Below, one piece after another: positions 1 through 64,000 of a stretch of DNA of 64,000 bases. Every line of letters begins with the position of its first letter. Positions within the stretch are counted from its first letter, which is position 1. Source of the DNA: Thermoplasmatales archaeon (GTDB lineage: Archaea; Thermoplasmatota; E2; DHVEG-1). Below the pieces are notes generated by a model. The model was not told the origin of the DNA and made no database searches. It was given only the letters and a program-made list of their open reading frames with translations. The position numbers were made by a program, and so were the translations under genes. The stretch covers positions 1,316,889 through 1,380,888 of the forward strand of contig CP070724.1 in the NCBI GenBank assembly GCA_020350825.1, read 5' to 3'.

Positions 1-1
1 A

Positions 2-838
2 ATTCTATTTGTCGGAGCTAGTATTGTATCAGGCATAAATAATGATGTTGAATCAGTCGATGTTATTAATAAGATTGGGACTCTCAATATTGGTACGGAT
101 ACATTTTATCCGATTGATGATACTTTTATTGATAAACCTGATGGCACTAACCTTCCTCGTGGTGATTATGAATATATGATCATTCAAAACGAATATGGAG
201 CAACTCCTGGTTGGCAAATTGATTCTTTGATAACATTTGATATATCATCAGTACCTTCAGATTCAATCATATTATCAGCAGAATTGAAACTCTATTATCA
301 CCAGTGGTATGCAAATAACCCAGCAGGAAGACAGTTGAATCTTTATAAAATTACAAGCGATTGGGATGAAGAAACAGCAACATGGAATAACCAACCATCT
401 TATGCATCTCAACCTACTACAAGTTCACCTGTTCCCTCATCAACTGGTACTTGGATGGAATGGGATGTTACCGAAGATATAAAGGATTTTGTAAGTGGGC
501 AAGAAACCAATTACGGCTGGAAAGTAACTGATGAAAACTACTGGGGAACATTTGATATTCCGCAAACATTTTTCAGAACTAAAGAATCTAGCTATGTCCC
601 TTATCTTGAAATCGAGGTGCTTGTACCACATATGGCGTTCCTATTTGGAAGAATCGAAAACCTCAACACTGAAGGAGATCTCACCACCTTTGATGCAGTA
701 AGATTGCGGTATTTACAATTTTCACCGTTTTCGTTTAATACCTATGTCTCAGGGGAAGAGATTGCAGTTATTGGATCTGGATTGGGAATAATTACTACAG
801 GCTTTGCATTTGGATTCTTTAACAGTGGACTTTTGTAA
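2..838 (+). CDS. Secreted DNRLRE-like domain protein (5' end outside window) with a conserved C-terminal module
   Basis: The frame is open from nt 2 into listed ORF 176..838. Hydrophobic LFVGASIVSG at the window edge looks like a signal or anchor segment. LKLYY, ITSDWDEETATWNNQP and NYGW motifs are typical of DNRLRE-type secreted domains. The last ~67 aa are shared with ORF 10593..12023. Confidence 0.6.
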   Translation: MLFVGASIVSGINNDVESVDVINKIGTLNIGTDTFYPIDDTFIDKPDGTNLPRGDYEYMIIQNEYGATPGWQIDSLITFDISSVPSDSIILSAELKLYYHQWYANNPAGRQLNLYKITSDWDEETATWNNQPSYASQPTTSSPVPSSTGTWMEWDVTEDIKDFVSGQETNYGWKVTDENYWGTFDIPQTFFRTKESSYVPYLEIEVLVPHMAFLFGRIENLNTEGDLTTFDAVRLRYLQFSPFSFNTYVSGEEIAVIGSGLGIITTGFAFGFFNSGLL

Positions 839-851
839 TCAAATCACATTC

Positions 852-866
852 TTTTTTTTTATTTTT
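852..866 (+). terminator. Oligo-T tract (T9 A T5) just after the stop codon, archaeal-type terminator candidate
   Basis: The sequence cttttttttta ttttt lies 14 nt downstream of the stop at 836-838. Confidence 0.35.
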
Positions 867-953
867 CATTTTAACTACAGAATCATCCACGGATATTCCC
901 AATACTAAGATTGCTGTTTGATTTAAACTGAATTTATGGGGCAAAACTGTCTT

Positions 954-1334
954 TCATACTGATTTCATTTCAACATTACTATAACCCCTTGGCTGGGATT
1001 CAAACAACATACCATACTTGTTCAAAGTCTGAATGATAAACTCAAACAGCTTCCTATACGACACAAATGAATTAGGGTGTTTCATATTAGACATTACATT
1101 TGATTTCCAAGCATCAACATCTGATCTTATTGTCGCCTCCCCGTAATCAATCAGATTCGTATATAATGCTACAACACTCTCCACAACCGTTTCACTACCA
1201 GAACTGTCACTACGGTCATCCTTCACATCCATCATAAAACGATGACTTATCGCCTCATTGCAGCGATTAATCTGACGAAGCCAAACCTGACGGATACTAA
1301 CATATTCAGATGGCAAATCCTTCCTCTCAATCAC
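954..1334 (-). CDS. Hypothetical protein (element ORFan)
   Basis: 126-aa ORF, last gene of the co-directional element operon. It lies 5 nt downstream of the preceding ORF. No recognisable motif. Confidence 0.45.
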   Translation of the reverse strand: MIERKDLPSEYVSIRQVWLRQINRCNEAISHRFMMDVKDDRSDSSGSETVVESVVALYTNLIDYGEATIRSDVDAWKSNVMSNMKHPNSFVSYRKLFEFIIQTLNKYGMLFESQPRGYSNVEMKSV

Positions 1335-1339
1335 ATTAT

Positions 1340-1816
1340 TTACCTCCTATCATCCAGCTTCTGACTAGAACTAAATGAATAAACACCCTGCTCAGCCCGA
1401 GGTATGTTCTCACCGGACAAATGCACAGCCTCAGCAGCAGACAAAGGAAACAAATACAACAACTTATCATACAAAAAATCCCACAACTCACCGATAGGAA
1501 CAGTTATCTCCACCTCCTCGGGACGAGTAGTTTTCAAACTAACCTTATCCGTAGTTAGGTCAGCAAGTCTCATAGCAAGGTTCTGAATAGATGCAAAAGT
1601 AAACCACCCTTTCTCTATCACCATGCTGACAGGATCAGTGGCACCTTGAGAAAGCAAACTCTTCGGCAGCAACTCATAATACATAAGCTTCTCTTTCATA
1701 TCAAGTGATCGGTTATCCCTTATCAGCTGCTGAACCAACATAGACAGTTTCCGCTGGTTAAACAAACAGTCTTCTAACGTATACCGTATCTGCTTCTGTT
1801 TCTCCTTACCTTTCAT
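1340..1816 (-). CDS. Hypothetical protein (element ORFan)
   Basis: 158-aa ORF overlapping the upstream NTPase gene by 11 nt. No recognisable motif. Confidence 0.5.
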   Translation of the reverse strand: MKGKEKQKQIRYTLEDCLFNQRKLSMLVQQLIRDNRSLDMKEKLMYYELLPKSLLSQGATDPVSMVIEKGWFTFASIQNLAMRLADLTTDKVSLKTTRPEEVEITVPIGELWDFLYDKLLYLFPLSAAEAVHLSGENIPRAEQGVYSFSSSQKLDDRR

Positions 1817-2663
1817 CTACTCTTGCCTCCCAATGCAAACCAGAGACAGGTTTGTAAATATCCCTGAAAACAGTCTTACCGAACTTACCACTAAACTCCA
1901 AATATGCCTCGTTGCCACCTATAGGATCCTCATTCAAGTTATCAATAGCTGTCTGCTTAATCCGAGAGACATTCTCAGCCCTAGCACCAGGAAGATAAAT
2001 ACGGATCATAACCTTGCTCCTTATTCTGTGGTCAATATCACTAATACTCTGGCTATTGGTGTGAAGGTTCATCATGCACTTACGGACCTCTTTACAATCA
2101 GAAGCAAATCCACCTATCTTATGGAAAGTCCTACCAGATGTGAACTGCGGACTAATCTCAGATAATTCATCAATATAGACATGCACCCATTCACCGACAC
2201 CCCTAAGAAAATGAATGAAATCCATCCATTTCTTACGGTCACCAAAAAAGACAGCATTGCACACACCAGGCAATGCTTTTTCGTAACCATCCTGATAATC
2301 CTTAAAATATGTAACTTTAGGATATATCTGTTTCAGCTTGTTATCTCTATCATGGAATGTAACCCCTGAGTCTTTTTTCACCATGATGTTGAAGTTACCT
2401 TTGCCGATCTTGACAAACTGCAACGGTGCATTGTAACAGTTGGAGAAAAACATCTTCTCACCGGGGTGATGTTTATTGGTATAATCCAAGAAACTAAGCG
2501 TGACGCTTGTCTTAGCGCTACCCTGACTGCCACTAATCAAACTGAATACTCCACCAGCATCCATATCGTGTATGTGGCATCTTCTAAGTATACGTTCAGC
2601 ATTAATTTCAGATTTCGATAGATCAACAGCTTCATTTTCAACATTTAAATCTTCATTTTTCAA
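1806..2663 (-). CDS. P-loop NTPase (Zot-like or FtsK/HerA-like, possibly DNA translocation/packaging)
   Basis: Walker A-like ISGSQGSAKTS and Walker B VHVYIDELSE. The start as listed is TTG. The gene is embedded in the element operon. Confidence 0.55.
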   Translation of the reverse strand: MKNEDLNVENEAVDLSKSEINAERILRRCHIHDMDAGGVFSLISGSQGSAKTSVTLSFLDYTNKHHPGEKMFFSNCYNAPLQFVKIGKGNFNIMVKKDSGVTFHDRDNKLKQIYPKVTYFKDYQDGYEKALPGVCNAVFFGDRKKWMDFIHFLRGVGEWVHVYIDELSEISPQFTSGRTFHKIGGFASDCKEVRKCMMNLHTNSQSISDIDHRIRSKVMIRIYLPGARAENVSRIKQTAIDNLNEDPIGGNEAYLEFSGKFGKTVFRDIYKPVSGLHWEARVDER

Positions 2664-2818
2664 ATAATTTCACCTCTAATTTCCGAAGGAAAAAAAGAAT
2701 TCATTATGCACCCCACACGGGTGTATAAATATAAGAGCGCTAAGCACAAATACTGGCATATAAGCAAAAAACCAAGTAATATTTCGAATATCTTTATCAT
2801 GGCACGATTTGGTGTCAT
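2660..2818 (-). CDS. Small hydrophobic protein (52 aa, one predicted TM helix), not in the ORF track
   Basis: My translation is MTPNRAMIKIFEILLGFLLICQYLCLALLYLYTRVGCIMNSFFPSEIRGEII. The ATG directly follows the stop of ORF 2819..3022. Its TGA overlaps the TTG start of ORF 1806..2663 (TTGA). Confidence 0.35.
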   Translation of the reverse strand: MTPNRAMIKIFEILLGFLLICQYLCLALLYLYTRVGCIMNSFFPSEIRGEII

Positions 2819-3022
2819 TTATCCCCCATTTCTATCTGTTGCTTCATACTTTATCTTTAACTCCTCAAATATAGTAATAGCAGTCTTCTTAGCATCCTGC
2901 GGTTCTTTGTTGTAGATTTTAACGGTAAAATTTACACCCTTACTCGTCTGCTTGAGTTCTACACTGCTAATGGATTCTTTGACTTCATTGGTTATGGTTT
3001 CGTTAGCCATAGGGGAGATCAC
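2819..3022 (-). CDS. Hypothetical small protein (element ORFan)
   Basis: 67-aa ORF with a 4-nt overlap with the upstream ORF, consistent with translational coupling. Confidence 0.45.
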   Translation of the reverse strand: MISPMANETITNEVKESISSVELKQTSKGVNFTVKIYNKEPQDAKKTAITIFEELKIKYEATDRNGG

Positions 3023-3309
3023 TCTCCCCCTTTGGCTTTGTCAATCTCTTCCGATAGTGTTTTCCTGGTGTAGCTTTCAGGATTCTTGATACCTAGTTTC
3101 TTGGCATATCCGATCTGTTTAGCAGTAGGTGAACCATCTTCGTTGTTGCCGATAAAATAATGATAAGGTGAGATTATTTTATCCAGTATTGCTACTACTA
3201 CGTTGCCCTGTAGTTTTTCATCTTCATTGGGTACTATTCCTTTCGCTGCATTCTGTGCGAATTTCCAGCTTTCTTTTATGTGATTTTCATATTCTTTTTC
3301 TTTCTCCAT
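3019..3309 (-). CDS. Hypothetical protein (element ORFan)
   Basis: 96-aa ORF lying 3 nt downstream of the Rep-like gene. Contains a PTAKQIGYAKKLGI helix-like motif. No confident family. Confidence 0.5.
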   Translation of the reverse strand: MEKEKEYENHIKESWKFAQNAAKGIVPNEDEKLQGNVVVAILDKIISPYHYFIGNNEDGSPTAKQIGYAKKLGIKNPESYTRKTLSEEIDKAKGGE

Positions 3310-3312
3310 ATT

Positions 3313-5250
3313 TTATTTACCTCCCATAAACACTAATTTTTTCCCCAAGAGTTCTTCGAAAAAGATGTTCCGTTCCAGACAATCATCGATAAAAGGCTGT
3401 CCGTATTTCTCTAAAACAAGCTCGTAGTTGTCGTCAGGATGCTTTTTGATTATTTGGATTGAATCTGTTATTTTCTCATTTAACAAAAAACGCTCTGTAT
3501 TTTCATCCTCAACCTCCTCAGACCCCTCAATCTCGTCAGTTGAGGGTTTGAGGGGTTTGGGAGGGTTGAGGAGTTGGAATCTAGACACTTTTTCAAAAAT
3601 GTCGTTGTAACCATGATTTTGTAAAACGCTGACAAACTCAGATACATTGATAATGTATTTACGTTTACCGCCCTGGCTATACCCAAGATTTTCTTTTTTC
3701 TGTATAAGACCAAGACCATCCAGTATCTTCCGGGGTTTCTGATCACTCGGTGCATACTTGTCATTCGGTGAAAGGTCAAATCTATTCAACAATGCCTCAT
3801 ACAACGTCTCATTCAGAACTTCTACAAAAGCTGAGGTATCAACGTTGATTTGATCTGCAATAGAATCAAGGATGACAAACTCCATCGTCTGAGCATGTTC
3901 TATCTGCAAAACAGGTGCTTTTTCTTCCAGATACTGTTTAACCTTCAACGCATACTCGTTTCCCTTGAAATGCCTGATAATACCCAAAATGATGCTGTTC
4001 TTATCTGTCTCCCTACCAAAAACACCTTCGTCCTCCAAGAGGTTCTTCATCTCTCCAATATCTGATAGGATTTCCTTCCAGTTACAGAGACAGTATACAA
4101 ACAACTTGTTCCTGATAAATTGGAAATGCTTCAACTCCTTGTCACTCAGGTTGAAAATGTTCTTTAATTTCTTGTTGGTTTTAACCTGTAGAATAACATG
4201 ACAGCGGTCTATGAAACTAGGGTCAAAACCTGTGAGATTATTACAGGTAAAAGATTTCATCCCGTAGGTGTTGAAACCTACAACCTGTCTTGTGATATCC
4301 TTCACACCCATGTTGGTTATGGTGTATTTCCCATACTTGTTGAAACCAGTGTTGAACACGTTCACAAGAAGGTTTTTCTCCTCCTTGCTCATCTTCTCGA
4401 ACTCATCCTGATTTAAAGCTATTGAAAACTGATGGATCAACCGTACACTACTGGGAACACTGCCTTTTCCACCAAAGCGACCGTTGAACTGCAAAAACGA
4501 CAATAATGTTAGACCAGTGCTTTTACCAGCGCCCATGCCACCTAGAAAAACCAGGTAGAATACATTCCCCAACAAGTGGATAATATAGGTTACTATAGAA
4601 GCAGTACATAAGACATCGTATTCATACGTGCTGGGGTGAAAATAGTATTTCTTTACTGTTGAACTGACTTCGTTGTATATCTCCTTGGTGTAGATCTTGT
4701 TATTAACAATATTTTGTATTGCTTCGTTATCTATTGTGTTGATCCCATGTGTTTCATCAAAAAACACAGGTTGAGAATATTTATACCTGATATTCTTGTG
4801 TTTGAAGAACTGGTACTGTTCTTCTTTTGGCACGTCCTTTATTTTCTTGTAAACAGGTTTACCGTCATCGTCCAATGTTTCATTTATAAGTATCTTAGCG
4901 TTGTCACGTACAACCTCCAACTTGCCATTGCTCAACAACACAACTGGTGTATGTTTTCCCTGTTTCCGTGCAAAGACAGTGTGGAAAAACAAATCATCAA
5001 CTTCATTGTACAAGAGACCACTGAGAAACGATGTTATCCTGAATCGTTCCTCATCCTCAGGAGTATCCATTATATTCTCAAGAAACTCGACAATTTCTTC
5101 ATGTCTATCTATCTCCGCAACCTCTTGTTGTATCAGTTTGTCGATTTCCCTGCTTTCCCTTAATTTTATCTGTTCTTCATGTCTTCTAAGCTGCTCTTGG
5201 TGTATCTGCAGCTCATCGTGATGGTCCATTGTTGTCCTCCTGTGAAACAA
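3313..5250 (-). CDS. Replication-type P-loop NTPase (SF3 helicase-like / P4-D5-like), N-terminal ~230 aa of unknown fold
   Basis: Walker A FLGGMGAGKSTGL, Walker B ALNQDEFEK, and an Asn-containing sensor-like VNVFNTGFN. The C-terminal region looks wHTH-like. It is the largest ORF of the element. Confidence 0.55.
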   Translation of the reverse strand: MFHRRTTMDHHDELQIHQEQLRRHEEQIKLRESREIDKLIQQEVAEIDRHEEIVEFLENIMDTPEDEERFRITSFLSGLLYNEVDDLFFHTVFARKQGKHTPVVLLSNGKLEVVRDNAKILINETLDDDGKPVYKKIKDVPKEEQYQFFKHKNIRYKYSQPVFFDETHGINTIDNEAIQNIVNNKIYTKEIYNEVSSTVKKYYFHPSTYEYDVLCTASIVTYIIHLLGNVFYLVFLGGMGAGKSTGLTLLSFLQFNGRFGGKGSVPSSVRLIHQFSIALNQDEFEKMSKEEKNLLVNVFNTGFNKYGKYTITNMGVKDITRQVVGFNTYGMKSFTCNNLTGFDPSFIDRCHVILQVKTNKKLKNIFNLSDKELKHFQFIRNKLFVYCLCNWKEILSDIGEMKNLLEDEGVFGRETDKNSIILGIIRHFKGNEYALKVKQYLEEKAPVLQIEHAQTMEFVILDSIADQINVDTSAFVEVLNETLYEALLNRFDLSPNDKYAPSDQKPRKILDGLGLIQKKENLGYSQGGKRKYIINVSEFVSVLQNHGYNDIFEKVSRFQLLNPPKPLKPSTDEIEGSEEVEDENTERFLLNEKITDSIQIIKKHPDDNYELVLEKYGQPFIDDCLERNIFFEELLGKKLVFMGGK

Positions 5251-5398
5251 TCCAAAGTTTGTCGTTGGATTCTTTAAAAATAATCAATCGTTCAACATAA
5301 GGAGTATTAGTTACTAAATCCTTGAAAAAGGGTATATTTTCAGGTAGAATATGAACTACACAAGCTGCAACAATAGGTTTAGAATGATCCTGGTTCAT
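5213..5398 (-). CDS. Hypothetical small protein (element)
   Basis: 61-aa ORF overlapping the 5' end of the Rep-like gene. No motif. Confidence 0.3.
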   Translation of the reverse strand: MNQDHSKPIVAACVVHILPENIPFFKDLVTNTPYVERLIIFKESNDKLWIVSQEDNNGPSR

Positions 5399-5463
5399 GG
5401 TTTACCTTCCCTTGTTTTTTATCCATTTCCAAAAGTAGGTCGTAAAATTCTTGGGGAGAAACA

Positions 5464-5613
5464 TTATCCTGTTGCATCTTGTTCTCCTCCACAAAAAGCA
5501 GTAATAATTTGTCTCAATGCGCAACTGATGCTTGTCTTCTGTTTTTCAGCATATTCTTCGAGAAGAGATACAGATTCAGCATCAAGCACATACGATTTTG
5601 TTTTTAATTCCAT
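5464..5613 (-). CDS. Ribbon-helix-helix (CopG/Arc-like) small regulator, 49 aa, not in the ORF track
   Basis: My translation is MELKTKSYVLDAESVSLLEEYAEKQKTSISCALRQIITAFCGGEQDATG. The beta-strand then helix-helix pattern is typical of RHH proteins. It is the first gene after the divergent promoter. Confidence 0.4.
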   Translation of the reverse strand: MELKTKSYVLDAESVSLLEEYAEKQKTSISCALRQIITAFCGGEQDATG

Positions 5614-5647
5614 AATTCTTAAATAGTAACTGTTGATATATATATTT

Positions 5648-5704
5648 AAAATAAGTATATCTCAAATAAAGTATGTTTACTTTGAACACAACAAAATAAG
5701 TATA
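5648..5704. promoter_or_regulatory. Divergent promoter/operator of the element with AAAATAAGTATA direct repeats
   Basis: An identical 12-mer occurs at 5648-5659 and 5693-5704, with a degenerate copy AAATAAAGTATG at 5664-5675. TATA-rich sequence lies at 5636-5647. The region sits between the RHH gene (-) and ORF 5721 (+). Confidence 0.4.
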
Positions 5705-5720
5705 GTTAAGGTGAAGTTAA

Positions 5721-6551
5721 ATGAAGAAAGAAAAAACACCCAAGATAATGAATTTAGATGAAAAAATATATCTCCTTTGCTATGGAAAATCTAGATATAC
5801 AACAGAAATTGCAGAATTGATCTATGGGAAAGAAGAAAGACAACGATACCCAACAATTACAGGAAAAAATGGAATTATCGCAGAAATGGTGAAAAATAAT
5901 GAACTTACAGAAATACCAATAGAATCAGGAGAAATGGAAGCAATGTTTATTCCAATAAAACCAAAGATAGATACCACAGATGGTAGATCAAAAACATTAA
6001 GAAAATATTACCTTTCTAAAACAACTCCAATTTTTAACAGTATTGTATCTATCTTTAAAGAAAAAAAAATCACTTTGACCAAAGAAGAAAATGAAAATAT
6101 ATTATTTGTTTTAAACTCTCCTGAATATAGAGAATTAATAGAAAATAATCTACCAAAAAAAGAAGTTAATGGTGAAATACAACCTGATATATCTTTAGAT
6201 ATTAATCCAGGTTGGTTTATTATTTCTTCATTTTGTAACACTGCAGGGGTGGTATATGGTATAAAGCATCATTTGAAAAACAGAGGTATATCAGAATCTA
6301 TGATCCTTAAAAGATGGGATTCTGTTTCAGATACAAAACTTAGAAAATACGGACAAAAACAACGGATTATCCAAACAGCGTTAGAAATTCTCAATAAAAG
6401 TATGGGAAATGTAATAGGAAGTAAAAAAGCAGCAAAACTATTCCTAGAAATGAAATTACCTTTGCTCCATAAGTTATCACAGGTAACGACAGAAGGACCA
6501 GTAAATGCTGCATTAATTCTTGCAGGTTCCATCCTAGGGAACCATCATTAA
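5721..6551 (+). CDS. Hypothetical protein with possible N-terminal winged-helix DNA-binding domain
   Basis: 276-aa ORF divergent from the element operon. The N-terminus LDEKIYLLCYGKSRYTTEIAELIYG is HTH-like. It overlaps the integrase stop by 4 nt (convergent). Confidence 0.5.
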   Translation: MKKEKTPKIMNLDEKIYLLCYGKSRYTTEIAELIYGKEERQRYPTITGKNGIIAEMVKNNELTEIPIESGEMEAMFIPIKPKIDTTDGRSKTLRKYYLSKTTPIFNSIVSIFKEKKITLTKEENENILFVLNSPEYRELIENNLPKKEVNGEIQPDISLDINPGWFIISSFCNTAGVVYGIKHHLKNRGISESMILKRWDSVSDTKLRKYGQKQRIIQTALEILNKSMGNVIGSKKAAKLFLEMKLPLLHKLSQVTTEGPVNAALILAGSILGNHH

Positions 6552-7798
6552 TCCTTCTTATCTATTTCTTCTTTTATCAACTTTGCCAGTTCACTTCTAA
6601 GTGCGGGATTGCTTATTATCTCCTGTGCTATGTTTTTTGTTTGTATGCGTTCTCTTAATTCTTGTATTTCCTTATCTTTCTCTTTTAACTGTTCATTAAA
6701 AGTCGTAATTTGTCTTTCATGCTCCTTAAACTTTGGTTTGTATTTGGAATCCATCAAAGACATATCTGAAAACACAGAGAGGCAATCACAATATTCCTCA
6801 TATGACTTCTGTAATTGCTCAGATCTGAATTTTCCATATTTGGTATCCATCCCTTTCTTATGCCCAAAGATTGTATCAAGATGATTCTTGTTAATCTGTG
6901 TACTCATCATCTGAGTTTTTGCAAATTTCCTAAGAGTGTGAATATGATATTTATAATGGGGGTATATCAACTGGGGATTGTCATCTTTTTCGTTAAATGG
7001 TTGTCCTGATGATTCTAACAAGCGATTCCACATTCTAACTGCTGTAGAATAATTAAACGGAAAAATTCTGGGGTCAGTATTTGCATACTCTTCAAATGAA
7101 ATTTCTTTCTCATCTTTAAATAAATGATATTCCTTATCAAAATATTTCCATGTGTAACCTTGCTGTCTTAGTTGTCTTCTCACATATGCTGATTTCTGGA
7201 TTTTCTCTTTAATGTACTTTGTCCTTACTTTTAACCATTCATCTAAAGCTTCTCTTGCCTCTATTGTTATAAAAGTATGGCGTTTGTATCTTTTTTTTGC
7301 AGATTTTGCTTGAATTATAATATGTCTATCTTCAATATCATTAATTGTCAAGGATAGGGTTTCATTTATTCTTTCTCCTGATGTAGCATTTACCAAAAAT
7401 AAAGCTCTATCTTTTATTGTTCCATGCTGAAGAATTTGTTTTAACTCAGAGTTATCAGGAATCTTTTCATCAATTATTTCTGTATCACCCTCTAAATGAT
7501 TATTCAGTTTAATCTGTTTCCATACTCTTGGTTTTATAGATACGTCATTATCGGCTAAAAAATTCTTAATTATATTCAGTATTGCTTTTTGTGTCCCAGG
7601 AGCATAAACATCACGGATAAATACAGAAAACTTTCTTACATCATCCTCATAATCTCTTTTTGATTTAAAATATGTATCAGGTTCAACTCCCAAGAAATCA
7701 AAATATCTTTTCAATAATGATTTATACGATCTCTGAGTTTTTTCACTACCAATCCATTTTACAAAATCTTCTACTATTTTACTTTCTTTTTCCATCAT
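6548..7798 (-). CDS. Tyrosine recombinase / integrase (phage-integrase family) with C-terminal coiled-coil extension
   Basis: N-terminal SAM-like KTQRSYKSLLKRYFDFLG, box I TSGERINETLSLTINDI, a beta-hairpin Lys region, box II HIHTLRKFAKT, and GHKKGMDTKYGKF containing the catalytic Tyr. Confidence 0.85.
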   Translation of the reverse strand: MMEKESKIVEDFVKWIGSEKTQRSYKSLLKRYFDFLGVEPDTYFKSKRDYEDDVRKFSVFIRDVYAPGTQKAILNIIKNFLADNDVSIKPRVWKQIKLNNHLEGDTEIIDEKIPDNSELKQILQHGTIKDRALFLVNATSGERINETLSLTINDIEDRHIIIQAKSAKKRYKRHTFITIEAREALDEWLKVRTKYIKEKIQKSAYVRRQLRQQGYTWKYFDKEYHLFKDEKEISFEEYANTDPRIFPFNYSTAVRMWNRLLESSGQPFNEKDDNPQLIYPHYKYHIHTLRKFAKTQMMSTQINKNHLDTIFGHKKGMDTKYGKFRSEQLQKSYEEYCDCLSVFSDMSLMDSKYKPKFKEHERQITTFNEQLKEKDKEIQELRERIQTKNIAQEIISNPALRSELAKLIKEEIDKKD

Positions 7799-7855
7799 TC
7801 ATCAAAATATCAAATCGAAGATGAAATATATAAATCTATCTGTCAACAAATATTT

Positions 7856-8581
7856 TCATCTCATAAAATTCCACGCGTTATTAAGATATCTTTCTTTCAG
7901 TAATTTATCTATTAAATTATTTTCATATGTTGAAAACGTAGTTTTTTCAATAATGGTATTAAAGTACATTTCAAATTCTTTTATCAATCCTTCTTTGATA
8001 TCTCTCATAGAAGGTGCATTACCAATTTCCTTACTAATAGTTGATACCTTTTCATTTTTAGGTTTTTTAAGCACTGTGTTCATTAACTCTAAATTGGTAT
8101 CAATAAGGAGAGATCCATGTATAAGTACAATATTACCTTTTTTAATCTGAGCCGAACCTGAAATTTTTTTTCTGTTGAGAAGAATGTCATTTGGCGGTTT
8201 GTAGACAGTATCTATATCAAATCTTTCTAACATATTTACAAGGGACATACAAACATTTTCAAATATATCCTGAGATGATTTTAACTCCTTACTATCCATA
8301 TCGAATACCAAACTGTAAATGAGACACTTCTTATCAGTATATATTGTACCTCCCCCTGTTGTTCTCCTTACTATTTTCACATTGTTTTTTAAACATTCCT
8401 CCAGGTTGATATCCTCATGTATTTTCCTCGATCTGCCGATGGATACCGCTGCAGGTTTTCTTCTGTAGAAATGAAGGGTATTTTCAATCTTCTTTTCTTT
8501 TTTTGCTTGAGATATTGCCTCATCTGCTGCAGTGACATAAAAAGGATCTGCGATGTCTGTGTCTATTAACCTCCAGCCCAT
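7856..8581 (-). CDS. lplA: Lipoate-protein ligase A, catalytic domain only
   Basis: RRTTGGGTIYTD and KISGSAQ motifs. At 241 aa it lacks a C-terminal accessory domain. Confidence 0.85.
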   Translation of the reverse strand: MGWRLIDTDIADPFYVTAADEAISQAKKEKKIENTLHFYRRKPAAVSIGRSRKIHEDINLEECLKNNVKIVRRTTGGGTIYTDKKCLIYSLVFDMDSKELKSSQDIFENVCMSLVNMLERFDIDTVYKPPNDILLNRKKISGSAQIKKGNIVLIHGSLLIDTNLELMNTVLKKPKNEKVSTISKEIGNAPSMRDIKEGLIKEFEMYFNTIIEKTTFSTYENNLIDKLLKERYLNNAWNFMR

Positions 8582-8677
8582 TGAAAATCCCTAATAACTA
8601 AAAAGTTAAATATTGTTTTGTCTATGTTATCCCACTCATAGTATAAGGTGGTTTAGGAGAGTTTAGAAAAGCTACGA

Positions 8678-10468
8678 TTGTTAGGAGGGATAGATTTAAC
8701 TAAAAAAATCCATGTAATTTCGATAATCATTGTTGCTTCGATCTTCTTTGCAATGTATGTCAATTGCTTCACGATTAATGCACAAGATGTTTTAGAGATA
8801 ACGGGACCTGTAGATGCTTTTGAAGGAGAAGAAATAGAATTTACTGTAACACTTGATGGAGAGCCAATACAAGCAAAGGTAATCTTCGGAAATTCATTAT
8901 TTGTAAACTGGACAAATAGCTCCACGGGGATAATCAGATTTACAATGCCTCCAGCTCCAATCGAAGATAAAGAATATGTAGTAAAAGCCGAAGTTCTTGG
9001 GGGGTTAAATGCCAATCATTCAATTCTTGTGAAGAATAGAACGGGAATCTTAAAAATTGAACTTTCAACAGATTATATAATTGAGATGGAGAAATTTAAT
9101 GTAACTGTCAAAGACAGAGATGAACATGTAATTAGAGCTAATGTATGGTTTAATTCTGCTAAGTATGTTACTGATTCTGAAGGCAATGTAACTCTTATTG
9201 CACCCGACATTCTGATAACCACTAACTATGGAATCAGTGTGAACAAAACAGGTTATAAGTCAAATTCAACAATGATAACAATAAATGAAGTGGATCTTGG
9301 ATTAAAGCTGATGGAGGTTATTCATCCATCTATAGTCGAGCCAGGTGTAGCAAATATTGAAGTAAATGTTATTGGTAAATACGGTAGTTTAGAAAATGTA
9401 ACCATAGAAATTTATTATGAAAATTCAAAATATTCTGAATATAAAACTGATAGGAAAGGAAGAGTCTCCATACAAGCTCCTTCAATTAATAATGACAATT
9501 ATTTTTCACTTTATGTTAGTAAAGATGGATATAGCATGTATAATGTTGAGAAAGAGATAACAGTTAGCTTATTTTCCCGGGATCTGGGGTCTGATCTAGA
9601 AATTTCATTAACTCCATCTGAAGTATATGAAGGGGATTTAGTTAAGGCTGAGGTTACTGACGATATAGGTTTAAGTGTTGAAGGGGTGACTATCTGGAAG
9701 GGATATTTAGAACTTGATGTAACAACGGATTCAATGGGAAGAGCAGAATTCATTGCTCCTTCGGTTTTCATGGATAGAGAATATCACATCTATGCAATTA
9801 AAAAAGGATATAATTATGCAGAGAGCAAGATTACTCTAAGAGATAGAATTTCTAATCTAGAAAAGTTGACTATTGAAATTGAAACAGTAATTAACGAATC
9901 AGAAGTCTTTTATGTGACAATAAAAGATGAGAGTAACATTCCTTTAGAAGAAGTAAGTACAATATTTAATTCAGAAGAAATACTAACGAATGAAAATGGC
10001 ACCGCCTCTTTTACAGCACCAAATGTAACTATTGATACATTTTATTCTGTAGAGTGTAGTAAATATGGATACCTTCCTTCGTCCACATCGATAGAGGTTA
10101 TAAATTTGGATGGTGATGTTTCTTCTAGAAAAATACAGATATGCATTGCACCGTATGTTATGGAGAGCAATGAATTTACCGTAACAATAAGAGATGATCA
10201 AGGTAATCTATTATCTGGCGCACGAGTTACGTTTATGGATATCAGTCTGGTCACAGATTTTAAAGGTACGGTAACGTTTACTGCTCCTGATATTAATTGG
10301 GATAGAATTCAAGAGATTCTTGTTACAAAATTTGCTTACGAATCGACATCTGCAGAAATAACAATTAGAAACAATGAGGAGTTTCAATATTGGTATCTTG
10401 TATTAGTAATTTTAATAATTCTGATAATAGGATTTATTGCGTTTTTTAAATACGGACGTATAGTTTAG
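8678..10468 (+). CDS. Cell-surface protein with six tandem beta-sandwich-type repeats and a C-terminal TM anchor
   Basis: Signal/anchor-like N-terminus. The motif [TN]-x-x-x-G-x-x-x-[FI]-x-[AM]-P occurs six times: IIRFTMPPAP, TDSEGNVTLIAPD, TDRKGRVSIQAPS, TDSMGRAEFIAPS, TNENGTASFTAPN and TDFKGTVTFTAPD. The C-terminal helix is YWYLVLVILIILIIGFIAFF. The start as listed is TTG. Confidence 0.7.
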   Translation: MLGGIDLTKKIHVISIIIVASIFFAMYVNCFTINAQDVLEITGPVDAFEGEEIEFTVTLDGEPIQAKVIFGNSLFVNWTNSSTGIIRFTMPPAPIEDKEYVVKAEVLGGLNANHSILVKNRTGILKIELSTDYIIEMEKFNVTVKDRDEHVIRANVWFNSAKYVTDSEGNVTLIAPDILITTNYGISVNKTGYKSNSTMITINEVDLGLKLMEVIHPSIVEPGVANIEVNVIGKYGSLENVTIEIYYENSKYSEYKTDRKGRVSIQAPSINNDNYFSLYVSKDGYSMYNVEKEITVSLFSRDLGSDLEISLTPSEVYEGDLVKAEVTDDIGLSVEGVTIWKGYLELDVTTDSMGRAEFIAPSVFMDREYHIYAIKKGYNYAESKITLRDRISNLEKLTIEIETVINESEVFYVTIKDESNIPLEEVSTIFNSEEILTNENGTASFTAPNVTIDTFYSVECSKYGYLPSSTSIEVINLDGDVSSRKIQICIAPYVMESNEFTVTIRDDQGNLLSGARVTFMDISLVTDFKGTVTFTAPDINWDRIQEILVTKFAYESTSAEITIRNNEEFQYWYLVLVILIILIIGFIAFFKYGRIV

Positions 10469-10607
10469 ATTAAAAGATAAATAACTGATCGAAAAAAAAG
10501 CATCCAATTTCATATAAATTATTATTGGTTATTCCTGTTTTTATTTTATACCAAACATTTAAATTCGATTACCTGATTACAACTCTTATATTTTGGGGGA
10601 AAAGAAA

Positions 10608-12023
10608 ATGAAAAAGAAAATAATGGGTATATTTATCTGTACGCTGTTAATTGCAGCTGCTGTTTTACCAGTAGCTGGAACTATAGAAAGTAAAAATATA
10701 AGGAAGGTGAATCCTAAGAGAGGTATGCTGTTGCAACCGCCTGAAACATGGAATAAGACATTCGGTATAATCACTGCAGACAATGGATATTTCGTGCAAG
10801 AGACCACTGATGGAGGTTATATCGTTGTGGGCTCGACCTATTCCGGGGGAATTCCTGATGTCTATTTGATCAAAACTGATGCCAATGGAATCAAACAATG
10901 GGATTCAACACCATTTTCTGGAGGTATTGGTTATTGTGTTCAGCAGACTACCGATGGTGGTTACATCATAACAGGTTCAACCTTCGGAATTAGTGATGCT
11001 TTGTTGGTTAAGACAGATGCAAATGGCGTTGAACAATGGAATACAACCTTTGGTGCGACTAAATTTGATGCTGGCTATTCCGTTAAGCAGACAACAGACG
11101 GAGGGTACATCATAGCAGGTGCATATACATACGTTCCTCCACCGGGAACTTATGATGCCTGGTTGATTAAGACTGACTCTAACGGCGTTCAACAATGGGA
11201 TCAAAAATTTGGTGGTACTTTTTCAGATTATGCCTATTCAGTACAGCAGACGAGTGATGGAGGCTATATTCTTGCAGGCTCAACCAATCCCACTAATACT
11301 AACGATGATGTCTATTTAATCAAAACCGATGCATCTGGAAATCCGATGTGGACGAAATCCTATGGAGGGGGAAATGATGATTACGGCCAATCAGTTCAAC
11401 AGACTGGTGACGGAGGTTATATTATAGCAGGATGGACTGATTCCTTTGGTGCAGGACTCACTGATGTTTATTTGATTAAGACTGATGCAAGTGGGAACAC
11501 TGGATGGACAAAGACATATGGAGGGGCAAATTACGATGACGGCAGATCTGTCTGGCAGACTTCAGATGGAGGGTACATCATAGCAGGCTCAACCTCCTCT
11601 TTCGGAGCTGGATTTAGTGATATTTATCTGATAAAAACCGATACAACTGGCAATGAGCAGTGGAATGAAACCTTTGGTGGAGCACAAAATGACCATGGTT
11701 ATTGGGCCCAGGAAACCACTGATGGTGGCTACATCATCGTAGGAGATACAAGTTCTTATGGCGCAGGATCTTCTGATGTTTGGTTAATAAAAATTGGAGG
11801 AGCAGGACCCACATTAAAATCCACATTCCTTCTAGGATTAATTACCAACCTCAACACAGGTGTAACACAATCCACATTTGATTCAGTTATCTTATTGTAT
11901 TTACAGTTCAATCCATTCAATTTTGGAATATATAGCTCTGGTGAGACGGTAACGGTATCGAATCAGTACAGTGGAATCTTAACCCAAAGTTTTGCAATTG
12001 GATTTTTCAACACTGATATCTAA
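10608..12023 (+). CDS. Secreted seven-repeat (beta-propeller-like) protein with the shared C-terminal module
   Basis: Signal peptide MKKKIMGIFICTLLIAAAVLPVAG. There are seven repeats of Q(T/E)TDGGYI(I/V)(A/V)G...D(V/A)(Y/W)LIKTD..G...W. The listed ORF starts at 10593 (TTG); the ATG at 10608 is preferred. Confidence 0.75.
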   Translation: MKKKIMGIFICTLLIAAAVLPVAGTIESKNIRKVNPKRGMLLQPPETWNKTFGIITADNGYFVQETTDGGYIVVGSTYSGGIPDVYLIKTDANGIKQWDSTPFSGGIGYCVQQTTDGGYIITGSTFGISDALLVKTDANGVEQWNTTFGATKFDAGYSVKQTTDGGYIIAGAYTYVPPPGTYDAWLIKTDSNGVQQWDQKFGGTFSDYAYSVQQTSDGGYILAGSTNPTNTNDDVYLIKTDASGNPMWTKSYGGGNDDYGQSVQQTGDGGYIIAGWTDSFGAGLTDVYLIKTDASGNTGWTKTYGGANYDDGRSVWQTSDGGYIIAGSTSSFGAGFSDIYLIKTDTTGNEQWNETFGGAQNDHGYWAQETTDGGYIIVGDTSSYGAGSSDVWLIKIGGAGPTLKSTFLLGLITNLNTGVTQSTFDSVILLYLQFNPFNFGIYSSGETVTVSNQYSGILTQSFAIGFFNTDI

Positions 12024-12033
12024 AAAATCTCTC

Positions 12034-12040
12034 TTTTTTT
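12034..12040 (+). terminator. Oligo-T tract (T7) 10 nt after the stop codon
   Basis: ctcttttttt follows the stop at 12021-12023. Confidence 0.3.
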
Positions 12041-12116
12041 CTTTATTAATTTCATATTATCGTTTATAAAAATTCAAACAGTATCTCCTTATGTTACAAA
12101 GAGTATCAACTAATAT

Positions 12117-13109
12117 TTACATTATATGAATATTTTGTCTATTAGCATAATTCTTTACCAGCATATATTCTTTTGTTGATAGAGATCTTGCTATATCCTC
12201 ATATTCAAAAGCATGAAATTCTGGTTTATACTGAGCCATCACATTCACAGCAACTTCAGGTACATTTTTACTAATCCATTGTAAAATCGGCTCAGAACAA
12301 CATTTTACATGATTTGGTACAACAAGATGTCGAATGATTATTTCTCCATGTTTGTATGCTATTTTATGGTTTCTTTTTACTATCTTGGTATAGTTGTCAA
12401 CCTTGGATAGTCGTTTAGCGCATTCATCGTTCCCATATTTAAAATCAGTAAGATAGACATCGATTATTCCATGTAATAATTTCATGGTTTCCTCGGAACA
12501 ATACATATTTGAGTTCCATACCTGAGGTATGTTTTCTTTACATTCTTTTAAGACTCTAAGAATGTAGGCTAGATTTGATGTTGGATCTCCACCAACCCAA
12601 TTAACATTTCTTGCTCCTTCATTTTTTCTTTTATTAATTGCAGTTGCAAGTATCTTTGGCTTTACGTACAAACCACAGTCTTTCTGACTAATATCCCAGT
12701 TCTGACAAAAAACACAGTGAAAGGTACAACCAGAAAAAAATACTGTATAAGATGGAACAAGAACATTTTCTTCGCCATAATGCAGAAACTCTGAGGCAAT
12801 TCTTGCTTCTTTTACTCCACAGTTTCCATATGTTTTTTTTCTATCAATCCTACATCTTCGTTCGCATAAAATACAATTTTGAAATATTCGGTTTGCAAGT
12901 TCAATTTTAAGGTCAAGAAGCGATGTTTCTGGTTCTGTTTCGTTTATTTCCTTTTTTTTGAGACTGTTATCATGTTTATTCCATAAGTTATTAGTTGATT
13001 CATTAATATCAAAAGTAACAGGAGTATTTTTACATTGAATATAGTGTGTGATTTTGTTTTCTTCTAAAATATTTAAGTAATTTGAGAGTATGCTTCTAAA
13101 ATCACTCAT
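12117..13109 (-). CDS. Radical SAM protein, PflX-like (pyruvate formate-lyase activase homologue family)
   Basis: CxxxCxxC motif in FFSGCTFHCVFCQNWDIS, plus an N-terminal Cys cluster CILCERRCRIDRKKTYGNCG. Confidence 0.75.
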   Translation of the reverse strand: MSDFRSILSNYLNILEENKITHYIQCKNTPVTFDINESTNNLWNKHDNSLKKKEINETEPETSLLDLKIELANRIFQNCILCERRCRIDRKKTYGNCGVKEARIASEFLHYGEENVLVPSYTVFFSGCTFHCVFCQNWDISQKDCGLYVKPKILATAINKRKNEGARNVNWVGGDPTSNLAYILRVLKECKENIPQVWNSNMYCSEETMKLLHGIIDVYLTDFKYGNDECAKRLSKVDNYTKIVKRNHKIAYKHGEIIIRHLVVPNHVKCCSEPILQWISKNVPEVAVNVMAQYKPEFHAFEYEDIARSLSTKEYMLVKNYANRQNIHIM

Positions 13110-13216
13110 GTTAATTTGTATAACGTTAACGCATTAAAAACTATTTTTTCATTATTTAATTGTTACTTTTATCGGTTCATATAAAATAGGAAAAAATAAA
13201 AAAGAGGAATTTTAAA

Positions 13217-14296
13217 TTATATTACGTAAGGTTCTAACATTGGATTCCGATCAAAGTTAAGCCTAAAGATTATTCCTCCTCGTATTACCTTTGGAAATAT
13301 TTGAAAAATCGGTATTTTTAATCCAATCCAGTCATCCCAGTAGTTTTCATCCCAAGTATTTCTTTTACTTGCTTTGTAAACTGCATTTTTCTTATTCTCA
13401 ATAAAGTTATTTTTTTCGATTATGTTGTTATTGCTAAGGGTTGTTAAAAGTAAGCCCTCCATATCATTGTCCTGGATGTTATTGCTTTCTATGATATTTT
13501 GACTACTAGCTGAAAGTTTTATACCAATTTGATTATCTGTAATATTATTCCCAACAAGAGTATTGTCAGTACTTAATGCTCCGATTGTGATGCCTTCGAG
13601 GTTATTATTTGATACTATGTTACCTTCAATAGAATTTTGAACACTTGCAGCAGTAAGTTGTATACCAACTTTGTTTTCTAGCACGTCGTTATTAATAATA
13701 TCATTTTGATCAGATTCCTGTAATTCAATACCAACAACTTCACTATTTAATATTATGCTATCTGAAATTTCAACACGCTTTGTTGTTAGCAATAAAAGTA
13801 TACCCCTAGCACAGTCTACTATTTTGTTATTCGTAAGAACAATATCCTGTTTTAATTCAGTAACACGTATTCCATCTAGCTCATTTGAATTTCCATCAAC
13901 CGTGAAACCATTCATTTCTACATCGCTAGAGAGAACCGTAACAACTGCATCCTCACCTGGTACTCCTAAAATGATTGTACTATCTCTATCTTCTCCAATC
14001 AAGGTAATCTTTTTCTCCTGTATCAAAGTTCCGATTCTAATATTTTCATTATATGTACCGTTGTACACATAAACATTATCAAAATTAACTGCAGCATCAA
14101 TGCCATCCTGAATTTTATTGAAATGAGTTACATTCCATCCTGGTGTTGATTCATTAAAGTCATCGTCGACGTAAATGTCACCTTTGGTTAATGGTGAAAA
14201 GCTGTTCTTTAATTTAGTATTTGCACTTATACTCGGTAAAACACCTGCTCCAAAAATCAATACTATTGCAATTAATACCACAATCTTATTCTTCAT
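13217..14296 (-). CDS. Secreted right-handed parallel beta-helix repeat protein (NosD/PbH1-like)
   Basis: Signal peptide, then repeated N-x-I-x-x-N units such as NNITDNQIGIKL and SNNIQDNDMEGL. A GGAGG SD precedes the ATG at 14296; the listed ORF extends to 14314. Confidence 0.7.
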   Translation of the reverse strand: MKNKIVVLIAIVLIFGAGVLPSISANTKLKNSFSPLTKGDIYVDDDFNESTPGWNVTHFNKIQDGIDAAVNFDNVYVYNGTYNENIRIGTLIQEKKITLIGEDRDSTIILGVPGEDAVVTVLSSDVEMNGFTVDGNSNELDGIRVTELKQDIVLTNNKIVDCARGILLLLTTKRVEISDSIILNSEVVGIELQESDQNDIINNDVLENKVGIQLTAASVQNSIEGNIVSNNNLEGITIGALSTDNTLVGNNITDNQIGIKLSASSQNIIESNNIQDNDMEGLLLTTLSNNNIIEKNNFIENKKNAVYKASKRNTWDENYWDDWIGLKIPIFQIFPKVIRGGIIFRLNFDRNPMLEPYVI

Positions 14297-14409
14297 TTTG
14301 TTCCTCCCATGCAAATTCGTACAAATAATATATAATACCTAGTATTTAAAGGTTTATTTTGGTTATAAATAGTAAGTAACAATTTTTACACACTAGCCTA
14401 TTTTTTATA

Positions 14410-15180
14410 TTAATCGATATCTAACTCCATTCCATCTCTTGCTGCAATAACCTTAACTCGATGTTTTTCAGAAAGGTTTTCTGCAATCTCCCATGGTTTC
14501 ATCTTGATCATGGTCATACCAAAATGTGTAAGAATACAAACCTTTGGCTTGTTAACAGATATTATTTTTTCTGCATCTTTAACAGAAAGGTGCCGAATCC
14601 CTTTATTTTCTTTATATCTATCATCATATAAGATAGTGTTTATTATAAGTATTTCACCTGTATAATATGATTCAAGATTTTCAAAGTATTTTGTATCTGT
14701 AATTACTGATATAGAGCAATTTTTGGTATGGATGTTTAAACCATAGGTTTCTACACCATGAATATGTTTTATCGGTGTGGAAAACGAGATATTGCCTAGT
14801 GTGTAACTTTCTTTTTCTTTTAATATCTCAATTTTATGAACATAATCTTTAACATATTTAAAAATCACAGGGTCTTCTTCCAATGCATCGCTTGGGGCAA
14901 AAACAATGCCTTTTTTCTTAAATCCTCCATTTGTCATAGCTTCTATCATAACATTAATATCATTTGAATGATCAATATGACGATGTGTCAGTATTATACC
15001 ATCTAAATCTCTAGGATTTAATTTGGGTCTACTTGAAAGACATCGAACTAAACAACCTGGACCTGGGTCAACCAATATTTTTGTGTCATCAAGAGTCATC
15101 CATATACCTCCAGATGCACGTAATTGTTTCATGACAACAAAGCGTGCACCAGCAGTTCCTAAGAATTTAATTTTATTCAT
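14410..15180 (-). CDS. MBL-fold metallo-hydrolase
   Basis: THRHIDHSND (HxHxDH) motif. Confidence 0.75.
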   Translation of the reverse strand: MNKIKFLGTAGARFVVMKQLRASGGIWMTLDDTKILVDPGPGCLVRCLSSRPKLNPRDLDGIILTHRHIDHSNDINVMIEAMTNGGFKKKGIVFAPSDALEEDPVIFKYVKDYVHKIEILKEKESYTLGNISFSTPIKHIHGVETYGLNIHTKNCSISVITDTKYFENLESYYTGEILIINTILYDDRYKENKGIRHLSVKDAEKIISVNKPKVCILTHFGMTMIKMKPWEIAENLSEKHRVKVIAARDGMELDID

Positions 15181-15254
15181 GATTTCCCTGTTAATCTAGA
15201 TTCTGACTTTATTTTTAAAGAAAATTATTAACAAGACGTACCATATACCTATTT

Positions 15255-16187
15255 ATGAATCTTTTTAAATATACCTACGATTTGGTACGGCAGATCCCTA
15301 AAGGAAAAATCTCTACATATGGAGCAGTAGCAAAGGCATTGGGAAATATAAATGCTTCAAGAGCAGTGGGACGTATGATGAATCAAAATCCTGATGCAGA
15401 TGATATGCCTTGTTATAAAATCGTACATTCCGATGGTAGACTTGGCGGATTTGGATTAGGAATAGATGATAAAATTAGAAGGTTAAAAGAAGATAACATA
15501 TTTGTAAAAGACGGGGAAATCGTTGATTTTGAATATGTGTTATTTGATGATTTTAAAACAGATTATCCTTTGGAGAAATTACGGCAGGAACAAATTGATT
15601 TGAGTAAAAAGGTAAAGATAGAAGACGATTTTAACAAGATATTAACTATTGCTGGTTTTGATGTAGCTTACCCCAAGAATGAATTTGATAATGCCTGCGG
15701 CGCGTGTGTTATAATGGATTATAAAACAGGGAAGGTTATAGAAGAAAAAACGGTTTTAGCTAAAACAGATTTTCCATACGTCTCCACATACCTTTTTTAT
15801 AGGGAATTTCCTATTGTTAAAAAACTTATGGAGAATTTAGATTCTAATCCTTCGGTAATTATGTTTGATGGGAATGGTATTCTACATCCTTATAGATCTG
15901 GTTTGGCGTCCCATGCAGGATTATTGTTAGACAGACCAAGCATTGGAGTTGCTAAAAGTCTATTATATGGGAAAGTTGAAGATAATACTATTAAAATAAA
16001 TAATGAAAAGAGAGGCTTTGCTTTGATTACAAAAAGAGCTAAAAAACCAATTTATATCTCTCCAGGGTACAGAGTTTCTCTTAAGACCTGTGTTAGTGTA
16101 GTGAGACAGCTATGTAAATATAAAATTCCTGAACCTTTAAGACTTGCACATACTCTTTCCAAGAAAAGTTTAATTAATAGCAGATAA
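15255..16187 (+). CDS. nfi: Fusion of an MGMT/alkyltransferase-like DNA-binding domain with endonuclease V
   Basis: The N-terminal domain has YGAVAKALGNINASRAVGRMMNQNP...MPCYKIV (compare canonical PCHRV). The C-terminal domain has AGFDVAY and DGNGILHPYRSGLASHAGLLLDRPSIGVAKS, which are EndoV motifs. Confidence 0.8.
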   Translation: MNLFKYTYDLVRQIPKGKISTYGAVAKALGNINASRAVGRMMNQNPDADDMPCYKIVHSDGRLGGFGLGIDDKIRRLKEDNIFVKDGEIVDFEYVLFDDFKTDYPLEKLRQEQIDLSKKVKIEDDFNKILTIAGFDVAYPKNEFDNACGACVIMDYKTGKVIEEKTVLAKTDFPYVSTYLFYREFPIVKKLMENLDSNPSVIMFDGNGILHPYRSGLASHAGLLLDRPSIGVAKSLLYGKVEDNTIKINNEKRGFALITKRAKKPIYISPGYRVSLKTCVSVVRQLCKYKIPEPLRLAHTLSKKSLINSR

Positions 16188-17045
16188 TTCTTTACTAGAT
16201 ATTACAGGTATTCCTTTATTTTGGAACCATTTTTTATATTCTGTTACTTGAGATTTCTTGAGTGCTTTTTTATGGATATATACTGCCTTTACCTTTGGTG
16301 TTGCATCTAGTGTTTTTTCAAACATTTCACTATCGATATTACCTCCCTTTATCTGGTAAGATGGAATCATGTGACCAAAAGCAGCTTTTTTTTCAAATAC
16401 AACATCAGTAAATCGTGGTGCATAGTGTCCACCTCCAATTCCCAATAATATAGGAATGTCATCTGAAAAATCTTCTTCATAATGATATTGTCCTAGTAAT
16501 TCGAGTATTGATTGTGCAATTATTTTTGCTGGTTCTTTTTTGTTCCATTCCCTCTCTGTACTTCCTACTTCAACAAAAAGTGTGGGAGTTCCAAGATAGG
16601 GTCCATGATGGGTAACTTCGTAACAAACTTGATAGACTAGATTTGTTGATAGCAAATTCTTTTTAATAAGTCTTAAAAGATGAGTCATTAACCTAGGAGC
16701 AGACTTAACTAATGTTTTTGATTTTCCTCCAAACTGTGCTTCTCCATAATTACCTATGGGATGTACGGTGAGTGTTGGCATTTCCATTTCGCTTGTATGT
16801 CTAGATATAAATATTGTCTGTTTTGTTTTTATTCCCAGTTTGCTTTCGATTTCTTTATCAAGATTTTCATGTCTTATTTTTCTATCTCTTATCGTTACAA
16901 TTATTATATCTTTCATCGTAGAATATCCGTATACTGGTATATTATCAAAAGATTCTATCTCATCCCATGATGATTGCTCTAAAAGACATCTTTTAATGTT
17001 AGTACTTGCCGGATCCTCTGTAGAAGATACAATTACAACAGTCAT
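16170..17045 (-). CDS. dtdA: Archaeal-type D-aminoacyl-tRNA deacylase (DTD2)
   Basis: N-terminus VVIVSSTEDPASTNIKRCLLE and GIGGGHYAPRFT motif, with a length typical of DtdA. There is a convergent 18-nt overlap with nfi. Confidence 0.7.
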   Translation of the reverse strand: MTVVIVSSTEDPASTNIKRCLLEQSSWDEIESFDNIPVYGYSTMKDIIIVTIRDRKIRHENLDKEIESKLGIKTKQTIFISRHTSEMEMPTLTVHPIGNYGEAQFGGKSKTLVKSAPRLMTHLLRLIKKNLLSTNLVYQVCYEVTHHGPYLGTPTLFVEVGSTEREWNKKEPAKIIAQSILELLGQYHYEEDFSDDIPILLGIGGGHYAPRFTDVVFEKKAAFGHMIPSYQIKGGNIDSEMFEKTLDATPKVKAVYIHKKALKKSQVTEYKKWFQNKGIPVISSKELSAIN

Positions 17046-17330
17046 ATAATAGTTTGAAACAAAAGTTAAGTTTTTTTAATTTACTACAAAATTAGCGTTT
17101 TTCTTCTACCATTTTTTTAAGCTTATCTAAATGTACAATAAAACGGATTCTGGTGTTAATTGTGCAAATCTTAGCAATAAATTTTATTTCGTTTGCTTCT
17201 TCTTCACTTGACAACAGTCCAATTACTCGCATGCGTTGGAGGTTGATTTCCTACTTATAAAGCCTTGTTGTACAAATGTTACCTATTTTATTTTAAAATT
17301 TTTATAAATAAAAAATTGTATATTAAGCTA

Positions 17331-18047
17331 TTAACTCGACTTTGATTTCACGTGTTTTTTAGAGCCTTTTAGCCATTTAACACCAAGATAGCAGAATGGT
17401 GTGTCAAAAAGGGCAAATAAAACTTTAACAAGCCAATAAGGAATAGCAATAGAAAATACATATTCTGCTGTAAATTTAGGACTTATAGCATAAAACGCAA
17501 TAAACATGAAAAGCATTGTATCAATAAACGTGCTTACGATTGTACTTAAATTATTTCGTAGCCATAGAAATTTTCCTTTAGTTTTTTGTTTCCAGAAATT
17601 AAACGCCCATATATCATGCAATTGTGCTATGAGAAATGCTGTAATACTTGCAATAAAGATTCTCATAGTAGTACCAAAAATCGAATCATATCCCCCTTTA
17701 TAATCTACAAATTCTCCATCAATAAAGAAAACACAACTTCTTTCTGCATGAGGAAGTGCATAGACAGCTATAGAAGTTACAATTAAAACAAAGAGTAATA
17801 CAATAAAACCTATGATGACAATCTCCTGTGTTTTCTTTTTACCATGCACCTCTTCAATTATATCAGTTATAAGAAAAAGTATTGGAAAAAATAGAATACC
17901 AACGCTTGCTTCAAATATAACAAAATTTGCTATTTTTAATCCAATTAAATTTGCTGCAATTAACGATCCTACAAATAACCCAAGTAAAATATTGGTTTTC
18001 TCCCCTATAGAAAGCTGAGTTAATTTCATTTTTACCGACGAGTGCAA
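17331..18047 (-). CDS. VUT/YhhQ-family membrane protein (queuosine-precursor transporter family)
   Basis: Similarity to E. coli YhhQ blocks: FPILFLITDIIEEVHG, AQLHDIWAFNFWKQ, LSTIVSTFIDTMLFMFIAF. The start may instead be the ATG at 18029. Confidence 0.7.
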   Translation of the reverse strand: MHSSVKMKLTQLSIGEKTNILLGLFVGSLIAANLIGLKIANFVIFEASVGILFFPILFLITDIIEEVHGKKKTQEIVIIGFIVLLFVLIVTSIAVYALPHAERSCVFFIDGEFVDYKGGYDSIFGTTMRIFIASITAFLIAQLHDIWAFNFWKQKTKGKFLWLRNNLSTIVSTFIDTMLFMFIAFYAISPKFTAEYVFSIAIPYWLVKVLFALFDTPFCYLGVKWLKGSKKHVKSKSS

Positions 18048-18188
18048 TAGGAACCTAAATATTAACTTATCTTTTTTTTGAATTCTTTAATACGTTTTTT
18101 GGTAGAAAAATGATGTCTTCAGAATAAAATTATAATTGATTTTAATAAGTATAATAGAAAAAAAGAAGAAAGGTTCTCGTTCAAAAGT

Positions 18189-20465
18189 TTATTGTAGGCC
18201 ACCACCGGGGCTGATCTTTATAAAGAATAAGAATACGTTTCCAGTTTGTTGTCTCGTGTCTGAGCCCTCTGGTATCTCTACTGTTGTAGATACTAATGTT
18301 TTTCCGAAACCGATTATTAAATTTGAGTTGATAGTTTCTTCACCACCTGGAGGAATATATGCAATTTCACCAGAGGTTTCTCCCCCTAAGAGGATTAAAC
18401 CGCCTATTAGGGTGATTCTCCATTGTACATCGGTTGCTTCGGCATCACCTATATTTTTGATGATTGTGTCTACGTTTAATAATCCACCAGTGATGGGATC
18501 AATATCAAGAGAGGGCATGCCAATATGCATTGGGTATGGTTCTGACCAAAGACCTCTGGCTCCGTTTATGTCTTTAGCTTTTGCCTTTATTTCATAATCG
18601 CCTAGATTAGTCCATTGGTGAGTAACTTCGATGGTTTCGCCTGAGGGGTAGGGGCCAACCCAGTCCTCATAGGTTCCATCGCCCCAGTCAATATAGTAGA
18701 AAACATTTTCGTTTTCAGGGTCTGAGGCTGTGAATTCATAGGTGTATTCGTTGTTGGGTTTTCCGAAGATAGGTCCATTGATTGTTGGTTTATTTGGTGA
18801 TCCTGTTTCGGGTATGACAGTAACATGAATAATAGGGCTGTACCACCAGGTTTGTCCAATGACTTCTTCAAGGCCATCGATACCTTGTAGGAATTCATAA
18901 TAAGAATCGTTTGTTCGTTGTTTAATCATACGAAGATAAGGTGTGTCGTCATAGATATCTGGTCGAAGTACATTTGCGTATACTTGGTCAACTTGTGCTT
19001 TTGCAACGAAATAATATTCCCCGGGGGTTTCAATATTGAATGATTCTGAATAGGTTACGCCATTGGTTTGACCATTAAGAGCATTATCCCACCCAGTTCC
19101 TCCAATATATTCACCTGCATATTGATCATGGTCTGTCGTGACATACTCTGGGTTATTTATAGGATCTGGATCGGTACTATACTGAATATAAGTATGATCA
19201 ACAACCATACTGCCATTCACTTGCCAACTGAAATTTAGAATATCCTCTGGGAAAAGAAGGGTATTATTTTCGATTGTTCCTGATTGCCAGCGGACATATG
19301 GTTCTGCGAGGTCTGCCTGATGAAGGACAAATCGTCGCACTTCTGCACCATAGCGGTGGACGGTGTCATTGCCGAAGGTTGATTCTGGAGGATTTTTAGT
19401 GGTTGACATCTCTGGAGATATCCATAACATCCCTGCACCGGGATAGTTTCCAAAGGTTTCATCATCAACATAAGGATCCTGACTAGGATTTGCTATAACA
19501 TCTGCTGCATAAGCCCATGGTGCGCTTCCACCTTTGATACTATACCATAATAGATCTCTGATTGGTCCTACGTTACCATTGTTAAAATCACCGCCGTAGT
19601 CTCCCATGAAATCACCTAACCGTAGACCAACTGCATCGTAATAATAGAAATCTGGGGGTGCATGGCTATAGGTAGTTCCTGATATTGGGCTCGTACCTGA
19701 AACAGAGGCAAAGGTATCTGCCCATGGATAAATAAGCATTCTAACACCACCGTGGAAGTCACACCCTAGCATTAGTAGGTGGCTATCTACAAATTTTCGG
19801 AAGGTTTTTCCATTTTCACTACCCCAGATACCGCCAGTTGGTGTCCCAGGTCCATCATAATCATATTCACGATTGATATCCCAACCATTTCCATCATATC
19901 TTTGTGGTCCATGGTCAAAACCATATGGGTTGTGATCAACCACGAAATAGATTTCTCTGTTGTCGATGAGCCATCTTAGGTAATTTTTTGAATAGAGTGG
20001 TGAGGGTTCATCGGTGAATGCCATGCGCATGAGCCAATCGGTGAACCAATATAACCCGATTTTTCCCACGGTTTCATCACCATGTGGTCCTCCTTGAAAG
20101 ACGACTTCTGGTTTATGAAGTCCGAGTGATTCATTGGTAATTCTTACATAATAAAGATCATATCCACCTGTAGATTGACCAGTTCCATATAGTTCGTTGG
20201 CTTTGAAAATCTCTAAATAATTAGGATAGGCGGTTTCTAATGCTTGGTACCAATTCACGAGTTCTGCATAATTACTCGGCTTATAATACCAGTCAGTACC
20301 CATTCTCTTCGCATTTTCATATATTTGATCTGGAAGTAGGTTTACATTTAAAGGATTGTTTTGTGAATTTTCAAGTCCATGTGAATACGCAGTTGCTGTA
20401 ATATTTGTTAATATCAATAATAGGATAATGATTCCTGTAGCAAATAATAACTTATTTTTTCTCAT
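18189..20465 (-). CDS. Secreted M14 zinc carboxypeptidase with PKD-like and CARDB-like C-terminal domains
   Basis: Signal peptide after M20 of the listed ORF. GGPHGDETVG (HxxE) and CDFHGGV motifs. PKD-like YYIDWGDGTYEDWVGPY...GDYEIKAKAKD. Confidence 0.8.
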   Translation of the reverse strand: MRKNKLLFATGIIILLLILTNITATAYSHGLENSQNNPLNVNLLPDQIYENAKRMGTDWYYKPSNYAELVNWYQALETAYPNYLEIFKANELYGTGQSTGGYDLYYVRITNESLGLHKPEVVFQGGPHGDETVGKIGLYWFTDWLMRMAFTDEPSPLYSKNYLRWLIDNREIYFVVDHNPYGFDHGPQRYDGNGWDINREYDYDGPGTPTGGIWGSENGKTFRKFVDSHLLMLGCDFHGGVRMLIYPWADTFASVSGTSPISGTTYSHAPPDFYYYDAVGLRLGDFMGDYGGDFNNGNVGPIRDLLWYSIKGGSAPWAYAADVIANPSQDPYVDDETFGNYPGAGMLWISPEMSTTKNPPESTFGNDTVHRYGAEVRRFVLHQADLAEPYVRWQSGTIENNTLLFPEDILNFSWQVNGSMVVDHTYIQYSTDPDPINNPEYVTTDHDQYAGEYIGGTGWDNALNGQTNGVTYSESFNIETPGEYYFVAKAQVDQVYANVLRPDIYDDTPYLRMIKQRTNDSYYEFLQGIDGLEEVIGQTWWYSPIIHVTVIPETGSPNKPTINGPIFGKPNNEYTYEFTASDPENENVFYYIDWGDGTYEDWVGPYPSGETIEVTHQWTNLGDYEIKAKAKDINGARGLWSEPYPMHIGMPSLDIDPITGGLLNVDTIIKNIGDAEATDVQWRITLIGGLILLGGETSGEIAYIPPGGEETINSNLIIGFGKTLVSTTVEIPEGSDTRQQTGNVFLFFIKISPGGGLQ

Positions 20466-20594
20466 ATTATTTTTCCCCCATAAGATATATAATATTAGTA
20501 CGACAATATAAAACTTTTCCATGTTTCTTTAAAAACTACGATAAATATCATAAAAAAATATTCAAACTAAAATATAAGCCAAGTTTAATACATT

Positions 20595-21590
20595 TTACAT
20601 ATATGACTTCGTAGACAAGTGAGCAAGATGCTGTATTCTTTTAACCATGTTCGGATGGGTACTTAGGGTCTCCATCAGTTTGTCTGCTCCACTTAGTTTT
20701 ACTTTTTTTGTTGAAAGTATCATCAACTCATTCTGGTCTATTGTACCATTCATATCAATATCAATTTCTTTTAGTTCTCTGACCTCATACATTGATCTAG
20801 AAGGATCATTTAGAAAGAATGCTTTCATACCCTCAGTTTGTTTAAGTGCTTTTTTAGATAATTTAGCACTCCCAATAGATAACTTATATAGTGCAGTTGC
20901 TAAATGATGTGGTTCATTACCCAATTCAGTACTACCAATATCTGCATAATATTCTCTAATTCTAGATCCATACATGACTAGAAGACTGGTGATGAAATAG
21001 ATAACAAGCGCCAAAAGTCCTATTATAATCATCGCACCACCATCTCTTTGTCTTCCTCCAAACATTCCTCCCCAAAAAAACGAAATGTAAAGAATATAAC
21101 ATATCATAGGAACAACACTTAGCATTGTAATAACAGCAACATCTCTATGTTTTATATGAGAGATTTCATGGCCCAGAACAGCTTTTAATTCCTCATCACT
21201 TACAAGATTGAGAATACCTTCTGTGACACAAACCCTTGCACCTCCCATAGTTCTTCCAAATGCAAAAGCGTTGGGAATTTGAACTTTTGAAATACCTATC
21301 TTAGGTTTTTTTGGAAGACTAGCCTGAACTGAAAGATCCTCTACCATTCGATGAAGTTTTGGATATTCATTTTCTTTAATGTATCGAATACGCATAGACC
21401 ATTCAACGGTTTTTGGTCCTATTGCATATTGAATCAATATCAATGCAAGTGCAAATCCAATTATTAGAACATAAAATGTAAAACCAGAATATCCCAATAT
21501 ATAACCTATACCAATTATTATTCCATATAATATTGCAAACATCAGTCCTACTAACAGATAAAGTCTTAGTTGCAGCCACATGTTTCTCAA
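20595..21590 (-). CDS. htpX: HtpX-like M48 zinc metalloprotease carrying an EF-hand-like insertion
   Basis: HEISHIKHRD (HExxH), four TM segments and a C-terminal THPNMVKRI. The insertion is DIDMNGTIDQNE. Confidence 0.85.
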   Translation of the reverse strand: MRNMWLQLRLYLLVGLMFAILYGIIIGIGYILGYSGFTFYVLIIGFALALILIQYAIGPKTVEWSMRIRYIKENEYPKLHRMVEDLSVQASLPKKPKIGISKVQIPNAFAFGRTMGGARVCVTEGILNLVSDEELKAVLGHEISHIKHRDVAVITMLSVVPMICYILYISFFWGGMFGGRQRDGGAMIIIGLLALVIYFITSLLVMYGSRIREYYADIGSTELGNEPHHLATALYKLSIGSAKLSKKALKQTEGMKAFFLNDPSRSMYEVRELKEIDIDMNGTIDQNELMILSTKKVKLSGADKLMETLSTHPNMVKRIQHLAHLSTKSYM

Positions 21591-21796
21591 ACCTCCAACT
21601 AGTGTATAAAATGCAGTATTTAAGGTTTTCTTAGAAGTTTTTCATGTGACTTCTTCGGAAATTATTTTCATCTGGAGAATTGACTTTTTTCTGTCAATAA
21701 ATTAGGACATTTTTGTTAAAGTTCACTTAAACATAATGCTTATATTGAAATAGAATATACCTGTTAACCTAATCCAATGAAAAGGGGATATAAAAA

Positions 21797-22273
21797 ATGG
21801 GTTATGAGTTTAATGCCGATGAAATTTTTGAAATAGCTGAACAAATCGAACGAAACGGTGCAAAGTTTTATAGAACAGCAGCAGAAAATGTTGCTGACGA
21901 GGATAAAAAAAAGTTTTTAATTCAACTTGCAGAAATGGAAGACGAACATGAAGAGACATTTAAAGCTTTAAGAGCTGAGCTTTCAGAAAATGAAAAAGTT
22001 ATAACAACGTTTGACCCTGAGGGTGATGCAGAATATTACCTTCGCGCGCTGGCCGATACTCGAGTTTTTTATGAAAAGGAAATCGATACTACTTCATTGA
22101 AGGAGATTTTTAAGACAGCTATTACCGCTGAAAAAGATTCTATTGTTTTTTATCTAGGAATGAAAGATGTAGTTCCAGTCCATCTGGGAAAACAAAAGCT
22201 GGATGGAATCATTAAGGAGGAAATGGGTCATATCAGGCTTCTTAGTAGAGAATTGTTGTCACTATCGAAATAA
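21797..22273 (+). CDS. Ferritin-like diiron protein (rubrerythrin family, no rubredoxin domain)
   Basis: Two E...ExxH-type segments (EMEDEHEE, EEMGHIRL) in a four-helix-bundle-sized protein. Confidence 0.65.
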   Translation: MGYEFNADEIFEIAEQIERNGAKFYRTAAENVADEDKKKFLIQLAEMEDEHEETFKALRAELSENEKVITTFDPEGDAEYYLRALADTRVFYEKEIDTTSLKEIFKTAITAEKDSIVFYLGMKDVVPVHLGKQKLDGIIKEEMGHIRLLSRELLSLSK

Positions 22274-22358
22274 TCTAGGATCTCTTTGGTTTTTTCTACT
22301 AGAAATCAGACATTATATTGAAAAATGAAAACTTATAAAAATACTCACCAAATAGTCG

Positions 22359-22372
22359 TTAACAATCGTTAA
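22359..22372. promoter_or_regulatory. Near-palindrome TTAACAATCGTTAA (one-mismatch copy of the TTAACAATTGTTAA motif)
   Basis: Intergenic, upstream of the small zinc-ribbon ORF and the Lpd-like gene. Confidence 0.35.
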
Positions 22373-22546
22373 AATTTAGGGAGGTGAATTAAGGGAAAAG
22401 AAAACTAGGTGCCCTATGGATACATGGGCTTTGAAACAATAAAAGAGTTTTAGGATCATAAGAAGAATACATCTAAAAGAGCAATATCAATGTCGGTTTG
22501 CTAATTAGATAAGAATAATTGGAAGGTTGTAAGAGGTGATATTTTA

Positions 22547-22666
22547 ATGAAATGTGATCTTTGCGGGAGGGAAGTCCCAGATGAAAAGATAAAACACATT
22601 CATATCAAAAAAAATGTTAAGAACATTTGTGAAGGGTGTGTTACTGCAGTAAAAGGTTTTGCATAA
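22547..22666 (+). CDS. Small zinc-ribbon-like protein (39 aa), not in the ORF track
   Basis: MKCDLCGREVPDEKIKHIHIKKNVKNICEGCVTAVKGFA has two CxxC pairs. A GAGGTGA SD lies 6 nt upstream. Confidence 0.35.
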   Translation: MKCDLCGREVPDEKIKHIHIKKNVKNICEGCVTAVKGFA

Positions 22667-22712
22667 GATTATTTTAGAAATTGTTCATTTTTTGGTATAC
22701 AATGGGTTTTGT

Positions 22713-24080
22713 ATGAAACAATATGATGTTGTTGTAATCGGTAGTGGTTCTGGCGGAGAAATTGTTGAAGCATCATTATCACAGGGTTTCTCAGTGGCTT
22801 GGATTGATAAAGGTCCATTGGGTGGAACCTGTCTAAATGTTGGATGTATACCTTCAAAGATGTTGATATATCCAGCAGATAGAATTGTTGAGATCCAAGA
22901 AGCAGAGAAAATTGGTATAAAAGCAGAAATTAAAGATATTAATTTTGGTGCTATAATGAAGCATATGAAAAAACCTATTCGTGAGAGTCATGAGCATATG
23001 AGTCAAGGATTGGTAAATACTGAAGATTTTCATTATTATAAGGGAGTATGTCATTTTATTTCTGATTACACACTTGATGTAAGTGGAGAGCAAGTTAGGG
23101 GTGGCAAAATCTTTATAGGTTCTGGTGCACGCCCTTTAATACCTCCCATTAAAGGGATAGAAAATGTTGATTATTTAACAAATGAAACTGTTTTTAATCT
23201 TACTAAGCGACCTGAAAGTATAATTATCATTGGCGGAGGGTATATCGCTGTTGAGTTTGCTCATTTTTTTGCTGCGATGGGCACCAAGGTTACAGTTTTA
23301 CAGAGAGGCAATAGACTTATTAAGAATTCTGAACCCGAGGTTTCTGACTTGTTGAAGAAACAGATGGATAAACGTATGACTATTTTCACAAATATAGAAG
23401 TTTTCGAGGCTAAAAAAATAGGCAGCGGTGTTACTGTTATTGGAAGAAAAAAAACTACTAAAGAAGAAAGAGAGGTTACAGCTGAAAAAATATTGATTGC
23501 TGCTGGACGTAAATCCAATTCGGATCTGCTAAAGGTTGAAAATACTGGTGTTGAAACAGATGAACGTGGTTATATTAAAGTTAACGAGTATCTTGAAACT
23601 AGTAAAAATAACATCTGGGCGTTTGGTGATGCTACTGGAGGATATATGTTTAAGCATGTAGCAAACGAAGAAGCTATTGTGGCATGGCGTAATGCCTTAC
23701 ATGATCATAAGACGAAAATGGATTACTATGCGATACCTTATGCAGTGTTTACTTATCCTCAGATTGCAGCGGTAGGCCTTACTGAAGAGGAAGCAAAAAA
23801 AGAACATGAGATTCTAGTAGGTCGGGCAAAGTATAGTGATGTGGCAAAGGGTGAAGCAATGATTGAATTGGAGGGTTTTACGAAAGCAATAATAGATAAA
23901 AAGGATGGTAAGATTCTCGGTTTTCATATAATCGGGCCATATGCACCGATTTTAATCCAAGAGGTTATTAACGCGATGGCTCTTGGTGGTCACATCGGAT
24001 TAATTGGTCATGGGATGCATATTCATCCAGCACTGCCTGAATTGATCCTGCGAACGTTTGGTAATCTAAGAGAACCATAA
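22713..24080 (+). CDS. Class I pyridine nucleotide-disulfide oxidoreductase (dihydrolipoamide dehydrogenase-like)
   Basis: GSGSGG FAD fold, redox-active GGTCLNVGCIPSK and a C-terminal HIHPALPE dimerisation motif. The listed ORF starts at 22659; the ATG at 22713 (MKQYDVVVIG) is preferred. Confidence 0.8.
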   Translation: MKQYDVVVIGSGSGGEIVEASLSQGFSVAWIDKGPLGGTCLNVGCIPSKMLIYPADRIVEIQEAEKIGIKAEIKDINFGAIMKHMKKPIRESHEHMSQGLVNTEDFHYYKGVCHFISDYTLDVSGEQVRGGKIFIGSGARPLIPPIKGIENVDYLTNETVFNLTKRPESIIIIGGGYIAVEFAHFFAAMGTKVTVLQRGNRLIKNSEPEVSDLLKKQMDKRMTIFTNIEVFEAKKIGSGVTVIGRKKTTKEEREVTAEKILIAAGRKSNSDLLKVENTGVETDERGYIKVNEYLETSKNNIWAFGDATGGYMFKHVANEEAIVAWRNALHDHKTKMDYYAIPYAVFTYPQIAAVGLTEEEAKKEHEILVGRAKYSDVAKGEAMIELEGFTKAIIDKKDGKILGFHIIGPYAPILIQEVINAMALGGHIGLIGHGMHIHPALPELILRTFGNLREP

Positions 24081-24143
24081 ATATAAAGCTAGAATCTCAA
24101 CAATTCCTGATGCTGTAACCAATACGATTTATTCTGTGTATTT

Positions 24144-24653
24144 TTATGTAATGTAATTGCTTGTATTCGATTGATCAAATCCATAAACTAGTTCAATCGC
24201 TGGAATTTTTTTCGGTGGTAACCATCCATAATTGGGATATACAAGGTTTGGGAAGAACTGTTTCATATCTATGGATAATTGAGTAATGACATGTTTTTTT
24301 CCAAAATTATCCTTGCTAATCTCATATGTTTTATGCTCTGCCGTTCTTTCATCAAGAAAACCAAGAGAATGGATATATTCGTGCAACAAAACATGAAATA
24401 CATATGGTTTAAACAACTTCAGATTTGTGTCTATGATTCGCCGAAGAGGTGTTTTATTTACTACGATAATATTAGATGACATAGGATAATAAGCGCCGAT
24501 GAATCCATTGGGTGAAGTTCCCAATTCTTGCAAACCCAACATTAACCCAGCACGTGAACGGCCCTCGCTCTTCCTTACGGCTTTTTTTACTCCTTCAAAG
24601 GTTTCTATAAGATCCTGCTTGATATCAGCCTCATTTACTATCTTTTTGTTCAT
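24144..24653 (-). CDS. Putative small zinc metallopeptidase (HExxH)
   Basis: VLLHEYIHSLG motif. No further family assignment is possible by eye. Confidence 0.5.
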   Translation of the reverse strand: MNKKIVNEADIKQDLIETFEGVKKAVRKSEGRSRAGLMLGLQELGTSPNGFIGAYYPMSSNIIVVNKTPLRRIIDTNLKLFKPYVFHVLLHEYIHSLGFLDERTAEHKTYEISKDNFGKKHVITQLSIDMKQFFPNLVYPNYGWLPPKKIPAIELVYGFDQSNTSNYIT

Positions 24654-24666
24654 TCAAATATAATGT

Positions 24667-24683
24667 AATTAACAATTGTTAAT
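24667..24683. promoter_or_regulatory. Palindromic operator candidate AATTAACAATTGTTAAT
   Basis: A 16-bp perfect palindrome at 24668-24683, 15 nt upstream of the start of ORF 24144..24653, in the divergent region with ORF 24800. The 17 nt are identical to 27781-27797. Confidence 0.5.
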
Positions 24684-24799
24684 AATATTTTCGGCTTTGT
24701 ACAAAAAATATCTTTTCAACAGATATTTTTCTCAAATTAGTTAAACTCTGAAAATAAAAACAGAGTACGGGTAGGTAACAAATATATAATAACATTCTA

Positions 24800-25012
24800 A
24801 TGTTGTTTTGGGGTAAAAATTTGAAAGAAGAAACATATGAATGTAAAAATTGTGGTAAAATTGTTAAAGTATCAAATGGAAAACATCCTTCATGTTGTGA
24901 AAAACCGATGAAGAAATTACCTCTAGATATCTGTACTCAACCTGCACATGCAGAACACGCACGGCCGATTGAAGACGAAGACGCCTGTGATGATTTCCGA
25001 GCGGGAGAATAA
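24800..25012 (+). CDS. Desulforedoxin-like (Dx-type FeS4) small protein with an acidic Cys/His tail
   Basis: YECKNCGKIVKVSNGKHPSCCEKPMKKL matches the CxxCG...CCxxPM pattern of the Dfx N-terminal domain seen at 43979. The start is uncertain. Confidence 0.5.
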   Translation: MLFWGKNLKEETYECKNCGKIVKVSNGKHPSCCEKPMKKLPLDICTQPAHAEHARPIEDEDACDDFRAGE

Positions 25013-25020
25013 AAAATCCA

Positions 25021-25530
25021 TTAAATAAATCGTTCAAATCGATCCTTTTTTGCCTTACATATCGGGCAGACTTCTGGGGGTTCATCTCTACCACATAGAT
25101 AGCCACAGACTCTACATCTCCATACCGTTTTTGAAAGTGAAGAAATGCTGTTTATAGATCTTTTTTTTATCTTTGCTCTTTTATCTTTCGATGGGCGACG
25201 TTCAGGTATGGATTTTATTTCTTTTGTTCCCTGTAAAACTTTCTTAGAAACATAAAGTGCACAGAAACACATTCCATGTTCATCCAAATCTGCATCACGG
25301 TAATCGCAAGGACATATAATATCAAGATCTTCAGTTTTATCCCCGGAAGCTAGTCTACAAGGACAGGCCCAATAACCATATCTTTGCTCATTAACTAGCA
25401 AACCTTTTACAATGGCAATAGTAAATTCTACCTCTGGATTAAGATGATACCCTGAAGATTCTGCTTCCTGATTCAACCTCCCATATAACTTATCTATTTT
25501 TTCTGCATTAACCTCGATGTCCCTACTCAT
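25021..25530 (-). CDS. Ferredoxin:thioredoxin reductase catalytic-subunit-like protein fused to a C-terminal rubredoxin-like domain (FDR-type)
   Basis: CPCRLASG...[22 protein letters not shown] (CPC/CPC/CxC pattern), then WRCRVCGY...[11 protein letters not shown]. Confidence 0.8.
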
Positions 25531-25808
25531 ACCCCCAAAGCCTCTTTTATTTTCTCTTCTTTAAATCCAACAATACACTCTTTATCATTTATCACCAACG
25601 TGGGAAAAGAGCGACGAGGATTCCACTTAATTATCTCCTTCTCAGTTGTTTCCTTATCATTCCCCACCAGATGATCCACATTAATAAAATGATATTCAAC
25701 ACCTAAATCATCAAGTAGCTCTTTTGTTTTCTTACACCATGCACATGTGCTTAAAGCATAAAGCATTATCTTACCTTTATTTTCTCCTTTAATATGCTCT
25801 ATTTTCAT
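25527..25808 (-). CDS. Glutaredoxin-like protein (CxxC = CAWC)
   Basis: [31 protein letters not shown]. It overlaps the FTR-like gene by 4 nt. Confidence 0.75.
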
Positions 25809-25848
25809 ATTTTTACCTCCTTATATATGTTAATATGCACAAATTTGT

Positions 25849-26370
25849 CTAAAGGAATTCTTTATGGTCTTTTTTTTCAGCCTCAACCTGTTTATCTGAA
25901 AGAATTGGATTAATTTTTTTAGTATGTTTACCAACAATTATCAATGTAATAACATTATAGTAATCGGGTATACTTAAAATCTCCCTGGTTTTTTTTGGAC
26001 TATACCCTGCTATAGGATGTGCCACAAGCCCTAGTTCTGTAGCCCTTAAAATTAATAATCTTGTAGCCATGCCTGCATCAAACAAGTAATATTCTCTATC
26101 GTGGATAATACAGTCATCCTCTTTTTTACTGAATACCGCAATGATCATAGAGGCATCATTTGCCCATGCATTACCTGGAGATAGTGCTTTATGCATCTCC
26201 TTTAAAACCGATGGATCATAGACAAACACATACCGCCACGGCTGATTATTAAAACAAGATGCCGAAAGTTGTGCACATTCTGCAAGATCATGTATGAGTT
26301 TCTCTGTTATCTCAACGGGTTTTAATGAACGATACGCTCTCCTTTTTATTATAGCTTTTTTTACATCCAT
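25849..26370 (-). CDS. Nitroreductase-family flavoprotein
   Basis: RRAYRSL and SASCFNNQPW motifs, with a typical length. Confidence 0.7.
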   Translation of the reverse strand: MDVKKAIIKRRAYRSLKPVEITEKLIHDLAECAQLSASCFNNQPWRYVFVYDPSVLKEMHKALSPGNAWANDASMIIAVFSKKEDDCIIHDREYYLFDAGMATRLLILRATELGLVAHPIAGYSPKKTREILSIPDYYNVITLIIVGKHTKKINPILSDKQVEAEKKDHKEFL

Positions 26371-26388
26371 AAATATGCCTTATATTTT

Positions 26389-26790
26389 TTATGCATATCC
26401 AGTTATACCTGAATCAATCCAAGTTGTATTTTTAACACATTGTGAGCCATGTTGAAGTGTTTCCTCAATAGTTTTCTTGAGTAAGGTTGGGTATATTGCG
26501 CCAACAAGTTCCTGGATGGGCTTTCCCTTGCAGAAAAATTTGAAGGTAGGTGTACCCATAATCCCATATCTACTAACAATAGTTGGGTTATCCGCTACAT
26601 TAACGTTAGCGAAAACAACCTTGTCTTTAAACTCATTAGCATATTTCTCAAAATGTGGTTCTATTGCCTGACAATGTGGACACGAATTACTGTAAAACAT
26701 TACCATAACAGGTTTTTCTTCTTTTTCAACATTTTTCTCCCAGTTAGCATCATTTAACTCGATAATATCCTGAGTATTCATATGAAACAC
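26389..26790 (-). CDS. Thioredoxin (CPHC active site)
   Basis: VMFYSNSCPHCQAIEP...GIMGTPTFKFF. Confidence 0.8.
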   Translation of the reverse strand: MFHMNTQDIIELNDANWEKNVEKEEKPVMVMFYSNSCPHCQAIEPHFEKYANEFKDKVVFANVNVADNPTIVSRYGIMGTPTFKFFCKGKPIQELVGAIYPTLLKKTIEETLQHGSQCVKNTTWIDSGITGYA

Positions 26791-27061
26791 CTACTATTCT
26801 AGGATTAAACATTATTTTTTTTATTTTTTCTATCATTTGCAAAATAGTTCTAATTCTGTATGTATATGTATCTATATAATTTATAATCTTCCAATATTCT
26901 TATGTTTATTTATATAGGTGATGTATCTAACCATTTGGAAAGTATTTAAAATTGTCAAGCATTTAAAGAATTTTTGCAAAATTCAATTATTGCGATATTA
27001 AAAGTCGTTAATCCAAGTAAACAAATTAGCAAATATTAGGGATACCAGTTTTTTACCACCC

Positions 27062-27646
27062 TCATTGTCTAAATCTTTTTTCATTTTTTCGAATTGCCTT
27101 CATTTTAGATCTAACAATATTAAGGTTAATCTCGCCATTCTTATATGCCCCTATAAATGTCTTTGCATCGACGCTATAGATCATCGAATCACACATTTGA
27201 TGATACTCAGAGCAAGCAGTACTTGTCACTTCATCAATAACATCCACTGTAATTTCGGAGGTGAAATGAAAATCCTCTGAAAGAAACACATCAACACCAT
27301 TCTTCAAAACAGAAACAAGGATACTACAATCATTAGCGATATCATCAGCTTTTATACCATGATGTTTCTCCATCGAAAGAATGCATTTTCTTCCAAAAGC
27401 ATTGGATAACAATCTGTTTTTGAAATCAATTATAGTTGCATGAGAACGCTTCCATCTTTTTATAGCAAGTTTATACGTCAATGGCGTGATACGTCCCCAG
27501 ATCCTTAGCTGTTCCAATTCTGATACAACTGTAGTGGTAATGAAGCAAGGGACTACATCACGTGCTAATGCTTTAATCGCCTTATCAATTAATGGGTCAT
27601 CTTTTAGCAAAAATGAAGTATCAAAGGAAACACTCCTAACTTGCAT
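27062..27646 (-). CDS. PIN-domain protein with a C-terminal extension
   Basis: The acidic tetrad pattern is FDTSFLL, VSELEQ, ANDCSILV and LSEDFHF. No adjacent antitoxin-like ORF. Confidence 0.45.
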   Translation of the reverse strand: MQVRSVSFDTSFLLKDDPLIDKAIKALARDVVPCFITTTVVSELEQLRIWGRITPLTYKLAIKRWKRSHATIIDFKNRLLSNAFGRKCILSMEKHHGIKADDIANDCSILVSVLKNGVDVFLSEDFHFTSEITVDVIDEVTSTACSEYHQMCDSMIYSVDAKTFIGAYKNGEINLNIVRSKMKAIRKNEKRFRQ

Positions 27647-27780
27647 TAATATGAATAAAACATGTTTTGTTTTAGTATTTTACTATGGTTAATTTTTGTT
27701 TAAAATATTCATATTTTCATTATTTTTATTTTAACAATGTCCGCTATAAATCGAAAAGATTAAATACCATTAGAAACAAT

Positions 27781-27798
27781 AATTAACAATTGTTAATT
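27781..27798. promoter_or_regulatory. 18-bp perfect palindrome AATTAACAATTGTTAATT immediately upstream of a TATA-like box
   Basis: It lies 33 nt upstream of the ATG at 27831 and is followed by cacc-TATAAATA. Confidence 0.5.
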
Positions 27799-27830
27799 CA
27801 CCTATAAATATTCATAGAAAGAGGAATAAA

Positions 27831-28529
27831 ATGAAGAGATTATTTGGAAAAAAGAAACCATTATTTAAGAACATTATCAATCCACCATTTTGGGTTATAG
27901 TAATAGTTCTTTTAGGAATGATATCATTTAGCGGGTGCCTGCAGGATGATTTGGTATTAGATCATGTTGAGATAAGGGAATATCAAGGAGAGAGACTTTC
28001 ATCTATTAACGATTTTCGAGAAAATTCTATTAAAGGTCCACAATATGTAGACAAAGAAAATTATACTCTTAAAATAACGGGTTTGATTGAAAATCCTAAA
28101 AACTTCTCATATAATGAAATCATAAATAATTTTCCTATATATACAAAAGTAGTTACTCTTTACTGTGTGGAAGGATGGAGCACCAAAATTCTTTGGGAGG
28201 GTTTCTTATTAAGTGATATTCTAGAAGAAACTAATCCTTTATCTGAAGGAAATGTAATAATATTCCATGCTTATGACGGTTACACTACATCGTTACCCTT
28301 AGAATATGTAAAAAATAAAAATATAATTATTGCATATAAAATGAATAACGTCACGCTACCACCTGAAAGAGGGTTTCCTTTTCAACTTGTTGCTGAAAGC
28401 AAATGGGGATATAAATGGATCAAATGGATAACTGAAATAGAGTTGTCAGATAATACTAATTACAAAGGATTTTGGGAAAGTAGAGGCTATTCAAATAAAG
28501 GAGATTTAAATGAGAGTTATTTCGAATAA
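27831..28529 (+). CDS. MsrP/YedY-like molybdopterin-dependent oxidoreductase domain protein, membrane/lipobox-anchored
   Basis: N-terminal TM followed by SFSGC. LYCVEGWSTKILWEGF (Mo-ligand Cys context of the sulfite-oxidase/YedY fold) and RGFPFQLVAESKWGYKWIKW. Confidence 0.7.
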   Translation: MKRLFGKKKPLFKNIINPPFWVIVIVLLGMISFSGCLQDDLVLDHVEIREYQGERLSSINDFRENSIKGPQYVDKENYTLKITGLIENPKNFSYNEIINNFPIYTKVVTLYCVEGWSTKILWEGFLLSDILEETNPLSEGNVIIFHAYDGYTTSLPLEYVKNKNIIIAYKMNNVTLPPERGFPFQLVAESKWGYKWIKWITEIELSDNTNYKGFWESRGYSNKGDLNESYFE

Positions 28530-28587
28530 TTATTCTCCTTCGTAAAAACAATTGGATTTTTAGATTATAAAAGATAAGAATTATTAA

Positions 28588-30036
28588 TTGGAGAAAAAGG
28601 TAATGAAAAGAAAAACAATTAATTATACCACAAGTCTAGTATTAACAGCAATATTTTTTATTGTTGGAATAACGGGAATTCTTATTTTTCCAGGATTTTT
28701 ACAATTTTTTGGAGTAAATCTAAATTCTCTCCCTAAAGTTCAGATATACAAATTTCACAATTGGTTTGGGCTTCTATTAATGATTATTGTTAGTATACAT
28801 GCAGAACTTCATTGGAAACGGATCGTTGGAATGACAAAACGATTATTTGGTAAAACCAAATTAAAGAAGAAAATAAAGTCAAAAAGAAAAATTGCAAATT
28901 ATTTAATTGGAATATCCTTGTTCGTCCCATATTTTTTAGTAGTTTTTACAGGAATCATAAAATTTCCAGGATTTCTCCCATTTCTCGGGATAAATCCTTT
29001 AACCGTTCCAATAAACGAGATATCTGCAATTCATGATTGGTCTGGAGTGATTGCTGTTTGTCTAACTTTTATTCATTTAGCTCTACATTTAAAATGGTTA
29101 AAATCAACAACAAAATCATTTGTTCAATCAATTAAAAAATCAAATATTAAAAAAAAGAAAGTAGTAATTGTAACTGCGATAGTTGTAGCTACTCTAATGA
29201 CAGTTTTTACCTTCCCAAATCCAAGTTCCCCTATTATCCTCGGTTTTGATATATTTAATTCATCTGAAGGTACAATTTCGATAAGTGGAGTTGGTTCGTT
29301 TACTTATAATCCCAATAATATGACAACATTGCGAAAAGATATCTTCCAAGAAGGGTATTTTTCAGTTTTTGATATTTTAGTCTACTTACATAATAATGAT
29401 CAAATCAACATGAAATATCATTTTAATGAAAAAATGAATACGTATGTAATCGATTCGATTAATGGCATCAGCAACTGGTGGTATGAGGCATATTATGATG
29501 GTGGTTGGCCAGAATTCAATGTTTTTAGAATGGATCATTATCCATACAAGGAAAAGATGACTATCGAGATATATCACATGAGTGCATCTGATATTGATGA
29601 AATTTATGACGAGTTCAAAAAAGAAGTTGACAGAAAACAACAAAATAATGGTAAAATTATTATTCCAACTGTTATAATCCGAGGAACAAAAGAGACCTTG
29701 AGTTTTTCAAATGTTGAAGTAACCTCTCATAATCTTAGGAACGATGTGTTTCAAAAGAATATTGTCACGGCCATTGATGTCATATTAACGTTGGGAGATG
29801 AAGGTAAACTTACATACGATTTACAATGGTATGATTCAATTGGATCTGCGGAAGTAGTAAGAAGTTATTGGATTGATGGAATTGATGAAGACAAATCTGT
29901 TGGTCGTTGTGGATTTGTTTACGAAGAAGGATCATATCAATTCAGTAGTTTTCGAGGAAATCATATTCATATTCCTTCAGATACAAGAGTATTAACTTCT
30001 CCTGAATACATAGAATGGTTTTGGATTTGTATTTAA
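28588..30036 (+). CDS. Membrane protein with two DUF4405-like (cytochrome b-type) modules and a ~280-aa C-terminal domain of unknown function
   Basis: The TM pattern is duplicated, with conserved His pairs (FHNWFGLLLMIIVSIHAELHWKRI and IHDWSGVIAVCLTFIHLALHLKWL). The C-terminal soluble part has no motif I recognise. Confidence 0.5.
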   Translation: MEKKVMKRKTINYTTSLVLTAIFFIVGITGILIFPGFLQFFGVNLNSLPKVQIYKFHNWFGLLLMIIVSIHAELHWKRIVGMTKRLFGKTKLKKKIKSKRKIANYLIGISLFVPYFLVVFTGIIKFPGFLPFLGINPLTVPINEISAIHDWSGVIAVCLTFIHLALHLKWLKSTTKSFVQSIKKSNIKKKKVVIVTAIVVATLMTVFTFPNPSSPIILGFDIFNSSEGTISISGVGSFTYNPNNMTTLRKDIFQEGYFSVFDILVYLHNNDQINMKYHFNEKMNTYVIDSINGISNWWYEAYYDGGWPEFNVFRMDHYPYKEKMTIEIYHMSASDIDEIYDEFKKEVDRKQQNNGKIIIPTVIIRGTKETLSFSNVEVTSHNLRNDVFQKNIVTAIDVILTLGDEGKLTYDLQWYDSIGSAEVVRSYWIDGIDEDKSVGRCGFVYEEGSYQFSSFRGNHIHIPSDTRVLTSPEYIEWFWICI

Positions 30037-30177
30037 GAAAAAAATAGTTAAAATGATCCTTAGAATTATTTTATCAATTTAACTAGTCTTTTAGGAATCA
30101 TAGGCTAAGTTTTTACTATTACAACCAATAGAACGGAAAATACCTGATAAAGTAAAGTCAATTCCACCGAGTTTGAG

Positions 30178-30293
30178 TGTCGGGGGCGGGATCTGAACCC
30201 GCGACCTCCTGATATCTTAGCGCAAGGCTAAATAACGAACCTTTTAGCTGAGCTTATGAGTCAGGCGCTCTGACCAGGCTGAGCCACCCCGAC
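30178..30293 (-). tRNA. tRNA with CAU anticodon (elongator Met or Ile2) containing a ~41-nt intron 3' of position 37
   Basis: The reverse complement folds as acceptor GTCGGGG/CCCCGAC, D stem GCTC/GAGC, anticodon stem CCTGA/TCAGG interrupted after CTCATA, and T arm GCGGG-TTCAGAT-CCCGC with discriminator A. G1:C72 argues against an initiator. Confidence 0.85.
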
Positions 30294-30374
30294 ATTACAG
30301 ATAGCAGAATACCAGGACTGTTTATAAAAACTTTCTTGATGTTATGTACAAAATCTATTTTTGCTTGAATAAAA

Positions 30375-30782
30375 TTATTCCATTACCAATTTTTCCTTAG
30401 AACGTAAAAAAATAACTGATAAGGATAATTTCTTTAACCTATTCCTTAGTTCCCTATCATTTGTAACTACAATTCCATTAATTTTTTTAGCCAAATCTAA
30501 AATTGAGTCATCTCCTCCCTTCTCATCTACGTTAATAGCGTCATATTTTTTTATTAGTTTCAAAGAAGCTTTTGCCTTCGTCTTTTTCTCGCCTCTTCCA
30601 TTTTCTGACATAAACTCTAACTCTCTTACAATAGGTGTTGGAATCACTATATGATAGCTACCTAAAAGTCTAGTAAGCTCTTTTTCCAAATCAATGGAAA
30701 ATTCAAAAAGCATCAATATAGCACTACTATCTAAGATCACTGTTTTGTGTATTTTATCTCCCCATAGCCTATCAGATGCCAT
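30375..30782 (-). CDS. PIN-domain protein, Fcf1/Utp24-like
   Basis: [25 protein letters not shown]. It overlaps eIF2gamma by 46 nt as listed. An in-frame GTG at 30740 forming GTGA with the eIF2gamma stop is a plausible real start. Confidence 0.65.
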
Positions 30783-31981
30783 TTTCCTTCTATTCTTCGG
30801 CTTACAGCAATCCTCTGTCCTTCCTCGGCACAGACAGACAATTTTAGTTTAACTCTCACCTTATTTTCACGTATTTCTGTTATGATTCCAACAGTTGTCG
30901 CTGTTCCCACGGTGAGCATGAGAGGTTCATTCGTTTTTAAAGGTTCAACATTTTTTTCATCTATTGTTCCAACAACACGTTTCAATAAGTGCATCGACAA
31001 ATCAAAACTTTCTAAAACTAGAGGAAGTTGTCCTGGTTTCCCTACAACTCTACCTGAAAAAGAATCAGATTTAACTCTTGACGGATCTAGTAAGGTACCA
31101 ATAGCAAGTAAACCTCCAGGGGTAGCTTTATCTGTGGATTTGCCGCCAGTAAAAAAGGAATGCGCCTTTGTGACGATAGGTTCTAATGATTGTTTCCCAT
31201 CAACCTCTATTCTTCTACCAGGAGATATCTCGATCTCATCACCTTTATTCAAAATGCCTTGTATCAATGTTCCTCCTACAACCCCACCTTTCATATCATT
31301 GGGTCTAGACCCTGGTTTATTAACATCAAAACTTCTAGCTACATACATAAGTGGAGGCTTATCAATATCTCCCTCCAATGCAGGTATATGTTCTTGCATT
31401 GTTTTGATTAGGACGTCTATGTTTATATCGTGATGGGCACTCACAGGTATGATAGGGGCACCTTCTGCACAGGTACCTTTTACGAAATTTACGATCTGTT
31501 CATAATTCTTTACAGCAGCTTTTTCAGATACAAGATCTATTTTGTTCTGAACTATAACAATATTTTTTGTACCTGCGATTTCTAATGCTGTCAAATGTTC
31601 TCTCGTCTGGGGCTGTGGACACTGTTCATTAGCAGCAATAACAAGTATCGCACCATCCATAATAGCAGCACCGGATAGCATTGTTGCCATCAAGGTTTCG
31701 TGACCGGGTGCATCAACAAAAGAAACCACTCTAAGTAGTTCACAAGGACTTTTGCATTGAGGGCATTTTTTATCTGTAGTATAACATTGAGGCTCATCGC
31801 AGTTTGGACATTTATAGAATGCAGCATCAGCATACCCAAGTCTTATTGAAATACCTCTTTTTAATTCCTCAGAGTGTTCATCTGTCCATTTACCAGTTAA
31901 CCTCTGTGTTAACGTCGTTTTACCGTGATCCACATGGCCGATCATTCCAATATTTACTTCAGGTGGTTTAGGAAAACTCAT
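30737..31981 (-). CDS. eif2g: Translation initiation factor 2 subunit gamma
   Basis: [11 protein letters not shown]1 motif, zinc knuckle [25 protein letters not shown]4. Confidence 0.95.
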
Positions 31982-32397
31982 TCTTGATCCTCTTTTTTAT
32001 CTCCTTCTTCCTTTTTTTCTATCTTAATAAGATCTTCAATACGTTTTGAGCTGTGTTTTATTACTTTCATGTTGATTTGTACTATATCTGGATTTATTGT
32101 ATTTCCTCGAATAGATTTCTTCTTTCTTTTACCAGAATCCTTTGGTTTGAATCCCAAGCCCTCACTTAATAGAATTCTTCTTCTTACAGTCCCAGGAAAG
32201 TCTTTTCTCATTGGAAATCCATCTTTATTAGTACCACCAGTTATTTGCAGTTTATATCCGGGTAATGAAACAAAAATACCATCTACTTCGTCACTTATTT
32301 TTTTACCTATTAAAGAATTCGCATGATGACCGCTAACTTGGATATTATGTGATTTACCATTTTTTGTGTCGTTTACTACAACCTTGAATTCTACCAT
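31978..32397 (-). CDS. rps6e: 30S ribosomal protein S6e
   Basis: [14 protein letters not shown]...[13 protein letters not shown]. It overlaps eIF2gamma by 4 nt. Confidence 0.9.
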
Positions 32398-32648
32398 GCC
32401 TGTTTCTCCTTCAAATTTTTAATATCAATTTATTAACAGTAACATATCTATAGTTTACAACAAGTGGAATAGTGGATATTTTATAAACCTTCTCCCTAAT
32501 TTTCAACCTGATAATACGTTTCAAACTATGTTTGCATTGTTTTTAAAATGTTATGGATTTTTATGGTTCAATTGTCTTTATACCCTCAAAAAGAATATAA
32601 GGAATAAGTATATTCCAAGTCGTTTTTATATTTTAGAAAAGTGATAAG

Positions 32649-33254
32649 ATGTATACATCAGTAAAATTGGACGATACAATACGAGTACCTCCAGAACGAT
32701 TTGGTGAAGATTTAGATGTGGTTGTAAAGGACATCGTTCAAAAGACCTTCGAAGGAGTTATCAGAAAAAATCATGGATTAATTGTTGCAGTAGATAACAT
32801 AAATACTTTAGGAGATGGAATTGTTATTCATGGGGATGGAGGCATGTATCAAAAGGTTGAATTCGATGCATTAACCTTCAATCCAGCATTACAAGAAATC
32901 ACTGATGCAATAGTGTGTGAGATTGTAGAGTTTGGTGCTTTTTGTCATATGGGTCCTTTTGATGCGCTAATACATATGAGCCAAATCATGAATGACTATG
33001 TTAATGTAGATGCAGAAAACGAAAGAATAACAGGTAAAGAAAATAAAAGAGTATTAAAGGTTGGAGATCCGGTTAGAGCTAGAATAGTTGCTATAAGTTT
33101 AAATGAGCTATCGGCTAGAGAAAGTAAAATTGGTCTTACCATGAGACAACCTGCTCTTGGCGCTCATGAATGGCTGAAAGAACCAGAACCCGAGGATAAA
33201 AAAAAGGAACCTAAAAAGAAAGAAGGTAGAAAGAGGAAGAAGGGTAGGAAATGA
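32649..33254 (+). CDS. rpoE: DNA-directed RNA polymerase subunit E' (Rpo7) with S1 domain and a K/E-rich tail
   Basis: The N-terminus MYTSVKLDDTIRVPPERFG is typical of Rpo7. S1-like GDPVRARIVAISL. Confidence 0.9.
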   Translation: MYTSVKLDDTIRVPPERFGEDLDVVVKDIVQKTFEGVIRKNHGLIVAVDNINTLGDGIVIHGDGGMYQKVEFDALTFNPALQEITDAIVCEIVEFGAFCHMGPFDALIHMSQIMNDYVNVDAENERITGKENKRVLKVGDPVRARIVAISLNELSARESKIGLTMRQPALGAHEWLKEPEPEDKKKEPKKKEGRKRKKGRK

Positions 33255-33436
33255 AGAGTCTAAGCGCCTGTAGGAACTGTCACTTATTAACAGAGAAAGA
33301 CCGTTGCCCTTATTGTTCAGATCAAACTGTAAAACGGTGGAGCGGTTACGTTATTATTCGTAACCCTGCTAAATCTCAGATTGCCAAGAAAATGAATATT
33401 ACGAAACCTGGTAAATACGCGCTGAAGGTAAGGTAG
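33251..33436 (+). CDS. spt4: Transcription elongation factor Spt4 (RpoE'')
   Basis: Zinc ribbon CRNCHLLTEKDRCPYC. It overlaps rpoE by 4 nt, the conserved gene order. Confidence 0.85.
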   Translation: MKSLSACRNCHLLTEKDRCPYCSDQTVKRWSGYVIIRNPAKSQIAKKMNITKPGKYALKVR

Positions 33437-33438
33437 TA

Positions 33439-33939
33439 ATGCTTGTTTTACCTGAAAATCTGAGAGAGAAGTTAAAGGAACCCTTAGGAAATCTCGTGGA
33501 TGAACAGGAACTTTTGAGGCTGTTACAAAACGAGAAATATATTGTTTCAGTGGGTGATTTGGTAACGTTTACGCTACTTAATAATGGAATTAATCCAATA
33601 ATTTGCATTATTGATTATATCCTTGAACGCAAAGAGTCTTCTCCGAAAATGAGAGAGAAAATTCAGAGATTTGGTAAAAAACATATAAAAATAAAAAATC
33701 CTCCGGGCACCATAACCGATGAATTATGGAGTGCCATAGAATCTGCTTATAAATCTTTGGAGGATGGTCCGCTTTGTATAGAAATCGACGGTGAAGAAGA
33801 TCTTGCTGCACTTGCTGCTATTTACATGGCTCCACTGGACGTAACAATAATATATGGATTGCCAAATAAAGGGGTCGTAGTTGTAAAGGCTACTAAGGCT
33901 CAAAAAAGTCAAGTAAAAGAGATATTAGACAGAATGTGA
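33439..33939 (+). CDS. DUF359/UPF0218 protein (archaeal GTP-dependent dephospho-CoA kinase family)
   Basis: VSVGDLVT...PIICIIDYILERK...NPPGTIT...DGEEDLAALAAI...YGLPNKGVVVV, in the conserved position after spt4. Confidence 0.75.
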   Translation: MLVLPENLREKLKEPLGNLVDEQELLRLLQNEKYIVSVGDLVTFTLLNNGINPIICIIDYILERKESSPKMREKIQRFGKKHIKIKNPPGTITDELWSAIESAYKSLEDGPLCIEIDGEEDLAALAAIYMAPLDVTIIYGLPNKGVVVVKATKAQKSQVKEILDRM

Positions 33940-34496
33940 TAGGTATGGAAATAGAAATTCAATCAAAAACCAATAATCCATTGTTGAATAGAACTGAAGT
34001 TCATTTTATTATACACCATGAGGGAGAAAGCACGCCGAAGCGTGAACTTATTAGAGGTGAACTTGCAGAAAAACTCAAAGTAAAAAAGGAAAATATTATG
34101 ATCAACTACATGAAATCAAGCTTTGGCACTACAGACACGTTAGGATATGCCAAAGTTTATAAATCCTTAAAAGAGGTAAAAGCTGGGGAAAGAGAATATA
34201 TCCTTATAAGAAACAATATTCTAGTTAAAGAGAAAAAACCAGTTAAGGAAGAAAAGAAGAAACCAGTTGAACCATCAGAGGAAGAACCAGAAGAAGGCGC
34301 TGAGAAACCTGCAGAAGAGACTGCTGTAAAAGTTGAAGAGGGAAAGGTCGAAGAAACTGCCGAAAAACCTGATGAGAAGAAAGAAGAATCGACTGAAAAA
34401 CCGACAAGTGAAGAGAAAATTCACGAAGAAAAACATGATGAAAAGAAATCTGAGGAAGATGTTGAAAGACCAAAAGATGAAGAAAAACCTGCTTAG
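33936..34496 (+). CDS. rps24e: 30S ribosomal protein S24e with a ~85-aa E/K-rich C-terminal extension
   Basis: The core [34 protein letters not shown] is followed by a low-complexity [22 protein letters not shown]... tail. Confidence 0.85.
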
Positions 34497-34513
34497 GAAA
34501 AGAAGGAATAGCC

Positions 34514-34834
34514 ATGATGAAAAGAGAGATATTCAAGATAGAAGGAGATAAGATTATTCGATTGCGTAGGAACTGCCCAAAGTGTGGTGAAGGAGTATTT
34601 CTAGCTGAACACAAAGATCGTTTAAGCTGCGGCAAGTGTGACTATACTGAATTTAAGGTTAAAAAAGATAAAAAGCCGGAAGCGACTGTTGAGGTGAAGG
34701 AAGAAGAATCGGCTAAAAAATCAGAAGAAGGTATTAAGAAACCTATAGAAGAGACTACTGTAAAACCTGATGAAGGAAAGGAAGAAGAAAAGACCGATAT
34801 ACCAGCAAGTGAGGAGAAAACAGAACAACAATAA
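34514..34834 (+). CDS. rps27ae: 30S ribosomal protein S27ae with a ~60-aa E/K-rich C-terminal extension
   Basis: Zinc ribbon [24 protein letters not shown] followed by a [17 protein letters not shown]... tail. Confidence 0.85.
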
Positions 34835-34846
34835 AACTAGATATCT

Positions 34847-35365
34847 CTACCACTTATTATAATGAGTTAAAATTTTTGTATCTATCCGGGGATTAGTTGT
34901 AGCCCTGCCTTTAGGATAGCCGATGGGAATTATCGCAACTGGTCTAACATGCGTTGGTAAATTTAGAATTTTTGATGCTTCATTTTCATTAAACGCACCG
35001 ACCCAACAGGTACCTAATCCATTATCTACAGCTAAAAGCAGAATGTGCTCAACAGCTGCAGCAGAATCTTGTATACAATATAACTCTTTTCCTCTAGCTC
35101 CATATGGAGATATACGGTTTAAATTAGCGCAAACAACAATATTTATTGGTGCTTCAACAATAAATTCTTGGTCTAAGGCAGCCCTACTCAATTCTTTTTT
35201 TATTTCAATATTGTCGACAATTATAAAATCTCGTGCCTGTAAGTTTCCAGCGGATGGTGCAAGATGCGCATATTTTATGATCTCAGAAATTATGTCAGAT
35301 GACGGTTTTTTATCTGAAAAACTTCTTACACTATAGCGTTTCTGAATTGTCTCTTTTAATTCCAA
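34847..35365 (-). CDS. Nitroreductase-family flavoprotein
   Basis: RYSVRSF, APSAGNLQ, GTCWVGAF motifs. Confidence 0.75.
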   Translation of the reverse strand: MELKETIQKRYSVRSFSDKKPSSDIISEIIKYAHLAPSAGNLQARDFIIVDNIEIKKELSRAALDQEFIVEAPINIVVCANLNRISPYGARGKELYCIQDSAAAVEHILLLAVDNGLGTCWVGAFNENEASKILNLPTHVRPVAIIPIGYPKGRATTNPRIDTKILTHYNKW

Positions 35366-35468
35366 AAAATAACACCAATTTAATAATATCTCAACACGTA
35401 TAAATCACTATCCTCATTATAAATTTCAATGCCACTAACTTTTTATTATCAGCATTTGATGTCTTTTC

Positions 35469-36215
35469 ATGAATGTTATTTTTTTAGGTGTTGGAGAAGC
35501 ATTTGATGAAGAGAATCCAAATAACTCACATCTAATTTTATCTGACAAAGTTCTTCTGCTCGATTGTGGTTATTCTACCCCAGGACAACTTTGGAAATAT
35601 AATCCAAATCAATCATTTTTAGATGCAATATTTATTAGTCATGGACATGCAGATCATTATTTTGGATTACCAGCACTTCTTGTTAGAATGTGGGAAGAAA
35701 AAAGAACAAAGCCGTTGACCATTATATGCCACAAGGGATTGAAAGAATCAATCAATGAATTGATTGAATATGGATATAAGGGTTGTTCTACAAATTTTGA
35801 ATTTATCATAGATTTTATAGAAGTTAAAGAACATCAGAAAATCAAACTCAATGAATTGGAGTTAGAATTTGCACCTACAACTCATTCGGTAAAAAACCTT
35901 GCCATAAGGATATATGATGGAAAAAAATCTGTTTGTTATAGTGGAGATGGAATGTTTACTAAAGAGACAGAAAGACTTTACGAAAATGCTGACCTCTTAA
36001 TTCATGAAGCATATTTATTTGATAAAAAAATACCTTTTCATTCATCAGTAAAAGGTTTAATACAAATGGTAAAAAGAAACAACATTAACTGTTTGGCATT
36101 AACCCATCTTCAAAGGGATTTGAAAAAGAAAAAATTAGAAATGATCAAAAATGAAGTTTTGAAAAGGAATTTAAAAATAATTATCCCCATTTCTTTAGAA
36201 GAATATTTACTTTAG
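35469..36215 (+). CDS. MBL-fold hydrolase (RNase Z-like subgroup)
   Basis: ISHGHADHYFGLPALL motif. Confidence 0.7.
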   Translation: MNVIFLGVGEAFDEENPNNSHLILSDKVLLLDCGYSTPGQLWKYNPNQSFLDAIFISHGHADHYFGLPALLVRMWEEKRTKPLTIICHKGLKESINELIEYGYKGCSTNFEFIIDFIEVKEHQKIKLNELELEFAPTTHSVKNLAIRIYDGKKSVCYSGDGMFTKETERLYENADLLIHEAYLFDKKIPFHSSVKGLIQMVKRNNINCLALTHLQRDLKKKKLEMIKNEVLKRNLKIIIPISLEEYLL

Positions 36216-36291
36216 AATTCATAACTGGATTTAAACAAGTATACAATAAAATAAACAGTATAAAAAGTGAGAATTTAACGATACAGCAAGA

Positions 36292-36365
36292 GGATCTGTA
36301 GTGTAGCTTGGATATCACAGGGGCTTCCGGAGCCTCTGACCCGGGTTCGAATCCCGGCAGATCCG
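36292..36365 (+). tRNA. tRNA-Arg (anticodon CCG)
   Basis: Acceptor GGATCTG/CAGATCC, anticodon arm GGGGC-TTCCGGA-GCCTC, T arm CCGGG-TTCGAAT-CCCGG, discriminator G. 74 nt. Confidence 0.9.
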
Positions 36366-36460
36366 TCTAAAATTATTCTGATGGTAAGGGAGTGTCTCCT
36401 TTATGGAAAACTTTAAATACCCCATTTTGTATTACATATTAAATTGTAATAAAAATAATT

Positions 36461-36475
36461 TAGTAATTATTACAA
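36461..36475. promoter_or_regulatory. Fur-family 7-1-7 box candidate TAGTAAT-T-ATTACAA
   Basis: It lies 13 nt upstream of the Fur/PerR-like start codon, with 6/7 matching arms. Extra TTGTAAT-like half sites are at 36444-36450 and 36427-36436. Confidence 0.4.
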
Positions 36476-36487
36476 ATGTGGTTCTAG

Positions 36488-36910
36488 ATGTTTGAAAAAT
36501 ATGTACGATTACTAAAAGAAAGCCAAATAAAAATTACACCTCAAAGATTAGAAATTCTAAAATATTTAGATGAACATAGAACTCATCCAACTGTTGAAAA
36601 AATATATTCAGAATTGAAAGAAAATAACCCTGCTTTATCTAAAACTACTGTATATAACTCTGTAGATATACTTTTGAATCATGGTCTAATTCAATCAATT
36701 ACTATATCTGGTTCTGAACTCCGATATGATTTTAAACGTGGAATGCATCATCATTTTCTTTGTAAAAAATGCGGGGAGATCATTGATATCAATGTTGAAT
36801 GTCCAAAATTAGGGAGTATGTTAGAATGTGGACATGAAGTAGTGGAGGTACATGGATATTTTAAAGGAATATGTAAAAAATGTATAAATAAAAAAAAGGA
36901 AAAGAACTAA
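36488..36910 (+). CDS. Fur-family metalloregulator, PerR-like
   Basis: w[35 protein letters not shown], a second CxxC (CKKC), and the genomic context of peroxide/oxygen detoxification genes. Confidence 0.85.
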
Positions 36911-36911
36911 A

Positions 36912-37607
36912 ATGAATCGAAAAACTTTACATAAAATCCCATATGGGCTATATACAATAACATCACGAAAAAATGGAAAATATAATGGACAAATTGCAAA
37001 TGCATTATTTCAAGTTACATCAGAACCCCCAACTGTTGCAATAAGTATTAATAAAAAGAATTTAACATATGAATATATAAAAGCAAGTAAGGTATTTTCT
37101 GCATCAATATTATGTGATCATGCTCCTATGGTATTTATTGGAACTTTTGGATTCAAATCTGGTCGAGATATTGATAAATTTGAAAATATTAAATATAAAC
37201 TAGGAAAAACCAAAACACCAATAATTACAGAAAATTGTTTAGGATATCTAGAAGCTGAAGTTATTGATGATTTATCTGTTGGAACACATTCAATCTTTAT
37301 TGGAAAGGTTGTTGATGCAGAGATAATGTCTGAAGAAAAAGTAATGACTTATGAATATTATCATGAAATTAAAGGTGGAAAATCACCAAAAAATGCACCA
37401 ACATATAATGGATCGGTGGATGAAGAAATAAAAAAGGAGGTAGAGAAAATGGAAAAATATGTTTGCAAAGTATGTGGTTATGTATATGACCCTGAAAAAG
37501 GAGACCCAGATAACGGAATAGCACTAGGAACTAAATATGTGGATCTCCCTGATGATTGGGTATGTCCTGTTTGTGGAGCTGGAAAAGTAGATTTTGAAAA
37601 GGAGTAA
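36912..37607 (+). CDS. Flavin-reductase domain fused to rubredoxin (high-molecular-weight rubredoxin, Hrb-type)
   Basis: N-terminal split-barrel flavin reductase-like region. The C-terminus [17 protein letters not shown]...[16 protein letters not shown] is a canonical rubredoxin. Confidence 0.8.
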
Positions 37608-37612
37608 TTTAA

Positions 37613-38791
37613 TTGAATGCTGTTGAGATAAAGCCGGATATTTATTGGGTTGGCGGTATCGACTGGGATATTAGAAACTTCCATGGGTATATTACCCAAA
37701 GAGGAACAACCTACAACGCTTACCTAATCATGGATAAAAAAATAACATTAGTAGATACACAAAAACACTATCTCTTTGAAGAAATGCTTTCTAGGATAAA
37801 AGAAATTGTTGATCCTTTAAAGATAGATTACATAGTTTCGAATCACGTAGAAATGGACCATTCAGGATCAATTCAAAAACTCTTAGAAGTTGCCCCTAAT
37901 GCAAAGATTATTACTTCAACAAGAGGAGAAAAGGGTCTGCGTAGGCATTACAAAAAAGACTGGAATTTTAAAGTTGTTAAATCAGGGGATACACTTAACA
38001 TTGGAGAACGAACACTTCACTTTGTTGAAATACCAATGGTTCACTGGCCAGATTCAATGGTTACCTACATTCCAAGTGATAAACTTCTTCTTCCAAACGA
38101 TGCATTTGGCCAACATATTGCAACATCAGAACGTTTTGATGATGAAGTTGACTGGGGCATCTTAAAGGAGGAAGCAGCTAAATATTATGCAAACATAGTT
38201 ATGCCATATGGAAGTCAAGTAGAGAAAGCACTCGAGGCACTATCTGGACTTGACATTGAAATGATTGCACCAAGCCATGGGATAATATGGCGTTCGCTGA
38301 TTCCACAGATTCTTAAGGAGTATACAAAATGGGCGCGATATGAAACTGAGGATAAAGCACTCATTGTCTATGATTCTATGTGGGGTTCAACAGAAGAAAT
38401 AGCCAACACGTTAAGAGAGGGAATAGAAGAAGCAGGCATTCATGTCACCATGAGGAATCTAAAGAACAATCATATCTCGGATGTTATCACTGATGTAATT
38501 TCATCTAAGCTGATACTCCTGGGCTCTCCAACGCTAAACAATACTATGCTTCCGTCAATGGGTGGTTTTCTTACTTATCTTAAGGGACTAAGGCCAAAGA
38601 ATAGAATTGGATTTGTTTTTGGATCCTATGGTTGGGGAGGACAGGCGGTTGGTGAAATTGAGAAAATTATAAAAGACATATCATGGGACGTGCCAGTTGA
38701 AAGTATCAATATCAACTACGTTCCAGATGAAAAAGAACTGCTGGATGTAAGAAAAAAAGGAAAAAAATTAGGAAAATATGTGAAGAATTAA
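37613..38791 (+). CDS. fprA: Flavodiiron protein (FprA-type O2/NO reductase)
   Basis: IYWVGGIDWDIRNFHGY, the HVEMDHSG diiron motif, and a C-terminal flavodoxin domain (LIVYDSMWGSTE). TTG start. Confidence 0.9.
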   Translation: MNAVEIKPDIYWVGGIDWDIRNFHGYITQRGTTYNAYLIMDKKITLVDTQKHYLFEEMLSRIKEIVDPLKIDYIVSNHVEMDHSGSIQKLLEVAPNAKIITSTRGEKGLRRHYKKDWNFKVVKSGDTLNIGERTLHFVEIPMVHWPDSMVTYIPSDKLLLPNDAFGQHIATSERFDDEVDWGILKEEAAKYYANIVMPYGSQVEKALEALSGLDIEMIAPSHGIIWRSLIPQILKEYTKWARYETEDKALIVYDSMWGSTEEIANTLREGIEEAGIHVTMRNLKNNHISDVITDVISSKLILLGSPTLNNTMLPSMGGFLTYLKGLRPKNRIGFVFGSYGWGGQAVGEIEKIIKDISWDVPVESININYVPDEKELLDVRKKGKKLGKYVKN

Positions 38792-38806
38792 AAAGGAGGT
38801 AAAAAA

Positions 38807-38962
38807 ATGTGTAAAACTTGTGGATGTGAAGATGCTGGTAAAAAGATACAGTACAAATGTGATTGTCCAGAAGAAGACTGCAATTGTGGCATTATAGAGT
38901 TTGATGAAGAGCCAAAATCTGTGCCATATTGTTGCGGCATACCAATGAAAAGAATAAAATAA
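38807..38962 (+). CDS. Cys-rich small metalloprotein (51 aa, 9 Cys) with a Dx-like CCGxPM C-terminus, not in the ORF track
   Basis: MCKTCGCEDAGKKIQYKCDCPEEDCNCGIIEFDEEPKSVPYCCGIPMKRIK. A strong AGGAGGT SD lies 9 nt upstream. The antisense ORF 38768..39319 is a low-complexity shadow. Confidence 0.55.
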   Translation: MCKTCGCEDAGKKIQYKCDCPEEDCNCGIIEFDEEPKSVPYCCGIPMKRIK

Positions 38963-38999
38963 ACAAAAAAGAGAAAAAATTAAAAGAGGTAAATAGAAA

Positions 39000-39539
39000 A
39001 TGGTAAAGAAAAAAGAGAAAAAAATTAATATAAAAACAAAAAAAGGCAAGAAAATACCTGTAGAGCGAACGACAACACCTGCTGTATGGAATCCATTTGA
39101 ACTTTTCGAAAATATGGATCGTTTTTTTATGGATGATCCATGGAAATCAATGGGATGGAGACGTAGGTATCCTTTTATTCCATGGTCTGAACATTGGCTG
39201 GAAACGGATACTAAAATGCCCCCCCTAGATTTGGTCGATACTGGAAACAAATATAAAATTATCGCAGAAATCCCAGGCGTCTCAAAGAAAAATTTAGATG
39301 TAAATATTACAGAGAACATGATAAGTATCTGTGGAGAAACTAAAACCGAGACAGAGGAAGAGAATGAAGGTTACATTAGGCATGAACGAAGTTATTCTAC
39401 TATTTGTAGAAATATGGCATTCCCGGAGGAGGTAAACCCAGATAAGGGTGAAGCGACACTGAAAGATGGTATTCTAGAAGTAAAGGTATCAAAGAAGACA
39501 CCAACAACAGGTAGAGGGAGAAAAATCCCAGTAAAATAA
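39000..39539 (+). CDS. Small heat-shock protein (Hsp20/alpha-crystallin) with a K-rich N-terminus
   Basis: DLVDTGNKYKIIAEIPGVSKKNLDVNI...ATLKDGILEVKVSKK. Confidence 0.85.
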   Translation: MVKKKEKKINIKTKKGKKIPVERTTTPAVWNPFELFENMDRFFMDDPWKSMGWRRRYPFIPWSEHWLETDTKMPPLDLVDTGNKYKIIAEIPGVSKKNLDVNITENMISICGETKTETEEENEGYIRHERSYSTICRNMAFPEEVNPDKGEATLKDGILEVKVSKKTPTTGRGRKIPVK

Positions 39540-39573
39540 TAGAAGAAAAATAAGATGGCGGAGGTAAAATTAT

Positions 39574-40122
39574 ATGGCAAAGATTAAGGTATTCAGATGT
39601 AGAATATGCGGCGATCCATACATTGGAATTGATGCACCAACACAGTGTCCGTTCTGTGGTGCACCGCAGCGATACTTCGTTGAGGCGGACAATTGGAACC
39701 CAGATGAGTTTAACTTAATATTGAGTGAAGTGTCACGTAAAAATCTTGAGGCAGCATTACAACTTGAATTAGATAACGCTGCGTTTTATGACTGCGCCAA
39801 AAATGCGGCTCAAACAGCGGGTGATGAATACAGTATCGCCAAGTTTAAGGCGTTGATGAAAGTTGAACGAGAGCATGCCTCTTCCATCTCAAAATTCTTG
39901 AAGATATCCCGACCAGAACTGGAGAAACAATCTTGTAGTGCAAATTCACAAACAAACACCAAGGAAGGTTGGGAGCGAGAAGATCGTGCAATAAAAGCTT
40001 ATACAAAGTTTAGAGATGAGGCAACGGAGCCAAGACTAAAGGAGTTCTTTGGAGCATTAGTTGAAATTGAAACTGATCATCTTGATTTACATGCAGAAAA
40101 TCTCCAATTAAAGGTGAAATAA
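39574..40122 (+). CDS. Rubrerythrin-type diiron protein with an N-terminal rubredoxin-like domain (reverse-rubrerythrin architecture)
   Basis: FRCRICGDPY...CPFCGAPQRYF, then ferritin-like helices with EREH and an ETDH-type motif. Confidence 0.65.
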   Translation: MAKIKVFRCRICGDPYIGIDAPTQCPFCGAPQRYFVEADNWNPDEFNLILSEVSRKNLEAALQLELDNAAFYDCAKNAAQTAGDEYSIAKFKALMKVEREHASSISKFLKISRPELEKQSCSANSQTNTKEGWEREDRAIKAYTKFRDEATEPRLKEFFGALVEIETDHLDLHAENLQLKVK

Positions 40123-40613
40123 TGGATTTAAGCAATTTTGACCTTGAAGATTTGCTTCTTGCAGCTATAAAAAGTGAGGTGGATAGTAAAGAATTGTATT
40201 TAAAAATGTCAAAGAAGACAAAAAATGGATTGTTACAGGATAAACTTAAGTTTCTTTCAAAGGAGGAAGAAAAACATAGATTATTTGTTGAGGATATCTA
40301 TAGGAATCATTTTCCTGAAAAAGATGTAATTCTTCCTAAGAAGACTCCAGTCCCTTTACCAAAAGTAGAAATTACTGAAGATATACCTCTTAGCAAACTT
40401 TTAAGGAGCGCAATGGATTCTGAAAAATCTGCTAGTGATTTTTATAAAATCTTAGCAGAACGGTTTGAAGAGGGAACAAAAATAAACAATACGCTTTTGT
40501 ATTTTTCAGATATGGAACTGGGACACTATAAGATCCTTGAAATGGAAAAAGAAAGTATGGAACGTTTTGAGGAGGCTGATGTGTATTGGCCAATGGTCCA
40601 TGTTGGACCATGA
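40122..40613 (+). CDS. Ferritin-like diiron protein (rubrerythrin family)
   Basis: KEEEKHRLF and MELGHYKILE ExxH motifs. Its start overlaps the preceding stop (ATAATGG context). Confidence 0.6.
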   Translation: MDLSNFDLEDLLLAAIKSEVDSKELYLKMSKKTKNGLLQDKLKFLSKEEEKHRLFVEDIYRNHFPEKDVILPKKTPVPLPKVEITEDIPLSKLLRSAMDSEKSASDFYKILAERFEEGTKINNTLLYFSDMELGHYKILEMEKESMERFEEADVYWPMVHVGP

Positions 40614-40650
40614 ACTTGTTTGAATGAAAAGATAGGAAAGTGAAAAAACT

Positions 40651-41226
40651 ATGAAAAGGTTAAAAGGTACAGAAACAGAAAAAAATCTCCTAGCAGCATT
40701 TGCAGGGGAATCACAGGCTAGAAACCGATACACTTTTTTTGCTGCAAAGGCAAAGAAAGAAGGCTATGAACAGATTTCAGCTATATTCAAGGAAACTTCA
40801 GATAATGAGAAAGAACATGCAGAAGTGTTCTTCAAACATCTGCAGGGGGGAGATACTGAAATTGTAGCTACATACCCCGCAGGTGTGACAGGTATAACCG
40901 CTGAAAACCTTCTTGCAGCTGCTGAAGGTGAAAAGATGGAATGGGGTACACTCTATCCCAACTTTGCAGATGTTGCTGAAAAAGAAGGATTCTCTGATGT
41001 TGCCAGAAGCTTCCGTGAGATAGCAAAAGTGGAATCATATCACGAAAGACGTTATAGAATCCTTTTAGATAATGTGAAAAACAAAAAAGTTTTTAAGAAA
41101 GAAAAGAAAGTTAAGTGGAAGTGTAGGAACTGCGGATATGTTATAGAGTGTGAGGAGGCACCTAAAAAATGCCCAGCATGTCAGCATCCTCAAAGCCATT
41201 ATGAACTTTGGATGGAAAATTACTAA
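40651..41226 (+). CDS. rbr: Rubrerythrin (diiron domain plus C-terminal rubredoxin domain)
   Basis: LKGTETEKNLLAAFAGESQARNRYTFFA, NEKEHAEVF, ESYHERRY, WKCRNCGY...CPACQHP. Confidence 0.9.
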   Translation: MKRLKGTETEKNLLAAFAGESQARNRYTFFAAKAKKEGYEQISAIFKETSDNEKEHAEVFFKHLQGGDTEIVATYPAGVTGITAENLLAAAEGEKMEWGTLYPNFADVAEKEGFSDVARSFREIAKVESYHERRYRILLDNVKNKKVFKKEKKVKWKCRNCGYVIECEEAPKKCPACQHPQSHYELWMENY

Positions 41227-41244
41227 TCAAAATGGTGAAGATAA

Positions 41245-41754
41245 ATGCCAGATATTGAAAATATAAAGGAGGCCATCAAAACGGCAATTCAAATGGAGAA
41301 AGACGGATATTCGTTTTATAAAAAGGCAGCAATTCAAACTTCAAGTGATATGGGGCGAACCGTTTTTAAAAGTCTAGCTAACGATGAACTACTACATCTC
41401 GATGTTTTCGAGAAAATGTTCGAAGATAAGGTTGGAAAATCAGAATGGGAGAAACTGGTAAATTCTGGTAAAAAATATGCTGATATGCCGATTTTTCAAA
41501 AAGATCTTAAAACAGTTGAAGGAGCCAATCCAGGAACCAATGAACTAGATGCTCTATATATAGCGATGACTAGCGAGAAAGAAGCTATTGAGTATTATAC
41601 AAAAATAAAAGAAAGAACTGTTGAGAGCGAGGTTAAGGAAATAATTGATGAGATTATAGAACAGGAGAAAAACCATTATTCAATTCTTGAGCAAGAGTTC
41701 AATTATCTGAGTAAAACTGGATATTGGTATGAAATGGATTATTTAGGTGGATAG
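41245..41754 (+). CDS. Ferritin-like diiron protein (rubrerythrin family)
   Basis: AIQMEKDGYSFY, DELLHLDVF, EKEAIEYY and EQEKNHYSIL motifs. Confidence 0.6.
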   Translation: MPDIENIKEAIKTAIQMEKDGYSFYKKAAIQTSSDMGRTVFKSLANDELLHLDVFEKMFEDKVGKSEWEKLVNSGKKYADMPIFQKDLKTVEGANPGTNELDALYIAMTSEKEAIEYYTKIKERTVESEVKEIIDEIIEQEKNHYSILEQEFNYLSKTGYWYEMDYLGG

Positions 41755-41763
41755 AAAAGAGAG

Positions 41764-42015
41764 GTGTTAACACTGGATTCAAATATTATACCTGATGCAA
41801 AGTTGGACTGTGTGGGCTTTTATTGTCCTATGCCAATTGCAATGACAAAGGAAGAAATTGATAAACTCGAGGTTGGCCAGGTACTGAAAGTTGAGGCAGA
41901 TGATCCAGCAGCAGAAGAGGATATAAAACGATGGGCTAAACGAACTGGGCATGAGATACTTAGATTTGAAAAAGTAGGTATTATTATGACATTCTTTATA
42001 AAAAGAATGAAATGA
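41764..42015 (+). CDS. tusA: TusA/SirA-family sulfur carrier protein
   Basis: LDCVGFYCPMPIAMTK (CPxP active-site Cys) and ADDPAAEEDIKRWAKRTGHE. Confidence 0.8.
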   Translation: MLTLDSNIIPDAKLDCVGFYCPMPIAMTKEEIDKLEVGQVLKVEADDPAAEEDIKRWAKRTGHEILRFEKVGIIMTFFIKRMK

Positions 42016-42043
42016 AAAAAAGAAATAGGAGGTTGTTAAGAAT

Positions 42044-42406
42044 ATGAAAGATGAGAATTCAATTCTCTATGTGCAAACAACAGATATTGCAGAAAAACAG
42101 TATTCGCCGTTGGTCTTAGCTCAAACAGCTAAGATGATGGATATCAAGCCTATTGTATATTATCTTGGCACGGGTTTGAAGATTTTGAAACCTGGTGAGG
42201 CTGAAAAAATCAAACTTGGTAGTTTTCCAAGTGTAGCAGAAATGATTAAAAAGACCCTTGACATGGGAATTAAAATCTATGTGTGTGAAGCATCTAAACA
42301 GATGCTAGGTTGGGAAAAAGTTGAGCTTATTCCAGGTGTTAAAATTGTTGGTGCAGGAACTTTAAATGATCTTGCACTGGAAGCCGGTGCGACAATGTGG
42401 TTTTAA
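42044..42406 (+). CDS. DsrE/DsrF-like family protein
   Basis: Size and the IKIYVCEASKQMLG Cys motif are typical of DsrE-related (COG2210-type) proteins. Confidence 0.65.
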   Translation: MKDENSILYVQTTDIAEKQYSPLVLAQTAKMMDIKPIVYYLGTGLKILKPGEAEKIKLGSFPSVAEMIKKTLDMGIKIYVCEASKQMLGWEKVELIPGVKIVGAGTLNDLALEAGATMWF

Positions 42407-42417
42407 CGAGGAAAATT

Positions 42418-43581
42418 ATGGATAGAATTTATCTGGATCACGCATCCCATATGCCTGTTGATCAACGGGTCCTAAAAATTGCAGAACCTTTTCTGATAAA
42501 AGACTTTGGGAATCCATCATCTCTTTATTCTGCAGGATTGGAAGCAAAACAATCTATCGAAGAATCTAGGGCCAAAATTGCTAGATTTATCAATGCTGAA
42601 AATGAGAAATCTATTGTTTTTACTAGTGGTGCGACGGAGTCAAATAATCTTGCTATTAGGGGAACTGCTTTTAGAAACCTGAAAGATGGAAAGGAGGTTC
42701 TTGCAAGTGCCATAGAGCATATTTCAGTTCTTAATCCTATGAAAGAGCTTCAGAAAAATGGTTTCACTTTCAACATTGTTCCTGTCGATTCGAATGGAGT
42801 TGTTGATCTAAATAAGCTTGATGATCTGTTGACTAATAATACAATTGTGACATCAATTATGTATGCAAATAATGAAATTGGCACGATCCAACCTATTAAA
42901 GAGGTAAGTGAAATCGTTCATACAAAAGGTAGATATTTACATGTTGATGCAACAGCTGCTGCAGGTCGAATCCCTATTGATATCCAGAAGGACAGTATAG
43001 ATCTTTTGACGCTTTCATCTAATGATCTTTATGGGCCTCCAGGTGCTGGTGTGCTATATGTTAAACCCGGTGTAAAAGTTCAAACTGTTATGCCCGGTGG
43101 TGGTCAGGAACGTGGCTTACGCTCCGGAACTGAAAACGTGTTTGCAATTGCCGGTATGGGGGAGGCTGCAAGAATAGCACAAAAAGAAATGAGAAAGGAA
43201 AATGCTAGACTAGAAAAAATTCGAGATAAGCTCATCAATGAGATATTGAAGATCGATCAAGCATATCTAACAGGTCATCCAAAACAACGTCTTCCTAATC
43301 ATGCAAGTTTCCGATTTAGCCATATAGAAGGAGAGAGCATCCTCCTGAATATGGATATGTACAACATTCAGATAGCTACAGGTTCTGCTTGTTCTCATAA
43401 AACATTGGAGGCGTCACATGTTTTATTAGCCATAGGTTTAAAACATGAGGAGGCTCATGGTTCAATGGTAATAACTTTGGGTCATTCAAATAAAATTGAG
43501 CAAGTACCAGTTGTAGTAAAAGCAGCAAGGGAAACTGTGGAAAGACTGAGAAGGCTTTCCCCGCTTGCAAAAAAGAGGTGA
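42418..43581 (+). CDS. IscS/NifS-like class V aminotransferase-fold protein lacking the PLP-binding lysine (SSNDLYGP instead of SxHKxYGP)
   Basis: TSGATESNNLAIRG, HVDATAAAG and ATGSACSH are retained. At codon 43024-43026 GAT (Asp) replaces the Schiff-base Lys. The listed ORF starts at 42397; the ATG at 42418 with a GAGGA SD is preferred. Confidence 0.8.
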   Translation: MDRIYLDHASHMPVDQRVLKIAEPFLIKDFGNPSSLYSAGLEAKQSIEESRAKIARFINAENEKSIVFTSGATESNNLAIRGTAFRNLKDGKEVLASAIEHISVLNPMKELQKNGFTFNIVPVDSNGVVDLNKLDDLLTNNTIVTSIMYANNEIGTIQPIKEVSEIVHTKGRYLHVDATAAAGRIPIDIQKDSIDLLTLSSNDLYGPPGAGVLYVKPGVKVQTVMPGGGQERGLRSGTENVFAIAGMGEAARIAQKEMRKENARLEKIRDKLINEILKIDQAYLTGHPKQRLPNHASFRFSHIEGESILLNMDMYNIQIATGSACSHKTLEASHVLLAIGLKHEEAHGSMVITLGHSNKIEQVPVVVKAARETVERLRRLSPLAKKR

Positions 43582-43958
43582 TAAAAGTGGTAGGTTATAG
43601 CAAAAAAGTTATGGAGCATTTTATGAATCCAAGGAATGTAGGAGTGATAAAAAATCCTGATGGGCATGGGACAGTTGGTAACCCAGTTTGCGGAGATCTC
43701 ATGGAGATTTTCATTAATGTAAAAGATGACATAATTACTGATATTAAATTCAAAACCTTTGGTTGCGGCTCAGCTATTGCTACCAGCAGCATGGTCACAG
43801 AATTAGCTAAGGGTAAGCATGTAGATGAGGCCATGGAAATAACTCGTAAAGATGTAGCAGATGAACTTGATGGTTTGCCACCTCAAAAGATGCATTGTTC
43901 TAATTTGGCAGCTGATGCATTACAGGCGGCAATAAAAGATTATAAAAAGAAGAAGTAA
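43578..43958 (+). CDS. iscU: Fe-S cluster scaffold IscU/NifU-like
   Basis: [36 protein letters not shown]. It overlaps the IscS-like gene by 4 nt. Confidence 0.9.
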
Positions 43959-43978
43959 AAATTTTGGAGGTAAAAATT

Positions 43979-44356
43979 ATGGCAGAAATTAGAGAGATAT
44001 ACAAATGTGAGACATGTGGGAATATAGTAGAAGTTGTTCATGCTGGTCAAGGCGCACTTGTTTGTTGTGGACAAAATATGATGCTTCTTGAGGAGAAAAC
44101 TGAGGATGCATCAACTGAAAAACACGTTCCTTATATAAAAAAAACCTCGAATGGAGTTCTTGTAAAGGTTGGGCAGAATCAAGATCATCCAATGCTTGAA
44201 GAGCATTACATAGAATGGATACAGATAATTGCTGATGGTGCCGCTTATAGAAAGTTTTTAAAACCTGGAGATAAGCCTCAAGCAGAATTTGAAATAAAAG
44301 CAAACAAGATAAACGCACGGGAATACTGTAATGTCCATGGATTGTGGAAATCTTAA
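43979..44356 (+). CDS. dfx: Desulfoferrodoxin (2Fe superoxide reductase)
   Basis: Dx domain [27 protein letters not shown] plus the SOR domain EKHVPYI...[12 protein letters not shown]...CNVHGLW. A GGAGGT SD precedes the ATG at 43979. Confidence 0.9.
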
Positions 44357-45214
44357 ATGATTTATATGGCTAAAAGAAAGATAATAAAAATTGATGAAGA
44401 AAAATGTAATGGATGTGGAGTGTGCATCCCTACTTGTCCTGAAGGAGCATTACAGGTAATAGATGATAAAGCAAGACTTATCAGTGATATATTCTGTGAT
44501 GGCCTGGGTGCTTGTATTGGACATTGCCCTCAAGAAGCTATAACAACCGAAGAAAGAGAGGCAGAGGAATATGATGAAAAAAAGACCATGGAAAATATTG
44601 TAAAAGCTGGTAAAAACACAATCATTGCGCATCTTAATCATTTGAAGGACCATGGTGAAATGGGATATTATAATGAGGCTTTAGAGGTTTTAGAAGAGAA
44701 AGGAATAGAAGTAAACCTTGATGAAAAACCTGCTGATAAATGTGCTAATCAACCTAAAGGATGTCCTGGAGCAAGCGTGATAGATATTTCAGATGAAAAA
44801 AAAAGAAATATTGAAGAAAGTGGAACTAGAAACTCACAACTCCGACAATGGCCGATACAGTTCCATTTGATACCGCCAAATGCACCTTATTTCCAAAGAA
44901 AAGACGTGCTTCTTGTTGCAGATTGTGTTGCCTATTCACTTGCTGATTTTCATAAAGACTATCTAAAAGGTAAAAGTATTGCAATAGCATGTCCAAAACT
45001 AGATTCCAATCAGGACATTTATGAGGAAAAATTAGCAGCTTTAATAGATGATGCAAAGATTAATACATTAACAGTTATAACTATGGAAGTACCCTGTTGT
45101 TCAGGATTGTTAAATCTAGCAAAAAATGCTTCTAAAAAAGCATCAAGAAAGATATCAATAAAATCAATTGTTGTTGGTATTAAAGGTAAAATTTTGAAAG
45201 AAGAATGGGTATAG
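44357..45214 (+). CDS. 4Fe-4S ferredoxin-domain protein with a Cys-containing C-terminal domain of unknown function
   Basis: CNGCGVCIPTCP and CDGLGACIGHCP motifs. The C-terminal ~170 aa carry KGCPG, ADCVAY, ACPKLD and PCCSG. Confidence 0.65.
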   Translation: MIYMAKRKIIKIDEEKCNGCGVCIPTCPEGALQVIDDKARLISDIFCDGLGACIGHCPQEAITTEEREAEEYDEKKTMENIVKAGKNTIIAHLNHLKDHGEMGYYNEALEVLEEKGIEVNLDEKPADKCANQPKGCPGASVIDISDEKKRNIEESGTRNSQLRQWPIQFHLIPPNAPYFQRKDVLLVADCVAYSLADFHKDYLKGKSIAIACPKLDSNQDIYEEKLAALIDDAKINTLTVITMEVPCCSGLLNLAKNASKKASRKISIKSIVVGIKGKILKEEWV

Positions 45215-45225
45215 GAGGTAAGAAA

Positions 45226-45666
45226 ATGAAATCAACAGAGATAACGGATCAAATGGTAAAAGATCATGGAAAAATTATAAAATTACTTAATGATGTTGAG
45301 AAAGTAATTGATCAAGAGCGAGATCTGGTTTCAACTATGAAAGTATTTGATAAATTCGATTGGGAACTTGAAAAGCACTTTTTTACCGAAGAAAAAGCGA
45401 TATTTACTTCATACAAACCAGAAAACGTTACTACGGGTTATGCAATGTTACCAGAGCTTATCAAAGAGCACAATGAAATTTTAAATAATTTGAGGGTTAT
45501 GAGGAGAAACATCAAAAAACAAAAACCCTTTGATTTTCATAGTTTCAAAGTAATTCTAATGAAACACAAAAAATTCGAGGAGAAAGAAGTATATCCTAAA
45601 CTCGATCAGGAATTAGATAAATCAGAGAAGAAGGTTATCATCCAACGAATCAATGAAGTCCTTTAA
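45226..45666 (+). CDS. Hemerythrin-like (HHE cation-binding) domain protein
   Basis: KDHGKII, LEKHFFTEEKAIF, IKEHNEI and KHKKFEEKEVYP spacing is typical of the hemerythrin HHE domain. An AGGAGGT SD precedes the ATG at 45226. Confidence 0.7.
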   Translation: MKSTEITDQMVKDHGKIIKLLNDVEKVIDQERDLVSTMKVFDKFDWELEKHFFTEEKAIFTSYKPENVTTGYAMLPELIKEHNEILNNLRVMRRNIKKQKPFDFHSFKVILMKHKKFEEKEVYPKLDQELDKSEKKVIIQRINEVL

Positions 45667-45720
45667 ACAATTGTTCTGAAAAATGAGAAATTTGTAATAT
45701 GATAGTGGTCGAGTGAAATA

Positions 45721-45900
45721 ATGACAAAATGGAATGAATGTGGGAAAAAATTAGGTATTTTGGATGGCTATTACCATCCAATGTTTGGAAAAAGATGGCT
45801 TTTTTGCAGCAAGTGTTACAACAAGATAGAAGAAAAAGGAGCGTCCCATCTGAAAAAGAAAGGAAATAAAGGTTTCCTGGAAAAACCGACAAAATATTGA
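45721..45900 (+). CDS. Small zinc-ribbon-like protein (59 aa), not in the ORF track
   Basis: MTKWNECGKKLG...WLFCSKCYNKIEEKG.... It competes with antisense ORF 45650..45967, which has no motif. Confidence 0.35.
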   Translation: MTKWNECGKKLGILDGYYHPMFGKRWLFCSKCYNKIEEKGASHLKKKGNKGFLEKPTKY

Positions 45901-45945
45901 TATTAATTATATTGTAAGACAACCGCGAATATTTAGTGATTATTA

Positions 45946-46566
45946 ATGGAAAAATTGTTAGATTCAATCAAAACTTTGAGAGGCAGTGTAGGACCACTAG
46001 TGAATACTCGTATAAAAGAGTTTAAAGGAATTGACAGGGAATCAAGTTATGATCTCTTCAACGAGCTTTGTTTCTGTGTACTTACTGCGAATTTTAATGC
46101 TGAAAAATGTATAAAGATACAAAGAGAGATTGGAGAAGAATTTCTAACACTTACTGAAGAAGAATTAGCAAAAAAACTAGCAGAACTTGGTCATCGTTAT
46201 CCAAATACAAGAGCAAAATATATTTCAGAATCTGCAAAATATAAAGACTCTTTAAAAAATATTATACAATCTTCAGATGGTAAAAGGTTAAGAGAATGGT
46301 TAGTTAAAAATATTAAAGGATTTGGGTACAAAGAAGCTAGCCATTTCTTAAGAAACATTGGTTTTGATGATTATGCTATTATTGATTTTCATATAATTGA
46401 TATCCTCGTAAGATATAATCTAATAAAAAGACCTAAATCACTTTCTAAAAAAAGATATTTGGAAATTGAAAAGACGTTAAAAGATATCGCAAGAAAATTG
46501 GATTTTTGCTTAGCTGAACTTGATTTATATTTATGGTATATTGAAACAGGAAAAATCTTGAAATAA
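45946..46566 (+). CDS. ogg: Archaeal 8-oxoguanine DNA glycosylase/AP lyase (Ogg2-type, HhH-GPD)
   Basis: FCVLTANFNAEKC, IKGFGYKEASHFLRNIGFDDYAIIDFH. Confidence 0.8.
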   Translation: MEKLLDSIKTLRGSVGPLVNTRIKEFKGIDRESSYDLFNELCFCVLTANFNAEKCIKIQREIGEEFLTLTEEELAKKLAELGHRYPNTRAKYISESAKYKDSLKNIIQSSDGKRLREWLVKNIKGFGYKEASHFLRNIGFDDYAIIDFHIIDILVRYNLIKRPKSLSKKRYLEIEKTLKDIARKLDFCLAELDLYLWYIETGKILK

Positions 46567-46838
46567 CCCATATTACAGATTATTGTAAAAAACCAAGATC
46601 TGTTGAATTTCACGTAAAAGTGGAGGATTAATTTTACATGCTTTTTCTCTTTTAATATTATTTGTGTTTAAGACATTATTTCATCTATATGGGCATAAGG
46701 AATATTAAGAGGTCTAGTATGGGATGGTAAAAAAATAAAAATAGTTTGTTTTGAAATCATTTTTTACACCACTAGAACATTCAATATGTTTGGTAGTAAT
46801 ATTAATACATTCTCAAGGAAAACGTATTATTATAAATC

Positions 46839-47906
46839 ATGGTACTATTCTCAGATAAAAGTATGAATGTAAAAGCAGTAAAATTAAACAATGCCAAGAC
46901 AGGCTATCAATTCCTTAGAGCAAATGATATCAAACCTCAAGATGATGCATTTCATGGGAATATTAACCTTCTAGATATCGAATGGTGGTATTTTGACGCC
47001 GTATTTGACAATGGATATAGCATCCATGTGGGAGTTAGAACCTACCATATAAGGAACAGTGGCATCGTTGAATCCCGAATTAACATCTATAAAAAAGGGA
47101 AAGTCGAAGTTGAAGCGATAAAGACAGATCTGCTAAGCGAATTTTATACATCTTATGATCATCCCTGTATTTATATAAAAAATAAACCAGTCGTCGAGTT
47201 TGATCAGATCCATTATAAAAAAACCGGAGAATGGAGATATCAAATATCGTTAAAAATTGAAAATCATGAAGTTAATCTCACATTTACCGGAACCACACGG
47301 GGATGGAAGATTGAAACATTAGATACATGCTGGACCGTCCCTCTACCAAAGGCTAAGGTTAATGGAACAATAACAGTTAATAAGCGTATAATACCAGTAA
47401 AAGGGATAGGATACCATGATCATAATTGGGGGTATTCCCCATCTACAGCTTTTAAAAATCTAGGATGGTTCTGGGGAAGAATTACTGGAGATAAATTGAA
47501 TATAACTTGGGCAAAAACAATGCAAACCACTGAAAAAGGAGATTTGCTCGCAATAATAAATCAAGATAAAAACCACGCTCAGAACAAAAAAGAATTCTAT
47601 AGCATACCACCAACAAATATCACTTTCATTCCAAGAAATTTTGTGAATGATCATCGTAGATGGATACCCTCTGAGTTTGATTTACAGATAACAGATATAA
47701 TCCTAAATAACCATATTCCAATAAACGCAATTATGCATATGAAAACTTTTTATAAACAACACGCAAGGATATTTACAGCTCATTATTGGAGATATCATGT
47801 AAAAACAATTGGAAAAATATCTGTAGGCTCTACAACTGAAACATTAGATGAAAAACCGCAGATTATCGAATTTCTCAGTTTCAAATCACAAAACCTAAGG
47901 AGATAA
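46839..47906 (+). CDS. CrtC/AttH-like lipocalin-fold domain protein (function unknown)
   Basis: IEWWYFDAVFDNGYSIHVG and GIGYHDHNWG motifs resemble the hydroxyneurosporene-synthase/AttH family. Confidence 0.45.
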   Translation: MVLFSDKSMNVKAVKLNNAKTGYQFLRANDIKPQDDAFHGNINLLDIEWWYFDAVFDNGYSIHVGVRTYHIRNSGIVESRINIYKKGKVEVEAIKTDLLSEFYTSYDHPCIYIKNKPVVEFDQIHYKKTGEWRYQISLKIENHEVNLTFTGTTRGWKIETLDTCWTVPLPKAKVNGTITVNKRIIPVKGIGYHDHNWGYSPSTAFKNLGWFWGRITGDKLNITWAKTMQTTEKGDLLAIINQDKNHAQNKKEFYSIPPTNITFIPRNFVNDHRRWIPSEFDLQITDIILNNHIPINAIMHMKTFYKQHARIFTAHYWRYHVKTIGKISVGSTTETLDEKPQIIEFLSFKSQNLRR

Positions 47907-47982
47907 AATTTTCATCAAATTAATGTAAGAAGAATTTTGTGTTATTTATCCTCTTTGAAGATAGAAACATAATTAAATATTC

Positions 47983-49269
47983 TTGTTATACAACCAAATC
48001 GTGTTTCAATTACCGAGAGGAACAAGGGATTTTACTTCAGAAGAAATGGTAAAACGTAGATACGTTGAGGAAAATATAGCATCTACGTTTAAATCATTTG
48101 GATATGGGGAGATCCAAACCCCAACATTTGAGATGTTGGAACTCTTTAAAGCCAAATCTGGCGATTCCATTATTGATGAGATATATGCTTTTTCTGATAA
48201 AGGTGACAGAGAGCTTGCTCTAAGGCCAGAACTTACTGCCCCAGTGATACGTTTTTATGTAGAAAAAATGCAAATGGAACCAAAACCTTTGAAGTTATTT
48301 TATTTTGGTAACTGCTTTAGATACGATAGACCGCAAAAAGGAAGGTATAGAGAATTCTGGCAGGCAGGTTGTGAAATAATAGGAACCAATACCCCGGAAG
48401 CATATGCTGAACTTGTTGCCATGGCATATACTATTTTGAAAAAAGTCGGTTTAAAGAATATCCAACTGAACATTGGGAATCTGGATATTATAAATTCCAC
48501 ATTAACTAAACTTGGCTTATCAAAGGATGATCAAAAGGAACTATTACCATTAATTGACAAATCCCAGTTTGACGATATCTTTTCTTTGTTGACTAATCTT
48601 AACATAACAAACGAGTGTGCAAAAGAATTTTGTGATATATTACAAACAGCAGATATTAACAAGATTAAAAAATTTATCCAAGGGGATACCTCTGCGATGG
48701 ATGAACTATCAAACCTGGAAAAGTTGCTGGATTTGCTAAAAAATTCGTTTAATATAAAAGATTTTAAGATAAAGATGAGTATCGTAAGAGGGCTTGACTA
48801 CTACAAAGGATTAGTCTTTGAGATAGATGCACCATTTTTAGGAGCGGAAAAACAACTTTGTGGCGGAGGAGCATACGATTTAGTTACATTATTTGGTGGA
48901 AGAGAAACTCCTACCGCAGGTTTTGCAGTGGGCTTTGATAGAACTATCCTTGCATTAGATATTGAAAAATTTGCTTTCCCTTCACTTAAAACAGATGTGT
49001 ATATTATACCAGTGAGTGAAGAAATGATAGGGAAATCCATTGAATTATCTCAAAATTTACGAAACGAAGGTATTTCGATAGATTTAGATCTTTTGCGTAG
49101 GGGAATTGGCAAATCCTTGAAATATGCAAATTCTAAGAATGTTAAAAAGGTTATTATTATAGGTCCCAAGGAGTTGGAAAATGATTCTGTTACTCTTAGA
49201 GATATGAAGGCTGGGAATCAAGAAGTAGTAAAGATAGCAGATATAGTTTCTAAACTAAAAATTAACTAA
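47983..49269 (+). CDS. hisS: Histidine--tRNA ligase
   Basis: LPRGTRDF, LRPELTAP, FRYDRPQKGRYREF, GGGAYD (class II motifs) and a C-terminal anticodon-binding domain. TTG start as listed. Confidence 0.9.
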   Translation: MLYNQIVFQLPRGTRDFTSEEMVKRRYVEENIASTFKSFGYGEIQTPTFEMLELFKAKSGDSIIDEIYAFSDKGDRELALRPELTAPVIRFYVEKMQMEPKPLKLFYFGNCFRYDRPQKGRYREFWQAGCEIIGTNTPEAYAELVAMAYTILKKVGLKNIQLNIGNLDIINSTLTKLGLSKDDQKELLPLIDKSQFDDIFSLLTNLNITNECAKEFCDILQTADINKIKKFIQGDTSAMDELSNLEKLLDLLKNSFNIKDFKIKMSIVRGLDYYKGLVFEIDAPFLGAEKQLCGGGAYDLVTLFGGRETPTAGFAVGFDRTILALDIEKFAFPSLKTDVYIIPVSEEMIGKSIELSQNLRNEGISIDLDLLRRGIGKSLKYANSKNVKKVIIIGPKELENDSVTLRDMKAGNQEVVKIADIVSKLKIN

Positions 49270-49288
49270 ACATAAATTAATTTTTATT

Positions 49289-49807
49289 ATGAAAAAACAA
49301 ATTTTTATAATAGACACTTCAGCAATTCTTTCAGGAAAACCTATTAATCTAGATAATGCAAATATGGTAACAACACCTTCTGTTTCCAAAGAGTTAATTC
49401 TAGGAGGAAGAGATTATAGAACATTCCAATTTCTTATAGAGAAAGGACTTTCAATTCAATCAGCCTCAAAAAAATCTATAAATAAAGTAAAAAAAACTGC
49501 TGAAGAAACAGGAGATAAGGATAGATTATCATTTGCAGATGTTGAAATGCTTGCACTGGCCTTAGACATTAACATAAACGATAACAAAGAAGCTGTTATC
49601 CTAACAGATGATTATTCCATTCAAAATGTTGCAAATACTTTAAATATAGAATTCCTAAGCTTTTCTCAAAGAGGGATAACAAAAAAGTTTAAATGGCATT
49701 ATCGTTGTCCAGGGTGCGGAAAACAATTTAAAGAATCAATAAAAATCTGTCCCATATGCGGAACAAAAACAAAGATTTCAATAAGCCATAAAAATCATAT
49801 AAAATAG
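49289..49807 (+). CDS. nob1: Nob1-like endoribonuclease (PIN domain plus zinc ribbon)
   Basis: IFIIDTSAILSG, VILTDDYSIQNVA, YRCPGCGKQF...CPICGTK. Confidence 0.75.
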   Translation: MKKQIFIIDTSAILSGKPINLDNANMVTTPSVSKELILGGRDYRTFQFLIEKGLSIQSASKKSINKVKKTAEETGDKDRLSFADVEMLALALDININDNKEAVILTDDYSIQNVANTLNIEFLSFSQRGITKKFKWHYRCPGCGKQFKESIKICPICGTKTKISISHKNHIK

Positions 49808-49816
49808 GGATTTTAC

Positions 49817-50644
49817 ATGAACATCAAAGAAAAGTTTTTACGATTTTGGCGAAGCGACAACGAGAAAATATCGCTGATACGAGATATAATTGTGGCTTTA
49901 ATGGCAGTTCTAATAGTTTTACTACTCCTGTGGACATATACGGGACAATGGTTCGCTGCACCAATGGTAGCTATTGAATCAGGAAGTATGGAACACGACA
50001 ACTCGCCTTTTGGACGACTTGGTACGATAGACGCTGGTGATATGGTTCTCGTTCAGAAGGTTTATACTAAGGGTGATTTGGTTACCCACGGTGGGAATTT
50101 CGGTGGTGCAAGTGAAAAGGAAGATCCAAATAACTTTTTTTATGGAGATTGGGGTGATGTAGTTATCTACAAACCCATGGGCAGAGATGATGTCTCTCAG
50201 ATCATCCATAGGCTCATGTGCTGGGTTGACGTCAATAAATATGGTGAAAAAACAACGTATACAATTGCAGAGTACGGTGTTTTCAACGAGACATCAATTA
50301 CTATATCTGAATTAGGATTACAGAATAGCAAACCATTATGGACTCATTCAGGTTACCTAACAATGGGTGATAATAATCCTCACATTGACCAAAAACCTGG
50401 GAGCAGCATATGTCCGCAGCCGATAAAACTCAGTTGGATATCAGGAAAAGCGAGACTGGAAATACCATGGCTTGGTACAATAAATCTATTTTTTGAGGAT
50501 TTAATTAGTGGTAAAAATACAGTAAGTAACGTTCACGAAGATTCATTGATATGTTTGGGAATAGTTATAGTAATACTTGTTTCAATACCAATAATACTAG
50601 ACATTAAAGATTATCTAAAGGAAAAGAAAAATCGATCACCATAA
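49817..50644 (+). CDS. Archaeal signal peptidase I (S26B/Sec11-like)
   Basis: N-terminal TM, ESGSMEH (Ser), IIHRLM (His), C-terminal TM. Confidence 0.7.
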   Translation: MNIKEKFLRFWRSDNEKISLIRDIIVALMAVLIVLLLLWTYTGQWFAAPMVAIESGSMEHDNSPFGRLGTIDAGDMVLVQKVYTKGDLVTHGGNFGGASEKEDPNNFFYGDWGDVVIYKPMGRDDVSQIIHRLMCWVDVNKYGEKTTYTIAEYGVFNETSITISELGLQNSKPLWTHSGYLTMGDNNPHIDQKPGSSICPQPIKLSWISGKARLEIPWLGTINLFFEDLISGKNTVSNVHEDSLICLGIVIVILVSIPIILDIKDYLKEKKNRSP

Positions 50645-50667
50645 GCTTTGTCTTATTAAGATAAAAA

Positions 50668-51372
50668 TCAACTGGTATACCAATCTGGATAACGCTCATA
50701 TCGTAAGGGATCTTTTACTCCTACATCTTTAAATCCTTTTAACCTCAATACACATGAATCACAACGACCGCAGGCCAGTTCTCCTCCCCTGTAGCAAGAC
50801 CAAGTATCTGCAAGTGGGGCATCAAGCTTCAAGCCTGTTTTGATGATCTCAGATTTTGTTAAATGTAAAAGGGGTGCTTCTATTTTGATTGATCTCCCTT
50901 CGACTCCTTTTTTGGTACCCAAATCTGCCATTTTCTGATATGCTTGTATGTATTCTGGTCTGCAATCTGGATAGCCAGAATAATCTACTGCATTTGCCCC
51001 TATAAATATCGCATCTGCATCAATTGATTCAGCGTATGCTAAAGCCAGTGAAAGAAAAACAGTGTTTCGTGCTGGCACATATGTTAATGGAATTTCCCTG
51101 CCAATATCTTTCAAATCATGATCTTGAATAGAATCAGATGATGTATTAAGAAGAGAGAATATACCAAACTTTTGAAAATCGACATCGATTATGATACGGT
51201 CCTCAACTCCAACAGTTTGAGCAATTTTATTTGAACAATCAAGCTCCTTTTTATGAAGTTGGCCGTAGTTAAAAGAAATAGCATATATCTCATATCCTTG
51301 CTTCTTTGCAATAAGAGAGGTTACACAAGAATCAAGACCACCAGAAATCAGACATACTGCTTTTTCCACCAT
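50668..51372 (-). CDS. queC: 7-cyano-7-deazaguanine synthase
   Basis: CLISGGLDSCV PP-loop and the C-terminal zinc motif CYRGGELACGRCDSCVLR. Confidence 0.9.
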   Translation of the reverse strand: MVEKAVCLISGGLDSCVTSLIAKKQGYEIYAISFNYGQLHKKELDCSNKIAQTVGVEDRIIIDVDFQKFGIFSLLNTSSDSIQDHDLKDIGREIPLTYVPARNTVFLSLALAYAESIDADAIFIGANAVDYSGYPDCRPEYIQAYQKMADLGTKKGVEGRSIKIEAPLLHLTKSEIIKTGLKLDAPLADTWSCYRGGELACGRCDSCVLRLKGFKDVGVKDPLRYERYPDWYTS

Positions 51373-51376
51373 GAAT

Positions 51377-51853
51377 TTAACCTACGATTTTTTCTGCCCA
51401 TACTCCTTGACCAAAGCCTTCATCTACGCCAATTTCTATTTTTTTTACATTTTTAGGCAGATCCAATTTTTTTAATAGTTTCGCCAAGATATAATCTGCA
51501 AGATTTTCAGCAGTGGCACTTTTTATTGGAATAAGAACGCAATCTTCCCTTGGAAAAACGTAATTTTTACCGTCCACATTAATTCTAATTTCTTTCTCAG
51601 ATACAGCAACGCTCTCATTTTTCTCTGGAATCAAAATCCTATGGTCTAATTTATCTGCAATTTCTCTGAGAATAGATTTCAACAATGAGAAATCAAAAAT
51701 GAAACCTTGTTCGTCTTTTTCCCCATACACATGAGAATGAATTGCATAGGTATGTCCGTGTAAGAATTTGCATTTTTTATGACCTAATAAAAGATGGCTC
51801 GATGAAAAACGTATATTTGCTTTCCATCCATCGATTTCAAGTAACGTTGGCAT
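51377..51853 (-). CDS. queD: 6-carboxy-5,6,7,8-tetrahydropterin synthase (PTPS family)
   Basis: FSSSHLLLGHKKCKFLHGHTY motif. Confidence 0.85.
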   Translation of the reverse strand: MPTLLEIDGWKANIRFSSSHLLLGHKKCKFLHGHTYAIHSHVYGEKDEQGFIFDFSLLKSILREIADKLDHRILIPEKNESVAVSEKEIRINVDGKNYVFPREDCVLIPIKSATAENLADYILAKLLKKLDLPKNVKKIEIGVDEGFGQGVWAEKIVG

Positions 51854-51863
51854 ATAAGGCCTC

Positions 51864-53033
51864 TCATTTATTCCATAACGGAGACATCGATCTTAATTGA
51901 TTAACTATTTCTTGGAGTACTTCAGAGACATACGAAACTTCGTCCTCCATATTCTCTCGCCCCAAAGTAATTCTTAAAGAACCATGAGATTCAATTGGAC
52001 TTAATCCTAAAGCTATTAATACATGGGATGGTTTTAATTTCACGGAAGAGCACGCTGAACCTGTAGAGGTTGCTATCCCTTTTTCATCCAATCTCATAAG
52101 TAATGATTCCCCTTCGATTCCAGTAAAACGAAAATGAGCATTATTTATAAGCCTTTTTTTAGGATGCCCATTCAAATAACTTTCTTCAATTTGTAAAACG
52201 TTTTTAATTAATTTATCTCTTAAATTTTTAATATATTTTGTATCATTCTCCATTCTTTTCTTTGCCAGTTCACAAGCCTTACCTAATCCGATAATCCCAG
52301 GAATATTATGTGTACTGCTCCTTAATCCTTTCTCATGTCCACCGCCATGAACAATAGGTTGAATTTTCACACCTTTTTTAATATAAAGTGCTCCAACTCC
52401 TTTTGGTCCATAGATCTTGTGAGAAGAGATAGAAAGCAAATCGATGTTTACCTTATTTACATCAATGGATACTTTTCCAATAGCCTGTACAGCGTCGGTA
52501 TGAAAGGTTATGTTGTTTTCTTTTGCTATCTTTCCGATTTCTTCAATGGGCTCTATTGTACCAATCTCATTATTAGCAAACATTATGGTAATTAGAATAG
52601 TGTTTTTAGAAATTGACTCCATTAAATCATTAATTTTTACAATACCATATTCATCCACGGGAAGATATTTTACTTTAAATCCTTGGGTCTCTAAGTGTTT
52701 ACATGTCTCTAAAACTGCAGCGTGTTCAATTGCTGATGTAATAATATGAGGTCCTCTTGAATCTCTTATGTTTTTATTTTGATCAGCTACGCCTTTAATT
52801 GCAATGTTATCTGACTCAGTTCCTCCTGCTGTAAATATGATTTCATCTTCCTTTGCACCTAATAAATCAGCTACTTTTTTTCTTGATTTATCAAGATTTT
52901 TGCGCGCTTCTCGTCCAAATGAATGTAGCGTAAGAGGATTTCCAAAATATTCAGAAAAAAAAGGCAACATTGCATCTATTACTTCTTTGTCTACTTTTGT
53001 AGTAGAGGCATGATCCATAAAAATTTTTTTCAT
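51864..53033 (-). CDS. nifS: Cysteine desulfurase (NifS/IscS, PLP lysine present)
   Basis: TAGGTESDNIAIKG, HTDAVQAIG, ISSHKIYGPKGVGALY, STGSACSS. Confidence 0.9.
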   Translation of the reverse strand: MKKIFMDHASTTKVDKEVIDAMLPFFSEYFGNPLTLHSFGREARKNLDKSRKKVADLLGAKEDEIIFTAGGTESDNIAIKGVADQNKNIRDSRGPHIITSAIEHAAVLETCKHLETQGFKVKYLPVDEYGIVKINDLMESISKNTILITIMFANNEIGTIEPIEEIGKIAKENNITFHTDAVQAIGKVSIDVNKVNIDLLSISSHKIYGPKGVGALYIKKGVKIQPIVHGGGHEKGLRSSTHNIPGIIGLGKACELAKKRMENDTKYIKNLRDKLIKNVLQIEESYLNGHPKKRLINNAHFRFTGIEGESLLMRLDEKGIATSTGSACSSVKLKPSHVLIALGLSPIESHGSLRITLGRENMEDEVSYVSEVLQEIVNQLRSMSPLWNK

Positions 53034-53951
53034 TTAATCGCCTCGTCCGACATCCATCATTCTTTGCAAAGGTAACCTCGCCTTCTTCATTATCGTTTCA
53101 GATAATTCTATCTTAGGTTCTAAACTTTCCATACTTTTTAAAACTTTTTCCAAGGTTATCTTCTTCATATTTGGACAAACGGCTGATTTTAATGAGTAAA
53201 AGGTTTTATTGGGATTTTCCTTTTTTAACCTGTAACAAAGCTCTCTTTCTGTTCCTATTATAAATTCCTTTGAATCCGCTTTTAAAACATAATTAACCAT
53301 ACCCTGAGTTGAAAACATATGATCTGCTATATCTATTACCTCAGGTCTACATTCAGGATGTACAATAATCTCAGCATCTTGATGCTGTCCTTTAATTTCC
53401 AGTATTTCCTCCTTAGTAATTTTATGATGAGTCGGACAGATACCCGGCCATAAAATAAGATTCTTATCATGTATGAACCGCTTAACATAAAGCCCGAGAT
53501 TTGTATCTGGAATAAATATGATGTCTTTCTTCTTTACACTTTTAATTACTTTTATTGCATTCGATGATGTACAACAAATGTCCGTTTTTGCTTTTACATC
53601 AGCGGTTGTATTAACATACGCAACAACGACTGCCTGTGGATTTTTTTTTATTAACCAGCCAAGGCTTTCAACATCAATCATGGCAGCCATAGGACACTGT
53701 GCTTTTTTATCAGGATGAACTACAATCTTATCTGGATTGATAATTTTTGCATTTTCAGCCATGAAATCTACACCACAAAACACTATCACCTTTGCATCTG
53801 TTTCAGCAGCTTTCATAGCCAAGCCTAATGAATCGCCAAGAAAATCAGCAATATCCTGCACTTCTGGACGTTGATAGTTGTGCGCGAGAATTACTGCATT
53901 ATGTTTATGTTTTAGCTCTTTTATCTTTGTCTCAATTTCTTTTTTATTCAT
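53034..53951 (-). CDS. nadA: Quinolinate synthase
   Basis: HNAVILAHNYQRPEVQDIADFLGDSL and the conserved Cys pattern. The listed ORF extends to 54035, but the extra N-terminus is not NadA-like and the ATG at 53951 gives MNKKEIETKIKELK. Confidence 0.9.
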   Translation of the reverse strand: MNKKEIETKIKELKHKHNAVILAHNYQRPEVQDIADFLGDSLGLAMKAAETDAKVIVFCGVDFMAENAKIINPDKIVVHPDKKAQCPMAAMIDVESLGWLIKKNPQAVVVAYVNTTADVKAKTDICCTSSNAIKVIKSVKKKDIIFIPDTNLGLYVKRFIHDKNLILWPGICPTHHKITKEEILEIKGQHQDAEIIVHPECRPEVIDIADHMFSTQGMVNYVLKADSKEFIIGTERELCYRLKKENPNKTFYSLKSAVCPNMKKITLEKVLKSMESLEPKIELSETIMKKARLPLQRMMDVGRGD

Positions 53952-54083
53952 AGAATAAAACCCATGTGTTTTTGTCCTGAATAACCAAAATAAACATAAA
54001 GGTTGCCCTCGTCTATTTTTATTCCACAAAGGCAAATCTATTTATCTATGATAATGAATTACATTTAGAAGGATGGATATAAG

Positions 54084-54518
54084 ATGGATGTATTGTCAGT
54101 CATCGTAGGCATAATTATTGGAATTATTTCTGTCGGACTTGCAATAGAATTGGGGATGAAGAAGACAAATCCAACACAACCTGGATCACGACCTACACAT
54201 AAATGGAGTTTTTCAGAGATAAAAAATCCCAGGATTATCGCTGAACATATGGGAGATATGGAACTCCCAAAGAACGCGAAAGTAGTTGTAAACCAATACG
54301 ATAACAAAGACCTTCTTAAAGGATTAGAAGTAAAAGAACATTCTGACATACGAGGAAATTATATTCTTGGAGATGATAGAGCGCTTATTTTATCAGGTCC
54401 TATAAAAGAAGATGAGTTAGGCATATGGACTATTGAAAAAGGGATGCTAGATAAACTAAATGAATATTTTGAAGACAGTTGGACCAAAGCAACAAAAATG
54501 AAACATAAAGAGCAGTAG
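54084..54518 (+). CDS. Hypothetical membrane-anchored protein
   Basis: N-terminal TM VLSVIVGIIIGIISVGLAI. No motif recognised in the soluble part. Confidence 0.5.
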   Translation: MDVLSVIVGIIIGIISVGLAIELGMKKTNPTQPGSRPTHKWSFSEIKNPRIIAEHMGDMELPKNAKVVVNQYDNKDLLKGLEVKEHSDIRGNYILGDDRALILSGPIKEDELGIWTIEKGMLDKLNEYFEDSWTKATKMKHKEQ

Positions 54519-54520
54519 AT

Positions 54521-55810
54521 ATGAGCGTTCTCATTAAAGATTGTACCATTCTTACTCAAAATGAAAGAAGACAGCAATTACATGGGAATATTTATGTAGA
54601 AGATAAAGAAGTCGTTCAAATCTCAAAAAAACCTATTCCTATAGAGACAGACTATAAAATTGACGGTAGGAAAAAACTGGTTTTACCTGGCTTAATAAAT
54701 ACTCACACGCACATCCCTATGACCTTGCTGAGAGGATATGGGGACGACATGGTTTTACAGAAATGGCTTGAGGAGAAAATCTGGCCGGTAGAATCAAAAC
54801 TGAATAATGAATCGGTTGAAATAGGTACAAAACTTGGCTTGTTGGAAATGATTGCATCAGGGACAACCTCGTTTCTTGACATGTATTTTTTTGAGGAAAT
54901 TATTGGAAAGATTACAGAAAAAATTGGAACGAGAGGTTTTCTCGGTTTTGCATTAATTGACTCTGGTACACCAGAATATTCTGCAGAGGATTTACTGCCA
55001 AAATGTGAACAGTTTGTTAGAAGATGGAAAAACAAAGATCTCTTACAACCCGTGATCGCACCTCATGCTATTTATACCTGCGGTCCAGAAACACTTCAAA
55101 AATCTCTTGAAATTGCCAATAAACACGATATCCATCTACACATTCATTGTTCTGAAACAAGAGAAGAAGTATATGATGTTCAAAATCGATACGGATTACG
55201 ACCTATCGGTCAGCTTAAAAAATATGGTTTGCTCTGTAAAAAAATGGTTCTAGTTCATTGCGGGTGGATTACAAAAAATGAAATCCTCGATATAAAAAAA
55301 GGGGGTTCAAAGGTTTCCCACAATCCTGTGAGCAATATGAAAATTGCAACAGGAGGGTATGCTCCTATACCCGAACTAATTGAGGCAAATGTTACAGTAG
55401 GTTTAGGCACTGATGGAGCGGCAAGCAATAATACTTTGGATATGTTTGATACCATGAAATTCTGTGCTCTTGTTCATAAACAACATCGCTGGGACCCGAT
55501 CGTCTTACCTGCACAGACAGTTGTCGATTTTGCCACCATCGGTGGTGCAAAATGTCTTGGAGTCGAGAAAGAAATTGGCTCAATTGAAGAAGGAAAAAAA
55601 GCAGATATTATCATGCTAGATTTGAAAAAACCTCATCTTACACCACAGCATGACCTTGTATCACATTTGGTATATTCTGCTCGAGGTAGTGATGTAGTTA
55701 CTACTATTGTCAGCGGAAAACCACTTATGTTAGAAGGAGAATTTTTAACTTTGAATTACGATGAGTTACTTGAGAATGCTGAAAAATGTGCAAAGGAGTT
55801 AACTAGTTAA
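54521..55810 (+). CDS. mtaD: Amidohydrolase, MTA/SAH (5'-deoxyadenosine) deaminase family
   Basis: LPGLINTHTHIPMTLLRGYGDDM.LQKWL, HCSET, LGTDGAASNN. Confidence 0.85.
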   Translation: MSVLIKDCTILTQNERRQQLHGNIYVEDKEVVQISKKPIPIETDYKIDGRKKLVLPGLINTHTHIPMTLLRGYGDDMVLQKWLEEKIWPVESKLNNESVEIGTKLGLLEMIASGTTSFLDMYFFEEIIGKITEKIGTRGFLGFALIDSGTPEYSAEDLLPKCEQFVRRWKNKDLLQPVIAPHAIYTCGPETLQKSLEIANKHDIHLHIHCSETREEVYDVQNRYGLRPIGQLKKYGLLCKKMVLVHCGWITKNEILDIKKGGSKVSHNPVSNMKIATGGYAPIPELIEANVTVGLGTDGAASNNTLDMFDTMKFCALVHKQHRWDPIVLPAQTVVDFATIGGAKCLGVEKEIGSIEEGKKADIIMLDLKKPHLTPQHDLVSHLVYSARGSDVVTTIVSGKPLMLEGEFLTLNYDELLENAEKCAKELTS

Positions 55811-55825
55811 GCTAAATATCAGTTC

Positions 55826-57106
55826 GTGGAAATCATGTTGAGCCTGATTGGGGTAATTATTGCATTTATTATAATTATTATTTTAATCCGTAAAAAGTTT
55901 AATTTTGGTCTTTCTCTTATTTTAGGTTCATTAATTGTTGGGGTATTTTCACTTCAGGAAATAGAATTCATCGATATTCCGAAAGCTATGATTGAGGCAT
56001 CTTTTTATTCATTTAAAACAGATCAAATTGTAACTCAGACCATTGAACTCGCCATGTTGATGACTTTGATTTATGTGCTTGCAAAATCCATGCAGGAGAC
56101 AGGTGCAATTAAGAAATTGATTGACAGTCTTAGAACGTTTTTTTATAAAGGCGGCACGTTAGGTGTAATCCCTGCAGTCTATGGTTTGATGCCTGTGCCA
56201 GGTGGTGCATTATTTTCTGCACCAATGATAAATGAAGAAGGTAAAAAATATCTTCTTGATCAAAATCAAAAAAATTTACTCAATATATGGTTTAGACATA
56301 TCTGGTTTCCAATCTATCCAATTTCATCAGCCATGATTCTTATCTGTAGTGAAAAATTTTCAAATATAAACATATACCGCCTCATCCTGGCAAACATTCC
56401 TGCATTTATAATAATAATCATTATTGGATTTATCCTGCTTAGAAAGTTTATAAGTAATATCCAGAAGCAGCAAACAACTCCTATAAAGGATTACTCGGGC
56501 CTCGTATTTCTTCTACCCCCAATAGTACCCTTAATTTTCTATGGAGTTTTCCAGATCTTCGGTTTTCCTCAGATCAGATCATTTCTTATAGGAATTGTTT
56601 TCAGCATCATTCTTGTATATCTCATAACAAATATAGATCGGAAACACTTTATACAAGTACTTAAAAAATCGCTAACTTGGAAACTAGGTGTTGCCATTTT
56701 TGGGATTATGATATTCAGAGAGATGTTTGAGGTATCAGGAGCAAATGTTGTCATCGCTAATATGATTGATAATTTACCGTTTCCAGCTATTTGGATGGTG
56801 GCCATTATTCCGCTTTTACTCGGTTCACTAACTGGATATAATCTCGGTGCGATAGCATTATCCTATTTCTTGGTAGAACCTTTCTTTTCATTCACAGGTG
56901 TAGGCATAATTGGTTTAACTAGTATAATATTTATGAGCTCATTTGTTGGATATTTAGTATCGCCCATTCATCTGTGCAATGTTCTAAGTAGCGATTACCT
57001 AAAAACAGATACGACGCGCATGTACAAAATGTTCATACCAGCAGCATTATTATTGCTACTAATTCATTCGGTTATTGTAATTCTTTTATCAGTTTTTTTA
57101 AACTAG
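55826..57106 (+). CDS. Polytopic membrane protein (DUF401/TIGR00529-like, transporter-like)
   Basis: About 10-12 hydrophobic segments. The family assignment is from memory only. Confidence 0.5.
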   Translation: MEIMLSLIGVIIAFIIIIILIRKKFNFGLSLILGSLIVGVFSLQEIEFIDIPKAMIEASFYSFKTDQIVTQTIELAMLMTLIYVLAKSMQETGAIKKLIDSLRTFFYKGGTLGVIPAVYGLMPVPGGALFSAPMINEEGKKYLLDQNQKNLLNIWFRHIWFPIYPISSAMILICSEKFSNINIYRLILANIPAFIIIIIIGFILLRKFISNIQKQQTTPIKDYSGLVFLLPPIVPLIFYGVFQIFGFPQIRSFLIGIVFSIILVYLITNIDRKHFIQVLKKSLTWKLGVAIFGIMIFREMFEVSGANVVIANMIDNLPFPAIWMVAIIPLLLGSLTGYNLGAIALSYFLVEPFFSFTGVGIIGLTSIIFMSSFVGYLVSPIHLCNVLSSDYLKTDTTRMYKMFIPAALLLLLIHSVIVILLSVFLN

Positions 57107-57146
57107 AAAGATAAAGCTTTTATAAATACAGGTTTTCCCTGTTTTC

Positions 57147-58733
57147 ATGGAACAGTCCAAGATGCTTGAAAGTCTGAAAAATCCAGCGTTATATGGATCC
57201 AACGTAGAGTCAGTTAATATCCTACAAACCCACATATCTTTTGTAGCTCTAACAGGAGATTTTGCTTATAAAGTGAAAAAGCCAGTGAATTTTGGATTTT
57301 TAGATTTTTCCACGCTTGAGAAAAGGAAATATTTCTGTGAAGAAGAAATGAGATTGAACAGACGACTCTGTCCAGATATCTATCTTGATGTTGTTCCAAT
57401 TACTAAAAATAACAATGAAATTGAATTAAATGGAAAAGGAGAAGTTGTAGATTATGCTTTGAAAATGAAGGAATTTCCTCAAGATAGAATAATGACGTAT
57501 CTGCTAAAACAGGGTGAAATCGATGAAGAAACAATAAGCAAGATTTGTACTATTTTAGTTGATTTTTATAATTCTGGAGAGTGCTCAGATGAGATTGATA
57601 AATATGGGGAAGTCAAGGCTGTCAAACAAAATATAGATGAGAACTTTGAGCAAACAAAATCAGTAGTTGATGTCGCCATTCCAAATGACATCTACAAATA
57701 TATTCAAAATGTATCAAATATGTTCTTTGCTAAGAAAAAAGATATTTTTAAACAACGGATTAAACAGGGATATATACATGATTGCCATGGTGATCTTCAT
57801 TCTGGAAACATTGTTGTTTCTGACAAAATACATATCTTTGATTGCATAGAGTTTAACAAGAGATTCCGGTTTTGTGATTCAGCTTCAGACATAAGTTTTT
57901 TAGCTATGGACCTCGACTATCTGAATTACCCGTTTCTTTCGAGTTATCTCATAAATAATTATGTGGAGAAAAGCAAGGATAAAGGTATTTTTGATGTGCT
58001 GAACTTTTACAAATCCTATAGAGCATATGTGAGAGGCAAGGTTAATGGTTTTAGATTAAATGATACGACTATTAATGAAAAAGAAAAGAAGGAAATAATA
58101 GAAACTGCGAAAAAATACTTTAACTTATCAAATTACTATGCATCGTTGTTTTCTCATGATCTAAATGGCAAGAAGTCTCTTCTTTTCATGGTGTGTGGCC
58201 TAACTGGTACCGGGAAATCTACAATGGCATTAAAGGTTGCTGTTGACTACCATGCACATCAGATCAACACCGATATTGTTAGAAAAGAACTTGCTGGAAT
58301 CGATAAATTTGAAAGACATCATAATAAATTTAACACAGGCCTTTATTCTCCAGAGAAAATTGATTTTACATATGAAAAAGTAATAGAAACAGCAGCAGAT
58401 CTTTTGAAAAAAGGGGAAAACGTTGTTTTAGATGCTACTTTCCAAAAAAAGAAGTATAGAGAGATGGCGAAGAAAGTTGCTGAAGAAAACGAAACTCTTC
58501 TATTATCTATTCAGTGCATCTGTCCAGATGACGTAGTGAAGAAATGGTTAGAGGAACGTCTAAAGAAAAAGTCTATTTCTGATGGACGGTGGGAGATTTA
58601 TCAAAAACAAAAAGAGATGTTTGAGCCCTTTACCTCTAAAGAAGATCACATAACGGTAGATACTTCAGAAGGATCATATGAATATAGGATGGACTTCTTT
58701 AAAAACCTACTAAGTAGAGTACAAGAGGCTTAG
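57147..58733 (+). CDS. Fusion of an aminoglycoside-phosphotransferase-like kinase domain with a P-loop kinase domain
   Basis: IHDCHGDLHSGNIV (HxDxxxxN) in the N-terminal half. Walker A VCGLTGTGKST in the C-terminal half. Confidence 0.7.
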   Translation: MEQSKMLESLKNPALYGSNVESVNILQTHISFVALTGDFAYKVKKPVNFGFLDFSTLEKRKYFCEEEMRLNRRLCPDIYLDVVPITKNNNEIELNGKGEVVDYALKMKEFPQDRIMTYLLKQGEIDEETISKICTILVDFYNSGECSDEIDKYGEVKAVKQNIDENFEQTKSVVDVAIPNDIYKYIQNVSNMFFAKKKDIFKQRIKQGYIHDCHGDLHSGNIVVSDKIHIFDCIEFNKRFRFCDSASDISFLAMDLDYLNYPFLSSYLINNYVEKSKDKGIFDVLNFYKSYRAYVRGKVNGFRLNDTTINEKEKKEIIETAKKYFNLSNYYASLFSHDLNGKKSLLFMVCGLTGTGKSTMALKVAVDYHAHQINTDIVRKELAGIDKFERHHNKFNTGLYSPEKIDFTYEKVIETAADLLKKGENVVLDATFQKKKYREMAKKVAEENETLLLSIQCICPDDVVKKWLEERLKKKSISDGRWEIYQKQKEMFEPFTSKEDHITVDTSEGSYEYRMDFFKNLLSRVQEA

Positions 58734-59755
58734 TGATGCAAATAGAGGGTTATTCTATAGATTTGGAGAAAGTAGCACAAACAATTAAGAAAAAAGGATA
58801 CAAAACAGTGGCAATACAAATTCCTGAGGGATTGAAGAGATATGTATTAAAAATTGTAGAATTTCTAGAATATGAAACGCATGCTACAATGATAGTTTCT
58901 GCAGATCCTTGTTTTGGCGCATGTGATATTGTAAACAATAAACTAAAGAATCTAGATGTCGAGTTTGTTATCCACGTAGGACACACACCTATACCAGAAA
59001 TCGAAAATTATTGTATTCCAACTACTTTTGTTAATGCTCTATCAACTAAAGATATAACTAAAGCTGTTGAAAAATCTTTATCTTTTTTAGAGGGGAAAAG
59101 AATTGGTATTGTTACAACAGCACAACATCTTCACAGTTTAGACGTTGCAGAGAATATTTTACAAAAAAATAATTTTAAACCTATCCTAACTACTGGGGAT
59201 GCGAGGATATCTACAAAAGGTCAGATTTTAGGGTGTGATTTCTCTGCAGGTATGAATATTATAGATAAGGTGGACTGCTTTTTATTCATTGGAAGCGGTA
59301 CGTTTCATCCTGTAGGTCTTTTACTGAGTTCAAAAAAACCTGTTATTGCTGCTGATCCTTATACAAATTCGGTAAAAAAACAAGAGATAGATGAATTAAA
59401 GGATATTATTTTACGACAGAGATATGGTGCAATTGCCAATTCGAAAAATGCAAGTAAGTTTGGAATTTTGGTTGGTTTAAAACGAGGTCAGCAAAGAATG
59501 GATTTAGCTTACAGGGTTAGAAAAACGTTTGATGCTTTTAATAAGAAATCCTTAATTATTGCATTGGATAATTTTTCGCCTATTTCATTGCAGGGTTTTA
59601 GTAATATAGATTGTTTTGTATCCATAGCATGTCCAAGAATTGCAATTGATGACTATCTTCAATATAAGATACCGATTATAACTTCCATAGAGTTGGAAAT
59701 CGTTTTAGGAAAGAGAAAGTGGGAAGACTATAGATTTGATCAGATTCTTGGGTAA
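58733..59755 (+). CDS. dph2: Diphthamide biosynthesis radical-SAM enzyme Dph2
   Basis: The architecture and Cys residues (DPCFGACD, GCDFSAG, IACPRIAIDD) are typical of archaeal Dph2, as is the ~340-aa length. Confidence 0.8.
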   Translation: MMQIEGYSIDLEKVAQTIKKKGYKTVAIQIPEGLKRYVLKIVEFLEYETHATMIVSADPCFGACDIVNNKLKNLDVEFVIHVGHTPIPEIENYCIPTTFVNALSTKDITKAVEKSLSFLEGKRIGIVTTAQHLHSLDVAENILQKNNFKPILTTGDARISTKGQILGCDFSAGMNIIDKVDCFLFIGSGTFHPVGLLLSSKKPVIAADPYTNSVKKQEIDELKDIILRQRYGAIANSKNASKFGILVGLKRGQQRMDLAYRVRKTFDAFNKKSLIIALDNFSPISLQGFSNIDCFVSIACPRIAIDDYLQYKIPIITSIELEIVLGKRKWEDYRFDQILG

Positions 59756-59847
59756 TTTTCAAACCAATATATTTTTTGTAGTTTTATAATATCAAAGTAA
59801 AATTAAATAAAAAAATATAAATAAATATAAGTCCAATTATATTATAG

Positions 59848-60429
59848 ATGGTGAAAAAATCGTATCTAGAAAAAAATAGAATAACGAGAATAACAGGCAT
59901 TTGTGGAATATTGATCCCCATCGTTGTTTTATTGTGCATAGGGCTTGCCATATCGCATTCACCATGGTTTAGGTTCACAGAACATGCTTTTAGTGATCTT
60001 GGGATTGATAGTGTCTCTGCGATATACTTTAACTCTGGCGTGATACTCGGAGGTTCTCTTGTTCTAGTGTTTTCATTAGGACTGATAAAAATATTACAAA
60101 AAAAAACTGGGGCATATATACTTAGTTTAAGCTCAATTGCTCTTATTGGGATAGGAATATTCCCTGAAACAAGCTATACACTACATTTTATTGCTTCAGC
60201 ATCTTTTTTTGTGTTACTTGCGATATCATTCTTAATAATTGGACAAACAATAATACGAGATCAATCTGAACGTGAAATGGGCATACTTGCAACACTTTTT
60301 GCATTAATAGCTGTCGGTTCAACTATTTTCTTGATACCATGGGAGGGCATCGCGATTCCTGAAACATTATCTTGTCTTCCGGCATTCATCTGGTGCATGA
60401 TGTATGGAATAAAAATGACATTTGTATAG
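59848..60429 (+). CDS. DUF998-like membrane protein
   Basis: Six TM segments and the N-terminal SHSPWFRFTEHAFSDLG motif. Confidence 0.55.
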   Translation: MVKKSYLEKNRITRITGICGILIPIVVLLCIGLAISHSPWFRFTEHAFSDLGIDSVSAIYFNSGVILGGSLVLVFSLGLIKILQKKTGAYILSLSSIALIGIGIFPETSYTLHFIASASFFVLLAISFLIIGQTIIRDQSEREMGILATLFALIAVGSTIFLIPWEGIAIPETLSCLPAFIWCMMYGIKMTFV

Positions 60430-60459
60430 AGTTGTTTTTTATCCATTTTTTAAAATGTA

Positions 60460-61239
60460 CTAGAAAGTCATATATATAAATAATGTCCCTGTAATTACCG
60501 GTTGGTGAAACAGATAAATGGCTAACGAATGTTGGCCGAGCCATGAAAACATTGTAACAGGTTTGTATTTTGATAAATCAGGAATCTTAAATCTCCTTTC
60601 ATTGCCCTTGTATAAAAAATGTGCAAGTGAAATTCCAACCAAACAGCCGCCAAACCAAGGAAATAATGGAAAATAATCAATAGTATATTGGGCGATGTCA
60701 GATTGATGCAATCCAACTGCAAGATGGAGAACTGTTGGGTTTTCAATTGTATATTGACCCATTATAATACCTGTAAGAATTATCAACGTTGCAAACAAGA
60801 TATTGTAGGATTTGAATTTAAGAAATGGTATGCTCAATATTATTGAAAAACCAATGCAATGTAAAACTCCAAAGATTATCGGTCTATCCGGTATGAATAT
60901 CATCGTTATTATTGTTATAATCATACCAAGGCCAATTATTTTTAATCCACGCAGAAAAAGACGTTTGTTATATCTTTTTTCGTCGAAGGAAGGTTGATTG
61001 AGTTTCTTATTTTTGCTGACCACTATGCACATACCTAATAGGACAAAAAACATTGCAGGTACAATCTTTTGGAACTGATATATTTGGGTATTCATGGGAA
61101 TAAGCCCAAAATAATCTAAATCCCACAGTATATGAAGAAAAATCATAAAGATAATAGCAAAACCCCGAAGTACATCAAGTTCGACGAATCTACGAGAATG
61201 TGTTTGATATACTGGTTGAATTAACTTAATCAGATCCAT
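60460..61239 (-). CDS. DUF1624 / heparan-alpha-glucosaminide N-acetyltransferase-like membrane protein
   Basis: RFVELDVLRGFAIIFMIFLH N-terminal motif, polytopic. Confidence 0.6.
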   Translation of the reverse strand: MDLIKLIQPVYQTHSRRFVELDVLRGFAIIFMIFLHILWDLDYFGLIPMNTQIYQFQKIVPAMFFVLLGMCIVVSKNKKLNQPSFDEKRYNKRLFLRGLKIIGLGMIITIITMIFIPDRPIIFGVLHCIGFSIILSIPFLKFKSYNILFATLIILTGIIMGQYTIENPTVLHLAVGLHQSDIAQYTIDYFPLFPWFGGCLVGISLAHFLYKGNERRFKIPDLSKYKPVTMFSWLGQHSLAIYLFHQPVITGTLFIYMTF

Positions 61240-61775
61240 GGTGAATTACCTTCTCCTTCCACCTCTTCGTTTATACTGATATTTATTAGCGTGCCAAAAT
61301 TTGTCATTAATTATATTTAAAGCTAACGTGTTAAAATGTCAAAATGAAAAAATCATATTCTTAGGACCCAATCCTTCTCGTTGAAAAAAGGATATGGATA
61401 GTCATTATGTTTCATGTTTTTGGATTCCTGCATGTATTATTTTTAATTTGATTTTTGCGATTTTTGTTGAGACTTCGTTAAGATTAGCTCTTTTAACGCT
61501 TTTTATATTTGCGGCTTTAACTATTTATTGCCCTAATACAACTCCCGTTCAGTGCTAAAATTGGCAGTATATATTATTGTAAAAAGTGATTTTCCTGTTG
61601 TTTTAGATTTTTAGGTCAAAGCTCCTGGTAAACGGATATTTGGTACATTTTTTTATATTGAAGTGTTTTGGTAACCAGTTTGAAAATAATATTTGTACCT
61701 AGATTAAAATACTAAATTCAGGGCTGGCTAACTATAAAAAACCTTTTATTCATTATTCTGCTCACTAAGTTTGAG

Positions 61776-62432
61776 ATGAGTACATTAAAGTTAGGCTGTA
61801 AACCTCTCGACAATCTCCTTGGGGGTGGAATTGAAAGCGGTATAATCACGAAGATATATGGAGAGGCTGGGACAGGTAAAACAAATTTATGTTTACAAGT
61901 TTCTAGAGAATGTGTTGTAGTAGGAAGCAAGGTAGCATATATTGATACAGAAGGTATTTCTGTTGAAAGACTGAAACAGATGTGTACTGATAAATATGAT
62001 TATAAAAAAATACTAGAAAACATTCTCTTTTTTAGCCCTGCATCTTTTGAAAATCAGGAAAAAATGATCCATGACGCAATTAAAGTAAAAGATATGGGAC
62101 TCATTGTTGTTGATACAATAAACATGTTCTATCGTGTTAATTTAGAAGATGACATAGAAGGTGCAATGCGCTCATTTACTAGACAAGTGGCAAATCTACA
62201 AATAGCTGCGAGAGAAAAGGATCTTTACGTTGTTTTAACTGAACAGGTGTACACTGATAAAAACGGTGATATAAAACCATTCACAAATAGGGACACCGAA
62301 CACATGGCCAAAACGATAATCAAGCTAGAGAAAACAGGTATAGGAGAAAGACAGGGTACTGTTATGAAACATCGTTCTCAACCTGAAGGTAAAAAGGCTT
62401 TTTTTAAAATTTGCGCGTCAGGTCTAGAATAA
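61776..62432 (+). CDS. radB: DNA repair and recombination protein RadB
   Basis: LDNLLGGGIESGIITKIYGEAGTGKTNLCLQ (Walker A), LIVVDT (Walker B), and the short RadA paralogue length. Confidence 0.9.
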   Translation: MSTLKLGCKPLDNLLGGGIESGIITKIYGEAGTGKTNLCLQVSRECVVVGSKVAYIDTEGISVERLKQMCTDKYDYKKILENILFFSPASFENQEKMIHDAIKVKDMGLIVVDTINMFYRVNLEDDIEGAMRSFTRQVANLQIAAREKDLYVVLTEQVYTDKNGDIKPFTNRDTEHMAKTIIKLEKTGIGERQGTVMKHRSQPEGKKAFFKICASGLE

Positions 62433-62506
62433 AAAGTTAAATACTTGCATGCTACTAATTAACTAAAATTATTTAATATAGGTCATTATGTGATATTTTA
62501 GACAAA

Positions 62507-63097
62507 ATGGAAGCAAACGAAATAAGCTATAAAACCCTAAGACGAATTCACCAACTAGAAAAAACCTCTTCATTGCTTACAAAAATTGATGTAAATTTTT
62601 ATCATAAACTTTCAGAATATTTAAAAAATCTTGAGAGTATCATTGAACAAGAGGAGAACTCTCAAAAGATCAAACTCTTTAATGATGAAATCCAAAATAC
62701 AAAAAAACTTGCTTTTGGAATATATGAGCTAAGAGAAAAAAAGATAGTCCAAGCTGCACTTTCAAAAGTCCATAGTGCAAAACCAGATTTAAAAAATGCA
62801 TTAGATATTGAAAAAATATTATACGAATCTATTATAGAACAAATTATTCTCTCACGTAAAAAAATTTTAGAAGAAAAGTCAGATGAAGTTAAAAAAGATG
62901 AACCGAAAACAGAAAAATTTAAAAAAGAAGAGAAAAAAAGAAATACCAGTCCTATTGTGAGAGTATTAGAAGATATGCCAGTATTTGTCGGAACAGATAT
63001 GAAAACATATTCACTACGAAAAAATGATGTTTTGACCATATCAAAAGAAATGAAAGATCCTTTAGTAAAAAGAGGTGTAGTAAAACAAATAAAATAG
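62507..63097 (+). CDS. Possible GINS subunit (Gins51/Gins15-like)
   Basis: Alpha-helical N-terminal domain (YKTLRRIHQLEKTSSLLTKIDVNFY), a K/E linker, then a beta-rich C-terminal VRVLEDMPVFVGTDMKTYSLRKNDVLTISKEMKDPLVKRG resembling the Gins51 B domain. Confidence 0.5.
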   Translation: MEANEISYKTLRRIHQLEKTSSLLTKIDVNFYHKLSEYLKNLESIIEQEENSQKIKLFNDEIQNTKKLAFGIYELREKKIVQAALSKVHSAKPDLKNALDIEKILYESIIEQIILSRKKILEEKSDEVKKDEPKTEKFKKEEKKRNTSPIVRVLEDMPVFVGTDMKTYSLRKNDVLTISKEMKDPLVKRGVVKQIK

Positions 63098-63146
63098 TAC
63101 ACCTTACATTTTTATATCACCTCCTTATTACCCATTCAATCGATTT

Positions 63147-63434
63147 GTGATTCATATGCAAAAGCCTCGAAAAATTAAGAGATACTGTCCATCCTGTAAA
63201 AAGCATACGATACACGATGTTGAGAGAATTAAAAAGAAAAAAGCCAGCGAACTGAAACAAGGTCAGAGGCGATTTAGACGAGTAATGAAAGGCTATAGAG
63301 GATTTCCAAGACCAAAGCCAGAAGGTAGGGAAAAAACAAGCAGACGTGTAGCATTAAGATACGCCTGCAATGTATGTCATAAGATACATCAACCCCCAAG
63401 TATAAGGTCAAAAAAGTTTGAGGTGGGGGAATAA
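63147..63434 (+). CDS. rpl44e: 50S ribosomal protein L44e
   Basis: YCPSCKKHTIHDVERIKKKKASELKQGQRRF...CNVCHK zinc-ribbon pattern. Confidence 0.9.
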   Translation: MIHMQKPRKIKRYCPSCKKHTIHDVERIKKKKASELKQGQRRFRRVMKGYRGFPRPKPEGREKTSRRVALRYACNVCHKIHQPPSIRSKKFEVGE

Positions 63435-63437
63435 ATT

Positions 63438-63614
63438 ATGCAAAAACCAAGAAGTAAGTTCATTAAAGTAAGATGTAATGATTGTGAGAATGAACAAGTT
63501 ATATTTGACAAGTGTAGTACTACAATATTGTGTCACATATGTGGCAGTAAACTTGCTACTCCCAGTGGTGGGAAGGCGAAAATAAAAGGAAAGATTTTAG
63601 AAACTGTTGAATAG
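63438..63614 (+). CDS. rps27e: 30S ribosomal protein S27e (58 aa, not in the ORF track)
   Basis: MQKPRSKFIKVRCNDCENEQVIFDKCSTTILCHICGSKLATPSGGKAKIKGKILETVE has the C4 zinc ribbon, in the conserved order L44e-S27e-eIF2alpha. Confidence 0.9.
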   Translation: MQKPRSKFIKVRCNDCENEQVIFDKCSTTILCHICGSKLATPSGGKAKIKGKILETVE

Positions 63615-63624
63615 GTATATTTGT

Positions 63625-64000
63625 ATGTTAAAAAAGAATTACCCTGAAGAAGGAGACCTGGTTGTTGGAACAGTTATAAAAGTGCAGGGTTTCGGTGCCT
63701 TTGTGTCTCTTGATGAATATCCATATAGAGAAGGATTTATTCATATTTCGGAGATAGCAACTGGTTGGGTAAAACGTATTCGTAACTACGTTCGAGAAAA
63801 ACAAAAAGTTGTCTGCAAGGTGTTGCGTGTAGATGCTGCAAAGAACCACATTGACCTTTCACTAAAAAGGGTAAATGATCATCAAAGAAGGGAAAAGATA
63901 CAGGAATGGAAAAACAAACAAAAGTCAGAAAAACTTTTTGAAATGTTTGCAGTAAGCATTGGAAAATCTGCAGAACAGTGTTATAAGGAATTTGGTAATA
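63625..64000 (+). CDS. eif2a: Translation initiation factor 2 subunit alpha (3' end outside window)
   Basis: S1 domain YPEEGDLVVGTVIKVQGFGAFVSLDEYPYREGFIHISEIATGWVKRIR. Confidence 0.9.
   Translation, partial: MLKKNYPEEGDLVVGTVIKVQGFGAFVSLDEYPYREGFIHISEIATGWVKRIRNYVREKQKVVCKVLRVDAAKNHIDLSLKRVNDHQRREKIQEWKNKQKSEKLFEMFAVSIGKSAEQCYKEFGN

Follow-up and report, generated by a model that had tools for sequence, protein, structure and literature searches.

A putative integrative, plasmid-like element inserted beside lplA in an uncultured Thermoplasmatales archaeon

The small integrative plasmids of the pRN family in Sulfolobales (pXZ1, pSSVi and the satellite pSSVx) are 5-8 kb long. They place a CopG-like ribbon-helix-helix (RHH) gene upstream of a large Rep ATPase and carry a separate DNA-binding regulator and, in some members, a tyrosine integrase; pSSVx and pSSVi also hold a couple of virus-derived genes, an ATPase among them. 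Another ATPase family, that of PAV1 ORF375, tn2-8p and p12-10p, is common to the Pyrococcus abyssi virus PAV1, pTN2-like Thermococcales plasmids, the M. voltae A3-VLP and haloarchaeal plasmids; published work restricts it to viruses and plasmids (PMC2926602, PMC3543421). Protein-coding genes, not tRNAs, are the targets of integrated mobile elements in other archaea, such as the iMGE of Thaumarchaeota (PMC6563490).

Here we describe a compact gene block of ~7 kb (~954-7849) from an uncultured Thermoplasmatales archaeon, inserted directly 3' of the lipoate-ligase gene lplA within the 64-kb stretch of DNA analysed (the window). With reasonable though far from full confidence, we take it for an integrative, plasmid-like mobile element (an integrative cryptic plasmid) with three modules. 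Its overall layout parallels that of known archaeal integrative plasmids. It resembles the pRN family in size, in an RHH-like gene before Rep, in a separate putative regulator and in its integrase, and carries an ATPase as do pSSVx and pSSVi. In contrast to that family, no prim-pol domain is detectable in its Rep, which none of the searches identifies as an ORF904 homologue, no element protein matches PlrA, the target is not a tRNA, and the integrase gene is intact when integrated; no sequence relationship extends past generic families.

As in the PAV1/pTN2 family, the ATPase gene is grouped with short genes into a small conserved cassette, on capsid-less replicons. However, the match to that family covers part of the protein at no more than 24-30% identity, and the ATPase has 285 aa instead of about 375; the small genes lie 3' of it rather than 5' and show no similarity to ORF137/ORF180b; the host is a mesophilic, AT-rich member of the Thermoplasmatota, and the replication protein differs. 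The Thaumarchaeota iMGE (PMC6563490) are alike in their non-split tyrosine integrase, their site-specific insertion at the end of a protein gene and their small, cryptic plasmid-like nature, but differ in host phylum and gene content. The element is part of a widespread group that no curated family or publication located by us describes. An earlier note, made from the sequence alone, had called the type unrecognised; this is fair for the element, with the qualification that its ATPase is distantly related to the known PAV1 ORF375 / pTN2 tn2-8p proteins and its Rep falls within a large, primase-associated family of AAA+ helicases.

Layout, insertion site and mobility

The features of the locus are the following (window coordinates, strand).

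839-953, no strand: spacer past the last conserved gene, element arm or host; no similarity to other copies
954-1334, minus: 126-aa soluble protein, cassette gene 3; homologues in nine loci, dN/dS 0.06-0.11
1340-1816, minus: 158-aa soluble protein, cassette gene 2, always 3' of the ATPase; dN/dS 0.11
1806-2663, minus: 285-aa ATPase, FtsK/HerA-like fold; AF2, Foldseek, tblastn, PHROG 22963
2664-2818, minus: probable non-coding leader/promoter of the ATPase cassette (former 52-aa ORF 2660-2818); dN/dS, alignment of seven elements
2819-3022, minus: 67-aa conserved ORFan, last rep-operon gene; homologues in six elements, dN/dS 0.075
3019-3309, minus: 96-aa conserved protein, weak SAP/Rho_N-like C-terminal motif; homologues in five elements, dN/dS 0.18
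3313-5229, minus: Rep, AAA+ P-loop helicase/initiator-like, C-terminal winged helix, 638 aa (645 from TTG); motifs, AF2, Foldseek
3506-3573, no strand: conserved imperfect hairpin in the 3' part of rep, 3+3 inverted TGAGG repeats, 9-nt period; TRF arrays, DNA fold
5213-5398, minus: 61-aa conserved ORFan overlapping the rep start; homologues in six elements, dN/dS 0.28
5464-5613, minus: 49-aa putative RHH (CopG-like) regulator, first rep-operon gene; weak Pfam RHH_1 match
5614-5720, no strand: AT-rich stretch that parts the RHH operon from the divergent 276-aa gene, putative control region; repeats
5721-6551, plus: 276-aa protein encoded divergently from the rep operon, possible DNA-binding regulator; syntenic homologues (L001, L009, L046)
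6548-7798, minus: 416-aa tyrosine recombinase (integrase), C-terminal coiled-coil tail; Pfam PF00589, PHROG 216, catalytic residues
7799-7849, no strand: integrase-proximal arm, from the junction to the int start codon; not homologous to the empty sites
7850-7862, no strand: host/insert junction, integrase side; alignment with empty sites L044 and L045

The ORFs and overlaps of the earlier note were reproduced (minus strand for 954-1334 through 5464-5613 and for the integrase at 6548-7798, plus strand for 5721-6551). Of its borders, 900-7810, the right one moves to the mapped junction at 7849 and the left one is approximate only. The compositional contrast it had seen was borne out by measurement: 954-5400 has a GC content of 0.390, where 4.4-kb windows of the host average 0.341 (sd 0.015) and reach 0.374 at most, and 5400-7850, with the AT-rich integrase and ORF 5721, has 0.303. 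All element ORFs other than the 52-aa one have dN/dS of 0.06-0.28 and are thus under purifying selection.

Two relatives (L044, L045) provide the empty sites that the note had proposed to look for: in both, phzF follows lplA 4 bp later. Their alignment places the integrase-side junction at 7849|7850, the insert beginning at 7849 and going leftwards. The lplA stop codon (TGA, 7856-7858) plus AAAATAT, down to 7850, is common to the window and the empty sites, whereas the window no longer has the phzF ATG. Beyond lplA, on the side away from the insert, both relatives and the window are colinear. Arm 7799-7849 and host bases together form a transaldolase-start-like string, ATGAAAATATTTGTTGACA.

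The genes that succeed lplA in both empty sites, phzF-HMGL-radical SAM, are missing from the whole 64-kb window, and with them the expected second junction at phzF. The inserted DNA may therefore extend beyond the mapped block, and the locus may be rearranged. Left of the element lies a gene for a CBM96 secreted protein (2-838), separated from it by the spacer 839-953, which resembles no other copy or locus compared. Repeat searches identified no direct repeats flanking the element as att sites, nor any repeat of the right junction. No tRNA target was found, in agreement with the note; the sole tRNA of the window is at 36292.

Thermoplasmatota MAGs hold the block in four or more further contexts. 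The same gene order adjoins an AsnC-type regulator gene (L001), rps9 (L002), a transaldolase gene (L049) and, in the window, lplA; it also occupies a 6.6-kb contig (L003). The block is mobile, as it recurs in different genomic contexts and the lplA-phzF site is uninterrupted in two close relatives; the integrated mobile element of the earlier note is thereby supported. The element would also exist as an excised circle; no circular, free form turned up among 50 related contigs.

The integration module would consist of the tyrosine recombinase and the divergent 276-aa putative regulator. The recombinase, with the intact catalytic motifs reported earlier, exceeds the cut-off of Pfam PF00589 (40.4 bits against 27.1, E 3.4e-10), matches PHROG 216 (integrase, E 5e-13) and has the complete catalytic set R143, H287-x-x-R290, H313 and Y321; equivalently placed homologues share 28-33% identity with it. 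It would have inserted the element immediately downstream of lplA, parting lplA from phzF. The 276-aa protein, previously held to be wHTH-like, has no family match in profile searches and is now treated as a conserved syntenic family only: it is 33-46% identical to its homologues in L001, L009 and L046 across the N-terminal 57-129 residues. The adjoining region 5614-5720 contains direct repeats and an AT palindrome (repeats D4 and I6), and a 15-nt tandem repeat at 5641-5674. The mosaic origin suggested before is correct because the integrase/276-aa module is exchanged between elements that are otherwise 86% identical but whose integrases share 28-33% identity, a swap that would give near-identical elements differing insertion sites.

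Replication operon and candidate origin

The replication operon would comprise the RHH, 61-aa, Rep, 96-aa and 67-aa genes. For Rep, the P-loop replication-type protein noted earlier with 645 aa (ORF 3313-5250), the likeliest start codon is the ATG at 5229, which gives 638 aa, the deposited form (P0279) and that of relatives. Its invariant residues include the Walker A GxGKS (K243), the Walker B Q281-D-E and R349, and its dN/dS is 0.10. The AF2 model, of moderate quality (pLDDT 71), has a coiled-coil plus beta-rich N-terminal region. The top Foldseek matches are MCM, the NrS-1 helicase (C-terminal region), Cdc6/Orc1, large T antigen and D5, all with low TM-scores of 0.2-0.3.

No Pfam or NCBIfam model matches Rep, nor do plasmid and phage records, save one marginal Acinetobacter plasmid match. 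With the profile of its family, 2789 representative proteins are reached. Of 50 distant relatives, 18 carry Toprim/DnaG domains, others AEP/PrimPol, and a few DUF3631 or the archaeal MCM winged helix; the N-terminal domains of many family members are of DnaG type (zf-CHC2, DNAG_N, Toprim) or AEP type (Prim-Pol, PriCT). Rep thus belongs to an AAA+ helicase family that is large and unnamed, and in which fusion of relatives to a DnaG or AEP primase is frequent. In fold matches and family profile it is like the NrS-1 primase-helicase and t26-22p of pT26-2 (primase-helicases with an AAA+ helicase part, DUF3631-like and MCM/SF3-like), but no primase domain was detected in it.

An RHH-like regulator had also been proposed. 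The Pfam RHH_1 match of the 49-aa ORF is weak and below cut-off (E 0.046); the equivalent gene in L049 also matches RHH_1 weakly, which gives positional support, and at least one Rep relative is fused to an RHH. By analogy with CopG in pRN- and pTN2-type plasmids, this small protein would repress the operon. The match of the 96-aa protein to Pfam Rho_N is likewise below cut-off (E 0.063).

The hairpin inside rep (3506-3573) is a candidate replication origin or Rep-binding site. All elements with a Rep of 69% identity or more have it, its DNA fold z-scores range from -3.3 to -5.0 across five elements, and no other 60-nt window of the block is as conserved (94%, the mean being 74%); covariation support is lacking because the arms are almost invariant. 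The rep stretch under it encodes a disordered linker in the AF2 model. We infer that Rep could assemble on these 3+3 inverted TGAGG iterons within its own gene, using a host primase.

ATPase cassette and competing readings

The third module would be a separately promoted cassette of the FtsK/HerA-fold ATPase and the soluble 158-aa and 126-aa proteins. The 52-aa ORF upstream (2660-2818), once listed as a gene, is probably a conserved non-coding leader: its dN/dS is 0.9-1.5, against 0.06-0.28 in every other ORF. The leader bears a TATA-like box and, at 2673-2701, the conserved motif AATTCTTTTTTTCCTTCGGAAATTAGAGG, which is unique in the window (0 expected by chance) and also precedes the ATPase gene of L001, L002, L018 and L046.

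The ATPase model (pLDDT 91) matches HerA, STIV2 B204, Zot, the PH1 ATPase and A32-like ATPases with TM-scores of about 0.5. It also matches PHROG 22963 (E 6e-14), a group that includes proteins of the ORF375/tn2-8p kind, and, by tblastn, PAV1 ORF375 (E 2e-4) and p12-10p (E 5e-6), as well as tn2-8p and pIRI48 gene 10. On these similarities, it is a distant member of the PAV1 ORF375 / pTN2 tn2-8p / p12-10p family. Its Walker A, GSQGSAKT, was noted as deviant; the motif is present but reflects a family trait, with A in about half and G in about half of 44 homologues at the variable position. Homologues form 151 clusters at 90% identity (E<=1e-3), and a second copy lies in the same 2.32-Mb chromosome, which also speaks for mobility. 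The 158-aa protein has no family match; it is 53-91% identical across 10 loci and invariably follows the ATPase. No other part of the element is as widespread or as well conserved as the cassette, which combines with different backbones in L018, L040, L042 and L046. The cassette may move or partition element DNA, either in segregation or in loading for transfer.

Nothing in the evidence points to an autonomous virus: no transmembrane protein is predicted among the real ORFs, no relative was found in IMG/VR, and family and profile searches including Pfam, PHROG and PADLOC gave no match to capsid or conjugation families and no convincing one to a defence family, in line with the note on capsid and conjugation genes. 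A satellite or plasmid-virus hybrid comparable to the Sulfolobus pSSVx/pSSVi, in which the virus-shared cassette lets a helper virus of the same host package and spread the capsid-less element, is an unlikely alternative that the ATPase nevertheless brings to mind. Its homologues are ORF375 of the spindle-shaped virus PAV1 and pTN2-like plasmid genes, its nearest folds include the viral packaging ATPases STIV2 B204, PH1, A32-like and Zot, and the cassette is conserved and widespread beyond the replication and integration genes, joining different backbones in an element devoid of structural genes of its own; the same plasmid-virus parallel has been drawn for pTN2/PAV1 and pSSVx (PMC2926602). 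Yet TM-scores of about 0.5 do not assign a packaging clade, FtsK/HerA-fold ATPases also fill non-viral roles, the partner proteins match no PAV1 or pTN2 protein, no cassette-bearing contig was found in IMG/VR, and there is no known helper virus.

It is similarly improbable that the block is just one end, the one for replication and integration, of a larger provirus or other integrated element, with its remaining genes, CBM96 included, leftwards off the window. The missing phzF flank, by which the DNA inserted after lplA would measure at least 7.85 kb and run past position 1, would fit, as would the lectin-like adhesins carried by PAV1 and the mostly opposite-strand ORFans or Ig-like/secreted proteins beyond the 126-aa gene in L001, L002, L046 and L049. 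However, those genes show no homology between the loci compared, and DNA homology to L001, L046 and L049 ends right where the 126-aa gene has its stop codon (957/958). In L008 a single secreted-protein gene is directly followed by glutamate dehydrogenase, the C-terminal ~95 aa of the CBM96 protein resemble a syntenic host protein, and rearrangement between the two element copies of the chromosome would equally account for the lost flank. That the block is an island of defence genes or other cargo, or an immobile remnant in decay, and not an active replicon, is very hard to credit. HerA-type ATPases do belong to several anti-phage systems, SIR2-HerA and DUF4297-HerA are among the top fold matches, and the relative in L046 is without integrase; but no PADLOC model matches convincingly, while all genes are intact and under purifying selection, the integrase retains its catalytic residues, and the block occupies several independent insertion contexts.

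Gene block, composition and integrase

The block lies between a secreted-protein gene and lplA, a host lipoate-ligase gene, as the earlier note had placed it. Its features are as follows.

2-838, plus strand: secreted protein with a CBM96 domain, left flank; continues past the window start
5613 down to 954, minus strand: array of ORFs of 49, 61, 645/638, 96, 67, 52, 285, 158 and 126 aa (ORF listing)
3313-5229, minus strand: Rep, an AAA+ P-loop protein resembling replication helicases/initiators; 638 aa from the ATG at 5229, or 645 aa from a TTG
3506-3573: imperfect hairpin inside rep; 9-nt-period arrays that are mutual reverse complements, with 3+3 inverted TGAGG units
2664-2818: ATPase leader; TATA-like box and motif AATTCTTTTTTTCCTTCGGAAATTAGAGG at 2673-2701, just upstream of the ATPase start
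1806-2663, 1340-1816 and 954-1334, minus strand: cassette of the 285-aa ATPase, 158-aa and 126-aa genes
5721-6551, plus strand: 276-aa gene
6548-7798, minus strand: 416-aa gene (integrase)
7856-8581, minus strand: lplA, right flank (Pfam BPL_LplA_LipB)

The tight minus-strand array and the gene overlaps described in the earlier note are all present in the ORF listing; among its roughly ten ORFs, the 52-aa one (2660-2818) falls out as non-coding. In pairwise comparisons with two other copies of the element, dN/dS is 0.06-0.28 for every ORF of the block except this one, at 0.9-1.5, and on this account the stretch is probably a conserved leader and not a gene. The GC-richer composition also holds: GC is 0.390 over 954-5400, against a mean of 0.341 (sd 0.015, maximum 0.374) in 4.4-kb host windows, and the integrase/276-aa part is AT-rich at 0.303. 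The sole tRNA gene of the 64-kb window is 28 kb from the element, in line with the absence of a tRNA target. The C-terminal ~95 residues of the flanking CBM96 protein are 38% identical to a syntenic host protein at 10593-12023, 3 kb to the right of the element; they probably form a common anchoring or sorting domain.

The 416-aa protein scores 40.4 bits with Pfam PF00589 (Phage_integrase; cut-off 27.1) and matches the PHROG annotation 'integrase'. Its catalytic residues, previously judged intact, can be located as R143, H287xxR290, H313 and Y321. Defining a tyrosine recombinase by a score above the curated cut-off together with the R...K...H-x-x-R...H/W...Y set, we classify the protein as one on both counts. 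Among the NCBIfam equivalogs for Xer resolvases (XerA/XerC/XerD), the best is XerA_Arch, with 37.9 bits against a cut-off of 220. An SSV-type ('suicidal') integrase, whose attP lies inside int so that the gene is split upon integration, was rejected: the ORF is intact (416 aa) in the integrated state, and 51 bp separate its start from the junction, which is outside the gene.

Insertion site and exchange of modules

LplA has homologues in L044 (87% identical), a locus of the same MAG as L001, and in L045 (CP070798.1; 80% identical). In both, phzF follows 4 bp after lplA, and HMGL-like and radical-SAM genes come next. Beyond the opposite end of lplA, L044 and the window are colinear for ~10 kb, at ~88% amino-acid identity. 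A DNA alignment with both loci shows homology that covers the lplA stop codon plus AAAATAT, reaches 7850 and ends there: the relatives enter the start of phzF, and the window enters 51 bp of unrelated sequence, followed by the integrase start. The integrase-side junction is precise, between 7849 and 7850, and L044 and L045, with their uninterrupted lplA-phzF, are the empty sites that the earlier note had proposed to look for. Its right border was close to this junction; its left border at ~900 is at best approximate.

The definition of attL and attR, also proposed there, did not succeed. When the window, L001, L002 and L049 were searched for direct and inverted repeats, only AT-rich matches of 8-11 nt came up, at chance level, and the junction core has no copy at the element's other end in the window. 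What marks the insertion site is the empty site together with the integrase-side junction; the counterpart of this junction and a core repeat were both looked for in the window and not found. Two candidates were discarded. The 8-mer ATCAAATC occurs at 838 and 7809, the latter within the insert according to the mapped junction. The pair GAAATGAAA / GAGATGAAA, located where the 126-aa gene (3' end) and lplA stop, has a similar counterpart in L001; it was dropped as an att core because the C-terminal residues beyond it are kept in all copies, which leaves no room for a crossover inside the ORF. The host/insert junction at 7841-7862 reads ATGAAAATATTTGTTGACA. In L049, the transaldolase gene beside the element begins (MKIFVD..., L049 727-745) with almost the same sequence, in the opposite orientation relative to int and with a blastn-short E of 0.02; the likeness could be an att-site mimic or chance.

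The genes phzF, HMGL-like and radical-SAM are found nowhere in the 64-kb window, which implies either that the insertion is larger or that the locus is rearranged at the element. Their absence from the whole window favours a live alternative, in which the block is one end of a larger element, the rest lying outside the window. Against this, DNA homology among the copies runs precisely to the stop codon that closes the 126-aa gene and no further. The genes past that point have no homology between loci, and in L008, a partial copy, a lone secreted-protein gene immediately precedes that for glutamate dehydrogenase. In our reading, the conserved element ends within 839-953 and the chromosome is rearranged at the element. 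Recombination between the two element copies of the chromosome would produce the rearranged flank and remove phzF from the lplA side. If phzF instead lies some kb left of the window behind a repeat of ...ATGAAAATAT, the element would be larger, with extra genes.

Searching a set of 5.8 billion proteins gave 33 relatives of Rep. A common gene order recurs among related loci: int, a ~280-300-aa gene, a small gene in the RHH position, then genes of 61 aa, Rep, 96 aa, 63-67 aa, ATPase, 158 aa and 126-133 aa. It is complete in L001 (a Thermoplasmatota MAG), adjoining an AsnC-type regulator gene; in L002/L004/L007 (a Thermoplasmatales MAG), immediately 3' of rpl18e-rpl13-rps9; on a 6.6-kb contig (L003); and beside a transaldolase gene in L049. 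L008, L009 and L018 hold partial copies. Occurring in several genomic contexts, the block is by all sequence indications mobile, and with the empty site and the junction the earlier interpretation as an integrated mobile element proves largely right. None of the 50 related contigs checked has a terminal overlap, hence none looked circular.

From Rep to the 126-aa gene, the window's DNA is 86% identical to L001 and L049, whereas the integrases are 28-33% and the 276-aa proteins ~33% identical. This argues that the integration module has been swapped as a unit, in agreement with the differing insertion sites, and fits the earlier remark on a mosaic origin. The window's source contig (2,320,818 bp) carries a second copy of the ATPase, 92% identical. 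That copy is protein P0034 (UCF12072.1), outside the window. The relative CP070798.1 (1.92 Mb) has an integrase-less variant that keeps the cassette and in which a different, 401-aa P-loop protein replaces Rep; this variant (L046 5700-12300) adjoins a 100-N assembly gap.

Two further observations concern the ends of related copies. L049 7080-7210 contains two copies, 60 bp apart, of the 15 nt that end the 126-aa gene (GGAAATGAAATCTGT), with L046-like sequence after copy 1 and L001-like downstream sequence after copy 2; this looks like the footprint of recombination between two element variants. L049 8304-8394 and L001 15359-15446 share a non-coding motif of ~70 nt (...TGGCATCTTATTTAAG...TTTTAGC...), 1-5 kb past the elements and upstream of unrelated minus-strand genes; it is missing from the window.

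Replication protein and ATPase cassette

Rep matches no curated family in Pfam or NCBIfam, and PDB sequence searches with the integrase, Rep and the ATPase gave no usable match. Its alignment has an invariant Walker A G242-K243, Walker B Q281-D282-E283 and R349. The AF2 model (pLDDT 71, with low confidence in the ATPase core) comprises an N-terminal coiled coil, a beta-rich domain, the P-loop core, a helical bundle and a winged helix; a disordered acidic linker comes after these five parts. The best Foldseek matches are archaeal/eukaryotic MCM (E 2e-6), RavA, the C-terminal region of the NrS-1 primase-helicase, Cdc6/Orc1, large T antigen and D5, all with TM-scores of 0.2-0.3; assignment to MCM, SF3 or Orc/Cdc6 was taken to require an AAA+ core, Walker A/B, sensor, Arg finger, DNA-binding domains and a profile match to the named family.

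The Rep profile retrieves 2789 proteins at E ≤ 1e-3, 659 of them at E ≤ 1e-10, from 1.84 billion representatives. Many have 800-1100 aa with the Rep-like part C-terminal. In a sample of 50, Toprim occurs in 18, DNAG_N in 9, the CHC2 zinc finger (zf-CHC2) in 7, DUF3631 in 4 and the archaeal MCM winged helix in 2; AEP, Prim-Pol or PriCT domains occur in others. Judged by homology of its helicase part to proteins bearing primase domains, Rep belongs to a family of primase-associated helicases (Toprim/AEP fusions, DUF3631-like). As this part is fused to Toprim, DnaG or AEP domains in many relatives, we read Rep as the half of a primase-helicase replication system that acts as helicase or initiator, in this case lacking a primase domain.

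The hairpin inside rep encodes the disordered linker, yet no other 60-nt stretch of the 4.4-kb block is as conserved (94%, with a mean of 74%). It occurs in all elements with a Rep at least 69% identical, and its fold z-scores are -3.3 to -5.0 in five elements. Its arms are nearly invariant and hence give no covariation evidence; Rfam returned only sub-threshold, miRNA-like matches. Large T antigen and other AAA+/SF3 initiators bind inverted pentamer iterons, and by this analogy we propose the hairpin as a candidate origin or Rep-binding site.

A second conserved site lies in the ATPase leader. The 29 nt of AATTCTTTTTTTCCTTCGGAAATTAGAGG, with a small palindrome TTTCC-TTC-GGAAA, are almost invariant in seven elements, even between elements that are ~65% identical elsewhere. 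Together with the TATA-like box, this motif indicates that the cassette is a separate, regulated transcription unit.

The 285-aa ATPase has 151 homologous clusters (90% identity, E ≤ 1e-3); among the matches listed (120 of the 151), identity to the query is 52-92%. Its Walker A is GSQGSAKT and its Walker B YIDE. The alanine that had made the Walker A seem deviant is present, at a position where G and A alternate across the family; it is not peculiar to this ATPase. The AF2 model is confident (pLDDT 91), with HerA, the STIV2 packaging NTPase B204, the Zot N-domain and TcpA as nearest folds, and Zot, a corticovirus NTPase, the PH1 ATPase and A32-like ATPases as nearest viral models. B204 gives a Foldseek probability of 1.0 and TM-scores of 0.45-0.69; HerA, Zot, TcpA, KaiC and DnaB score similarly. 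A packaging ATPase of the A32/B204/P9 type would be recognised by its clade's fold and a co-occurring (double) jelly-roll capsid gene, and family and PHROG searches of the element gave no capsid candidate beside the ATPase.

By sequence, the ATPase matches PAV1 ORF375 only among 50,697 phage and virus records, and p12-10p, tn2-8p and the pIRI48 homologue only among 72,556 plasmids (tblastn: p12-10p E 5e-6 over residues 21-235, PAV1 ORF375 E 2e-4, tn2-8p E 2e-3). A pairwise comparison gave E 6e-11. Taking as criteria the Walker A and B motifs and homology to the founders that includes the region C-terminal to Walker B, we assign it as a distant member of the PAV1 ORF375 / tn2-8p / p12-10p family. 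This is a virus- and plasmid-specific family of P-loop ATPases without an assigned function, which PAV1, pTN2-like plasmids and the M. voltae A3-VLP encode within a small cassette (PMC2926602, PMC3543421). The soluble 158-aa and 126-aa proteins always follow the ATPase and match nothing in Pfam, PHROG, PADLOC, NCBIfam or the PAV1, pTN2 and pP12-1 ORFs; HMMs of the 158-, 126-, 96- and 67-aa families likewise match none of these ORFs.

Nature of the element

Family searches (Pfam, PHROG, PADLOC, NCBIfam) found no capsid, spike, membrane, conjugation or defence gene in the element, bearing out the earlier note for the first two and for conjugation; PADLOC reports no defence system. A spindle-shaped or pleomorphic virus would carry a small hydrophobic capsid or membrane protein and a large spike or adhesin gene. 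As to PAV1-like viruses, Fuselloviridae and Pleolipoviridae, the real ORFs of the block contain no TM-grade segment and no PHROG structural match, its sole hydrophobic ORF being the 52-aa one, non-coding by dN/dS.

Among plasmids, the pTN2-like family is defined by an SF1 helicase Rep, the primase-polymerase PolpTN2 and an ORF153-like wHTH regulator in all members. The element shares only the ATPase with it: its Rep is an unrelated AAA+ protein, and none of its other proteins matches pTN2, pP12-1 or PAV1 ORFs. The pRN family (pRN1, pSSVx, pSSVi, pXZ1) is defined by an ORF904-type RepA with an N-terminal prim-pol (PF09250) and SF3 helicase, CopG and PlrA, whereas the element's Rep has no PF09250 (Prim-Pol occurs in only 2 of 25 Rep relatives), its RHH match is weak and no protein is PlrA-like. 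Apart from the ORF375-type ATPase, the proteins that define both families are absent. The layout itself, of RHH, large Rep ATPase, separate regulator, integrase and virus-shared ATPase, agrees with pXZ1/pSSVi and pTN2-like plasmids.

Since this layout fits archaeal integrative cryptic plasmids, and there are no virion genes, no circular contig and no relative in IMG/VR scans with the Rep and ATPase profiles, we lean towards a kind of integrative cryptic plasmid. A helper-dependent satellite, for which the cassette would serve packaging, is a live alternative. A bolder variant, which we consider unlikely, is that the cassette and its conserved leader form the minimal DNA-encapsidation or transfer module of an unseen virus lineage of sediment Thermoplasmatota. 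The 6-7-kb elements would then either rank as the smallest integrating archaeal viruses known or be dedicated satellites of an unseen helper, and the proteins of 158 and 126 aa would be new components of a nucleoprotein or capsid.

To our knowledge, almost nothing is known of plasmids and small mobile elements in uncultured sediment Thermoplasmatota, and we found no paper on such elements in this phylum. The 'unrecognised type' of the earlier note stands as an undescribed family, recurrent and modular with swappable integrase cassettes; its parts are a known family of ORF375-type ATPases, a replication helicase from a large family of thousands of unnamed proteins, and exchangeable integrase modules. 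The cassette ties elements of mesophilic Thermoplasmatota to the PAV1/pTN2 gene pool of hyperthermophilic Thermococcales. The element offers a test case for the role of ORF375-type ATPases, a question standing since 2010. Being a small and self-contained replicon whose candidate origin lies within rep, it could serve as a vector backbone.

The ATPase-158-126 cassette also occurs on two contigs without a Rep or integrase of the window's type (L042 1-6887 and L040 2391-4160). One is a string of 15 small ORFs, including a weak prepilin-peptidase (A24) match; in the other, the cassette adjoins glycoside-hydrolase and Big_7 surface-protein genes.

Follow-up and report, generated by a model that had tools for sequence, protein, structure and literature searches.

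Lys-less relatives of cysteine desulfurases are known from Archaeoglobus fulgidus, where AfIscS has PMP bound, carries Asp199 and shows no desulfurase activity, and its sulfur source was stated as an open question (PMC8918507). In the work of others on this IscS2 type, the loop cysteine was shown to help ligate the IscU-bound [2Fe-2S] cluster, and the A. fulgidus IscS-IscU pair assembles such a cluster. In the complex from E. coli, IscS Cys328 and TusA Cys19 are ~4 Å apart (PMC2854127). DsrE3 and TusA proteins accept sulfur from polysulfide, or in the form of thiosulfonate, and hand it on (PMC11094781). In Clostridium acetobutylicum, rbr and fprA genes are repressed by PerR (PMC7482061).

Here, a gene array combining relatives of all these proteins was analyzed in a window of 64 kb, i.e. 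the whole stretch of DNA under study. The host, an archaeon of the Thermoplasmatota living in sediment, is related to MBG-D/Thermoprofundales MAGs. The source was marine or estuarine sediment, likely sulfidic.

Gene content and boundaries of the array

From the ATG of the Fur-family gene to the stop codon of the hemerythrin gene (36488–45666), the ORF listing contains 16 ORFs, all on the + strand (Table 1). The junctions range from −10 to +37 nt, all being shorter than 40 nt and four overlapping; computed with longest-ORF starts, the gaps in gene order are 1, 5, 15, 37, 34, −1, 37, 18, 9, 28, −10, −4, 5, 0, and −10 nt. Shine-Dalgarno motifs of the GGAGG/GGTG type are located 6–12 nt 5′ of most internal starts, and all gaps contain purine-rich sequence and Shine-Dalgarno motifs. 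The initial annotation, which had reported 16 co-directional genes with gaps mostly below 40 nt, overlaps and strong Shine-Dalgarno sequences, thus described the arrangement correctly, and Pfam backs 15 of its 16 gene names, the 51-aa Cys-rich ORF having no Pfam or NCBIfam match. Because the + strand run spans 35469–50644 and is wider than the array, co-directionality is weak evidence on its own and not specific to the array. The tRNA-Arg(CCG) gene forming the upstream boundary is also found upstream in the closest relative (L085). The next gene after hemerythrin in L085 is the Ogg-type gene, which is found 4–7 kb downstream in L081 and L095.

Table 1. Features of the array and its borders, in order of position in the window.
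Feature	Position	Strand	Evidence
tRNA-Arg(CCG), upstream boundary	36292..36365	+	Rfam tRNA 57.6 bits; ARAGORN
Archaeal TATA box TTTAAATA, candidate array promoter	36412..36419	+	preceded by GAAAAC; 76 nt before perR ATG
Twin adjacent Fur/PerR-type 7-1-7 boxes, putative operator	36444..36475	+	palindrome matches; conservation
PerR-like Fur-family regulator, 140 aa	36488..36910	+	Pfam FUR 93.7 bits
Hrb, flavin reductase-rubredoxin fusion, 231 aa	36912..37607	+	Flavin_Reduct 119.7 bits, Rubredoxin 82.2 bits
Class A flavodiiron protein FprA, 392 aa, TTG start	37613..38791	+	ODP/Lactamase_B and Flavodoxin_1
Cys-rich protein, 51 aa	38807..38962	+	conserved ORF
Small heat-shock protein (HSP20), variable insert	39000..39539	+	HSP20 68.8 bits
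Reverse rubrerythrin	39574..40122	+	RUBY_RBDX residues 7–35, Rubrerythrin residues 56–172
Ferritin-like/erythrin di-iron protein 1, without rubredoxin domain	40122..40613	+	Rubrerythrin family 62.1 bits
Classical rubrerythrin	40651..41226	+	Rubrerythrin 109 bits; C-terminal RUBY_RBDX 45.3 bits
Ferritin-like/erythrin di-iron protein 2, without rubredoxin domain	41245..41754	+	Rubrerythrin family 55.1 bits
TusA-family sulfur carrier, 83 aa, GTG start	41764..42015	+	TusA 82.6 bits
DsrE3-like sulfur transferase, 120 aa	42044..42406	+	DsrE 51.5 bits
Lys-less IscS-like protein	42397..43581	+	Aminotran_5 252.8 bits
IscU scaffold, 126 aa	43578..43958	+	NifU_N 171 bits
Desulfoferrodoxin (2Fe superoxide reductase)	43964..44356	+	Desulfoferrod_N 63.1 bits, Desulfoferrodox 77 bits
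2x[4Fe-4S] ferredoxin-domain protein with conserved Cys-bearing C-terminal domain	44357..45214	+	Fer4 families, residues 7–63 only
Hemerythrin (HHE) di-iron protein	45205..45666	+	Hemerythrin 53.3 bits
Ogg-type N-glycosylase/DNA lyase (8-oxoguanine repair), possible array extension	45946..46566	+	NCBIfam PRK01229 261 bits, cut-off 183

Judged by their families, Hrb and FprA would reduce O2 to water, desulfoferrodoxin would reduce superoxide, rubrerythrin and reverse rubrerythrin would reduce H2O2, and the two erythrin-like proteins together with hemerythrin may handle or buffer iron. The FprA translation shows the H-x-E-x-D-H motif as NHVEMDH, and that of ferritin-like protein 1 contains E, ExxH, E, and ExxH. 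In the reverse rubrerythrin, the rubredoxin-like domain is N-terminal and the di-iron domain C-terminal. Desulfoferrodoxin likely starts at ATG 43979, which is preceded by GGAGGT. Against the RIC Fe-S repair di-iron family, the hemerythrin matches weakly and below threshold (E 7.6e-6).

In 18 loci, the gene of the Cys-rich protein is kept behind that of FprA or Hrb, and nine cysteines of the protein, at positions 2, 5, 7, 18, 20, 25, 27, 42, and 43, never vary. The sHSP gene varies among close relatives, being missing from L085, L090, L095, and L113, and in related-strain contigs from the source sample 38963 is joined straight to 39571, skipping it; the chaperone, counted as part of the array by the initial annotation, is therefore not a core member. 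For the 4Fe-4S protein, an SD motif suggests a refined start at Met4 (44366), and the database entry has 282 aa. Its C-terminal part belongs to the precomputed family PF27217, and its AlphaFold2 model (pLDDT 60.7) gave no significant fold match. In eight relatives, its gene comes after an AhpD-like and Hcp pair.

Predicted promoter and operator

The TATA box at 36412 is the sole + strand TTTAWATA between 36366 and 45479, i.e. from the tRNA into the hemerythrin gene, so that this consensus scan revealed no second box inside the array; intergenic T-runs of at least six T were likewise not found within it. Archaeal promoters can sit within upstream coding sequence, and internal promoters of this kind could escape the TTTAWATA search. 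Downstream of the TATA box, box 1 (36444–36458) reads TTGTAAT-A-AAAATAA with a degenerate right half, and box 2 (36461–36475) reads TAGTAAT-T-ATTACAA. Box 2 is the sole match to TTGTAATNATTACAA with up to two mismatches in the window, although a single match of this quality could well arise by chance. The boxes gain their weight not from this rarity but because the TATA box, kept in 17 aligned relatives, is accompanied in these 17 loci by twin TTGTAAT-N-ATTACAA boxes, both at the same distance from it.

The best solved relative of the Fur-family regulator is B. subtilis PerR (2fe3, E 4e-22), with which His37, Asp85, His91, His93, Asp104 and both CxxC pairs of the Cys4 site align; the score below the curated NCBIfam PerR equivalog cut-offs counts against PerR identity. 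The PerR-type operator and the absence of consensus promoters and terminators inside the array fit a single stress-controlled unit, whose genes would be co-transcribed. Metatranscriptome matches to the array were short, divergent contigs only, none of them crossing a junction.

Proteins of the putative sulfur-relay and Fe-S module

All 100 homologues of TusA have the CPxP Cys21, and all 104 homologues of the DsrE3-like protein have Cys81; the best solved relative of the latter protein, Sulfolobus DsrE3A (3mc3, E 2.6e-11), has the cysteine aligned. The IscS-like protein, whose start may be ATG 42418, carries SSND in place of the S-x-H-K of cysteine desulfurases, which bears out the earlier reading that the PLP lysine is missing. 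With 4eb5/4hvk as best solved relative (E 8e-131) and SSND common to both, it is of the known, biochemically characterised A. fulgidus IscS2 type, for which the loss of Lys had already been described. The Lys-less proteins group as a single monophyletic clade (96 sequences), in which coordinated changes remodel the PLP site (Q183A in 91, H205N in 96, K206D in 92); T76, H104, D180 and S203 do not vary within it, nor does the loop Cys. The protein of the array thus lacks the PLP lysine together with two other PLP contacts and retains the mobile-loop cysteine. In IscU, Cys38, Asp40, Cys63, His106, and Cys107 are conserved in 180–182 of 182 homologues. Another IscS/NifS gene of the window is of the normal, Lys-bearing kind (51864–53033, minus strand); it lies in a NadA/QueCD context at a distance from the ROS genes, and no IscU gene adjoins it.

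Conservation, linkage and alternative explanations

Twelve Thermoplasmatota loci from independent assemblies, including closed chromosomes, are colinear for 11–15 of the 16 array genes, so the arrangement is not unique to one genome; the flanks differ in 11 of them, only L085 sharing flanking genes. For loci sampled through IscS alone, TusA and/or DsrE lie directly upstream of 25 of 27 Lys-less and 0 of 113 Lys-bearing IscS genes (Fisher p ~1e-25). Of 32 Lys-less loci, 11 are flanked by at least one of Hrb, FprA, reverse rubrerythrin, rubrerythrin, and desulfoferrodoxin, as against 0 of 124 Lys-bearing loci (p ~5e-9). Both comparisons include related, phylogenetically non-independent genomes and a taxonomically different Lys-bearing control set. 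In Archaeoglobus loci with IscS 77–89% identical to the crystallised IscS2, the same TusA-DsrE-IscS-IscU order is found. These genes are an autonomous four-gene module. No description of the linkage of TusA/DsrE to Lys-less IscS was found in the searchable literature; it suggests a sulfur source for this family.

One alternative, which we consider unlikely, is that TusA and DsrE mainly defend against reactive sulfur species, with Lys-less IscS and IscU as a thiol sink and Fe-S rebuilding secondary or absent. Locus L093 (PerR-FprA-CysMini-TusA-DsrE-Dfx-Rbr) carries TusA-DsrE among ROS genes without Lys-less IscS and IscU, and DsrE-like genes of 78–82% identity stand alone in other contexts, so the relay may have a role of its own; the likely sulfidic source would suit such a role, and for members of the DsrE4 group, detoxification of such species has been suggested (PMC11094781). 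However, among 79 loci sampled through DsrE, 65 have Lys-less IscS after TusA-DsrE, as a rule accompanied by IscU, and the invariant IscU cluster ligands, the IscS loop Cys and cluster assembly by the A. fulgidus pair point to cluster chemistry.

Similarly improbable is a housekeeping minimal (MIS-type) Fe-S system with its own promoter that is located among ROS genes by happenstance, the array then comprising several transcription units. About half of the module loci, including Archaeoglobus, have no ROS gene within 8–10 kb, and therefore the module is not intrinsically a stress system; it stands alone in many bacteria as well, one closed Thermoplasmatales chromosome has both an embedded (L082) and a stand-alone copy (L103), and promoters inside coding sequence would have escaped our scan. 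Against this, the module stays tightly joined to its neighbours in 16–18 loci (FerL2-TusA 8–40 nt, IscU-Dfx 16–51 nt), in the array studied here neither a TATA consensus nor a T-run occurs in or near these junctions, ROS neighbours are confined to Lys-less loci in the comparison above, and the module adjoins ROS genes in differently ordered loci of unrelated bacteria (L002, L121, L143, L156), which is unexpected under neutral co-location. The fusion of sulfur-relay/Fe-S block and ROS genes noted in the initial annotation is thus recurrent, but lineage-dependent.

Chance accretion unique to one genome, or an assembly artefact, with which the + strand run extending beyond the array would agree, is extremely improbable: it is contradicted by the 12 colinear loci, and source-sample contigs cover 98% of the words sampled from the region.

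Proposed function and comparison with known systems

We favour, at even confidence, a conserved PerR-repressed operon coupling O2/ROS removal to cysteine-independent Fe-S rebuilding via a TusA-DsrE3 persulfide relay, in which co-transcription and sulfur transfer are predicted. The reduced, metal-loaded PerR-like repressor would sit on the twin boxes just downstream of the TATA box, and its inactivation by peroxide would allow the ~9.2-kb array to be read through as one unit. Polysulfides and persulfides arise when sulfidic cells meet O2. The DsrE3 Cys may capture sulfane sulfur from polysulfide, thiosulfate or persulfides, from where it would pass via the TusA Cys and the IscS loop Cys to clusters on IscU. 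Electrons are perhaps supplied by the 4Fe-4S protein, and iron could be supplied or buffered by the di-iron proteins. If true, oxidants would be removed and damaged Fe-S clusters rebuilt with no need for free cysteine or free sulfide. We infer this Fe-S repair role of the array. The interpretation given in the initial annotation is supported in part: its gene identities are correct, and uniqueness of the arrangement to this genome, which it named as a refutation, does not hold, but the chaperone is not a constant component.

Of the E. coli IscS residues contacting TusA, W45, E49, and D52 are partly kept in the Lys-less protein as judged by eye, so that an E. coli-type IscS-TusA interface is not demonstrably conserved in the alignment. 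The proposed transfer from TusA to Lys-less IscS would run in the reverse direction of the IscS-to-TusA transfer of E. coli.

Organization of the gene array

Exactly 16 ORFs, all on the plus strand, fill the array in the order PerR-like regulator, Hrb, FprA, a 51-aa Cys-rich protein, sHSP, reverse rubrerythrin (revRbr), FerL1, rubrerythrin (Rbr), FerL2, TusA, DsrE, an IscS-like protein without the PLP lysine, IscU, desulfoferrodoxin (Dfx), a 4Fe-4S protein and hemerythrin, FerL1 and FerL2 being ferritin-like proteins without a rubredoxin domain (see table). The initial annotation had claimed 16 co-directional genes, tight packing and strong SD sequences, and all three hold: with the starts set at the longest ORFs, junctions range from -10 to +37 nt with four overlaps, and GGAGG or GGTG motifs lie 6-12 nt ahead of most starts in purine-rich gaps. 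The positions of the SD motifs suggest slightly later starts for Dfx and for the 4Fe-4S protein, which has a database twin of 282 aa. Co-directionality alone is weak evidence since the plus-strand run extends beyond the array; the array is distinguished by its close packing and functional coherence.

Pfam backs all gene names given in the initial annotation except that of the 51-aa Cys-rich ORF, for which searches of Pfam and NCBIfam returned no family. FprA carries ODP/Lactamase_B and Flavodoxin_1 domains (Pfam) and HxExDH in its sequence, as expected of class A flavodiiron proteins, and Dfx has both an N-terminal desulforedoxin and an SOR domain above the Pfam cut-offs, which identifies it as a 2Fe superoxide reductase. 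According to the Pfam domain order, the rubredoxin-like domain is C-terminal to the di-iron four-helix bundle in the classical rubrerythrin and N-terminal in the reverse one. The 51-aa protein has nine invariant Cys (MCxxCGC...CxC....CxC...CCGxPMKR) and a conserved IEFDEEP stretch, and its gene lies 3' of FprA or Hrb every time in 18 loci. For the C-terminal domain of the 4Fe-4S protein, no match was found in local Pfam or PDB sequences; the AlphaFold2 model of the protein (mean pLDDT 60.7) gave nothing better than E 0.01 / TM 0.25 in a Foldseek search against the PDB.

Judged by eye, the flanking genes look archaeal, with ORFs resembling RNA polymerase subunit E, Spt4 and ribosomal proteins S24e/S27ae.

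Coordinates of the array, its signals and neighboring features, and of selected features in related loci
Feature	Position	Strand	Remarks
tRNA	30178-30293	-	116 nt by Rfam, no ARAGORN call; probably an intron-containing archaeal tRNA
RpoE-like, S24e-like, S27ae-like zinc-ribbon ORFs	32649-34834	+	consecutive (by eye); long Lys/Glu-rich low-complexity tails
Plus-strand run	35469-50644	+	wider than the array
tRNA-Arg(CCG)	3' end at 36365		upstream of the array; 122 nt, then perR
Empty site	36366-36487		site of the L085 insert, unoccupied in the window
TATA box	36412-36419	+	sole plus-strand TTTAWATA up to a site within the last gene
7-1-7 box 2	36461-36475		TAGTAATTATTACAA; downstream of the TATA box
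16-gene array	36488-45666	+	PerR-like gene first, hemerythrin gene last
51-aa Cys-rich protein	38807-38962	+	9 invariant Cys
sHSP	39000-39539	+	insertion/deletion polymorphism
Reverse rubrerythrin	39574-40122	+
Classical rubrerythrin	40651-41226	+
Dfx start	43979	+	ATG, likely start
Dfx/4Fe-4S junction	44356/44357		gap 0 nt
Ogg-type N-glycosylase/DNA lyase	45946-46566	+	PRK01229 (NCBIfam) 261 bits, cut-off 183; directly 3' of the array
QueC-like	50668-51372	-	by eye
QueD-like	51377-51853	-	by eye
Second IscS/NifS	51864-53033	-	SSHK, Lys present; 46% identical to the lysine-less protein
NadA-like	53034-54035	-	by eye
L085 insert, 1.9 kb	L085 2987-5020		between tRNA-Arg(CCG) and perR promoter; bracketed by ~17-nt direct repeat of the tRNA 3' end; genes for a DUF6036 nucleotidyltransferase and a TrmB-like HTH protein on the minus strand
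AhpD-like + Hcp pair	L085 12323-14297		Prismane 605 bits
Stand-alone DsrE-like gene	L135, L140 ~9500-10400		78-80% identical; 3' of a 138-159-aa ORF, cupin-like by eye

Promoter, candidate operator and regulator

Since the organism is archaeal, transcription signals were scanned with a TATA consensus and with T-runs. No T-runs of at least 6 nt occur in the intergenic gaps of the array. The second of two 7-1-7 boxes just downstream of the TATA box is the one match in the whole window to TTGTAATNATTACAA at up to two mismatches, and as 78 of 100 shuffled controls had at least one such match, a lone hit may well arise by chance. The weight of the candidate operator comes instead from its conservation: the spacing between the TATA box and both 7-1-7 boxes is fixed in an alignment of 17 relatives, with the consensus ATTGTAAT.AT.ACAA..T.G.AAT.ATTA.A. 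The usual archaeal distance from TATA box to start would place the boxes at about +2 to +33.

The regulator has the Fur-family fold (FUR, Pfam, 93.7 bits; cut-off 23.1), and its nearest solved relative is B. subtilis PerR (2fe3, E 4e-22). In the alignment with 2fe3, the regulatory metal site and the structural Zn(Cys)4 site are both kept, as His37, Asp85, His91, His93, Asp104 and both CxxC pairs are matched (HPT, RYDF, HHH, IID, CKKC, CKKC). Scores against the NCBIfam PerR models were 107.4 bits (cut-off 180) and 86 bits (cut-off 200); because these are below the curated bacterial PerR thresholds, the protein is named PerR-like. From this arrangement, the array would be one transcript under PerR repression.

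The lysine-less IscS and its clade

The initial annotation had noted that the IscS-like protein lacks the PLP lysine, and its motif is indeed SSND and not S-x-H-K, so that the lysine of type I cysteine desulfurases is missing. The class V aminotransferase fold is recognized (Aminotran_5, 252.8 bits), while the NCBIfam scores are 431.9 bits for NifS (cut-off 530.75) and 383 bits for IscS (cut-off 643). The nearest solved relative, A. fulgidus IscS2 (4eb5/4hvk, E 8e-131; 4r5f is its D199K mutant), likewise has SSND, and with Asp at the Lys position and IscU adjacent the window protein belongs to the A. fulgidus IscS2 type.

In a neighbor-joining tree of 226 IscS sequences from the fetched loci, all 96 that read SSN[D/E/A/N] or SAND fall in one clade without intruders. 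Within this clade, Gln183 is replaced by Ala in 91, His205 by Asn in all 96 and Lys206 by Asp in 92 sequences; Thr76, His104, Asp180 and Ser203 are invariant, as is the mobile-loop Cys (GSAC, 96/96), the persulfide position of cysteine desulfurases. The PLP site is thus stable and remodelled, not decaying. The sole Lys-less IscS studied, AfIscS, is catalytically dead: according to a review, it has Asp199, binds PMP and shows no cysteine desulfurase activity, and its role may be confined to ligating the [2Fe-2S] cluster of IscU through a Cys (PMC8918507). From the same substitutions, we infer that the window protein is desulfurase-inactive and PMP-bound.

A second, canonical IscS/NifS gene is encoded on the minus strand of the window beside NadA-, QueD- and QueC-like genes and has no IscU gene beside it. 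A canonical IscS gene close to HisRS is also found in three relatives (L017, L021, L022).

Linkage of TusA and DsrE to the lysine-less IscS

The other three proteins of the TusA-DsrE-IscS-IscU module are intact. TusA (82.6 bits in Pfam, cut-off 28.6) has the motif CPMP, and its CPxP Cys is present in all 100 homologues. The DsrE-like protein (DsrE, Pfam, 51.5 bits) has as its nearest solved relative the Sulfolobus DsrE3A structure 3mc3; its Cys81, aligned with the 3mc3 Cys and invariant in 104/104 homologues, makes it DsrE3-type. IscU (NifU_N, 171 bits) keeps all cluster ligands of the scaffold, C38, D40, C63, H106 and C107.

For the linkage test, loci were collected with IscS queries alone (the window protein and an A. 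fulgidus sequence), so that sampling was blind to the neighbors. Of 27 testable Lys-less IscS loci, 25 had TusA and/or DsrE immediately upstream of IscS, as against none of 113 Lys-bearing ones (Fisher p ~1e-25, with kinship among genomes ignored). Archaeoglobus loci whose IscS is 77-89% identical to the crystallised IscS2 read TusA-DsrE-IscS(SSND)-IscU. One locus, L089, was considered as a case of TusA-DsrE without IscS and rejected, as the beginning of an IscS gene is present there and the gene continues into masked Ns.

The module is found among Archaea in Thermoplasmatota, Bathyarchaeia, MAGs of Methanocellales and Methanosarcinales, Asgard archaea and Archaeoglobi, and among Bacteria in WOR-3, Zixibacteria, Ignavibacteria, Aminicenantes, Deltaproteobacteria, Thermoleophilia and Eisenbacteria, with several copies on closed chromosomes. 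Because DsrE is 75-95% identical between archaeal and bacterial module loci, the comparison points to strong constraint together with horizontal transfer. Stand-alone DsrE-like genes without TusA, IscS or IscU were found in L135 and L140, so the DsrE carrier would be active in other contexts too.

Association of the module with oxygen and ROS defence genes

Loci were scored as having a ROS neighbor if their flanks contained any of Hrb, FprA, revRbr, Rbr and Dfx at ≥40% identity. Among loci sampled with IscS, 11 of 32 Lys-less and 0 of 124 Lys-bearing ones had such a neighbor (p ~5e-9); sampling with DsrE gave 35 of 65 loci with the TusA-DsrE-IscS core. Gene order in a WOR-3 MAG is Dfx-TusA-DsrE-lysine-less IscS-IscU-FerL-Rbr, and in the loci L143 and L156 it is PerR-Rbr-Hrb-FprA-Dfx-FerL-TusA-DsrE-lysine-less IscS-IscU. 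The differing gene order of the bacterial loci favors selection for the linkage over inheritance of one ancestral arrangement. In L093, TusA and DsrE lie within a ROS cluster, and the lysine-less IscS and IscU are absent.

Whether the module is consistently embedded among ROS genes, as the initial annotation had asked, has a divided answer: this setting recurs in 12 colinear Thermoplasmatota loci, and it is not obligatory, since it is missing in Archaeoglobus and in about half of all module loci.

Conservation across relatives and variable sites

Genomes were sampled with the DsrE-like protein as query, and all 16 proteins were then located by tblastn. The arrangement is not unique to this genome, as the 12 Thermoplasmatota loci are colinear with 11-15 of the 16 genes, which rules out chance accretion. 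Intergenic distances are also confined, with 8-40 nt between FerL2 and TusA and 16-51 nt between IscU and Dfx (16-18 loci). The closest genome locus, L085 from Thermoplasmatota archaeon CSMAG_2770, encodes array proteins mostly 79-96% identical to those of the window (Hrb 71%) and has no sHSP gene; further close loci belong to Thermoplasmatales MAGs such as SG8-52-3. Among the 12 colinear loci, flanking genes are common to the window and L085 only, namely nitroreductase, MBL hydrolase and tRNA-Arg upstream and Ogg, a 355-aa protein and HisRS downstream. With flanks shared by L085 alone, the block has stayed together in changing surroundings.

Two positions within the block vary. The chaperone counted as part of the array by the initial annotation is present in the window, but several relatives are without the sHSP gene; in contigs of related strains from the source-sample run X1, position 38963 is joined to 39571 via ~31 unrelated nt. 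In eight relatives, the Dfx and 4Fe-4S genes are separated by genes for an AhpD-like protein (CMD family) and a hybrid-cluster protein (Hcp). This pair is missing from the window, and the 4Fe-4S protein may originally have been a partner of Hcp. At the downstream end, the Ogg gene adjoins the array in L085 as well and lies a few kb off in L081 and L095; repair of oxidised DNA may be part of the array neighborhood.

The insert downstream of tRNA-Arg in L085 resembles a small element that has integrated at this tRNA gene. The array as a genomic island at tRNA-Arg was rejected, as the window is without a repeat of the tRNA end and the duplicate in L085 brackets the separate insert.

Occurrence in metagenomes and metatranscriptomes

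The array region was covered in one sediment metagenome with 98% of the sampled words and was partly present in many marine-sediment and cold-seep metagenomes. Just two metatranscriptomes had 7-8% of the sampled words, and their contigs (two sets; 151-291 nt, mostly <90% identical) crossed no gene junction; all that follows from them is in situ expression of related genes.

Proposed sulfur relay and its significance

From gene content and conserved residues we propose that sulfur would pass from DsrE3 to TusA, then to the loop Cys of the lysine-less IscS and finally to IscU, with electrons from the 4Fe-4S protein and iron from the di-iron proteins. This persulfide relay would stand in for the desulfurase reaction. 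In Thermoplasmatota, the module would have been taken into an operon under PerR control and act there as a backup in times of stress, a role comparable to that of Suf in E. coli. The full reading, in which TusA, DsrE3, lysine-less IscS and IscU form a distinct cysteine-independent Fe-S assembly system that has spread horizontally in anaerobes, provides the sulfur source of AfIscS and serves as a stress backup in the PerR operon of Thermoplasmatota, is tentative, and we place it somewhat short of probable.

Two other readings share parts of the evidence. In the first, the module would serve housekeeping from its own promoter and be merely co-located with the ROS genes; about half of the module loci stand apart from such genes, and in the window the only plus-strand TATA box up to a site within the last gene precedes perR. 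Alternatively, the relay may chiefly scavenge reactive sulfur species, a reading in keeping with the stand-alone DsrE-like genes, while TusA-DsrE is followed by the lysine-less IscS in 65 of 79 loci sampled with DsrE.

The component families are all known, and joint induction of Fe-S assembly and ROS defence is established, as exemplified by suf under OxyR in E. coli. The initial annotation did not recognize the fusion of sulfur relay, Fe-S scaffold and ROS genes as a described system, and our literature searches likewise gave no description; neither the linkage of TusA-DsrE to Lys-less IscS nor this array in Thermoprofundales-type archaea was found in them. Three features appear to be undescribed in the literature searched: the almost constant linkage of Lys-less IscS to TusA and DsrE, the repeated joining of the module to O2/ROS genes across distant anaerobes, and an archaeal PerR-type promoter-operator conserved before a 16-gene array.

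The source of sulfur for the AfIscS-IscU cluster is a stated open question, with free sulfide as the guess (PMC8918507). If true, the persulfide relay answers where A. fulgidus IscS-IscU gets its sulfur. The TusA/DsrE linkage makes the sulfur-source question of Lys-less IscS testable with four small soluble proteins, and the finding thereby offers a concrete, testable answer to this open question in Fe-S biogenesis. Together, the findings bear on the survival of oxygen pulses by abundant, uncultured sediment archaea.

Comparison with known systems

The Hrb and FprA genes resemble those of Moorella thermoacetica, where a flavin reductase-rubredoxin fusion beside a class A FDP reportedly forms an NADH-to-FDP electron chain; the activity in the window is predicted. 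As a whole, the array resembles the PerR regulon of C. acetobutylicum and perR-rbr-sor of C. difficile in target families, PerR ligands and an AT-rich 7-1-7 palindrome at the promoter. In C. acetobutylicum, PerR controls rbr and fprA genes, and in this strict anaerobe a Fur-family peroxide sensor governs rubrerythrin, reverse rubrerythrin, flavodiiron and desulfoferrodoxin genes (PMC7482061). In contrast to the clostridial systems, the host is archaeal and the promoter therefore of the TATA/BRE type, the regulation is predicted, the score of the regulator does not reach the thresholds curated for bacterial PerR, and all targets are in one 16-gene array together with Fe-S scaffold and sulfur-relay genes.

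With the MIS system (MisS-MisU), a two-gene IscS/IscU-like system typical of archaea and anaerobes (PMC13066941), the array shares an IscS/IscU-like pair without HscAB, IscA and Fdx, no homologues of which were found in the array with Pfam. MisS is by description a cysteine desulfurase, whereas the window protein is without the catalytic Lys, and TusA and DsrE, which accompany it, are outside the MIS definition. The pairing of a DsrE3 having a single active Cys with TusA is known from sHdr-type cascades, in which such proteins take up sulfane sulfur or thiosulfonate and hand it onward (PMC11094781). Unlike in those systems, no sHdr, Dsr or lipoate-binding genes are near the array, and the hosts are anaerobes in which an Fe-S assembly pair, instead of a dissimilatory oxidation complex, is the partner.

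The A. fulgidus IscS2-IscU system is similar in its SSND motif, its place in the same monophyletic Lys-less clade and its IscU partner, and close Archaeoglobus relatives have the TusA-DsrE-IscS-IscU order of the window. The window protein is ~51-53% identical (alignment-based) to these close relatives, and the Archaeoglobus loci are not set among ROS genes. Published A. fulgidus work treats IscS-IscU alone, with free sulfide as the proposed sulfur source (PMC8918507), and we found no mention in published work of TusA/DsrE neighbors.

E. coli IscS-TusA (3lvj) comprises the same two families, with the loop Cys ~4 Å from the TusA Cys in the complex (PMC2854127); the loop Cys and the CPxP Cys are both invariant here, and W45, E49 and D52 of the E. 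coli interface are only partly conserved (by eye). The E. coli desulfurase is active and passes its sulfur on to TusA, whereas the proposed flow here would be reversed, since the IscS-like protein would be unable to make persulfide from cysteine.
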